Assembly (NCBI RefSeq): GCF_004010195.1
Contig: NW_025214593.1
Coordinates: 1-46,969, forward strand
Length of the DNA: 46,969 nucleotides
DNA from: Chiloscyllium plagiosum
Lineage: Eukaryota
Direction of reading: 5' to 3'
Shown: in pieces, positions 1 to 46,969 of the stretch
How positions within the stretch are numbered: the first letter of the stretch is position 1
Layout of the letters: the number at the start of each line of letters is the position of its first letter
Translations under genes and position numbers: made by a program
Notes under the pieces: generated by a model
Database searches by the model: none
What the model was told of the DNA's origin: nothing
What the model saw: the letters and a program-made list of their open reading frames with translations, nothing else

Positions 1-212
1 GTTTCTTTTGCAGTTACGTGAGAGGTAAAAAAAAAGCTGTTTGTTCAACAGTTACATGGGACATCAGCAGAGATTTACATTGTATCGGTTTAAACACGAG
101 AGGAATAGAGACAGAGGCAGAGAGAGAGATAGTGAGAGAGACTCAGCCTCAGAATCTTCATGTTTAAAGACATTCATTTAAATAGTTTCCAATTTTGGCA
201 GATGGGCCCTAT

Positions 213-385
213 GTCTCTCTCTCTCTCTCGCACACACACCCTCTCTCACACACATAAACTCACACACACACACAGTACATTGAATGGTACACATATACAC
301 AGATACAGAAAAGCATAACTGTGCACAAACAAACAGACATGCACACACACGTACTCATACGTAAAGAGACACACACAGACAGACA
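213..385. repeat. (CT)n/(CA)n microsatellite-rich low-complexity tract
   Basis: Runs such as tctctctctctctctc and cacacacacaca with interrupted CA/GA repeats; a similar tract lies at ~600-632. Confidence 0.85.
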
Positions 386-1769
386 AATATAGTGTCTCAA
401 TACGTAGTCAGGGAAGACGCCGATTCTTTTAATAAACTCAAGAGATTTTTTACAAAAGAAAACATGGCTTTGATTTGCACTTTTGATCTACGTCATCGCT
501 TGATGATCAGACAGGCAGACAGAAAGGCTTAGATCAAACAAGCATTAATTCATTCATTCTAAACGTGCTCCACTTCTATCTCTCCCACTTGCGTGCACCT
601 ATACACATACACATAGACACACACATACACACAGAAGGAGAGTCACAGCTAAAGTGGGTTGAATCAATTCATCTGAGAAGGGAGATAGACTAATCTCAGA
701 TTGTTTTCTTTTGAGCAGCGACGTTCCGAGGAGTCCTGTTGGAGCTATTAATGATTATGAGGGTCACGGGCAGAGTGGGTACGATGTAACTGTTCCACTT
801 CATTGAATTGGCCAGACCAAAGAGGAGAACAATTTAATGGAAATGGCAGGTTTGCAGACAGGAATGGAGGGAATAATTCGTCATTCATACAGGGGTGGTA
901 GTCTGAAATGCTCTGCCTGGCAGGGTAGCTGTGGTGGGAACACTGCACCCTTGAGGAAGCACTGATGTCGATGGATGTGTGGGAATGTGGCCTCATGCAC
1001 GTTTTGGATGTCTTTGGCAGCAGATACTTGATGGGCTGAAGCATCTCAAAGGAATTCTGTGCTTCAATGTATCTGTGGGTCTCCCTGAGTTTTCATGAAT
1101 CACATTGGACCCAGTCTCCATAAAATAATGAGAATTCTGGAACGTTTAGAGTAAACAAGGAAGCCATTGCAGCCATCGTGCATGTACTGGCTCCTAAAAG
1201 GGAAACCTGTCCTCAAATTCTCTCTCTGCAGTCCTCTCTAATCACCACTTCCAAACATATATCTGCTCTGTTGTCTGAAATCTGCGATGGAATTCACCTC
1301 CACCATACACCCAGGCAATGCACTCCACTCCTGATAATTCTCTGAGTAATAACTCCCAGTGGGACAACATGAGGGGAGTACAGGAGAACAGGGACCTGGA
1401 GAGTGCTTTTCAATATGATCAGCAGTTGTCCCTGCAGAATGAAACAATCTTTAAGAAACACATTGCAAATACTAACAAATTTCAGTCTGGAGACCTTTCT
1501 CCTCATCACATTCCCAGTTCTCTTGCTGAAAGTCTTGAAATTAAAATCCCACTTCCTGACCTACCAACAAGTATAAAAAATAACATCCGTCATTACCCTT
1601 TCAAAATTGTCCACAATTTTTAGCATCTGAATTAAGTTACCTCTTCTCAGCGCTGAGGAAAACAAGCTCAGTTTCTCTATTCTTTCTTTCTCTTTAAAAT
1701 CCTGCAATCATGGTTGACGATGCACACTGTTGCTAGTGCGCATCTGCAGTAGAGGGGCGGCTCGAGATA

Positions 1770-2030
1770 TGTTGCGCACTAAGTGGCTGCTTTTCGTGGA
1801 ATTGTGTCGAGTTTCTTGGGCATTGTCGGAGTTGCACCCGCTCAAGCAAGTCAGATGATTTCAATTGCAATCCTTACTTTCACCTTATAGATGGTGAACA
1901 GACTTCAGGGAGTTAGGAGGTGAGTTACTCGCCCAAATCTCCCAAGACTCGGAACTGTTTTTGTAACCTTCATATTTAAATGGCCGTAATTGATATTCTA
2001 TTCAGTTTCAGATCAAAAGTAACCCTCTGA
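1770..2030 (-). mobile_element. Highly decayed LINE (CR1/L2-like) fragment
   Basis: Resembles the antisense of a shark LINE RT C-terminal region (gtcgagtttcttgg...ggagttaggaggtgagttactcgcc); a related decayed piece lies at ~17480-17720. Pattern recognition only. Confidence 0.4.
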
Positions 2031-2780
2031 ACATAAATAGCCTGTATTTAAAGGCAGAGAGAAACTCCGTGTCTTCAAAAGGGTAGATTTGAAATTTCTT
2101 GATGACAACTCCATATTTGTGGTGGAACAACCCTGTCAGTAGTCGTGTTCCAGGAGATGTGTTCAGTGATCATTCCAGTGTGGTGATAGTCTCTAAGTCG
2201 TAAAAGTGCATTGTCTAAAGGGACATTGCCATCTTTAAAGATCACTGATAAATTTCCCCATGCTAGTTAAGTGGTTTACAAAGGCTGCTTCTCAAGAAAT
2301 ATTAGTTCCCTTCTGCCAGGATATTCTGCACACTCGACAGGTAATTAATTATGCAATGGTTTCGTGAATGGGGTATTTTTGTAACAACTCAAATCTGAAG
2401 TTAAACTGAACAAGCAAATCTACTACGTAAATCAGCTAACACAAGATGGTCGCACCTAAAACTCTAGTATCAATAGAGATAAACTGGACAAGATGAGATT
2501 CTCCACAGGAGGAAACATTGAGGAAGTTATCAGCTCTCTGTAAACTGGAAGTTCTCAGTGTGTAAGCATTCTATAAAGGGGCATTTTTGTAACGCATAGC
2601 TTGATCACAGTTACAATTTTGTTATTTAGTGGAAGTTTGAAGAACAATTCTGATAGTACAATGTTCTGAACTGTTTATGCAATCGAAGAATTAGAAAGAG
2701 AAACAACAAATTAGCGTGAAAAGGTTAGCTGCATTTTCGAAGGAAATGTCCACCGGCACTCGAGAGCCCCAATATGTTGT

Positions 2781-3096
2781 GGGCGGCACGGTGGCACAGT
2801 GGTTAGCACTGCTGCCTCACAGTGCCAGAGACCCGGGTTCAATTCCCGCCTCAGGTGACTGACTTGTGGAGTTTGCTCGTTCTCCCCGTGTCTGCATGAG
2901 CCCACCTCCGGGTGCTCCGGTTTCCTCCCACAGTCCAAAGATGTGCAGGTCAGGTGAATTAGCCATGCTAAATTGCCCGTTGTGTTAGGTAAGGGGTACA
3001 TGTAGGGGTATGGGTGAGTTCCGCTTCGGCGGGTCGGTGTGGACTTGTTGGGCCGAAGGGCCTGTTTCCACACTGTAAGTAATCTAATCTAATCTA
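2781..3096 (+). mobile_element. HE1-like tRNA-derived SINE, near full length
   Basis: tRNA head gggcggcacggtggcacagtggttagcactgctgcctcac with Pol III A box (tggcacagtgg) and B box (ggttcaattcc), conserved body (ctccggtttcctcccacagtccaaagatgtgcagg), CR1-like 3' end and (aatct)n tail. Confidence 0.9.
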
Positions 3097-3419
3097 ATTT
3101 AATCAAAAGTGATGAGCAGTTTAATGTGACTTCCATAAAGAAAATGGCACTCGAGAGGGGAGAAGACATTACGACGAGGGAAAAATTGACAATTGAAACC
3201 TAAGTGCAATCGTTCCCTAATGGATTGTGGAATCTAAGCAAGTTTCATTTGATTGCTTCGTAAAGTTCTTCAGTGGTTGAATTTCAATCTTGTCTGTTGA
3301 CTTGGAATGGATGTTTTTGTCAAGTAAAGGCAATTCGTTTTTCAAAGTTTACAGCACAGGAAAAGACTCTTCAGCCTTCCAAGTCCGCTCTAATCCAGAT
3401 ATTCTATCTCAACATGTGA

Positions 3420-3530
3420 GCCGCTGGTTTGAACTCAGCCGGAGGTTTGTTGTGGAAAACTGGTTAGCACATTACAGGGAGAGCATCAGTGCTCTAGAGA
3501 AAGTCCAGAAGAGATGCATACGAATTGAAC
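3420..3530 (+). mobile_element. Short decayed CR1 RT fragment
   Basis: Translates as HYRESISALEKVQKRCIR, matching the CR1 ORF2 C-terminal 'D..ALE.VQRRFTR' motif seen intact at ~19170-19220. Confidence 0.55.
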
Positions 3531-3815
3531 TTGAATCTGTACGGGTAACTCTGGAAACTGTAACAATACACATCAGGTCCTGGAATGTTGAGGCAGAATA
3601 GGCGACTTTATCTTTCGACCAGCACAGAGCTTTTGAGCTGAAAGTTCTCTCTGCTTGTGCCGTTACGTTACTGTGGGCCAATAGTTCTCTTCTCCTTGTC
3701 ACTCGGCAAAATGGCAATGGGAATATTGTACAGCGTTCTGAGGTCCATGTATATCAGTGATAGCAGGCATCAGGGTTGGTCTGTCTCGACCTTTGCTTCA
3801 ATAATGTCTCCCTTT

Positions 3816-3929
3816 CTATTGGCAAGCTGGATTCTCCTCTTGTGAATTTGTCGGAGGAGTGTGCAGAGCGAATTGCTGCGATCCAGGAGAAGTATACATC
3901 GTTGTGTATTGCCCTGAAGGGTTACACTG
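3816..3929 (-). pseudogene. Putative exon 3 (phase 0) of a spliced secreted-protein gene or pseudogene
   Basis: Strong minus-strand acceptor (tatttcttcttacag|CAGTGT). Phase-0 reading QCNPSGQYTTMYTSPGSQQFALHTPPTNSQEENPACQ*, compatible with the phase-0 donor at 4377. It would be 3' UTR if the TAG at 4392 is the real stop. Confidence 0.4.
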
Positions 3930-4376
3930 CTGTAAGAAGAAATAATTGAGACATTGGGAATTGTCCCACGTTTGCGACTCCTCTGAGCCTCCAACTGATA
4001 CTAACTGTATTCCTGTTGCTTAGGCTCAGCTCCACTGAGTCAATTTCATCACCCCTGAAACATTACCTTCTGACTTGTGGCAATAAAACTTATAGCATTG
4101 ATTGCAACCCCTTGTTCGTTACTCATTATTCTTTGTGATTTGTGTGTTTGCTCATATTGACAGAAAGACAGGGGGAGTTAAGAAAAGGCAAGAGAATACT
4201 GACATCTTATTGCTCCAATACAGTCAGCATTAGAGAATCATTGCTTACCAACAAGTCCCAGCTTCGATCAGGAGCAGTGCACATTCTATCCTTGCCCCAC
4301 TAGAAGGATACAAACTCCAGAGTTGGTGGTGCAGTCGTGTCCACGGTGCGAAGTGAATGACCCTGGATGTACTCAC

Positions 4377-4579
4377 TGTTGATTCCTAACACTACGAGAT
4401 CTCAATACGTACGTCCTGACCTGGGAATGGAGGACCGATGCTGACTTTCCACCATGTACCCTCCCTCAGCCAAACAAGCCGACCTCCTGTGAATTGAACA
4501 TCACACAGAGGATGCTCTGACGGGAGGGTACGGCACAGGTCGGAATCTGATTTGCTCAAACGTAAATGGCTAACCACAT
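4377..4579 (-). CDS. Putative exon 2 of a small secreted Cys-containing protein (may be pseudogenised)
   Basis: Minus-strand acceptor after a poly-T tract (tttttttttttatctgaatcccactgttag|AT) and donor ACA|gtgagt. Phase-1 entry continues exon 1: (D)VVSHLRLSKSDSDLCRTLPSEHPLCDVQFTGGRLVWLREGTWWKVSIGPPFPGQDVRIEIS*C*EST. This is the only frame open for ~60 codons. Confidence 0.5.
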
Positions 4580-5049
4580 CTAACAGTGGGATTCAGATAA
4601 AAAAAAAAACTGATCAGAGAAAGGTTCCACCAATACCCGACCCTGAAAGTTGTGGGAGTCCATCTGTCATTTTGAGTAACAACACTGAAGAGACTTTCAA
4701 TTACCCCTTGTGCATACATGTTCAGAGGGTGATTACTTTATCCTTTTTTTAAAAAAGACTGAACCATCACTGTGATGAACAAATATCTTTTCATGATTCC
4801 TCTATTAGAGTTGTAAATACAAGTCATTATGTGCGCAGCACTCTGGAAGATTTTGGAGCTCCAAAAGCTACTGGTGAAGGGTCTACAGATCATTCATATT
4901 TGCTGTTATCACTTCCTCTGAATCGTTCGTGAGCTCTCCTCTCTGTCTGTCTGTCTATCTTTGTTCATGTTTACACTTCCCTCTTCTTCCTCTCCCTCTC
5001 TATCTCACACTCTAATTGGCCACTTAAATTATCGCTCTCCCACTCTGAT

Positions 5050-6115
5050 CTACATATTCTACCATTATGATTTTAAACGTAGAGCAATACAGCAATCGTG
5101 TCTGTTCAGACATATGCTGCGTTACGAAACTGATCCAATTCGTCTGAACATGTGCAGAACACCTCTATTTCCTGCGTACTCATGTTTCTGCCCAAATCAC
5201 TCTGAAACGTTGCTATCGTATCTGTTTTTAACATATCCACACCAGCTGGCCGCTTGCTACAGGCACTTGTCATCCTTTTGCATGAAGAAAATATCTTACC
5301 TCAGATAACTCCATTTAATGATTCCTCTTCTCATCTTATTCCTTACATCTGATATTTCTACCCCGTGAAGAAGACCGTGCAATTCAGTCTGCTCATGCTA
5401 CTCGTAATTTTATCGACCTCTATCAAGTCACAACGTTCCCTCCAAAACTCTCATAAAAACGTTCTAAGTTTATTTAACTTCGACTCATGGCAAATGCACT
5501 CTAATCCAGTCAGCATCCTTGAAACCCTTTTTGCACCCAGGCCGATGCCTCCATATGTTTCTTGTGCTGCGGTAAAAACAAATGTACACAACACTACAAC
5601 TGTGACCAAACGTTTTGTTTTTTTACAGCTGCCGCATAATTTGCCAGCTTTTACACTCAACGTCCTGACTGATGAAGGCTACCAATTCACATGTCTTCTT
5701 TGCTACTTTATCTGTTTTGTTGTCACTTTCAGGCAGCAATGAATTTGCATTATAAGAATCATTTGTGCATCAATGCTCCTCAGGGTTCTGCCAGTTACTG
5801 TATTAATTACTCTTGCATTAACTTCCCAAAATCAATGACTTCACACTTACTGTGTGTCAGAAAGATGTATAGCAAAGAAAATGTCCCTTGGTTCCAACTC
5901 GTCCATGACAACCAGAAATTAATCTAGTCCTATTTATCAGCACTTGGCCTATATGCCTCTAAACCCCTCCTATTCACGTACCCATCAAATACCTTTAAAA
6001 TATTATAATTGCACCAGCCTTGCTCGAGCAGCATATTCCATACACGCATGGCAGCCTGTGTGAAACTGCTGTATTTTAGGTCCATTTTAAATCTCTGCCA
6101 CCTGTAATCGTACCT
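5050..6115 (-). mobile_element. Decayed CR1 LINE 3' fragments (at least two)
   Basis: Antisense CR1 3' signatures, e.g. translation SFTQAAMRVWNMLLEQ...FDGYVNRRGLEAY at 5930-6118. Confidence 0.6.
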
Positions 6116-6119
6116 CACC

Positions 6120-6780
6120 GGCAGAGGTATATTTCTCTACCCATCCCTATCTGTGTTTCAGCGAGACCATTTCCTCGGCGACTCACATGTTAGGTCCACG
6201 CTCTCCATCAACCCACCCTCCACAACAGAAACGTTCATTTTGCTGCCATAAGAGGTGTTCAGCCATCCCCATTAACTACGTTCACGGCCCCAAATGATCT
6301 TTTCACATCCATCCATCTCATATACTGTGTCCGTTGCAATTGATGTGCTCTCCTCTACATTGTAACAGGATGCCAACTCCCGGAGCTTTTCAGGGAACAT
6401 CTCAGGAAGACATGCACCAAACAAACCTACCAAACAATGGCCGACCACGTCAACAGCCCCTCACATTCCTCCAAGGTCAAGCAAAGTCCAGGGACTCCCT
6501 GACCACGAAATACAAACGACCTAACAACTGCAAGAACAATGCATGGTCTTCCAACTTGGCACCATTCAACCACACAAAATCAACAACAATTTCACTAGTT
6601 TTCAAAGGTGCCAGCCCTCTACCTTATCCCAGGCCCAATGCTCCAACTTGACACTGCCATTTTGATTTATTATACCAGTTCATCTTCCTTCCCAGTTATC
6701 CATTACACCCTCTCCCACGACCTTTCACAGTATGCTGCCCCGTGCATCCACCTGTTGTCTTCCAAATTAGCGAAGCCAGT
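6120..6780 (+). mobile_element. Decayed Penelope-like element, linker/GIY-YIG endonuclease region
   Basis: Frameshifted remnants of the PLE C-terminus (RD.FL.DS.VRSTL, GPK.SFHI, LIYCVRC..C.LLYI, F.EHL) followed by a pyrimidine-rich tail. Confidence 0.55.
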
Positions 6781-7227
6781 GCCACCCCCACACATATATT
6801 TAACTTTCAGTGCTCTTTCAACCCCGACCCACGCTTTTATACGCTTGCTACAAAATGCAAATGGTGTTGATTGAACTGTGAATCTTCTCCGTAAAATATA
6901 TAAGATCTGAAATCTTGTCATGGCCTCTTGCTTCAGAAGTAAACTAAAGGTATATTTTCTCTCTCAAGAAGTATCGCTTCATAGGCAAGTGTTTGTTGTC
7001 AATTCAGAATTATTCGCCTTGGTTACTGACCTTAAATCCATGACACCTTTAGTCCAAATTTCGACGTAATAAGGGGAAGCACAAGAGGTAAGGTGAAAGT
7101 GACTGCCCTTCAAAGACAGTCGTCATTTGACTGAGTTTTGGATTTGAAAATCTTAAGGCATCCGAGGGTCAATGAAACTCCAATGCATTCGAAAACTCTG
7201 TTCTTAAGAAATTGATTCGTTTCTGAC

Positions 7228-7552
7228 TTTTTTTAAAGAAATGAAATCCCTACAGTGTGAAAACAGGCCCTTCAGCCCAGCAAGTCCACTCTGACCCTCT
7301 GAAGAGTTACCCACCCACCCTGTCCCAATATTGTGCAATTATCGCTGAACACTATGGGCAATTTAACACGGCCAATTCAACTAACTTGCACATATTTGAA
7401 TTGTGGGAGAAAACCGGAGCAGCCAGAGGAAACTCACGGTGACCCGGAAAGAATGTGGAAATTCCACATAGACATTCGCCCAATTCTAAAACTGAACTCA
7501 GGTCCTTGGCGCTGTGAGGCTGCAGTGCTGGAAACTGAGCCACTGTGCTGCC
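7228..7552 (-). mobile_element. HE1-like SINE (older, diverged)
   Basis: Reverse complement of the SINE at 2781: gggcaatttaacacggccaatt...ttgtgggagaaaaccggagc...ccactgtgctgcc. Confidence 0.8.
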
Positions 7553-7869
7553 TCAATGAAGAGTGTCCTGTTCATTGTATTTTATATTCACTTTTAATGA
7601 GTGCCTGGCCGGACATCCTCTGGTTCTCTGATCATTTACGAGTAGGAAATAGTTTATCCTGGTCTTTTCTCTTTAGCTGCCTCGTCAAATTGTGATTACT
7701 TTAACCACTAGAAAATCCTTCCACACCCTTCCCACGCTCGATCCATCGCACATCTATGGAGAAACGTCCATAGTTCTCCAATCTTCACAACTGACGTTTA
7801 TAACCAAGAATCTATGCAGGCAAAGGCCCCTGCTCTTGCAGTCTCCAAAATATTCATACCTAGCTCACC

Positions 7870-8110
7870 TGAAGGAGGTGTGCACTCTCAGATCAGTGCT
7901 GTCAGAGCTCTGTAATGTCAGAGTGTCAGTTCAGAGGGAGTACCAGGCTGTTGAACAGTGACTGCTGCGGTATCTACACACGTTTGGAGGGTTAGCGCTG
8001 ATGGGTTCCTGCAGTATTGGAGGGTCTGTGCTCAGGAAGCTTCGCACAATCAGGGAATCAGTGCTGAGGGAGTGGGGTGTGCCTGATTGCAGCTCAGAGA
8101 CGGCTCTCCA
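7870..8110. repeat. Degenerate ~30-bp minisatellite-like tract (gagggtcagtgctgagggagtg-like)
   Basis: Recurring cagtgctg/gagggagt motifs; a related tract in the opposite orientation lies at ~19860-20045. Confidence 0.4.
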
Positions 8111-8944
8111 CTATTGAAACGTCAGAATAAAACGTTGAGACCAGTTAGAAATTAAGTGATTTTAATTAACACAATTTGCAATGAATGTCATGTTGTGAAG
8201 ACTGACACTATCTGTCAATAGTTGGAGCTGTTGTGGGAGTGGTGACGTCGCAGTCGACAGTGACAACTCCCCAGTCTTTCATCATCTGACCACGCAACAT
8301 TTATAAAACCAGAAACATTTATTAGGGACTATGTACTCATTTCTCCGACAAGGCCCCTGTCTACAGCTCCCAGAAATTCTGTCGCATCCAAAGATCGCCC
8401 CTGAAAGGAAAGCAATTTCAGAGTATAAGTAGACAGACATTATGCACAGTGCTTCAAGTGTGTTCGGGAAAAGGGAAGTATGACAGGAAGTGTGCACTGT
8501 TCTCCCAGTGTGGTCTGAGCAGGGGAGATAGAGATCGGGCCTGTACGCTATACTCCCAGCGTGATCTGATCGGGAAGGTCGAGTCATGGTCTGTACAATG
8601 TACTTCACTGTGGTCTATTATCGACAACGCAGTCAGGGAATGTACACTGGCATTCTTCTGCTACCGGAACAGGAGAGGTGGAGCCAGGGACTGAGCTCTG
8701 TGCTCTGCTTTTGGCATAACCAATGAACAATCGGACCAGAACTATCCTTAGAAACAAAAACTTAGATGTACGTAGAAAGTTGAAGATAAAGGAAAATCAT
8801 TCCTCGGCAACTGAAACCAATGTACAAAAGTGAGAATTATTTATTAGTAAATTTAGTAGCAACCTTAAACTGAGAGTCTTCGTTAAGGGTCAAACCTCTT
8901 TGAGAACTACGTTAAGTAAGTCGATTCAAACTGGGGGACATCTT

Positions 8945-9194
8945 TGTGGGCGGCAAGATTGGCAAAGTGCCAGAGACCTGGGTTCAATTCCAGCCTCCGG
9001 CGACTGACTGTGTGGAGTTTGCACATTCTCCCCGTGTCTGTCTGGGATTTTCCTCCGACAGTCCAAAAATGTGCAGGTTAGATGAATAGGCCATGCTAAA
9101 TTGCCCGTAGTGTTAGGTCAAGGGATAAATGTAGGGGGAATGGGTCTGGATGGGTGGCGCTTCGGCGGGTCGAAGCCTGTAAGTAATCTAATCT
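8945..9194 (+). mobile_element. HE1-like SINE with internal deletions
   Basis: gggcggca head with truncated A-box region, B box gggttcaattcc, body matching the 2781 copy, aatctaatct tail. Confidence 0.85.
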
Positions 9195-9283
9195 CTGATT
9201 CACCTGAATGACGTTTCAGGTCCGTCAATTCATCCCGTCTGTCGGAGTGGCTCGTCAGATTGGAGACGGAAAAGCTCACTTAC

Positions 9284-9377
9284 CCCCATAGAGAAAGCGT
9301 CCTCTTAATCCACATGCAGACTCGATGGGATGTTCCAGCACCAGAAACGCAAGCAACAAGAGCCGTGCTCTCCACAT
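9284..9377 (-). CDS. Putative first coding exon, signal peptide of a secreted protein
   Basis: ATG with A at -3 (ctgaagATG); MWRARLLLLAFLVLEHPIESACGLRGRFLYG has a basic N-region, hydrophobic core and small-residue cleavage region. Ends in a consensus phase-1 donor G|gtaagt. Confidence 0.65.
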
Positions 9378-9402
9378 CTTCAGCTGATCCCCTTGGAGGG
9401 AT

Positions 9403-9436
9403 ACTGAGATGGTCAGAGCCCAGTTTCCATTTATAA
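9403..9436 (-). promoter_or_regulatory. TATA box plus initiator core promoter
   Basis: Minus-strand TATAAAT at 9435-9429 and Inr-like TCAGT with its A at 9405, exactly 30 nt downstream and 28 nt before the ATG. Confidence 0.6.
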
Positions 9437-9492
9437 GAACACGCAGTACCTTCAGTTAATGAATACACGTGTTTGGCAATACTGTATCAAGC

Positions 9493-9705
9493 AGAAAGTT
9501 AGGACTGCAGATGCTGGAGATCAGAGACGAAGACTGTGGTTCTCGAAAAGAACAGCCATTCAAGCAGCATCGGAGGAGCAGGAAAGTCGATATTTCGGGC
9601 ATATGGCATTCATCAGGAATTCCTGCTGTCGGGCTAATGCCCAAAACTTCGCACTTACTGCTCCTCGGATGCGGCCTGACCCACTTACCTTTCCAGCCCT
9701 GCATT
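9493..9705. mobile_element. Decayed palindromic Penelope-terminus element (same family as 18845-19072)
   Basis: agaaagttaggactgcagatgctggaga...gcagcatc...tttcgggc..catcaggaattcctg..gggctaatgccc...gatgcggcctgacc; inverted repeat centred on caggaattcctg. Confidence 0.7.
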
Positions 9706-10244
9706 TTTCGATGAAATATTGCATCCACCCCAGCATGCTGAAGTGAGTTTCAGAACAAATTTGTTTTCAGAAAAAAACTCCTCAAAAAGATTTTACATGC
9801 TGCGTGAGTTTTATTATTTTAATGTCCATCTGAAGTTGCTTAGAATCTTCGCAATTCACTATTGACCCTAATTAATGTCATTTCTAAATTGAGGGATTTT
9901 ACTCTCATTTACTATCTCTCAATGATTCTCTAAGTAATTAAAAAACAATAAGGATTCAGGAAGTTATGTGTGGAACCGCCACTTCAGACTGTCTCCGATC
10001 TGTGAATCGACTACCTCCCATACTGTCTTGTTTCAATCTTTTAACGATTTTTAATCCATGTTGCCAATGATCAATCAATCCCGAATATTTGATATAGCAA
10101 TATGTCATGTGGCAGAGTAACAAATACTTTCTGAAACTCCAAGAAACAACATTCACAGTATTCCCTCATGTTCTGACTATGAGACATCATTTTCCTGTTT
10201 TCCTTATAGTGTCTATTTTCATTTATTTCGTACTTTGGCTCCCA

Positions 10245-10485
10245 TCACTCTTCTTTCCTGATGAAGGACTTTTGCCCGAAACGTCGATTTTGCTGCTCGT
10301 CGGATGCTGCCTGAATTGCTGTGCTCTTCCAGCACCACTGATCCAGAATTCCCAATATTGATATCAAGCGAACAGGTCTGCAATTTGCAAGTTTAGGAGA
10401 AAGTGAAGACGGCAAATCGTCGAGAGTCGAGTCGAGAGTGTGGTACTGGAATAGCACAGCAGCTCAGGCATAATCCAAGGAGCTT
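10245..10485. mobile_element. Two opposed half-copies of the same Penelope-terminus family
   Basis: Plus arm cctgatgaaggacttttgcccgaaacgtcgatt...ccagcacc (10245-10345); minus arm ggagaaagtgaagacggcaaat...gcacagcagctcaggcataatccaaggagc (10395-10485). Confidence 0.65.
10254..10290 (+). ncRNA. Minimal type I hammerhead ribozyme motif (PLE-associated)
   Basis: CTGATGA (10258-10264), stem II ggac/gccc with one mismatch, GAAACGTC with palindromic ACGT helix III and GUC cleavage triplet. Confidence 0.6.
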
Positions 10486-11469
10486 CATTAACTCTTACTT
10501 AGTCAAGTGTGACATTTTAAACATCAACCATTCAAGGTCACTGTGGAAGGTTATGAATGCAACTGTGCACCATTCTGTGGATATCCTGGGCTGAAATGAT
10601 CAGAACTTTGGAGTGACTATTCTGTTCAAATCTCCATTAAATACATCTTTTAAAAACCTCAATACAATTTATCTCCGCCTTACTTCCAGACAGCAATTCC
10701 AGTACAAACGTCAGTGCTTTGAGGAATAAACAACTTTTTCAACTCAAGTGTGTTGCATTTCAAGTCATTTGAAATCGTGCCTGATTCCACACCCCATGTG
10801 TTCTCTCTCAATTTCGAGCGGGAAACAGTCCATCTTGCTCACCTTTGTTCAATACCATCGTGTGATTGGATCCACTAATCCTTTTCCTGTGCAAGGAGAA
10901 ACGTGTCACATTAATACCTTCAGAACTGCGTTTATTGCACGGAACCCATGCTTTTAAAGCTCTTTTTCGCTATCTCTCTTCGTTGTGCTTATATCTAGCT
11001 CAGACTTTAGGTTTCAGAAATGTTGTGGATGCCACAAAACGAATGGAGGCTGCAGTACCTTTAAACTAGTGAACAAGACCGGGTTAAATGGGTCGCTTTA
11101 CAAATGCAAGATTCACCGAGAAACAGTCACATCCCTTGAACACAAAGTCTGCAGTTTCCCAACGATAATGGCCACAATGCTTGTCTCTGGGAAGCTTCTC
11201 TTCAGGTATTACCGACAAATACAACTCACGTTATTTTACAATATTAAGGATATAATCTGGTGATTATCGGATATTCAGCCATTCAGATCTATGCATTGTC
11301 CCAAAAGATAGACAGTGAGCTGCTGTATCATATTCTGTGACAGCTCATTCCTTTCAACTTAAGTAAAAAAAATCTGATGGTGAGCAGCGAGAAAGCAGGA
11401 CCATTTGGAAGCAGTTAGTCCACAATACAACGAAGAATCAATACTGTTTAACACTCTGGACAAATAAAT

Positions 11470-11850
11470 CAGGCAGGGTGAGAGAGAGAGATGCAGAGAG
11501 ATAGCATGAAGCAAGGCAGAGATGGTGACAGAAGAACGTGGATGAGTGGTAATGACGCAAACGATTAGAATGAGATCAAGAAGAGAAAAGAACACTGGAA
11601 CACATGTAGAGACAGTGGTACAAAGAGATGCAGAAAAGCAGCGAATGAGTGAGAAGAATCAGAAGGTGAAATCAGAGTAAGGCAGAGCTACAGTTTGAGA
11701 GGTAAAAATGGAGACAGATAGGAAGGAGAGAAACAAAGAGAGAAAGGAGTGAAGTAAGAAAAAGCCAGACAGAATTATGAGAAAGGTCGGGCCATAAGTA
11801 AATACAAGAAAGGATGAGACACCGAGATGGAATCATTGAAAGAAAGAATA
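11470..11850. repeat. Purine (GA)-rich low-complexity tract
   Basis: Strong A/G strand bias with interrupted (GA)n; a similar tract lies at 14540-14700. Confidence 0.6.
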
Positions 11851-12149
11851 ATGCAGTACAGAAGAGGCCGTTTGGAAAATCGAAACTATATTGCTTGAAC
11901 TATGGCAGCAGTTGAAAATGTTGATCGAGAGAGATGCAAAGAGTTCTTGGGGAGGAAATGGTGGGATGAAAGGGAGCTGAGATCATTTTCTATCTCACTT
12001 TCCCAGGGTCGGAATGTGCCAGTGTAATGTGCAGGCAACGAATTCCAGTTGAAGTGTTGTCACTGTTGCAAGCCTGCACTATCTAAGTCCATCTCTCTCT
12101 CACCCTCTCTCTTGTTTTGTCTCTCTATGGCTGTCTGGCAGAAAACAAT

Positions 12150-12990
12150 GTGTGAGGACTAAAGGGTCCTTCTTGGACTGGAAGCTGGTGAAAAGCATTG
12201 TTCCTCAAGACTCAGTGTTGGAGCCACAAGATTTCATGAACGATCTAGATGAAGGAACTGAGGTTTCTTTAGCGAAGATTACATATAACATGAATATTGG
12301 TAGAGGTACAAGTGGTATTGAGGATTGCGGAAGTGGCAGAAGTGTTTGGACAGGATAGGAGAGTGGGCAATGAAGTGGCACATGACGTATATAAGGGAAA
12401 GAATGAGGTCATGCATCTTGGTGGAAGAATCGAGGCATAGACTTTATGTAATTGAGGAGGAATTTCAGAAGTCTGAAGTGCAAAGACTTTGGATTTCTGC
12501 TCCAGACGTTCTAAAGTTAAACTTGCAGGTTGAGTCAGGAATTAGGAAGGTAAATGCAATAATGGCATTTATTTCAAAAGGACTTGAATACAAAACAGGG
12601 ATATACTTCTGAGGCTCTGTCGGGCAGGACAGGCCACATTTGGAGTATCAAGTCCAGTTTTGGGCACCACATCTCTGGAAAGTCATATTCGCCTTGAACT
12701 GTGTTCAGACGAGATGCACAATACTGATCCCAGAATTGAACAGGTTAACTTTTGTGGAACGTTTGAGGACTCTGCGTCGAACTCGATGGAGTTGAGAAGG
12801 ATTAGGAGTGATACAGCTAAAACTTACCGAATGCTGAATAGCATGAACAGAGTCGATGTTGGGAAGATGTCTCCATTGTTTGGAGAGACTTGGACCGGTG
12901 GGTACAGAATTAGAGAAAAGGGAATGGAGTTGAAAAAGTTATCAGCGCTGAGTGATGGCAGATCAGACTCGATGGGCTGAATGGCAACAA
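12150..12990 (+). mobile_element. Decayed CR1 LINE RT and 3' end
   Basis: Motifs VPQDSVLEPQ, MNDLDEGTE, KVNAIMAFISKGLEYK, ELRRIRSD..KTYRML; 3' UTR gactcgatgggctgaatgg. Confidence 0.85.
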
Positions 12991-13064
12991 CACAAAGTGC
13001 TGTAGAATCACAATTGGCGTGATATGAAGTATTGGTTCGCAGATGTGTTACACAAACGCTTACA

Positions 13065-13485
13065 AATTTTGGAATCTACTCACTGGTGTTCAGAAGAATG
13101 AGAAAGTTTCTCAGGTGGAATGCACAAGACCGTTACGGAGCTTGACAGGTCAATGTTGAGACAACGTTTCTCAAAATGGAGGAATTACAGACGAGGTCCT
13201 CAGATTAAGGGAGGAAACATTTAAGATTGAGATGTGCAGATATAATTGTCTCTCAAAAGTTTGTAAGTAATTGGAATTTGTTAGCACTGAGAGTTTGGGC
13301 GTGGGGGGGGGTGGTAGATGGGGAACAATCTTGTTGTATATTTAAAACTGAGATAGATGAATTCTTGACCAATCAAGCAATCAAGTAGAAAGGGTAGGAA
13401 AATGGACACGACTAATGTTTGAACTGACATGATCCTGCAAAATAACAGAGCAGGTTTGAGTTACCAAATGGCCTACTCCTCGCGC
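13065..13485 (+). mobile_element. Decayed CR1 3' fragment
   Basis: ctacactggtgttcagaagaatgaga...tttaaaactgagatagatgaattcttga...aaatggcctactcct, typical of a CR1 3' end. Confidence 0.65.
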
Positions 13486-13499
13486 GATCTCTTAGAGAT

Positions 13500-14365
13500 T
13501 GTACATTATCTGGTACAGGAATCTAACTTCATCGAACCGTCAACACCTCTTGCAGATGCACCAGGTAAAGCATGTTACCTGGATGCATCACAGGTTGACA
13601 CTACAACTGCTCTGCCCAAGACTGGAAGAAATACAGAGAACTATCGTCACTGCTGAGATCAACGTTCAAGCCAAACTTCAATCCACTGACTCTACCTGCA
13701 CTTCTCGTTGCAGTAGAAAGAAAGACAACATCACTGAAGCCTCCTCATACAGCCGTTATAATATCTTCTTGACACTTAGAGTCATAGAAAGCCATCGAGT
13801 CCGACAACACGGATCCAAGCCCTTTGGCCCAAACTGGTACATGATGATAAAAATGACCATCCCCATCGAAATCTTTCCTAGTCATATCTTCGTACAAATG
13901 CGTTTAAATATTGTTTATCTACCTGCTCAACTACTTCAACTGGCATCTCATTCAATAAGCGGACCACCCTCTGTGTAAAATACTTGCCCTCAGGTTTCTT
14001 TCAACTCTATCTCCTTTAACCGTAATATTATGGCCTCTCGTCCTCGATTCCCAAGCCTTGGGGAAAAGACTGAGTGTATTGATTCTCTTTTCACAGACTC
14101 AAGGCAGAAAAGCTTAAACACACATACCAAAATGTTCAAGAACGTCTTCTTCCCCGCTGTTAAGGACTTCTGAACAGACAAATCAAATCTGAAATTTCAT
14201 GTTGACGTTTATTTCTGTACACGTTTGCAGCCGAAACTTGGTATTGCTCGCTCTGTTTTATCACCCCTGTGTCATTGTGTGTTGTGGTCTGCCATACTGC
14301 ACGCAACACAAAACGCTTCGTTGTACATATGGGCATAAGGCAAGAATAAATCAAAATAAATCAAA
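13500..14365 (+). mobile_element. Decayed Rex1/Babar-like LINE 3' part, interrupted by an antisense CR1 3' fragment (~13775-14090)
   Basis: Remnant of 'ESIL.GCIT.W..NCSAQD.KK.QR' (gtaaagcatgttacctggatgcatcac...caactgctctgcccaagactggaagaaatacagaga); resumes at 14095 (ttcaagaacgtcttcttccccgctgtta) and ends in (aataaatcaa)n. Confidence 0.55.
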
Positions 14366-14684
14366 CTGACTTCTGGCATTGCTCTGCATCAAAAACCAGA
14401 CAGCCTCCCAAATGACTTACCCAACACCAACATCGATGCAATCACATTAATATTAAAGTAGAAAGGTGAAATATTGTTTGCAGGTAGTGATACATAAAAG
14501 TAGGCAAGGTCGATCCAGGGGAACATAATTGGCAAACAGAAAAGTAGAGATATGTGAAATAGTTAACACGGAGAAAGTGAGATAGAGAGAGAAATGAAAG
14601 AAATAGTCAGAGAGAATAATCAGGTAGAGGCAGCGAAATAGAAACGCAAAAGGAGATAAAGTGGGAGAGAGAGTTGGTGGTAGT

Positions 14685-15683
14685 GGTGGGGGGAAGCGGG
14701 TCGGGTGCAGAGTGAGCTGCTGGGAATTCGTCAGATCAGGAATGGATCCGAATTGAAATAAACAGCTGTCAGCACCTTCCAGAATCCCAGGAGTTCTCAG
14801 AGTGGGGTATGCAGGTGCTCTCACTGTTGACTGCTGTCATTGATTTGTTCGGGGAGACAAGACAGCTAGTTTGCACACAAAAGTTTCCAATGTTACCAAA
14901 AAAGTAACGGCTGGTCTGTTGGAGTGATACATTTTGGTATCATTTCACTATTGGGGGTGGCGCTGGGAGAGAGTTGGGAGAAGCCTTGAGTTCCGATTCC
15001 ATGAAATACTTGATGCTGGGAAGTTTTAGGAACCGGTAGAGATACATCAATGTGAACGGAGTGAAGGCCAACTAGATAGAAAGTTACATTGGTTCCAACG
15101 TTGATTAACTGAATAACTTTCCATGCGAAGGGAAATGGAAGCAGCCATGCCATTCCGTGTTGGAAGTATATAAGCAATTGGAACGGTGGGGGGGAGCGGG
15201 ACGGGTGCAGAGTGAGCTGCTGGGAATTCGACAGATCAGGAATGCATCCGAATTGAAATAAACAGCTGTCAGCACCTTCCAGAATCCCAGGAGCTCTCAG
15301 AGTGGAGCATGCACGTGCTCTCACTGTTGACTGCTGTCATTGAGTTTTTCGGGGAGACAAGACAGCTAGTTTGCACACAGAAATTTCCAATGTTACCAAA
15401 AAGGTAACGGCTGGTCTGTTGGAGCGATACCTTTTGGTGTCATTTCACTATTGGCGGTGGCGCTGGGAGAGAGTTGGGAGAAGCCTTGAGGCCCGATTCC
15501 ATGCAAAACTTGATGCTGGGAAGTTTTAGGAACCGGTAGAGATACATCAATGTGAACGGAGTGAAGGCCAACTCGATAGAAAGTCACATTGCTTCCAACG
15601 TTGATTAACTAAATAACTTTCCATACGAAGGGAAATGGAAGCAGTCATGCCATTCCGCGTTGGAAGTATATTAGCAATTGGAA
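14685..15683. repeat. Tandem duplication, 2 x ~500 bp
   Basis: cgggtgcagagtgagctgctgggaattcg at 14702 and 15202; both units end in agcaattggaa; scattered substitutions only. Confidence 0.95.
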
Positions 15684-17845
15684 AGAAAGGTTTATTCAGA
15701 ACCGTCTGAAATAGAGAGTGGTGTGTGGATAATCTCCCAGCCTCTTTTAAACACCCAAACGCATCATTTCTTGCCCAATTGCAAGTGTTTAAATGCAGAC
15801 TTGGGCTATTTTTGTTTTGCTGCATGCTATTCTTGTTGTCAACAATCAGCAACATTTCTTCAATCTGAACAAAACATGGCGTGATGAAATAGTCGGTTTT
15901 ATGTGTCCCCGGTTTGATGTGGAGATATGACATATGAACTCAGACCTCTTGGCTCAAAGGTCAGAAGATTAGAAAGGATTATTTCTTAACACCACAACTG
16001 CCCTCGGTAACTTGCCTGTTATTGTTCCCTCTTTATGACTAATGCATTGGTTGAGAATTAGTTGGAGATTAACTTCTTTCTCTTCAGGGATACAACATCA
16101 GGTTAAACGCCGAGAAGCGGACACACTTGACAGAAATACTTATATTTAAGGAATGCGGGGTGATTACCTCTCATTGCTATGGACGTCAGTCAGTCTGTTA
16201 AATATTTGCCTTTAACACGGATCGTACCGGCCACAGGCTCCATTCACTGTCTGAGGTTTCCACAAAGGCTGCAATGTCCAACTGTAAAACCTGGTTAGAA
16301 TTCAGGATCTCATTGTGTCTTCAATGCACATACCTTGTGTCCCATATTTTAGACATTGCATTACCGTATACAATGCAGACTGTGCAGATGCCGCATATTG
16401 AAACATCAACCACCTCACACGCTTCACATTGAATTACTGTGGATAACAAAGTTTACGCAATGCTAAGTGTCAAAATATCAGTGACCCAACACAGTAGTTG
16501 TTGTATTACTACTGGTATTGCTTTGCTGCAGTCTATACATTGATGATTGTTCAAGCCAAACATTAGACATCCACCAGAGGAAACGCTCTACGGTCAGAAG
16601 AGAACATTGAGTTTGTTACTGGCCTGACAGCATTTAATGTGTACATCACGAACAATGTGTCTCAGATGGCTGTGTACACAGATCATACCCGTCTCACATT
16701 GTTTGAACGCTTGAAAGACAAGAATATGAACCTATTCCGTTGGAACTGTACAATAGAGAACTGTAATTTACAAATCAAACCATTTGTGAATTGTAAGAAA
16801 GTAATCACAGATGTGTTGTTATGGATTTAACACAATGTCGATATGAAATTGGTAGCTATTCAATGTTGCGTGTGTGAGTGTATTTGTGTGTATCACACAT
16901 ACATGCATGCACATATATGGGGAGAGGTTACTATGAATATAAATTAAAGGTATATGTATGTCATGATAATGTGGTTAATTAATGGTTCTTTTTTTGTTCT
17001 TCAGGGCAAGTGTTATAAAGGTGTAGTTGTGCAATGTACCTTTCAGAGAGAGGGGAAGCCAGCAAGGACTGACTGAAAGCGCAAAGAGTGCTGAACGTGG
17101 CTAAAAATGTCACACTTGATTGAACCAAGTTTCTGGAATTGCAATTTCATGGAACACAACCAAATTTAAATTCGAGCAATCAGTTTAAGCTGTGCGCCAG
17201 ATGCAAAATTCCATTCAAATTTGATTTTAGTGTTTTGATTACGCCAATCCAATGAACTGATCTGATGTTTTGAGGTATCAAACTGGATATTCTGAACAGT
17301 TAGGAGGAGAAATGCCAAACAGCAACAAGTATACACTGCTAGCCAAATAGCTCTGTGAAAAAGAAAAGGTATTCAGCAGAAGACCAAAGAAGAGACGATC
17401 CAGGAAACCCCAGAGGAAAATCGACTAAGCTGACTGATTCCGAAACGTGCCTCTGTTATTTTCCCGTGGACAGGTCATGGTTTTAGAAACGTCTGCCAAA
17501 GAGGCTTTCACGAGTGACAGCAATGTATTGGCACACGTTGCTGTCCCTGTTTGGAGATGTTGGTGAGAGTCAATGTTTAATGGATTGTCAGTCAAACAGG
17601 TTGGTTAATTCTGGACTGAGCAATGCACTTTAAATATTGATGCCAAAGCTAATGGCGCCCTCAGATTTATACTGTGACTTGTTGATAGCTAGCAATGAAT
17701 TGCCACGTCCAGCATATTGATCATGTGTCACTGAGCGATTAAAGCATCGTCAAATACTTAGGTGTGGTTATTCGATTTAATTCTGTTGGAGCTTCTATTT
17801 TCTCTGAAGATGGCACGGTGTGGTGTAAAATTCCAAGCAGTGGAA

Positions 17846-18295
17846 TGTGGTGAAACGGTTAAAAATTATGTCCCAATACATGTGTGAATCTAACCGGAAT
17901 GGAGGTGTTGCTTAGTCCCGTGTGAATCTTCTTATCTGTATGTAACCAGAATGGAATGTGTTTTTTAGCCTTGCTCTGCTGTTATTATCTGTATGTAACC
18001 AGAATGGAATGTGTTTTTCTGCTGTTCACATGAATGTTTATATCTGGAAAAGAGTATATCAGCCGGAAAAGTCTCCAGTTCGGTGAGTCTGCTCCGGGGT
18101 TACGTTTAACCGCCGAGCGTGGGTTGTTGGCAACCGCTCTACGAGAACTGACGGCTCCCAGTTTTTGTAACATGTAGAGTGAGTATAAGCCAGACCCGTT
18201 GTGCGACGCTGCGGGGAATAAAATGCCCATATTCTAGCAGTCTCGCCTCTTGGTCGTTTGTTCTGTGTCAGACTACTCTCCTACGAACCTGACCT
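17846..18295 (+). mobile_element. Possible solo LTR with internal 53-bp period repeats
   Basis: Starts TG; 34-bp direct repeat ttatctgtatgtaaccagaatggaatgtgttttt at 17932 and 17985; CpG-richer 3' half with a TATA-like gtataag followed by AATAAA. No TSD or terminal CA confirmed. Confidence 0.35.
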
Positions 18296-18617
18296 TGAGA
18301 ATTTTTTAAAACACACGGCACAAAAGGCCCTTTGCAATTCGTCAGATCAAACGTGAAAGTTGTGTGGGTTTTGCTGCATTTGGACATTGCGAAGTTCAGT
18401 ATAAATATACGCCTTCAAACCCCTGTGATTCACATCCAGTTGCAACTGCGCTTGGAAATGAAACAGATAATGGACGGGTGCTGTAAGTATCCCCTTCTGG
18501 GATGATGGGGAGTTCAGCATTTCGTGATAAATGCCAAGGCGAGAATATTTGCTCTCGCATTCAGTATTACTATGATTCTTCTTGTTTTTATTGTGTGATC
18601 TCTCTGTCTCATTCAGA

Positions 18618-19692
18618 TGTTGAAATAGTTTAATGTGAGCAAATGCGAGGTCTTGCACTTTGGAAAAAAGAATACAAGCATAGACTACTTTCTAAACGGT
18701 GGGAAAAGTCCTAAAGTCAAAGTACAAAGGGATCTGGGAGAGCTAGTCGAGGATTCTCTATAGGTAAACATGCAGGCTGAGTCCATGATTAAGAAAGCGA
18801 ATGCACTGTTGTCATTTATCTCAAAAGGATTGGAATATAAAAGCTGAAAATTTGTTGCTAGAAAAGCGCAGCAGGTCAGGCAGCATCCAAGGAATAGGAG
18901 AATCGACGTTTCGGGCATAAGCCCTTCTTGAGGAATGAGGCTCATTCCTGAAGAAGGGCTTATGCCCGAAACAGCGATTCTCCTGTTCCTTGGATGCTGC
19001 CGGACCTGCTGCGCTTTTCCAGCAACACATTTTCAGCTCTGACCTCCAGCATCTGCAGCCCTCACTTTCTCCTTGGAATATAAAAGCACCGTTGTGCTAC
19101 TGAGACTTTATAAAGCTCGGGTTAGGCCCCATTTGGAGTACTGTGTCCAGTACTGATCCCCACACCTCAGGAAGGACATACTGGCACTGGAGCGGGTCCA
19201 GCGGAGATTCACACGGATGATCCCTGGAATGGTACGTCAAACATACGAGCTAAGGCTGAGGATCCTGGGATTGTATTCATTGGAGTTTAGAAGATTCAGG
19301 GGAGATCTAATAGAAACTTACAAGATAATGCATGGCTTGGAAAGGGTGGACGCTAGGAAATTGTTTCCGTTAGGCCAAGAGACTAGGACCCGTGGACACA
19401 GCCTTTGAATTAGAGGGGGTCAATTCAGAACAGAAATACGGGGACATTTCTTCAGCCAGAGAGTGGTGGTCCTGTGGAATTCATTGCCGCGGAGTGCAGT
19501 GGAGGCCGGGATGCTAAATGTCTTCAAGGCAGAGATTGATAAATTCTTGATGTCACAAGGAATTAAGGACTACGGGGAGAATGCGGGTAAATGGAGTTGA
19601 AATGCCCATCAGCAATGATTGAATGGCAGAGTGGACTCGATGGGCCGAACACCCTTACTTCCACTCCTGTGTCTTATGTTCTTATGGTTTTA
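18618..19692 (+). mobile_element. CR1 LINE 3' portion (relatively young), interrupted at 18845-19072
   Basis: FNVSKCEVLHFGKKN; LYKARVRPHLEYCVQY; LYSLEFRRFRGDLIETYKI; TRTRGHSL; 3' UTR and (tcttatg)n tail. Confidence 0.92.
18845..19072. mobile_element. Palindromic Penelope-terminus mini-insertion with 15-bp TSD
   Basis: ~97-bp inverted arms around gaatgag-g-ctcattc; flanked by ttggaatataaaagc at 18830-18844 and 19073-19087; hammerhead-like motif in each arm. Confidence 0.88.
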
Positions 19693-20059
19693 TAGTTTAG
19701 TGAGTGGTGTGCTTCCTTTGCAACTACCTGCTACATAACATTTTTACACAATACTCTCAGAAACCGTATTATCCTTATCGTCCATGGCAGGATGTTTAAG
19801 TGTGGAGCCAGTGCGGCGCTGAAACTAGACACTGTGCTGCTACCAATATTTTGACTCTTTCACAATGCGTCATTTCCTCATACTGACCCTCCGATTGTGT
19901 AATGCTCCCTCAGGATTGATCTTCTGACAAGATGGTGCTCAAAGAGCACAGACTCTCCATAAGTGCAGTGCTCTAATAGCACTTGCCCTTGAACAATGTC
20001 CAGTCCTGAAGTCCTGACCAGCTGACAATGCAGCGAGCACTCAATCTCATGGCGCCAAT

Positions 20060-21065
20060 AACAAAGAATAAAGAAATTTACAGCACAGGAAATGGCCCTT
20101 TGACCTTGCCAAACGTGCGATGATCGAGGTTCGATATCTAATTGTGATGCTTATTTTTCGAAGATCGTCATCTCTTTGCTCCGTGTCCCTTCATGCATCT
20201 TAAATGACGCTATCATTCCCTCCTCTCCCACCTCCATCAGCAAAGCGTTCCATGCACCCACCACCCTCTGCATAGAGAACTTGCCATGCATAGCTGCTCT
20301 AAACCTTTCCCCTCCACACTTTGAACTCTTGACACCTAGTAATTGAGATCTGCATTCTGGGAAAATGCTTCTTGCTGTCCACCCTTTCTAAAACTCATGA
20401 ATTTTTAGACCTCATTGGGTCTCTCCCCAAATTTCTTCTTTGCAATGAAAATAATTCTAAACCACCTCTCTTTTTACCTAGTTTACTCTACACCCGGTAA
20501 CATTCTGGGGAACATCCACTGCACACTCTCCAAAACATCCATATTTCCTTTTCGTAAGATGGCGACCAGAACGATATGCAGAATTCAAAATATGGTCGAA
20601 CAAAAGTCCCATGCAACCGTAACAGGACCTGCCAACCTTTGTACTCAATACCTTATCCAATATACGAAAGGATGCCATATGCCTTCTTGACCACTTTGCT
20701 GACCTGCGGTTCCACCTTCTGTGAATAATGGACCTGAACACTCAAGTCTCTCTGTATGTAACCTTTATCCAGGACTTTTCTAGTTATTGCATAGTTTGCT
20801 CTTGGATTGGATCTTTCAGAATGCCTCACCTCGCATTTACTTGCATTCAACTATACCTGACATTTTGTTTTTGCCATCTGTCCAATCCATCTATATTCAG
20901 CTGTATTTTCGATAGTCCACTTCACAAATTGCTACTCCACCAATCTTAGTGTCATCTGCAACTTGCTAATTTGGCAACAAATGCATTCCTCCAATTATTT
21001 ATATATATCACAAACAACAGTGGTCCCAGCATGGATGGTTATGGAACACCGAAGGTCACAGGTCT
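20060..21065 (-). mobile_element. Decayed CR1 LINE RT and 3' end
   Basis: Antisense motifs GVP..SMLGPLLFVIYIN, NASKCEV.H, VVKKAYGIL, LECAVDVPQN-like remnant; tail aacaaagaataaagaa. Confidence 0.85.
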
Positions 21066-22564
21066 CCACCTGAACGGATCTGTTACCAATGTTCTAGCGA
21101 AGAGGATAAATAAGGTGGTCAGTAGGACTTTAAATTTCTGAGTTGTGGGGAGGGGAAAGTGAAAGCGACAGGGAGTATGGAGGTAAATGGAAAGATAAGC
21201 AGCAGGATAGCATGTCTGCAGGTGGATTTAAGCTTGAGGCAGACTCGGAATGCAGCAAAAAGGAAGGATAACTTAAGACATCTTATGATTTCCAATATCT
21301 CTAATGATAAGAAAGTTAGCATTAAGGCACTTTACCTGAATGCTCGTAGCATTCGTAACATAGTAGATGAACGAACGGCACAGATCACCGTGAATGATTA
21401 TGATGTGGTAGGCATCACAGAAACGTGGTTGCAGGGGTTTCAGGACTGGCAGTTAATCATTCAAGTATTTACAACTTATCGAAAAGACAGGGAGGTGGGC
21501 ATGGGGGAGGGGTGGCCTTGTTAGTTAAGGACAAAATTAAATCTATAGCACTGAATGACATGAGGTCGGTTGATGTGAATTATGTGTGGGTGGAATTGAG
21601 GAACCACAATGTCAAAAAAAAACATAGTGGGAGTTATGTACAGACCTCCTAACAGTGGTCAGGACCAGGGATGCAACATGTACCGGGAAATAGACAAGGC
21701 ATGTCAGAAAGGCAAGGTCCTGGTGATCATGGGGAACTTCAATATGCAGGTCGACTGGGTAAATAATGTTGCCAGTGGATCCAAAGAAAGGAAATTCATG
21801 GAATGCTTCCAGGATGGCTTTTTGGAACAGATTGTCATGGAGCCCACAAGGCTGCAGGCTATTCTGGACTTCGTGCTATGTAATGAACCAGACTTTATAA
21901 ATGATCTTAAAGTAAGGGAACACTTAGGAAGCATCGATCATAATTTGGTAAAGTTCAGTCTGCAGTTTGAAAGAGAGAAGGCAAAATCGGATGTACTGGT
22001 GTTGAGGGCTTAGACAGCCATGGCTGACAAAGGAAGTCAGGAAGTCTATCAAAGAAAAAGAGAGAGCCTATGAAGTGGCCAAGAGCAATGGGAAATCAGA
22101 AGATTGGGAAGGCTGCAAAACCAAACAGAGGATAACAAAGAGAGAAATAAGAAAGGAGAGCATCAAATATGAAGGTAGGCTAGCCAGTAATATTAGAAAT
22201 GATAGTAAAATATTCCTTCAATACATAAGAAACAAACGACAGGCAAAAGTCGACATTGGGACACTTCAAACTGATGCTGGAAGGCTAGTGATGGGAGATA
22301 AGGAAATAGCTGGAGAACTTAATTGATATTTTGCGTCAGTCTCCACAGTGGATGGCATGAGTAATATCCCAACAATTAAAGGGAGTCAGGGGGCTGAGTT
22401 GAGTATGGTTGCCATTACAAAAGAGAAAGTGCTAGAAAAGCTAAAAGGTCTTAAAATTGATAAATCTCCTGGGTCCGATGGGCAACATCCTAGAGTTCTG
22501 AGGGAGTTGGCTGAGGAAATAGCGGAGGCGTTGGTTGAGATCTTTCAAAAGTCACTGGAGTCAG
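21060..22564 (+). mobile_element. CR1 LINE: ORF1 esterase C-terminus and ORF2 APE endonuclease, frameshifted, 3'-truncated at the satellite
   Basis: GLHLNGSVTNVLAKRINKVV (SGNH-like ORF1 end); LYLNARSIRN, YDVVGITETWL, VGVMYRPPN, VIMGNFN, ILDFVLCN, SIDHNLV, KSPGSDGQHPRVLREL. Stops abruptly at IFQKSLES, before the RT domain. Confidence 0.93.
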
Positions 22565-22567
22565 AGA

Positions 22568-25500
22568 TACGCAACACCAGGTTATAGATTGAAATCACAC
22601 AACATCAGGTTATAGTCCGAACTCACACAGCATCAGGTTATAGTCTGAAATCACATAACATCAGGTTAGAGTCCGAAATTACGCAACACCAGGTTATAGA
22701 TTGAAATCACACAACATCAGGTTATAGTCCGAACTCACACAGCATCAGGTTATAGTCTGAAATCACATAACATCAGGTTAGAGTCCGAAATTACGCAACA
22801 CCAGGTTATAGATTGAAATCACACAACATCAGGTTATAGTCCGAACTCACACAGCATCAGGTTATAGTCTGAAATCACATAACATCAGGTTAGAGTCCGA
22901 AATTACGCAACACCAGGTTATAGATTGAAATCACACAACATCAGGTTATAGTCCGAACTCACACAGCATCAGGTTATAGTCTGAAATCACATAACATCAG
23001 GTTAGAGTCCGAAATTACGCAACACCAGGTTATAGATTGAAATCACACAACATCAGGTTATAGTCCGAACTCACACAGCATCAGGTTATAGTCTGAAATC
23101 ACATAACATCAGGTTAGAGTCCGAAATTACGCAACACCAGGTTATAGATTGAAATCACACAACATCAGGTTATAGTCCGAACTCACACAGCATCAGGTTA
23201 TAGTCTGAAATCACATAACATCAGGTTAGAGTCCGAAATTACGCAACACCAGGTTATAGATTGAAATCACACAACATCAGGTTATAGTCCGAACTCACAC
23301 AGCATCAGGTTATAGTCTGAAATCACATAACATCAGGTTAGAGTCCGAAATTACGCAACACCAGGTTATAGATTGAAATCACACAACATCAGGTTATAGT
23401 CCGAACTCACACAGCATCAGGTTATAGTCTGAAATCACATAACATCAGGTTAGAGTCCGAAATTACGCAACACCAGGTTATAGATTGAAATCACACAACA
23501 TCAGGTTATAGTCCGAACTCACACAGCATCAGGTTATAGTCTGAAATCACATAACATCAGGTTAGAGTCCGAAATTACGCAACACCAGGTTATAGATTGA
23601 AATCACACAACATCAGGTTATAGTCCGAACTCACACAGCATCAGGTTATAGTCTGAAATCACATAACATCAGGTTAGAGTCCGAAATTACGCAACACCAG
23701 GTTATAGATTGAAATCACACAACATCAGGTTATAGTCCGAACTCACACAGCATCAGGTTATAGTCTGAAATCACATAACATCAGGTTAGAGTCCGAAATT
23801 ACGCAACACCAGGTTATAGATTGAAATCACACAACATCAGGTTATAGTCCGAACTCACACAGCATCAGGTTATAGTCTGAAATCACATAACATCAGGTTA
23901 GAGTCCGAAATTACGCAACACCAGGTTATAGATTGAAATCACACAACATCAGGTTATAGTCCGAACTCACACAGCATCAGGTTATAGTCTGAAATCACAT
24001 AACATCAGGTTAGAGTCCGAAATTACGCAACACCAGGTTATAGATTGAAATCACACAACATCAGGTTATAGTCCGAACTCACACAGCATCAGGTTATAGT
24101 CTGAAATCACATAACATCAGGTTAGAGTCCGAAATTACGCAACACCAGGTTATAGATTGAAATCACACAACATCAGGTTATAGTCCGAACTCACACAGCA
24201 TCAGGTTATAGTCTGAAATCACATAACATCAGGTTAGAGTCCGAAATTACGCAACACCAGGTTATAGATTGAAATCACACAACATCAGGTTATAGTCCGA
24301 ACTCACACAGCATCAGGTTATAGTCTGAAATCACATAACATCAGGTTAGAGTCCGAAATTACGCAACACCAGGTTATAGATTGAAATCACACAACATCAG
24401 GTTATAGTCCGAACTCACACAGCATCAGGTTATAGTCTGAAATCACATAACATCAGGTTAGAGTCCGAAATTACGCAACACCAGGTTATAGATTGAAATC
24501 ACACAACATCAGGTTATAGTCCGAACTCACACAGCATCAGGTTATAGTCTGAAATCACATAACATCAGGTTAGAGTCCGAAATTACGCAACACCAGGTTA
24601 TAGATTGAAATCACACAACATCAGGTTATAGTCCGAACTCACACAGCATCAGGTTATAGTCTGAAATCACATAACATCAGGTTAGAGTCCGAAATTACGC
24701 AACACCAGGTTATAGATTGAAATCACACAACATCAGGTTATAGTCCGAACTCACACAGCATCAGGTTATAGTCTGAAATCACATAACATCAGGTTAGAGT
24801 CCGAAATTACGCAACACCAGGTTATAGATTGAAATCACACAACATCAGGTTATAGTCCGAACTCACACAGCATCAGGTTATAGTCTGAAATCACATAACA
24901 TCAGGTTAGAGTCCGAAATTACGCAACACCAGGTTATAGATTGAAATCACACAACATCAGGTTATAGTCCGAACTCACACAGCATCAGGTTATAGTCTGA
25001 AATCACATAACATCAGGTTAGAGTCCGAAATTACGCAACACCAGGTTATAGATTGAAATCACACAACATCAGGTTATAGTCCGAACTCACACAGCATCAG
25101 GTTATAGTCTGAAATCACATAACATCAGGTTAGAGTCCGAAATTACGCAACACCAGGTTATAGATTGAAATCACACAACATCAGGTTATAGTCCGAACTC
25201 ACACAGCATCAGGTTATAGTCTGAAATCACATAACATCAGGTTAGAGTCCGAAATTACGCAACACCAGGTTATAGATTGAAATCACACAACATCAGGTTA
25301 TAGTCCGAACTCACACAGCATCAGGTTATAGTCTGAAATCACATAACATCAGGTTAGAGTCCGAAATTACGCAACACCAGGTTATAGATTGAAATCACAC
25401 AACATCAGGTTATAGTCCGAACTCACACAGCATCAGGTTATAGTCTGAAATCACATAACATCAGGTTAGAGTCCGAAATTACGCAACACCAGGTTATAGA

Positions 25501-28500
25501 TTGAAATCACACAACATCAGGTTATAGTCCGAACTCACACAGCATCAGGTTATAGTCTGAAATCACATAACATCAGGTTAGAGTCCGAAATTACGCAACA
25601 CCAGGTTATAGATTGAAATCACACAACATCAGGTTATAGTCCGAACTCACACAGCATCAGGTTATAGTCTGAAATCACATAACATCAGGTTAGAGTCCGA
25701 AATTACGCAACACCAGGTTATAGATTGAAATCACACAACATCAGGTTATAGTCCGAACTCACACAGCATCAGGTTATAGTCTGAAATCACATAACATCAG
25801 GTTAGAGTCCGAAATTACGCAACACCAGGTTATAGATTGAAATCACACAACATCAGGTTATAGTCCGAACTCACACAGCATCAGGTTATAGTCTGAAATC
25901 ACATAACATCAGGTTAGAGTCCGAAATTACGCAACACCAGGTTATAGATTGAAATCACACAACATCAGGTTATAGTCCGAACTCACACAGCATCAGGTTA
26001 TAGTCTGAAATCACATAACATCAGGTTAGAGTCCGAAATTACGCAACACCAGGTTATAGATTGAAATCACACAACATCAGGTTATAGTCCGAACTCACAC
26101 AGCATCAGGTTATAGTCTGAAATCACATAACATCAGGTTAGAGTCCGAAATTACGCAACACCAGGTTATAGATTGAAATCACACAACATCAGGTTATAGT
26201 CCGAACTCACACAGCATCAGGTTATAGTCTGAAATCACATAACATCAGGTTAGAGTCCGAAATTACGCAACACCAGGTTATAGATTGAAATCACACAACA
26301 TCAGGTTATAGTCCGAACTCACACAGCATCAGGTTATAGTCTGAAATCACATAACATCAGGTTAGAGTCCGAAATTACGCAACACCAGGTTATAGATTGA
26401 AATCACACAACATCAGGTTATAGTCCGAACTCACACAGCATCAGGTTATAGTCTGAAATCACATAACATCAGGTTAGAGTCCGAAATTACGCAACACCAG
26501 GTTATAGATTGAAATCACACAACATCAGGTTATAGTCCGAACTCACACAGCATCAGGTTATAGTCTGAAATCACATAACATCAGGTTAGAGTCCGAAATT
26601 ACGCAACACCAGGTTATAGATTGAAATCACACAACATCAGGTTATAGTCCGAACTCACACAGCATCAGGTTATAGTCTGAAATCACATAACATCAGGTTA
26701 GAGTCCGAAATTACGCAACACCAGGTTATAGATTGAAATCACACAACATCAGGTTATAGTCCGAACTCACACAGCATCAGGTTATAGTCTGAAATCACAT
26801 AACATCAGGTTAGAGTCCGAAATTACGCAACACCAGGTTATAGATTGAAATCACACAACATCAGGTTATAGTCCGAACTCACACAGCATCAGGTTATAGT
26901 CTGAAATCACATAACATCAGGTTAGAGTCCGAAATTACGCAACACCAGGTTATAGATTGAAATCACACAACATCAGGTTATAGTCCGAACTCACACAGCA
27001 TCAGGTTATAGTCTGAAATCACATAACATCAGGTTAGAGTCCGAAATTACGCAACACCAGGTTATAGATTGAAATCACACAACATCAGGTTATAGTCCGA
27101 ACTCACACAGCATCAGGTTATAGTCTGAAATCACATAACATCAGGTTAGAGTCCGAAATTACGCAACACCAGGTTATAGATTGAAATCACACAACATCAG
27201 GTTATAGTCCGAACTCACACAGCATCAGGTTATAGTCTGAAATCACATAACATCAGGTTAGAGTCCGAAATTACGCAACACCAGGTTATAGATTGAAATC
27301 ACACAACATCAGGTTATAGTCCGAACTCACACAGCATCAGGTTATAGTCTGAAATCACATAACATCAGGTTAGAGTCCGAAATTACGCAACACCAGGTTA
27401 TAGATTGAAATCACACAACATCAGGTTATAGTCCGAACTCACACAGCATCAGGTTATAGTCTGAAATCACATAACATCAGGTTAGAGTCCGAAATTACGC
27501 AACACCAGGTTATAGATTGAAATCACACAACATCAGGTTATAGTCCGAACTCACACAGCATCAGGTTATAGTCTGAAATCACATAACATCAGGTTAGAGT
27601 CCGAAATTACGCAACACCAGGTTATAGATTGAAATCACACAACATCAGGTTATAGTCCGAACTCACACAGCATCAGGTTATAGTCTGAAATCACATAACA
27701 TCAGGTTAGAGTCCGAAATTACGCAACACCAGGTTATAGATTGAAATCACACAACATCAGGTTATAGTCCGAACTCACACAGCATCAGGTTATAGTCTGA
27801 AATCACATAACATCAGGTTAGAGTCCGAAATTACGCAACACCAGGTTATAGATTGAAATCACACAACATCAGGTTATAGTCCGAACTCACACAGCATCAG
27901 GTTATAGTCTGAAATCACATAACATCAGGTTAGAGTCCGAAATTACGCAACACCAGGTTATAGATTGAAATCACACAACATCAGGTTATAGTCCGAACTC
28001 ACACAGCATCAGGTTATAGTCTGAAATCACATAACATCAGGTTAGAGTCCGAAATTACGCAACACCAGGTTATAGATTGAAATCACACAACATCAGGTTA
28101 TAGTCCGAACTCACACAGCATCAGGTTATAGTCTGAAATCACATAACATCAGGTTAGAGTCCGAAATTACGCAACACCAGGTTATAGATTGAAATCACAC
28201 AACATCAGGTTATAGTCCGAACTCACACAGCATCAGGTTATAGTCTGAAATCACATAACATCAGGTTAGAGTCCGAAATTACGCAACACCAGGTTATAGA
28301 TTGAAATCACACAACATCAGGTTATAGTCCGAACTCACACAGCATCAGGTTATAGTCTGAAATCACATAACATCAGGTTAGAGTCCGAAATTACGCAACA
28401 CCAGGTTATAGATTGAAATCACACAACATCAGGTTATAGTCCGAACTCACACAGCATCAGGTTATAGTCTGAAATCACATAACATCAGGTTAGAGTCCGA

Positions 28501-31500
28501 AATTACGCAACACCAGGTTATAGATTGAAATCACACAACATCAGGTTATAGTCCGAACTCACACAGCATCAGGTTATAGTCTGAAATCACATAACATCAG
28601 GTTAGAGTCCGAAATTACGCAACACCAGGTTATAGATTGAAATCACACAACATCAGGTTATAGTCCGAACTCACACAGCATCAGGTTATAGTCTGAAATC
28701 ACATAACATCAGGTTAGAGTCCGAAATTACGCAACACCAGGTTATAGATTGAAATCACACAACATCAGGTTATAGTCCGAACTCACACAGCATCAGGTTA
28801 TAGTCTGAAATCACATAACATCAGGTTAGAGTCCGAAATTACGCAACACCAGGTTATAGATTGAAATCACACAACATCAGGTTATAGTCCGAACTCACAC
28901 AGCATCAGGTTATAGTCTGAAATCACATAACATCAGGTTAGAGTCCGAAATTACGCAACACCAGGTTATAGATTGAAATCACACAACATCAGGTTATAGT
29001 CCGAACTCACACAGCATCAGGTTATAGTCTGAAATCACATAACATCAGGTTAGAGTCCGAAATTACGCAACACCAGGTTATAGATTGAAATCACACAACA
29101 TCAGGTTATAGTCCGAACTCACACAGCATCAGGTTATAGTCTGAAATCACATAACATCAGGTTAGAGTCCGAAATTACGCAACACCAGGTTATAGATTGA
29201 AATCACACAACATCAGGTTATAGTCCGAACTCACACAGCATCAGGTTATAGTCTGAAATCACATAACATCAGGTTAGAGTCCGAAATTACGCAACACCAG
29301 GTTATAGATTGAAATCACACAACATCAGGTTATAGTCCGAACTCACACAGCATCAGGTTATAGTCTGAAATCACATAACATCAGGTTAGAGTCCGAAATT
29401 ACGCAACACCAGGTTATAGATTGAAATCACACAACATCAGGTTATAGTCCGAACTCACACAGCATCAGGTTATAGTCTGAAATCACATAACATCAGGTTA
29501 GAGTCCGAAATTACGCAACACCAGGTTATAGATTGAAATCACACAACATCAGGTTATAGTCCGAACTCACACAGCATCAGGTTATAGTCTGAAATCACAT
29601 AACATCAGGTTAGAGTCCGAAATTACGCAACACCAGGTTATAGATTGAAATCACACAACATCAGGTTATAGTCCGAACTCACACAGCATCAGGTTATAGT
29701 CTGAAATCACATAACATCAGGTTAGAGTCCGAAATTACGCAACACCAGGTTATAGATTGAAATCACACAACATCAGGTTATAGTCCGAACTCACACAGCA
29801 TCAGGTTATAGTCTGAAATCACATAACATCAGGTTAGAGTCCGAAATTACGCAACACCAGGTTATAGATTGAAATCACACAACATCAGGTTATAGTCCGA
29901 ACTCACACAGCATCAGGTTATAGTCTGAAATCACATAACATCAGGTTAGAGTCCGAAATTACGCAACACCAGGTTATAGATTGAAATCACACAACATCAG
30001 GTTATAGTCCGAACTCACACAGCATCAGGTTATAGTCTGAAATCACATAACATCAGGTTAGAGTCCGAAATTACGCAACACCAGGTTATAGATTGAAATC
30101 ACACAACATCAGGTTATAGTCCGAACTCACACAGCATCAGGTTATAGTCTGAAATCACATAACATCAGGTTAGAGTCCGAAATTACGCAACACCAGGTTA
30201 TAGATTGAAATCACACAACATCAGGTTATAGTCCGAACTCACACAGCATCAGGTTATAGTCTGAAATCACATAACATCAGGTTAGAGTCCGAAATTACGC
30301 AACACCAGGTTATAGATTGAAATCACACAACATCAGGTTATAGTCCGAACTCACACAGCATCAGGTTATAGTCTGAAATCACATAACATCAGGTTAGAGT
30401 CCGAAATTACGCAACACCAGGTTATAGATTGAAATCACACAACATCAGGTTATAGTCCGAACTCACACAGCATCAGGTTATAGTCTGAAATCACATAACA
30501 TCAGGTTAGAGTCCGAAATTACGCAACACCAGGTTATAGATTGAAATCACACAACATCAGGTTATAGTCCGAACTCACACAGCATCAGGTTATAGTCTGA
30601 AATCACATAACATCAGGTTAGAGTCCGAAATTACGCAACACCAGGTTATAGATTGAAATCACACAACATCAGGTTATAGTCCGAACTCACACAGCATCAG
30701 GTTATAGTCTGAAATCACATAACATCAGGTTAGAGTCCGAAATTACGCAACACCAGGTTATAGATTGAAATCACACAACATCAGGTTATAGTCCGAACTC
30801 ACACAGCATCAGGTTATAGTCTGAAATCACATAACATCAGGTTAGAGTCCGAAATTACGCAACACCAGGTTATAGATTGAAATCACACAACATCAGGTTA
30901 TAGTCCGAACTCACACAGCATCAGGTTATAGTCTGAAATCACATAACATCAGGTTAGAGTCCGAAATTACGCAACACCAGGTTATAGATTGAAATCACAC
31001 AACATCAGGTTATAGTCCGAACTCACACAGCATCAGGTTATAGTCTGAAATCACATAACATCAGGTTAGAGTCCGAAATTACGCAACACCAGGTTATAGA
31101 TTGAAATCACACAACATCAGGTTATAGTCCGAACTCACACAGCATCAGGTTATAGTCTGAAATCACATAACATCAGGTTAGAGTCCGAAATTACGCAACA
31201 CCAGGTTATAGATTGAAATCACACAACATCAGGTTATAGTCCGAACTCACACAGCATCAGGTTATAGTCTGAAATCACATAACATCAGGTTAGAGTCCGA
31301 AATTACGCAACACCAGGTTATAGATTGAAATCACACAACATCAGGTTATAGTCCGAACTCACACAGCATCAGGTTATAGTCTGAAATCACATAACATCAG
31401 GTTAGAGTCCGAAATTACGCAACACCAGGTTATAGATTGAAATCACACAACATCAGGTTATAGTCCGAACTCACACAGCATCAGGTTATAGTCTGAAATC

Positions 31501-34500
31501 ACATAACATCAGGTTAGAGTCCGAAATTACGCAACACCAGGTTATAGATTGAAATCACACAACATCAGGTTATAGTCCGAACTCACACAGCATCAGGTTA
31601 TAGTCTGAAATCACATAACATCAGGTTAGAGTCCGAAATTACGCAACACCAGGTTATAGATTGAAATCACACAACATCAGGTTATAGTCCGAACTCACAC
31701 AGCATCAGGTTATAGTCTGAAATCACATAACATCAGGTTAGAGTCCGAAATTACGCAACACCAGGTTATAGATTGAAATCACACAACATCAGGTTATAGT
31801 CCGAACTCACACAGCATCAGGTTATAGTCTGAAATCACATAACATCAGGTTAGAGTCCGAAATTACGCAACACCAGGTTATAGATTGAAATCACACAACA
31901 TCAGGTTATAGTCCGAACTCACACAGCATCAGGTTATAGTCTGAAATCACATAACATCAGGTTAGAGTCCGAAATTACGCAACACCAGGTTATAGATTGA
32001 AATCACACAACATCAGGTTATAGTCCGAACTCACACAGCATCAGGTTATAGTCTGAAATCACATAACATCAGGTTAGAGTCCGAAATTACGCAACACCAG
32101 GTTATAGATTGAAATCACACAACATCAGGTTATAGTCCGAACTCACACAGCATCAGGTTATAGTCTGAAATCACATAACATCAGGTTAGAGTCCGAAATT
32201 ACGCAACACCAGGTTATAGATTGAAATCACACAACATCAGGTTATAGTCCGAACTCACACAGCATCAGGTTATAGTCTGAAATCACATAACATCAGGTTA
32301 GAGTCCGAAATTACGCAACACCAGGTTATAGATTGAAATCACACAACATCAGGTTATAGTCCGAACTCACACAGCATCAGGTTATAGTCTGAAATCACAT
32401 AACATCAGGTTAGAGTCCGAAATTACGCAACACCAGGTTATAGATTGAAATCACACAACATCAGGTTATAGTCCGAACTCACACAGCATCAGGTTATAGT
32501 CTGAAATCACATAACATCAGGTTAGAGTCCGAAATTACGCAACACCAGGTTATAGATTGAAATCACACAACATCAGGTTATAGTCCGAACTCACACAGCA
32601 TCAGGTTATAGTCTGAAATCACATAACATCAGGTTAGAGTCCGAAATTACGCAACACCAGGTTATAGATTGAAATCACACAACATCAGGTTATAGTCCGA
32701 ACTCACACAGCATCAGGTTATAGTCTGAAATCACATAACATCAGGTTAGAGTCCGAAATTACGCAACACCAGGTTATAGATTGAAATCACACAACATCAG
32801 GTTATAGTCCGAACTCACACAGCATCAGGTTATAGTCTGAAATCACATAACATCAGGTTAGAGTCCGAAATTACGCAACACCAGGTTATAGATTGAAATC
32901 ACACAACATCAGGTTATAGTCCGAACTCACACAGCATCAGGTTATAGTCTGAAATCACATAACATCAGGTTAGAGTCCGAAATTACGCAACACCAGGTTA
33001 TAGATTGAAATCACACAACATCAGGTTATAGTCCGAACTCACACAGCATCAGGTTATAGTCTGAAATCACATAACATCAGGTTAGAGTCCGAAATTACGC
33101 AACACCAGGTTATAGATTGAAATCACACAACATCAGGTTATAGTCCGAACTCACACAGCATCAGGTTATAGTCTGAAATCACATAACATCAGGTTAGAGT
33201 CCGAAATTACGCAACACCAGGTTATAGATTGAAATCACACAACATCAGGTTATAGTCCGAACTCACACAGCATCAGGTTATAGTCTGAAATCACATAACA
33301 TCAGGTTAGAGTCCGAAATTACGCAACACCAGGTTATAGATTGAAATCACACAACATCAGGTTATAGTCCGAACTCACACAGCATCAGGTTATAGTCTGA
33401 AATCACATAACATCAGGTTAGAGTCCGAAATTACGCAACACCAGGTTATAGATTGAAATCACACAACATCAGGTTATAGTCCGAACTCACACAGCATCAG
33501 GTTATAGTCTGAAATCACATAACATCAGGTTAGAGTCCGAAATTACGCAACACCAGGTTATAGATTGAAATCACACAACATCAGGTTATAGTCCGAACTC
33601 ACACAGCATCAGGTTATAGTCTGAAATCACATAACATCAGGTTAGAGTCCGAAATTACGCAACACCAGGTTATAGATTGAAATCACACAACATCAGGTTA
33701 TAGTCCGAACTCACACAGCATCAGGTTATAGTCTGAAATCACATAACATCAGGTTAGAGTCCGAAATTACGCAACACCAGGTTATAGATTGAAATCACAC
33801 AACATCAGGTTATAGTCCGAACTCACACAGCATCAGGTTATAGTCTGAAATCACATAACATCAGGTTAGAGTCCGAAATTACGCAACACCAGGTTATAGA
33901 TTGAAATCACACAACATCAGGTTATAGTCCGAACTCACACAGCATCAGGTTATAGTCTGAAATCACATAACATCAGGTTAGAGTCCGAAATTACGCAACA
34001 CCAGGTTATAGATTGAAATCACACAACATCAGGTTATAGTCCGAACTCACACAGCATCAGGTTATAGTCTGAAATCACATAACATCAGGTTAGAGTCCGA
34101 AATTACGCAACACCAGGTTATAGATTGAAATCACACAACATCAGGTTATAGTCCGAACTCACACAGCATCAGGTTATAGTCTGAAATCACATAACATCAG
34201 GTTAGAGTCCGAAATTACGCAACACCAGGTTATAGATTGAAATCACACAACATCAGGTTATAGTCCGAACTCACACAGCATCAGGTTATAGTCTGAAATC
34301 ACATAACATCAGGTTAGAGTCCGAAATTACGCAACACCAGGTTATAGATTGAAATCACACAACATCAGGTTATAGTCCGAACTCACACAGCATCAGGTTA
34401 TAGTCTGAAATCACATAACATCAGGTTAGAGTCCGAAATTACGCAACACCAGGTTATAGATTGAAATCACACAACATCAGGTTATAGTCCGAACTCACAC

Positions 34501-37500
34501 AGCATCAGGTTATAGTCTGAAATCACATAACATCAGGTTAGAGTCCGAAATTACGCAACACCAGGTTATAGATTGAAATCACACAACATCAGGTTATAGT
34601 CCGAACTCACACAGCATCAGGTTATAGTCTGAAATCACATAACATCAGGTTAGAGTCCGAAATTACGCAACACCAGGTTATAGATTGAAATCACACAACA
34701 TCAGGTTATAGTCCGAACTCACACAGCATCAGGTTATAGTCTGAAATCACATAACATCAGGTTAGAGTCCGAAATTACGCAACACCAGGTTATAGATTGA
34801 AATCACACAACATCAGGTTATAGTCCGAACTCACACAGCATCAGGTTATAGTCTGAAATCACATAACATCAGGTTAGAGTCCGAAATTACGCAACACCAG
34901 GTTATAGATTGAAATCACACAACATCAGGTTATAGTCCGAACTCACACAGCATCAGGTTATAGTCTGAAATCACATAACATCAGGTTAGAGTCCGAAATT
35001 ACGCAACACCAGGTTATAGATTGAAATCACACAACATCAGGTTATAGTCCGAACTCACACAGCATCAGGTTATAGTCTGAAATCACATAACATCAGGTTA
35101 GAGTCCGAAATTACGCAACACCAGGTTATAGATTGAAATCACACAACATCAGGTTATAGTCCGAACTCACACAGCATCAGGTTATAGTCTGAAATCACAT
35201 AACATCAGGTTAGAGTCCGAAATTACGCAACACCAGGTTATAGATTGAAATCACACAACATCAGGTTATAGTCCGAACTCACACAGCATCAGGTTATAGT
35301 CTGAAATCACATAACATCAGGTTAGAGTCCGAAATTACGCAACACCAGGTTATAGATTGAAATCACACAACATCAGGTTATAGTCCGAACTCACACAGCA
35401 TCAGGTTATAGTCTGAAATCACATAACATCAGGTTAGAGTCCGAAATTACGCAACACCAGGTTATAGATTGAAATCACACAACATCAGGTTATAGTCCGA
35501 ACTCACACAGCATCAGGTTATAGTCTGAAATCACATAACATCAGGTTAGAGTCCGAAATTACGCAACACCAGGTTATAGATTGAAATCACACAACATCAG
35601 GTTATAGTCCGAACTCACACAGCATCAGGTTATAGTCTGAAATCACATAACATCAGGTTAGAGTCCGAAATTACGCAACACCAGGTTATAGATTGAAATC
35701 ACACAACATCAGGTTATAGTCCGAACTCACACAGCATCAGGTTATAGTCTGAAATCACATAACATCAGGTTAGAGTCCGAAATTACGCAACACCAGGTTA
35801 TAGATTGAAATCACACAACATCAGGTTATAGTCCGAACTCACACAGCATCAGGTTATAGTCTGAAATCACATAACATCAGGTTAGAGTCCGAAATTACGC
35901 AACACCAGGTTATAGATTGAAATCACACAACATCAGGTTATAGTCCGAACTCACACAGCATCAGGTTATAGTCTGAAATCACATAACATCAGGTTAGAGT
36001 CCGAAATTACGCAACACCAGGTTATAGATTGAAATCACACAACATCAGGTTATAGTCCGAACTCACACAGCATCAGGTTATAGTCTGAAATCACATAACA
36101 TCAGGTTAGAGTCCGAAATTACGCAACACCAGGTTATAGATTGAAATCACACAACATCAGGTTATAGTCCGAACTCACACAGCATCAGGTTATAGTCTGA
36201 AATCACATAACATCAGGTTAGAGTCCGAAATTACGCAACACCAGGTTATAGATTGAAATCACACAACATCAGGTTATAGTCCGAACTCACACAGCATCAG
36301 GTTATAGTCTGAAATCACATAACATCAGGTTAGAGTCCGAAATTACGCAACACCAGGTTATAGATTGAAATCACACAACATCAGGTTATAGTCCGAACTC
36401 ACACAGCATCAGGTTATAGTCTGAAATCACATAACATCAGGTTAGAGTCCGAAATTACGCAACACCAGGTTATAGATTGAAATCACACAACATCAGGTTA
36501 TAGTCCGAACTCACACAGCATCAGGTTATAGTCTGAAATCACATAACATCAGGTTAGAGTCCGAAATTACGCAACACCAGGTTATAGATTGAAATCACAC
36601 AACATCAGGTTATAGTCCGAACTCACACAGCATCAGGTTATAGTCTGAAATCACATAACATCAGGTTAGAGTCCGAAATTACGCAACACCAGGTTATAGA
36701 TTGAAATCACACAACATCAGGTTATAGTCCGAACTCACACAGCATCAGGTTATAGTCTGAAATCACATAACATCAGGTTAGAGTCCGAAATTACGCAACA
36801 CCAGGTTATAGATTGAAATCACACAACATCAGGTTATAGTCCGAACTCACACAGCATCAGGTTATAGTCTGAAATCACATAACATCAGGTTAGAGTCCGA
36901 AATTACGCAACACCAGGTTATAGATTGAAATCACACAACATCAGGTTATAGTCCGAACTCACACAGCATCAGGTTATAGTCTGAAATCACATAACATCAG
37001 GTTAGAGTCCGAAATTACGCAACACCAGGTTATAGATTGAAATCACACAACATCAGGTTATAGTCCGAACTCACACAGCATCAGGTTATAGTCTGAAATC
37101 ACATAACATCAGGTTAGAGTCCGAAATTACGCAACACCAGGTTATAGATTGAAATCACACAACATCAGGTTATAGTCCGAACTCACACAGCATCAGGTTA
37201 TAGTCTGAAATCACATAACATCAGGTTAGAGTCCGAAATTACGCAACACCAGGTTATAGATTGAAATCACACAACATCAGGTTATAGTCCGAACTCACAC
37301 AGCATCAGGTTATAGTCTGAAATCACATAACATCAGGTTAGAGTCCGAAATTACGCAACACCAGGTTATAGATTGAAATCACACAACATCAGGTTATAGT
37401 CCGAACTCACACAGCATCAGGTTATAGTCTGAAATCACATAACATCAGGTTAGAGTCCGAAATTACGCAACACCAGGTTATAGATTGAAATCACACAACA

Positions 37501-40500
37501 TCAGGTTATAGTCCGAACTCACACAGCATCAGGTTATAGTCTGAAATCACATAACATCAGGTTAGAGTCCGAAATTACGCAACACCAGGTTATAGATTGA
37601 AATCACACAACATCAGGTTATAGTCCGAACTCACACAGCATCAGGTTATAGTCTGAAATCACATAACATCAGGTTAGAGTCCGAAATTACGCAACACCAG
37701 GTTATAGATTGAAATCACACAACATCAGGTTATAGTCCGAACTCACACAGCATCAGGTTATAGTCTGAAATCACATAACATCAGGTTAGAGTCCGAAATT
37801 ACGCAACACCAGGTTATAGATTGAAATCACACAACATCAGGTTATAGTCCGAACTCACACAGCATCAGGTTATAGTCTGAAATCACATAACATCAGGTTA
37901 GAGTCCGAAATTACGCAACACCAGGTTATAGATTGAAATCACACAACATCAGGTTATAGTCCGAACTCACACAGCATCAGGTTATAGTCTGAAATCACAT
38001 AACATCAGGTTAGAGTCCGAAATTACGCAACACCAGGTTATAGATTGAAATCACACAACATCAGGTTATAGTCCGAACTCACACAGCATCAGGTTATAGT
38101 CTGAAATCACATAACATCAGGTTAGAGTCCGAAATTACGCAACACCAGGTTATAGATTGAAATCACACAACATCAGGTTATAGTCCGAACTCACACAGCA
38201 TCAGGTTATAGTCTGAAATCACATAACATCAGGTTAGAGTCCGAAATTACGCAACACCAGGTTATAGATTGAAATCACACAACATCAGGTTATAGTCCGA
38301 ACTCACACAGCATCAGGTTATAGTCTGAAATCACATAACATCAGGTTAGAGTCCGAAATTACGCAACACCAGGTTATAGATTGAAATCACACAACATCAG
38401 GTTATAGTCCGAACTCACACAGCATCAGGTTATAGTCTGAAATCACATAACATCAGGTTAGAGTCCGAAATTACGCAACACCAGGTTATAGATTGAAATC
38501 ACACAACATCAGGTTATAGTCCGAACTCACACAGCATCAGGTTATAGTCTGAAATCACATAACATCAGGTTAGAGTCCGAAATTACGCAACACCAGGTTA
38601 TAGATTGAAATCACACAACATCAGGTTATAGTCCGAACTCACACAGCATCAGGTTATAGTCTGAAATCACATAACATCAGGTTAGAGTCCGAAATTACGC
38701 AACACCAGGTTATAGATTGAAATCACACAACATCAGGTTATAGTCCGAACTCACACAGCATCAGGTTATAGTCTGAAATCACATAACATCAGGTTAGAGT
38801 CCGAAATTACGCAACACCAGGTTATAGATTGAAATCACACAACATCAGGTTATAGTCCGAACTCACACAGCATCAGGTTATAGTCTGAAATCACATAACA
38901 TCAGGTTAGAGTCCGAAATTACGCAACACCAGGTTATAGATTGAAATCACACAACATCAGGTTATAGTCCGAACTCACACAGCATCAGGTTATAGTCTGA
39001 AATCACATAACATCAGGTTAGAGTCCGAAATTACGCAACACCAGGTTATAGATTGAAATCACACAACATCAGGTTATAGTCCGAACTCACACAGCATCAG
39101 GTTATAGTCTGAAATCACATAACATCAGGTTAGAGTCCGAAATTACGCAACACCAGGTTATAGATTGAAATCACACAACATCAGGTTATAGTCCGAACTC
39201 ACACAGCATCAGGTTATAGTCTGAAATCACATAACATCAGGTTAGAGTCCGAAATTACGCAACACCAGGTTATAGATTGAAATCACACAACATCAGGTTA
39301 TAGTCCGAACTCACACAGCATCAGGTTATAGTCTGAAATCACATAACATCAGGTTAGAGTCCGAAATTACGCAACACCAGGTTATAGATTGAAATCACAC
39401 AACATCAGGTTATAGTCCGAACTCACACAGCATCAGGTTATAGTCTGAAATCACATAACATCAGGTTAGAGTCCGAAATTACGCAACACCAGGTTATAGA
39501 TTGAAATCACACAACATCAGGTTATAGTCCGAACTCACACAGCATCAGGTTATAGTCTGAAATCACATAACATCAGGTTAGAGTCCGAAATTACGCAACA
39601 CCAGGTTATAGATTGAAATCACACAACATCAGGTTATAGTCCGAACTCACACAGCATCAGGTTATAGTCTGAAATCACATAACATCAGGTTAGAGTCCGA
39701 AATTACGCAACACCAGGTTATAGATTGAAATCACACAACATCAGGTTATAGTCCGAACTCACACAGCATCAGGTTATAGTCTGAAATCACATAACATCAG
39801 GTTAGAGTCCGAAATTACGCAACACCAGGTTATAGATTGAAATCACACAACATCAGGTTATAGTCCGAACTCACACAGCATCAGGTTATAGTCTGAAATC
39901 ACATAACATCAGGTTAGAGTCCGAAATTACGCAACACCAGGTTATAGATTGAAATCACACAACATCAGGTTATAGTCCGAACTCACACAGCATCAGGTTA
40001 TAGTCTGAAATCACATAACATCAGGTTAGAGTCCGAAATTACGCAACACCAGGTTATAGATTGAAATCACACAACATCAGGTTATAGTCCGAACTCACAC
40101 AGCATCAGGTTATAGTCTGAAATCACATAACATCAGGTTAGAGTCCGAAATTACGCAACACCAGGTTATAGATTGAAATCACACAACATCAGGTTATAGT
40201 CCGAACTCACACAGCATCAGGTTATAGTCTGAAATCACATAACATCAGGTTAGAGTCCGAAATTACGCAACACCAGGTTATAGATTGAAATCACACAACA
40301 TCAGGTTATAGTCCGAACTCACACAGCATCAGGTTATAGTCTGAAATCACATAACATCAGGTTAGAGTCCGAAATTACGCAACACCAGGTTATAGATTGA
40401 AATCACACAACATCAGGTTATAGTCCGAACTCACACAGCATCAGGTTATAGTCTGAAATCACATAACATCAGGTTAGAGTCCGAAATTACGCAACACCAG

Positions 40501-41546
40501 GTTATAGATTGAAATCACACAACATCAGGTTATAGTCCGAACTCACACAGCATCAGGTTATAGTCTGAAATCACATAACATCAGGTTAGAGTCCGAAATT
40601 ACGCAACACCAGGTTATAGATTGAAATCACACAACATCAGGTTATAGTCCGAACTCACACAGCATCAGGTTATAGTCTGAAATCACATAACATCAGGTTA
40701 GAGTCCGAAATTACGCAACACCAGGTTATAGATTGAAATCACACAACATCAGGTTATAGTCCGAACTCACACAGCATCAGGTTATAGTCTGAAATCACAT
40801 AACATCAGGTTAGAGTCCGAAATTACGCAACACCAGGTTATAGATTGAAATCACACAACATCAGGTTATAGTCCGAACTCACACAGCATCAGGTTATAGT
40901 CTGAAATCACATAACATCAGGTTAGAGTCCGAAATTACGCAACACCAGGTTATAGATTGAAATCACACAACATCAGGTTATAGTCCGAACTCACACAGCA
41001 TCAGGTTATAGTCTGAAATCACATAACATCAGGTTAGAGTCCGAAATTACGCAACACCAGGTTATAGATTGAAATCACACAACATCAGGTTATAGTCCGA
41101 ACTCACACAGCATCAGGTTATAGTCTGAAATCACATAACATCAGGTTAGAGTCCGAAATTACGCAACACCAGGTTATAGATTGAAATCACACAACATCAG
41201 GTTATAGTCCGAACTCACACAGCATCAGGTTATAGTCTGAAATCACATAACATCAGGTTAGAGTCCGAAATTACGCAACACCAGGTTATAGATTGAAATC
41301 ACACAACATCAGGTTATAGTCCGAACTCACACAGCATCAGGTTATAGTCTGAAATCACATAACATCAGGTTAGAGTCCGAAATTACGCAACACCAGGTTA
41401 TAGATTGAAATCACACAACATCAGGTTATAGTCCGAACTCACACAGCATCAGGTTATAGTCTGAAATCACATAACATCAGGTTAGAGTCCGAAATTACGC
41501 AACACCAGGTTATAGATTGAAATCACACAACATCAGGTTATAGTCC
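22568..41546. repeat. Satellite higher-order repeat: ~169 copies of a 112-bp unit (4 x 28-bp monomers)
   Basis: Unit gaaattacgcaacaccaggttatagatt / gaaatcacacaacatcaggttatagtcc / gaactcacacagcatcaggttatagtct / gaaatcacataacatcaggttagagtcc. The same monomer starts at 22591 and 41519 (169 x 112). No variants seen by eye. Confidence 0.97.
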
Positions 41547-43964
41547 GAAATCACACAACTCCAGGTTATAGACCAAAATCACACAGCATCTGGTTATAAT
41601 CCGAAATCACACAACACCAGGTTATACTCCGAAATCACACAACTCCAGGTTATAGTCGGAAATCACACAACGCCACGTTATAGTCCGAAATCACACAACA
41701 CCAGGCTGTAGTCCGAAAGCACACGACTCCAGGTTAGAATCAGAAATCATGCAACATCAGGTTATATACAAAATCACACAACACCAGGTTATAGTCCAAA
41801 ATCACACAACATCAGGTGATAGTCCGAACTCACACAACACCAGGTGATAGTCCGAAATCACACAAAATCAGGTTATAGTCCAAAATCACACAACACCAGG
41901 TGATAGTCCGAAATCACACAAAATCAGGTTATACTCCAAAATCACACAACACCAGCTTATAGTCCGATATCACACAACATCAGGTTATCGTCCGAAATCA
42001 CACAACTCCAGGTTATACTCCAAAATCACACAACACCAGCTTATAGTCCGAAATCACACAACACCAGGTTATAGTCCGAAATCACACAACACCAGGTTAT
42101 AGGCCGAAATCACAGAACACCAGGTTATAGTCCGAAATCAAGAACACCAGGTTATAGAGCGAAATTGCACAACATCAGGTTATAGTCCGAAATCACACAG
42201 CGTCACATTATAATCCGAAATCAGACAACACCATGTTATAGTCCGAAATCTTACATCTCCAGTTTATAGTCCGAAATCACATAATATCAGGTTATAGTCC
42301 GAAATCACAGAACACCAGGTTATAGTCCGAACTCGCACAACACCAGGTTATAAACCGAAATCACACAGCACCAGGTTATAGTCCAAAATCACACAACACC
42401 AGGTTTTGGTCCGAAATCACACAACACCAGGTTATAGTCCAAAATCACACAACATCAGGTTATAGTCCAACATCACACAACATCATGTTGTGGTCCGAAA
42501 TCTCACAACACCAGCTTATAGTCCGATATCACACAGCACCAGGTTATAGTCCGAAATCACAGAGCACCAGGTTATAGTCCGAAATCACATAATATCAGGT
42601 TATAGTCCCAAAACACACAACACAAGGTAATAGTCTGAAATCACAGAACACCAGGTTATAGAGCGAAATCACACAACACCTTGTTATAGTCTGAAATCTT
42701 ACATCTCCAGCTTATAGTCCGAAATCACATAATATCAGGTTATAGTCCAAAATCACACAACACCAGGTTATACTCCGAAATCACACAACGCCACGTTATG
42801 CACCGAATTCACACAACACCAGGCTGTAGTCCGAAAGCACACACCAGGTTATTATCCGAAATCACACAACATCAGGTTATAGTCTGAAATCACACATCAG
42901 GTTATAGTCTGAAATCACATAACTTCAGGTTAAAGTCTGAAATCATGCAACACCAGGTTATAGTCCGAAATCACACAACTCCAGGTTATAGTCCAAAATC
43001 ACACACATCAGGTGATTGTCCGAAATCACACAAAATCAGGTTATACTCCGAAAGCACATAACACCAGCTTATAGTCCGATATCACACANNNNNNNNNNNN
43101 NNNNNNNNNNNNNNNNNNNNNNNNNNNNNNNNNNNNNNNNNNNNNNNNNNNNNNNNNNNNNNNNNNNNNNNNNNNNNNNNNNNNNNNNNNNNNNNNNNNN
43201 NNNNNNNNNNNNNNNNNNNNNNNNNNNNNGAAATCACACAGCACCAGGTTATAGTCCGAAATCACACAACACCAGGTTATAGTCCGATATCACACAACAC
43301 CAGATTGTAGTCCGAAATCACGCAACACAAGATTATAGTCCAAAATCACACAAACCAGGTTATAGTCCAAAATCACACAGCACCAGGCAATAGTCTGAAA
43401 TAACACATCAGGTTATTCTCCGAAATCACACAATACCAGGTTATAGTCCGATATCACACAACACCAGGTTGTGGACTGAAATCACACAACATCAGGTTAT
43501 AGTCCGAAATTACACAACACCAGGTTATAGTCCGATATCACACAACACCAGGTTGTGGACTGAAATCACACAACATCAGGTTATAGTCCGAAATCACACA
43601 ACACCAGGTTATAGTCCGAAATCACACAACTCCAGGTTATAATGTGAAATCACACAACATCCGGTTATAGTCTAAAATCACACAACACCAGGTTATAGTC
43701 CAAAATCATACAACTCGAGGTTATAATCTGAAATCACACAACACCAGGTTATAGTCCGAAATCACACAACTCCAGGTTATAATGTGTAATCACACAACAT
43801 CCGGTTATAGTCCAAAATCACACATCACCAGGTTATAGTCCGAAATCACACAACTCCAGGTTATAGTCTGAAATCACACAACTCCAGGTTATAATGTGAA
43901 ATCACACAACACCAGTTATATTCCGAAATCACACAACATCATGTTATAGCCCGAAATCACACAA
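41547..43964. repeat. Diverged monomeric 28-bp satellite (consensus gaaatcacacaacaccaggttatagtcc)
   Basis: About 80 sequenced monomers with scattered substitutions and occasional 1-3 nt deletions; contains N gap 43089-43229. Confidence 0.97.
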
Positions 43965-43967
43965 AAA

Positions 43968-45158
43968 AGCCGGGCAGTTTGCTACGAAAAATGATCTGTT
44001 TGAGGTTTGGCGCTTGTTTAAAGGCAAGCAGTGGAGGTGTGGGGAAGGTCTTGGTGAGGTGCTCATCCTCATTGATAATGTGTTGCTGGTCACGCAGAAC
44101 ATGGCGTAGTTTTTCAGCTCCTGGGAAATACTGAACAACGTTGTACCCTGACGGTTGTACCCTGAGGGTTGTACCCTGTCGGTTGCAGCACGGGCCTGTC
44201 TCCTGAGGAGGTCATTGCGGTTCCTTGCTGTGGCACGTCAGAACTGGTGGTCGATGAGTTGAGCATCGTACCCTGTTCTTATGAGGGCATCCCTGATCAC
44301 TTACCGGTGCCTGTCACATTCCTCCTCATCTGAGCAGATCTGGTGTATGCGTAGGGCTTGTCCATAGGGAATGGCTGTTTTAAAATGTTTTGGGTGGAAG
44401 CTGGAGAAGTGTAGCATTGTGAGGTTGTCTGTGGGTTTGTGGGAGAGTGTGGTGCTGAGGTGTCCATCCTTAATGGAGATGCATGTGTCTAAGAATGAGA
44501 CAGACAGTCGAGAGTAGTCCATGGTGAGTTTGATGGTGGGATGAAACTTGTTGATGTCACTGTGTAGTTTTATCAGTGACTCCTCGCCATGGGTCCAGAG
44601 GAAGAAAATGTACCTGGTGTACAATGTTGGTTGGAGATCCTGCATAGAGAAGAAATCTTGTTCGAACCTGTGCATAAAAATGTTGGCATATTGGGGTGCA
44701 AATTTGGTCCCCATGGCTGTTCCGTGTGTCTGGATGAAGAATTCATTGTCAAAGGTGAAGACATTATGATCGAGGATAAAGCGGATGAGTTGTAGGACGG
44801 TGTTTGGAGACTGGCAGTTGTTGGTGTTGAGTACTGAGGCTGTTGCCACGATGCCGTCATTGTGGGGGATACTGGTGTAGAGTGCGGAAACGTCCATTGT
44901 GAGGAGGAATGTTCCCGGTTCGACTGGTCCGTGGGTGCTGAGATTCTGTAAGAAATCCGTAGTGTCACAACAAAAGTTGGAGATCCCCTGTACAATAGGT
45001 TTCAAGATGCCTTCCACATAGCCGAAGAGATTCTCACATAGGGTCCCATTGCCCAACACGATGGGACGTCCTGGTGTATTGGCTTTGTGTATCTTTGGAA
45101 GGCAGTAGAAGACCTCCTACACGAGAAGTACTTCTTTATCCTGAGCGTAGGATGAGAG
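43968..45158 (-). mobile_element. Penelope-like element reverse transcriptase, inactive, 5'-truncated, inverted segment
   Basis: FYCLPKIHKANTPGRPIV, TMDVSALYTSIPH, QTHGTAMGTKFAPQYANIFM, VSFLD, HPKHFKTAIPYGQALR, LAFKQAPNLKQIIFRSKLP. Catalytic YIDD reduced to RYIFF; in-frame stops downstream of 44301. Confidence 0.95.
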
Positions 45159-45226
45159 TGTACAAAGTTAAAAATCACACTACACCAGGTTATAGTCCAA
45201 GAGGTTTAATTGGAAGCACAGTAGCT
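45159..45226 (-). mobile_element. Inverted Penelope pseudo-LTR 3' tail
   Basis: Reverse complement (agctactgtgcttccaattaaacctcttggactataacctggtgtagtgtgatttttaactttgtaca) matches 46258-46325. Confidence 0.92.
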
Positions 45227-45311
45227 CCATACAACCCTGTCACGGTAGGCGCTGCAAGACGTGTCAGATTGTGGACATAGATACCACTATTACACGTGGG
45301 GACACCTCCCA
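45227..45311 (+). mobile_element. Penelope linker (Zn-knuckle-like) preceding GIY-YIG endonuclease; remainder in N gap
   Basis: IQPCHGRRCKTCQIVDIDTTITRGDTS, the PC-x4-CxxC motif characteristic of the PLE RT-EN linker. Confidence 0.85.
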
Positions 45312-45834
45312 NNNNNNNNNNNNNNNNNNNNNNNNNNNNNNNNNNNNNNNNNNNNNNNNNNNNNNNNNNNNNNNNNNNNNNNNNNNNNNNNNNNNNNNNN
45401 NNNNNNNNNNNNNNNNNNNNNNNNNNNNNNNNNNNNNNNNNNNNNNNNNNNNNNNNNNNNNNNNNNNNNNNNNNNNNNNNNNNNNNNNNNNNNNNNNNNN
45501 NNNNNNNNNNNNNNNNNNNNNNNNNNNNNNNNNNNNNNNNNNNNNNNNNNNNNNNNNNNNNNNNNNNNNNNNNNNNNNNNNNNNNNNNNNNNNNNNNNNN
45601 NNNNNNNNNNNNNNNNNNNNNNNNNNNNNNNNNNNNNNNNNNNNNNNNNNNNNNNNNNNNNNNNNNNNNNNNNNNNNNNNNNNNNNNNNNNNNNNNNNNN
45701 NNNNNNNNNNNNNNNNNNNNNNNNNNNNNNNNNNNNNNNNNNNNNNNNNNNNNNNNNNNNNNNNNNNNNNNNNNNNNNNNNNNNNNNNNNNNNNNNNNNN
45801 NNNNNNNNNNNNNNNNNNNNNNNNNNNNNNNNNN

Positions 45835-46324
45835 GGTGAATTTGTACTTGCAGAGTTACATTGCACTTTGCTCAAAAACTGCATACGTTCATGTAGAGCT
45901 CTGAGCTCAAAAACTGCATGAATGTATGTAAAACTCTGTATTTCACTTTTTAGATTGGAATCAATCTAAACATCAGGTCATAGACAGAGAACACAGGGGC
46001 CTAACACCTTCAACATATTGTCTAGCTATCACCATTGTTAACAGCTAACCCGAGAATGCAACTTTAAAAAAAGGGTTTTGTGATTTACACATGAAAGAAG
46101 TTAAACTATCACTGTATTCTAACAGATGAAAGGGTTAACAGACAATCAATTTTTCAATGTATAATTTCAGTTACATCACACTGTAAATTTTTGCTATAAA
46201 TTCTGTGTTACGATCGAGCCCTCCACAAACTGCCTGATGAAGGAGCGTCGCTCCGAAAGCTAGTGTGCTTCCAATTAAACCTGTTGGACTATAACCTGGT
46301 GTTGTGTGATTTTTAACTTTGTAC
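45835..46324 (+). mobile_element. Penelope pseudo-LTR / 3' region, copy 1
   Basis: Aligns with 46440-46887; ends with the hammerhead motif and ggactataacctggtgttgtgtgatttttaactttgtac. Confidence 0.9.
46231..46266 (+). ncRNA. Minimal hammerhead ribozyme motif in pLTR copy 1
   Basis: CTGATGA (46234-46240), stem II ggagc/gctcc, GAA-AGCT-A with palindromic helix III, then gtg. Stem I is poorly paired in this copy. Confidence 0.7.
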
Positions 46325-46887
46325 ACTCACATACACACACATATACACACTCTCTCACACTCTCAACCCCCAACCCAATCAGTCAGACAGATACACACAC
46401 ACACACACACACATACATAATGTATATATACATTTGTGGGGTGAATTTGTACTTGCAGAGTTACATTGTACTTTGCTTAAAAACTGCATGAATCCCTGTA
46501 AGACTCTGTTTTCTCACTTTTCAGATTAGAATCAGTATAAACATTATGGCACAGACAGGGAACACAGGGGGCTAACACCTTCAACATATTATCTAGCTAA
46601 CATTAATTGTTACAGTTAACCTGAGACTGTAACTTTTAAAAACAAGTTTTGTGATTTACACATGAAAGAAGTGAAACTATCATGGTATTTGAACAGAAAA
46701 AAAGACTCAACAAACAATCAAGGTATTTTTCAATGTATAATTTCAGTTACATCACACTTTTGCTATAAATTCTGTGTCTTACAATTGTTTCCTCCACATC
46801 CTCCTGATGAAGGAGCGACGCTCCGAAAGCTAGTGCTTCCAATTAAATCTGTTGGACTATAACCTGGTGTTGTGTGATTTTTAACTT
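46325..46887 (+). mobile_element. Penelope pseudo-LTR / 3' region, copy 2 (with upstream CA-rich tract)
   Basis: Direct, diverged repeat of copy 1 from ggtgaatttgtacttgcagagttacattg (46440) to gtgtgatttttaactt. Confidence 0.9.
46801..46836 (+). ncRNA. Minimal hammerhead ribozyme motif in pLTR copy 2
   Basis: ctc-CTGATGA-a-ggagc-gac-gctcc-GAAAGCTA-gtg. Confidence 0.7.
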
Positions 46888-46969
46888 CAATTATCCAGAC
46901 ATAGACACAGATACTTGTAGTAGGCAACGTGCAGCAATTGCTCCGAGATTGCATGCAGGAGAGTTTCTT

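Follow-up and report, generated by a model that had tools for sequence, protein, structure and literature searches.

A 28-nt minisatellite probably seeded by a Penelope-like element and lengthened by a likely assembly loop in Chiloscyllium plagiosum

The long 28-nt array in the window analysed here (46,969 nucleotides of Chiloscyllium plagiosum DNA, the whole of which is one unplaced scaffold) is a satellite derived from a transposon, a general kind already known. Taken together, the evidence makes it probable that this is a single old minisatellite derived from a Penelope-like element (PLE), shaped by a restart of the element's reverse transcriptase (RT), by growth at the DNA level and by an assembly loop. 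During ordinary insertion, the PLE RT would have begun at a proximal internal start, aborted and restarted once, leaving a 28-nt seed; DNA-level duplication likely expanded this seed to a few hundred copies, and a gap-filling loop likely added about 19 kb of the printed array. The scaffold contains the following parts:

21061–22567, plus strand: CR1-type LINE ORF2 fragment (APE domain), from Pfam and paralogue comparison, with a blunt end against the array
22568–41549, plus strand: 112-bp unit (4 × 28) in 169 letter-identical turns, likely a gap-filling loop rather than real sequence
41549–43088, plus strand: real satellite of 55 diverged 28-nt monomers, from monomer segmentation
43089–43229: assembly gap of 141 N, from the sequence
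43230–43967, plus strand: 26 diverged monomers, the last one cut short at 10 nt, with AAA after it
43968–45131, minus strand: RT-to-thumb part of a putative Neptune-type PLE ORF, the inverted half of a 5'-inverted insertion
45158–45226, minus strand: short additional copy of the PLE end, starting near the proximal RT start site
45225–45311, plus strand: sense linker bearing the C-x4-C-xx-C motif found ahead of GIY-YIG (family copies L083, L086 and L091 read PCHGGRCKTC here)
45312–45834: assembly gap of 523 N, at the expected place of the endonuclease domain and CA-rich UTR
45835–46326, plus strand: sense 3' end (pseudo-LTR) of the same PLE insertion, 88–95% identical to family copies
46234–46258, plus strand: hammerhead-like core (CTGATGA, 5-bp stem, GAAA), from sequence and fold
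46270–46288, plus strand: 6-bp hairpin, from sequence and minimum-energy fold
46286–46313, plus strand: source of the 28-nt monomer, sense strand, by sequence match
46324–46887, plus strand: another PLE 3' end, more diverged and with a CA-rich UTR, 74–84% identical to family copies

TRF reports 733 copies with a 28-nt period at 22574–43088 and 26 further copies at 43230–43964, all antisense (cDNA polarity) to the PLE segment at 46286–46313. The first-pass annotation had described hundreds of antisense 28-nt copies; the array, its source and its polarity stand, but the 169 identical turns within it are likely an assembly loop. Among the 732 monomers segmented between 22594 and 43088, 676 belong to just four variants, each present exactly 169 times. 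Identity at a period of 112 is uninterrupted across 18,982 bases, so that the 169 turns occupy about 19 kb of the array's 21 kb, while the neighbouring monomers are only about 90% like the consensus and some 85 monomers of the window fall outside the exact loop. In an overlap graph, a 30-nt repeat makes a cycle of exactly this 112-bp unit, which points to a gap-filling loop: locus L003 carries the unit once, flanked by two copies of the 30-nt repeat (X-D-A-B-C-D-Y), and agrees with the window at every base of a 398-base stretch that spans the loop exit, and window 41408–41805 has an exact match in contig C26721. We conclude that the exact block is very probably an assembly artefact, apparently of software origin. 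Were it real, one 112-bp unit must have gone through a very recent burst of rolling-circle or unequal-crossover amplification in the assembled individual. The absence of N at both ends of the block would suit such a burst, but the block contains no variant at all, another exact run (10.4 × 36 bp on contig C48) starts 17 bases from an N gap, and the unit is not amplified in three of three read runs, where its depth is 6.9–11.3 against 46–92 expected and the turn-to-turn joint occurs 0 times among the reads listed against about 62 expected per run. These runs come from other samples, possibly other individuals or related species (the best has 0.44 of words in common), and are uninformative on the assembled individual; X1, one of four contig sets, is also without the 112-bp unit. 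On balance, a real burst is improbable.

The CR1-type fragment, identified by a Pfam Exo_endo_phos_2 match, lacks, when compared with its paralogues, about 167 bp at 22003/22004. As had been noted earlier, it is cut off mid-ORF2: the stop is abrupt, and comparison with paralogues on contigs C49 (genome G000) and C101247, which carry on as CR1 beyond the position of the array joint, places the last CR1 base at 22567. It also holds that the remaining CR1 does not reappear and that no TSD accompanies the blunt end, since a search to the right of the array did not find the downstream part. The idea of a broken end at this point fared less well, as it adjoins the likely assembly loop and found no confirmation in other data, for which the control was weak. 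A unitig passes through 22568 from the array side in three contig sets; no contig bridging the CR1/array joint is listed in any of the four, an absence that is no proof given that the positive control failed, and CR1 variants private to the window were not seen in the same four sets. A paralogue of the left flank lies at 7.66 Mb in a 9.98-Mb contig, and the window of this unplaced scaffold contains no TTAGGG dimer.

The 28-mer sits a short way 3' of the hammerhead-like motif in a PLE that is abundant and carries an endonuclease, and exact 25-mer cores of the segment number 37,202 in the genome, a count of exact patterns that misses diverged copies. The family appears to be an endonuclease (EN)-positive Neptune-type PLE, a clade assignment made from the linker motif only, which also occurs in Nematis; the C-x4-C-xx-C linker is present in three family copies, and the available text of PMC8557442 gives a CX2-5CxxC linker before GIY-YIG as a Neptune-type trait shared with Nematis. 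The family protein of copy L091 is 72% identical to P0012, which scores above the Pfam PF01541 (GIY-YIG) cut-off, while the L091 endonuclease region itself has no Pfam or NCBIfam match. Possession of a GIY-YIG endonuclease sets the family apart from end-healing PLEs and weakens the earlier appeal to PLEs that add cDNA to exposed ends. On the minus strand of the window, the RT fragment matches RVT_1 at E = 1.8e-4, below the curated gathering cut-off, and a PDB sequence search with the RT piece gave no match. The core at 46234–46258, with its 5-bp stem in the pseudo-LTR, is what we take to be a hammerhead-like motif; an Rfam search of 43900–46969 returned two chance matches and no hammerhead family (E ≤ 1).

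In nine of nine family copies, the RT piece continues, after about 10 bases, into the sequence found from window position 45225 onwards, and the ORF piece in the window is therefore half of a 5'-inverted insertion. The antisense PLE ORF reported after the array is thus a genuine RT fragment on the minus strand, but one that belongs to an ordinary inverted insertion. Because the left arms of the family's inverted insertions have the same polarity as the array, that polarity is uninformative; both monomer source and polarity had been read correctly, but the latter is not diagnostic. The extra PLE-end copy at 45158–45226 comprises the 28-nt segment and runs on to the border of the hammerhead-like motif, and the pseudo-LTR piece terminates near the proximal RT start. 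Twin-priming inversions of L1 have a comparable layout, in which the flank is followed by an antisense segment that starts beside the start of the sense segment, with few bases lost, but in the window an additional element-end restart sits between the two halves.

To judge by their monomers, all 28-register arrays share one ancestry. Twenty-six monomers with at least three differences or an indel are common to at least two of eight array pieces, and these shared multi-mutation monomers contradict an independent origin of the arrays. All 267 satellite-type joints are confined to seven contigs, six of which consist of array only and probably belong in the scaffold's gap. Shared ancestry rests on the monomer sharing and the 398-base exact match, as megablast and strict blastn between array contigs gave no matches. 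Growth at the DNA level from one ancestor is highly likely. As in other transposon-derived minisatellites and satellites, the unit is homologous to part of a dispersed element and variant blocks are duplicated at higher order. The consensus joint between monomers is TCC-GA-AATCAC, with G in 230 of 364 monomers, and not a seamless AA joint. The terminal redundancy claimed for the segment accordingly amounts to at most 2 nt with an A source and to 0 nt with a G-variant source. Dispersed G-variant copies do exist (472 matches, of which all 15 that were inspected read ..TAGAAATCAC), and we therefore rejected the joint G as proof of later mutation.

Genome-wide, ends of the element fall into two clusters about 38 nt apart: among 29 single copies, 11 end 7–10 nt and 13 end 43–48 nt outside the core (the sample being the first 30 single-copy loci on contig C1, not a random draw, with L041 omitted as the same insertion as L040). 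By analogy with an in vitro system (PMC11167929, available text), these clusters would correspond to RT start sites. Duplicated ends occur at 22 other loci among the 37,202 exact copies (for two, C95812 and C101584, the matched text alone was examined), with 2–4 or more head-to-tail copies and periods of 26–53 nt. Most have two copies, although runs of three, four and at least 12 are present, and arrays of 28-, 35- and 36-nt units exist in this one genome. Independent short runs of the PLE segment are thus real, as the first-pass annotation had anticipated, and mostly restart at the element's RT start site; the same 28-nt register, which it had expected at independent insertions, is found at none of the 22. 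Second copies start 6–11 nt outside the core in 15 of 20 cases, compared with 27% under a uniform null (p = 1.2e-5), the null and the window both having been picked after data inspection; such a bias is expected if the RT aborts and restarts. Counted by distinct joints it persists (10/14, p = 7e-4), and without nine loci with 36–37-nt periods it stands at 6/11 (p = 0.051). An imperfect short direct repeat could account for these nine loci. At least two of the 20 dimers (L011 and L020) resemble nested insertions, which likewise give a fixed start. The satellite's own register corresponds to a restart 2–3 nt outside the core, which is not the common mode.

We rejected a duplication hot spot at the segment: a control segment is duplicated at 5 loci among 14,732, and the excess of 22/37,202 over this is not significant (p = 0.29). 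Five chromosomal matches to the 28-register joint were likewise dismissed as support, being single copies in which AAAATCAC directly follows the core. The hairpin placed earlier at the distal boundary of the segment is present in the minimum-energy fold of four of four stretches, but its proposed role as template boundary found no support: these stretches fold no better than shuffles (z from −1.25 to +0.16), and the stops of first copies are scattered over 0–21 nt past the core, as counted with a search pattern that registers no earlier stops, which argues against a fixed boundary.

How the seed arose is the point on which the explanations divide. That the PLE RT made it appears somewhat more probable than otherwise; that a Neptune-type PLE RT sometimes aborts 26–53 nt past its fixed internal start and restarts at this start on its own nascent cDNA, so that a single insertion event gains two or more head-to-tail copies, is a tentative proposal to which we give less than even chances. 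A purely DNA-level seed, in which slippage or end-joining duplicated a genomic copy of the element end and the RT played no part, is rather unlikely, yet several observations suit it: the control segment duplicates at a similar rate, once threefold; the G consensus joint has dispersed G-variant counterparts; in L093, AAAATCAC gives rise to a direct repeat of 8 nt with a spacing of exactly 28 nt, a ready slippage substrate; and joint variants recur in multi-copy runs (L024, L098 and L117), as is typical of DNA duplication. Against this, the second copy in other dimers of the segment mostly begins at the RT start site, the array directly abuts, in cDNA polarity, the internal start point of the inverted PLE half, and several of the control duplications sit at inversion joints and may therefore be RT-made too.

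The first-pass annotation had instead proposed telomerase-style copying, with the PLE RT realigning on a 28-nt template over many rounds and thereby extending a broken CR1 end. Polarity and monomer source fit this, as do the blunt CR1 end without TSD where paralogues continue, the longer runs elsewhere, the ancestry that PLE RTs share with TERT and the priming of EN-deficient PLEs at exposed ends (PMC3846280, available text). The register test weakens it: 0 of 22 other duplicated ends have the 28-nt register, and five of five chromosomal look-alike joints are not tandem. Variable first-copy stops, a redundancy of 0–2 nt and an EN-positive family also speak against it, as do the lack of a TTAGGG dimer in the window, the left-flank paralogue at 7.66 Mb in a 9.98-Mb contig, and a unitig that passes 22568 while no CR1-array contig is listed. 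We consider it very improbable, and return to a single RT restart followed by DNA-level growth as the preferred account.

Comparison with known systems places the insertion among canonical EN-positive PLEs, which, in the available text of PMC8557442 and PMC3846280, form partial tandems, an inverted 5'-truncated copy and a 30–40 bp tail. The present family resembles them in its 5'-truncated sense copy with an inverted partner, in its bimodal ends (24/29 copies, with a cluster spacing close to the tail length), in the cysteine linker before GIY-YIG (Neptune/Nematis type) and in the hammerhead-like motif of the pseudo-LTR; unlike their tandems of whole or truncated copies, it repeats the start-proximal 26–53 nt head to tail. 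PAc, a Poseidon element of the green anole assayed for target-primed reverse transcription in vitro, has two internal RT start sites and a 30–40 nt tail, and is similar in that it initiates internally, downstream of the hammerhead, extends both strands and cuts in its own pseudo-LTR; it belongs to a different clade, and its main text mentions neither repeat addition nor restart on the product (PMC11167929). In non-LTR retrozymes, too, PLE terminal sequence seeds a locally amplified tandem repeat, but their units contain the hammerhead whereas the whole of the 28-nt unit is 3' of the motif (bioRxiv 10.64898/2026.07.22.740005, available text).

Head-to-tail cDNA of one RNA segment would be an outcome shared with telomerase and DRT2, which, according to the text available in PMC12039810, go through many rounds on a template that is fixed and includes an alignment or primer-binding region (5 nt in each of the two). 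The PLE ends instead have variable boundaries (periods 26–53), a redundancy of 0–2 nt rather than an alignment region of about 5 nt, mostly two copies, and no single register at independent sites. Athena and Coprina, the EN-deficient telomere-associated PLEs, likewise use a PLE RT and join cDNA to a DNA 3' end, but are confined to chromosome ends with telomeric repeats (PMC3846280 and PMC8557442, in the portions available); the present family carries a GIY-YIG domain and is scattered in tens of thousands of copies, and the window shows no telomeric repeat.

The window offers a caution, in that its most conspicuous feature, a blunt CR1 end followed by hundreds of perfect copies, was probably made by software. 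The finding worth keeping concerns the genome as a whole, in which most duplicated ends of the element restart at the RT start site. We found no description of short restart repeats of PLE ends in the open-access literature, and they may be new, on weak evidence. If true, RT restart would amount to a crude form of repeat addition in the lineage that is sister to telomerase, and minisatellites would arise from it recurrently. An enzyme that restarts would also provide a testable link from PLE target-primed reverse transcription to telomerase repeat addition, for which an assay with an active PLE enzyme has already been published (PMC11167929).

The window is the entire unplaced scaffold C101188 of an assembly that totals 3.56 Gb in 101,977 contigs. 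TRF called a period of 28 at 22574-43088 (733 copies) and 43230-43964 (26 copies), the monomer being the reverse complement of window positions 46286-46313, directly 3' of a motif at 46234-46258 that we take to be a hammerhead-like core, for which an Rfam search returned no match. A period of 112, at 98%, was also called; both periods arise because four monomer variants (A, B, C and D) follow one another in fixed order, 169 times each, with period-112 identity unbroken from 22568 to 41549. Beyond this uniform block lie 55 varied monomers.

The 19-kb block of identical 112-bp turns is probably artificial. Contig C26721 carries D-A-B-C-D once, preceded by a different monomer; its two D copies have exactly 30 nt in common, and from these onward it equals the window over 398 bases, across the loop exit. 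A 30-nt repeat would form a 112-bp cycle for any assembler or gap filler using overlaps that long. In three raw-read runs of 1,934 Mb each, the 112-bp unit was covered to a depth of 6.9-11.3 at most, related sequence being counted in, versus 46-92 expected at 169 copies, and no read among those listed crossed the turn-to-turn joint, versus about 62 expected per run. Three of four contig sets contain a unitig (depth 6-19) in which B-C-D continues without a break across position 22568. None of the four sets had a CR1-to-array record among those listed. A real caveat applies to these comparisons: the runs shared at most 0.44 of the words and did not show the window's private CR1 variants, so the samples will have come from a relative or from other individuals. 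On C48, another exact run (10.4 x 36 bp) begins 17 bases from an N gap. Very probably, the array was left as a gap by short-read assembly and then filled through looping.

Even without the loop the real array is sizeable, with 11,301 assembled bases (~400 monomers) spread over seven contigs. Six of these are array-only, 1.1-2.0 kb each, and may represent the true content of this scaffold's gap. In all eight array pieces, monomers outside the loop are 89-92% like the consensus.

The first-pass annotation had proposed that the reverse transcriptase (RT) of a Penelope-like element (PLE) copied a 28-nt template repeatedly onto a broken CR1 end, so that independent PLE ends should carry 28-mer runs in the same register. 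The assembly contains 37,202 exact 25-nt cores of this segment. A strict pattern for the 28-register joint gave 63 matches in seven contigs; a looser one gave 272, of which 267 lay in the same seven and five on chromosome-scale contigs, all single copies and none in tandem. The 26 multi-mutation or indel monomers common to the array pieces show that these have one ancestry. An any-register pattern revealed 22 other duplicated loci genome-wide, none with period 28; the 20 fetched had periods of 26-53, with 36 in seven. Of 364 monomers, 230 have G at the joint and 128 have A, and dispersed G-variant copies of the segment exist; the terminal redundancy invoked for realignment therefore shrinks to 2 nt or none.

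To the right, the array meets an inverted PLE insertion.

Features at the right side of the array
43089-43229: N gap
43968-45131, minus strand: RT piece, inverted partner of the sense part (family-copy continuity)
45225-46326, plus strand: sense 3' part with linker, endonuclease under the gap and pseudo-LTR (family-copy continuity)
45312-45834: N gap

In all nine family copies fetched, the RT piece runs after about 10 bases into the sequence from 45225, and the two stretches are therefore inverted partners; between them, the end of the element is present once more as a short copy. The arrangement resembles L1 twin priming. This inverted architecture is known for endonuclease (EN)-positive PLEs (PMC8557442, PMC3846280, in the parts available). 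The family has a C-x4-C-xx-C linker motif and a GIY-YIG domain, the latter shown via a homologue 72% identical, features that would make it Neptune-type and set it apart from the EN-deficient end-healing PLEs. Named homologues of its protein all come from sharks. As left arms of inverted PLE insertions are routinely in cDNA polarity, the array's polarity, once read as a sign of reiterative copying, does not need reiteration. Along the first 13 Mb of contig C1, many element ends form close inverted pairs, tails outward, ~80-430 bp apart.

The joint with CR1 on the left is blunt. Left-flank paralogues with the same CR1, on C49 (95-96%) and C101247 (92-93%), run on beyond 22567, and the remainder of the CR1 was not found to the right of the array in the window. 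This joint could mark a genuine boundary, left by a deletion or an insertion, or else the merge point of a gap fill. The left flank (16567-22567) is part of a multi-copy segment, also on C101247 and, in several copies of both orientations, at 7.61-7.67 Mb on C49.

Element ends elsewhere point to probable RT start sites. Outside the core, single-copy ends form one cluster at 7-10 nt (11 of 29) and another at 43-48 nt (13 of 29). This pattern matches what is reported for PAc, where the RT has two start sites and the tail is 30-40 nt long (PMC11167929, in the part available). Second copies start 6-11 nt outside the core at 15 of 20 loci (p=1.2e-5 against our own uniform null; counting distinct joints, 10 of 14, p=7e-4; leaving out the 36-37 class, 6 of 11, p=0.051), and the stops of first copies are scattered over 0-21 nt beyond the core. 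Abort-and-restart predicts such a fixed start and variable stop; nested insertion does likewise, and seems to explain the duplications at loci L011 and L020. A control segment over the hammerhead core was duplicated at 5 loci of 14,732 copies, not significantly rarer than the 28-nt segment (p=0.29). Restart at an RT start site remains a modest, testable remnant of the earlier hypothesis.

Longer runs comprise 3 x 35 (C44), 4 x 36 (C5), at least 12 x 36 (C25544) and, including the exact run, 15 cores x 36 (C48); those on C25544 and C48 may be one locus or kin. L072 (G000:C48:5750300-5750850) and L117 (G000:C25544) are independent arrays in which the same PLE segment recurs with a 36-nt unit, abutting the hammerhead end; L117 also contains 84-nt units restarting at the distal (long-tail) start site. 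Flanks are fully assembled at L098 (G000:C5:34582900-34583030), where a long tail precedes four 36-nt copies, and at L024/L073 (G000:C44:5199800-5199950), with three 35-nt copies; both loci are well suited to telling RT restart from later duplication.

The most likely origin of the short tandem seed is an ordinary endonuclease-initiated insertion with RT restart. The top strand would have been primed near the proximal start, and after ~28 nt synthesis would have begun again, so that the inverted insertion acquired a short tandem on its left. Slippage and unequal exchange then very probably enlarged and diversified this tandem, and shared variant blocks show that duplications several hundred bases long were part of the process. 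The main rival is a seed that arose purely at the DNA level.

Processive telomerase-like synthesis by the PLE RT on a break is unlikely, given the lack of a fixed register, an alignment region and a telomeric context, and an EN-positive family. Telomerase and DRT2, which truly add repeats, each work from a fixed template that carries a 5-nt alignment site (PMC12039810, in the part available). The proposal finds little support, and the sequence observation behind it was confirmed in part. The 28-nt array belongs with, and works like, transposon-derived satellites, not telomerase-type systems. Tandem repeats seeded from PLE ends, as here, are described for hammerhead-containing retrozymes in the available part of bioRxiv 10.64898/2026.07.22.740005. 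Among the paper listings searched and the papers cited here, none described short repeats arising from restart at the ends of PLEs; the junction sequencing that accompanies PMC11167929 could bear on this.

Five dispersed copies (L092-L096) represent a variant without the hairpin between core and hammerhead stem, which in L093 yields a direct repeat of 8 nt whose two copies are spaced by 28 nt. Short tandem duplications spanning the hammerhead core (L076-L081), several exactly at the inverted-arm joint and one threefold (C9), may reflect an RT that stalled and jumped back. Elsewhere in the window, a 500-bp unit occurs twice in tandem at 14685-15683 (94% identity), and a ~197-bp palindrome (18842-19038, arms 92%), with related pieces at 9488-9681 and 10252-10481, interrupts another CR1 copy.

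Follow-up and report, generated by a model that had tools for sequence, protein, structure and literature searches.

A 28-bp satellite in Chiloscyllium plagiosum that matches the pseudo-LTR of a Penelope-like retroelement

The part of PMC12692304 cited here lists Penelope elements among the sources of transposon-derived satellite DNA, and non-LTR retrozymes are described, in the excerpted preprint text, as tandem units derived from the pseudo-LTRs (pLTRs) of Penelope-like elements (PLEs) (bioRxiv 10.64898/2026.07.22.740005). In the portions of the literature used here, canonical insertions of endonuclease-positive PLEs consist of partial tandems, an inverted 5'-truncated copy and a tail (PMC3846280, PMC8557442), and minimal hammerheads occur in pLTRs (PMC4209133). 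The formation of a satellite from a piece of a retroelement is already a known route. A literature search found no paper on this Penelope-like family or on the 28-bp monomer, and the monomer motifs were not found in two supplementary files of a shark-genome paper. The analysed window is a stretch of 46,969 nucleotides from C. plagiosum (contig NW_025214593.1), and its features are listed in Table 1.

Table 1. Features of the satellite array, the neighbouring insertion and their flanks in the window.
Feature	Position	Strand	Evidence or remark
Left flank, decayed LINE fragment (apurinic-type endonuclease region and downstream)	21126..22567	+	Pfam Exo_endo_phos_2, E 5.5e-7, at 21600-22010
112-bp (4 x 28) units, 169 identical, probable assembly loop	22568..41495	+	Zero substitutions; C26721
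Diverged 28-bp satellite, 53 monomers, mean 10.1% from consensus	41496..43088	+	
Assembly gap, 141 N	43089..43229	.	
Diverged 28-bp satellite, 26.4 copies, mid-monomer end, antisense to element RNA	43230..43964	+	
Inverted, 5'-truncated RT piece, stops just before RT-endonuclease linker	43966..45157	-	271-aa frame, weak RVT_1 (E 1.8e-4, below cut-off)
Inverted pLTR end including 28-mer 45171-45198 (26/28)	45158..45226	-	Sequence comparison
Start of endonuclease half, CX4CxxC linker	45225..45311	+	Colinear relatives
Assembly gap, 523 N; ~620 nt in relatives	45312..45834	.	
3' untranslated part and pLTR 1; hammerhead core 46234; 28-mer 46286-46313	45835..46326	+	3.6% from column majority of relatives
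3' part and pLTR 2, second subfamily; hammerhead core 46804; 28-mer 46854-46881	46327..46887	+	4.3% from own relatives
Right flank, non-array	46884..46969	+	76% like one locus (C7)

A sequence-only reading of this DNA had proposed that the satellite monomer corresponds to a segment of the adjacent element's pLTR, and direct comparison bore this out. Set against the reverse complement of the segment in either pLTR copy, the monomer shows a single mismatch in 28 positions. As that reading had noted, it also matches the inverted pLTR tail; two mismatches were counted there. Outside the array, these three are the window's only matches at up to 7 mismatches, and a 27/28 match within the 3-kb neighbourhood has a random expectation of ~7e-12. 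The hammerhead core motifs were located by regular-expression match; from the closing GAAA to the first base of the 28-mer the distance is 25-27 nt, not far from the ~20 nt given before. An Rfam search of positions 43900-46969 returned no hammerhead and only two chance matches. Stem II of the hammerhead folds in prediction; monomer trimers and the pLTR folded no better than shuffled sequences (z from -1.39 to 0.29).

The Penelope-like family marked by the pLTR 27-mer is very abundant: the 27-mer was counted 101,046 times at up to two mismatches (an additional count gave 25,230), and the density is one copy per ~31 kb. All 124 of 124 junction matches of the 28-bp tandem register lie on seven contigs, all unplaced, and no dimer in this register was found on any chromosome at up to one mismatch. 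In public runs, pLTR depth was 5-15 million in organisms A, B and C, and array depth was 2,900-6,700 in A and 100-840 in B and C; no RNA run was among the sequencing runs listed as matches. Because the segment is fixed in more than 100,000 dispersed copies and its tandem register occurs on seven contigs only, the putative origin of the monomer from a pLTR of this family is supported. The reverse direction, in which the element captured an older satellite, would fit the higher divergence of the monomers relative to typical pLTR copies. We regard it as practically negligible, since the 28-mer keeps a fixed context in two subfamilies, pairs with the element tail in a predicted stem (the fold being no better than shuffles), and forms a rare array with enrichment in one of three organisms, and since the same stretch gives rise to other registers independently.

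The inverted piece contains a weak reverse transcriptase (RT) domain match, the relatives carry the YIDD motif, and a sequence search of the PDB gave no match. In the colinear relatives L046, L050 and L059, a GIY-YIG endonuclease follows the RT, with two cysteines between its motifs and a CX2-5CxxC linker, as judged by eye against the part of the description in PMC8557442 used here. The window itself holds only the linker of the endonuclease half, and Pfam gave no family for two of two. The pLTRs stand in a partial tandem and inverted arrangement with an apparently minimal hammerhead core. On sequence features, the element would be a Penelope-like element with a C-terminal endonuclease, probably Neptune-like, the clade name being taken from the linker motif only.

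The array had been described as ~21 kb long, and its end position stood while its size did not. Identical 112-mers, 169 in succession, fill 18.9 of the 21.4 kb of the apparent array, beside monomers that lie 8-12% from consensus. Contig C26721 is identical to the window over 398 nt from 41408; of the 112-mer run it carries no more than 142 nt, preceded by sequence that differs from the window. Its single 112-mer unit is flanked by an exact 30-nt direct repeat, which would create a cycle in a short-word assembly graph. Very probably, the 18.9-kb homogeneous block is a gap-filling loop of the assembly, as judged from these features, and we caution that this perfectly uniform 19-kb "higher-order repeat" is probably not DNA. 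The diverged array amounts to about 10.7 kb of non-redundant sequence in the assembly, with 376 monomers over seven contigs, some of them counted twice through contig overlap. One of these arrays (C60022) contains a SINE-like insertion.

On its right side, the array ends at 43964 and element sequence begins at 43966/43968, so the earlier statement that it stops within a few nucleotides of Penelope RT sequence proved accurate. The array breaks off in mid-monomer, with the derived G junction present and without pLTR context, and no pLTR sequence was found at either assembled end. The inverted RT piece is 86-95% similar to 24 dispersed copies. The element-sense start of the inverted pLTR end presumably lies near the predicted hammerhead cut site, as placed from the hammerhead consensus. 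In colinear relatives the endonuclease half begins ~10 nt past the end point of the inverted RT piece; since the inversion ends are thus ~10 nt apart in the colinear element, 43966 is the junction created at insertion. Complementary inverted and direct halves of this kind resemble L1 twin priming; a literature search on twin priming with Penelope returned, judged by titles, nothing on PLE insertions.

The array/RT junction lies in an N-free 2.1-kb piece (43230-45311), and the joints from 43966 to 45225/45227 are present in four of four public runs. Among the contigs listed from these runs none was shown bridging the array/RT junction, which is no evidence against it. A chimeric short-read join would make the adjacency meaningless; it would suit a scaffold with two gaps and a probable loop, with repeats on both sides of a junction that none of the contigs listed bridges, and the cited portion of PMC8557442 cautions that such insertions hamper short-read assemblies. 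We consider such a join unlikely because the two sides, within an N-free piece, have only 1-2 A in common, which is too short for a graph overlap, and because the junction falls at the biologically expected inversion point.

The left-flank LINE fragment, which we take to be of CR1/L2 type, is interrupted by the array at a 5-nt microhomology. The C7 sequence that resembles the right flank looks, by eye, like a LINE endonuclease region. The two flanks are not halves of one LINE, as the left flank already includes the region matching the right flank. The nearest sibling locus (C1:150.66 Mb) is 4.9% from the neighbouring element in pairwise comparison; it was rejected as an empty or ancestral site, being colinear, not inverted, and without an array at the matching point. 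That pLTR 2 is an older copy was likewise rejected, as it lies just 4.3% from its own relatives.

By the same metric, the monomers are 9.3-9.9% diverged and genome-wide pLTR copies 4.3%, a value that covers copies at up to two mismatches only and leans low. All pieces of the neighbouring element are 3.6-6.1% diverged, which also leans low as its relatives were chosen as best matches, and the monomers have about twice that divergence. The monomers nearest the junction are 7.4-8.7% diverged, and the median monomer position only 7.0%. Changes in the array comprised 250 transitions and 309 transversions, compared with 39 and 25 (Fisher p 0.017, the monomers not being independent), and transitions alone were about twice as frequent as in dispersed copies (340 in 327 monomers versus 39 in 78). 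Contig C26721 was excluded from the substitution and age-contrast counts because it overlaps the window, as were monomers with indels or more than 7-9 mismatches. As the array changes are rich in transversions, the age contrast may represent a difference in rate instead of time.

Tandem repeats of the same pLTR stretch occur at 49 further loci, 43 of which were inspected, with periods of 15-46. Seven to 14 or more copies are present at four of the 49: among them, a 36-bp array of 14.4 copies (C48) runs into a 3.7-kb gap, one of 36 x 12 stands in C25544, and one of 37 x 7.1 lies in the inverted pLTR arm of C33, all three still joined to their own pLTR. Periods of 36-37 and 18 recur among the loci and 28 does not; all four in-place arrays of at least seven copies have the 36-37-bp register with a TTAA-type repeat at the bounds. 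The derived bases that monomers have in common within the arrays of C2, C48 and C11 show growth at the DNA level. The C33 monomers are star-like, with 12 changes in 259 nt, one of them shared, and the direct arm beside them differs from the reference copy by 16%. In 31 dimers, nine shared derived bases were counted against 19 differences; this count, from a crude script, does not discriminate between duplication at insertion and duplication afterwards.

A control 12-mer in the hammerhead yielded 51 loci, six of which were opened, with arrays of up to 15 x 8. These raw counts are not normalised per single copy, and they suggest that duplication is generic; on this unnormalised comparison, a special duplication hotspot at the pLTR end was rejected. 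A 28-nt small-RNA (piRNA-sized) template was dropped as well, because the other periods misfit and the register is ambiguous.

It had further been claimed that the array was seeded locally, with source and product side by side. The array would then have grown out of an adjacent insertion, either this one or the one that carries pLTR 2, starting from its inverted pLTR arm or from filler at its junction, and the extra divergence of the array would reflect error-prone amplification. It does stand at the 5' junction in the orientation of an inverted arm, an arm of this kind holds the array of C33, no array stands on the far flank, and the transversion excess suggests an unusual mutational process. 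However, the in-place arrays C48, C25544 and C33 retain an adjoining pLTR, which the window array lacks at either assembled end, and an expanded arm followed by deletion needs a deletion ending within ~10 nt of an independent inversion point. The junction-adjacent monomers are also more diverged than the neighbouring pieces, and the doubled transitions alone point the same way. With no adjoining pLTR, a junction that coincides with the inversion point and monomers about twice as diverged, local seeding is not supported over its rival, and we regard it as possible but less likely.

The element RT may at times realign on short internally repeated RNA just 3' of the hammerhead and add several head-to-tail copies where the element inserts, in a rudimentary telomerase-like manner; the resulting runs, of 36-37 bp at four loci and of 28 bp in the window, would then seed satellites. 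We hold this to be quite improbable. The specific proposal that the RT built the first multi-copy run by repeated, telomerase-like realignment on its own RNA during insertion appears very improbable. PLE and telomerase RTs are given as sister groups in the part of PMC8557442 consulted, the array and RT piece can be read as one continuous antisense cDNA, and both the 36-37-bp register with its TTAA-type bounds and the star-like C33 monomers would agree with it. Against it stand the spread of periods from 15 to 46, the equally numerous loci of the control 12-mer, the shared derived bases in C2, C48 and C11, and a 28-bp register that never recurs as a chromosomal dimer; DNA-level microhomology accounts equally well for the recurring registers.

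We favour, at slightly better than even chances, a pLTR-born satellite that grew by DNA-level exchange and was later hit by a younger copy of its parent family. The seed would be a 28-bp head-to-tail duplication within one pLTR, the homology being observed and the direction and event conjectural; the seed pLTR is absent from the assembled pieces. Short duplications would arise in about one copy per few thousand, probably mostly via realignment on short internal pLTR repeats, and a few would expand by ordinary slippage and unequal exchange, a mechanism suggested by the dimer-to-array series. The 28-bp duplication would thereby have reached at least 10 kb, while a T-to-C change at the monomer junction would have created a CpG. 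Later insertions would include the SINE-like one in C60022, and a younger parent-family copy would have entered the array edge in two parts, one inverted, in a twin-priming-like manner, the array representing the left target end. With one family copy per ~31 kb, a same-family insertion at an existing array is expected.

Some observations do not sit easily with this order of events. A simple insertion predicts array on both sides, and the far flank is another PLE piece plus a LINE fragment; the favoured account thus has to invoke a target deletion, insertion at the array edge or a misjoin across the 523-N gap. The array is also placed and oriented as an inverted pLTR arm would be.

Within one genome, the same 40-base stretch can be traced as single copies, as dimers, as runs of 3-14 copies and finally as a satellite of at least 10 kb, and this series allows satellite birth rates and registers to be counted, given long reads. 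If true, the repeat-addition reading bears on the origin of telomerase-type activity from retroelement enzymes.

Compared with canonical PLE insertions, as far as the cited parts of PMC3846280, PMC8557442 and PMC4209133 describe them, the neighbouring element has the same RT followed by a GIY-YIG-type domain, hammerhead-core pLTR, partial tandem and inverted 5' part; unlike them (PMC3846280, PMC8557442), its inverted half and its direct half complement each other to one RNA, of which ~10 nt are missing. With the non-LTR retrozymes of the excerpted preprint (bioRxiv 10.64898/2026.07.22.740005) the array shares tandem repeats from a PLE pLTR by local amplification. Each retrozyme unit carries a type I hammerhead, whereas the 28-mer has none and starts downstream of it; no hammerhead core motif was found within the array by regular-expression match, which sets it apart from that class. 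The array agrees with transposon-derived satellites in its 27/28 homology to a transposon segment and its long head-to-tail arrangement. As in those described in the cited part of PMC12692304, the monomer lies inside a dispersed retroelement, and of many short seeds one or a few have grown long; it differs from them in that the monomer is very short (28 bp) and comes from a pLTR end, and in that a single genome displays the whole series between dimer and satellite.

The monomer matched the reverse complement of the pLTR at 27/28 bases in both pLTRs of the window and at 26/28 in the inverted pLTR end, in agreement with the sequence-only reading, and no further match within seven mismatches was found in the window outside the array. 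The hammerhead core motifs start at 46234 and 46804, and the 28-mer segment follows the closing GAAA by 25-27 nt, close to the ~20 nt first noted. It was also borne out that the array ends within a few nucleotides of Penelope RT sequence, its last base being 43964 and element sequence starting at 43966/43968.

Genome-wide, a 27-mer of the pLTR has 35,596 exact occurrences and 101,046 when up to two mismatches are allowed; a Poisson estimate puts the total at ~114,000, an average of one copy every 31 kb. In the sequencing runs of three organisms (A, B and C), pLTR depth was 5-15 million. The array had a depth of 2,900-6,700 in both runs of organism A and of 100-840 in the other two organisms (summed contig depths, not copy numbers). 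This contrast and the constant surroundings of the segment across two subfamilies favour the satellite as a putative derivative of the element rather than the reverse. An origin of the monomer from this PLE family appears nearly certain, and capture of an older satellite by the element is given almost no chance.

Colinear relatives of the element show RT, a CX4CxxC linker, a GIY-YIG-type domain, a 3' untranslated part and the pLTR, an arrangement that PMC8557442 gives for PLEs with a C-terminal endonuclease; Pfam support for the element's domains is weak. The two break points of the window's halves lie ~10 nt apart in relatives, and in contigs from all four runs 43966 is linked to 45225/45227 on the opposite strand, which argues that one RNA supplied both halves as complementary parts, as happens in the twin priming of L1. 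Position 43966 would then be a junction formed at insertion, with target DNA or filler to its left. What lies there is a monomer broken mid-unit, which has the derived G junction, and pLTR sequence is absent; rightward, pLTR 1 is followed by a second-subfamily end and a LINE-like fragment, with no array. The proposal that source and product lie side by side here was not sustained; they do so instead at C48, C25544 and C33.

Both ends of the younger insertion (43958-43965, 46327-46333) adjoin a similar CA-rich 7-mer (6/7 alike), possibly a target preference or a weak target-site duplication. The inverted half terminates (45219-45226) ~5 nt or less from the predicted hammerhead cut site, as if the template RNA had started there. 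A 14-bp unit repeated 3.3 times in the RT piece (44140-44185) recurs in a sibling at C1:150.66 Mb, is absent from 23 other copies and marks a small sub-lineage.

Coordinates of the element halves and of the tandem arrays
Feature	Location	Strand	Remarks
Inverted half of element	45226 down to 43966	-	pLTR end and truncated RT
Direct half of element	from 45225	+	
36 x 14.4 array	G000:C48:5750311-5750829 (L095 4312-4830)		directly after hammerhead; runs into 3.7-kb gap
36 x 12 array	C25544 (L096 771-1215)		after hammerhead-bearing pLTR; runs off contig
36 x 11 array	C2		
37 x 7.1 array	G000:C33:27118162-27118426 (L143 863-1127)		inverted arm of fold-back mini-insertion; from separate search
28-bp array contigs	C11275, C21766, C26721, C50888, C60022, C63331, C101188	+	all 124 junction matches

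Measured for both on one 27-mer, with 0 set against at most 2 mismatches, divergence was 9.3-9.9% for monomers and 4.3% for genome-wide pLTR copies. The four pieces of the neighbouring element differ by 3.6-6.1% from the majority of their relatives and the element by 4.9% from its closest sibling, while the monomers closest to the array/RT junction are 7.4-8.7% diverged. The array is therefore either older than its neighbour or faster-mutating, and the former is favoured. Against a plain clock stand the transversion-rich array (transitions:transversions 250:309 versus 39:25), a median monomer position diverged by 7.0%, and element estimates that both lean low. Later insertion of the element at an older array is, by a narrow preference, our explanation of the adjacency; a chimeric array/RT join is improbable.

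The window is an entire scaffold, G000:C101188, left unplaced in an assembly of 3.56 Gb and 101,977 contigs. Within it, 169 identical 112-mers fill 22568-41495, and monomers in the remaining array differ by 8-12% from the consensus. Contig C26721, identical to the window over 398 nt from 41408, contains a single 112-bp unit flanked by exact 30-nt repeats, a geometry that makes a short-word gap filler circle; the run is very probably a gap-filling artefact. Of the ~21-kb array first described, the end at 43964 stands but the size was not confirmed. The diverged array occupies seven unplaced contigs (~10.7 kb non-redundant), which hold 124/124 matches to a junction-spanning 24-mer (within one mismatch); their common strand probably reflects the assembler's contig orientation. 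Five of the six contigs other than the window are array end to end, and C60022 contains a more uniform sub-domain and an insertion, presumably SINE-like. No seed pLTR was found at an array end on any of the seven. Local seeding with DNA-level growth is a less likely account of the adjacency than later insertion.

At the left junction (22555-22572), a LINE and a rare monomer variant share microhomology (5 nt exact, longer imperfect), so this junction could be a genuine rearrangement whether or not the 112-mer run is an artefact. Elsewhere in the window, a 500-bp head-to-tail duplication (14685-15683; 30 differences in 500) represents either an old duplication or two joined haplotypes, and fold-back insertions at 9490-10483 and 18842-19075 contain hammerhead-like cores belonging to other families (motif positions 9616, 10258 and 18948).

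Searching for recurrences of the monomer's core 12-mer within 46 bp returned 89 matches, of which 19 fell in the 28-bp contigs and the remaining 70 were spread over 49 further loci; among the 43 of these loci inspected, one lacked pLTR context and one came from another family. Periods ranged from 15 to 46, with 36-37 and 18 recurring, bounded by short internal pLTR repeats. Since a control 12-mer in the hammerhead was equally repeated (59 matches, 51 loci, runs up to 15 x 8; unnormalised), duplication seems general. The C48 and C25544 arrays have a derived variant unit in common and different left flanks, and possibly represent a second pLTR-derived satellite; C48 is itself partly suspect because nine of its units are identical. 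Derived bases common to several units in C2, C48 and C11 are as expected from DNA-level growth. The seven copies at C33 show 12 changes in 259 nt, one shared and almost all private, a star-like pattern that makes this locus the strongest candidate for copies formed during insertion or shortly afterwards. That the PLE enzyme carries out telomerase-like repeat addition is highly doubtful even for some of these loci, and RT repeat addition as the source of the window's array is more doubtful still.

An origin of satellites from PLEs is of a known kind: PMC12692304 lists Penelope elements among satellite sources, and 10.64898/2026.07.22.740005 notes that PLEs were matched to satellites early on. 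In the literature searched, which covers few subscription journals, no paper on the 28-bp monomer was found. PMC3846280 describes inverted pLTRs, tails and partial tandems at PLE insertions, and PMC4209133 minimal hammerheads in pLTRs. Tandem hammerhead-bearing retrozymes also derive from pLTRs, as stated in 10.64898/2026.07.22.740005; whereas their tandem units contain the hammerhead, the 28-mer lacks it, which rules it out as a retrozyme.
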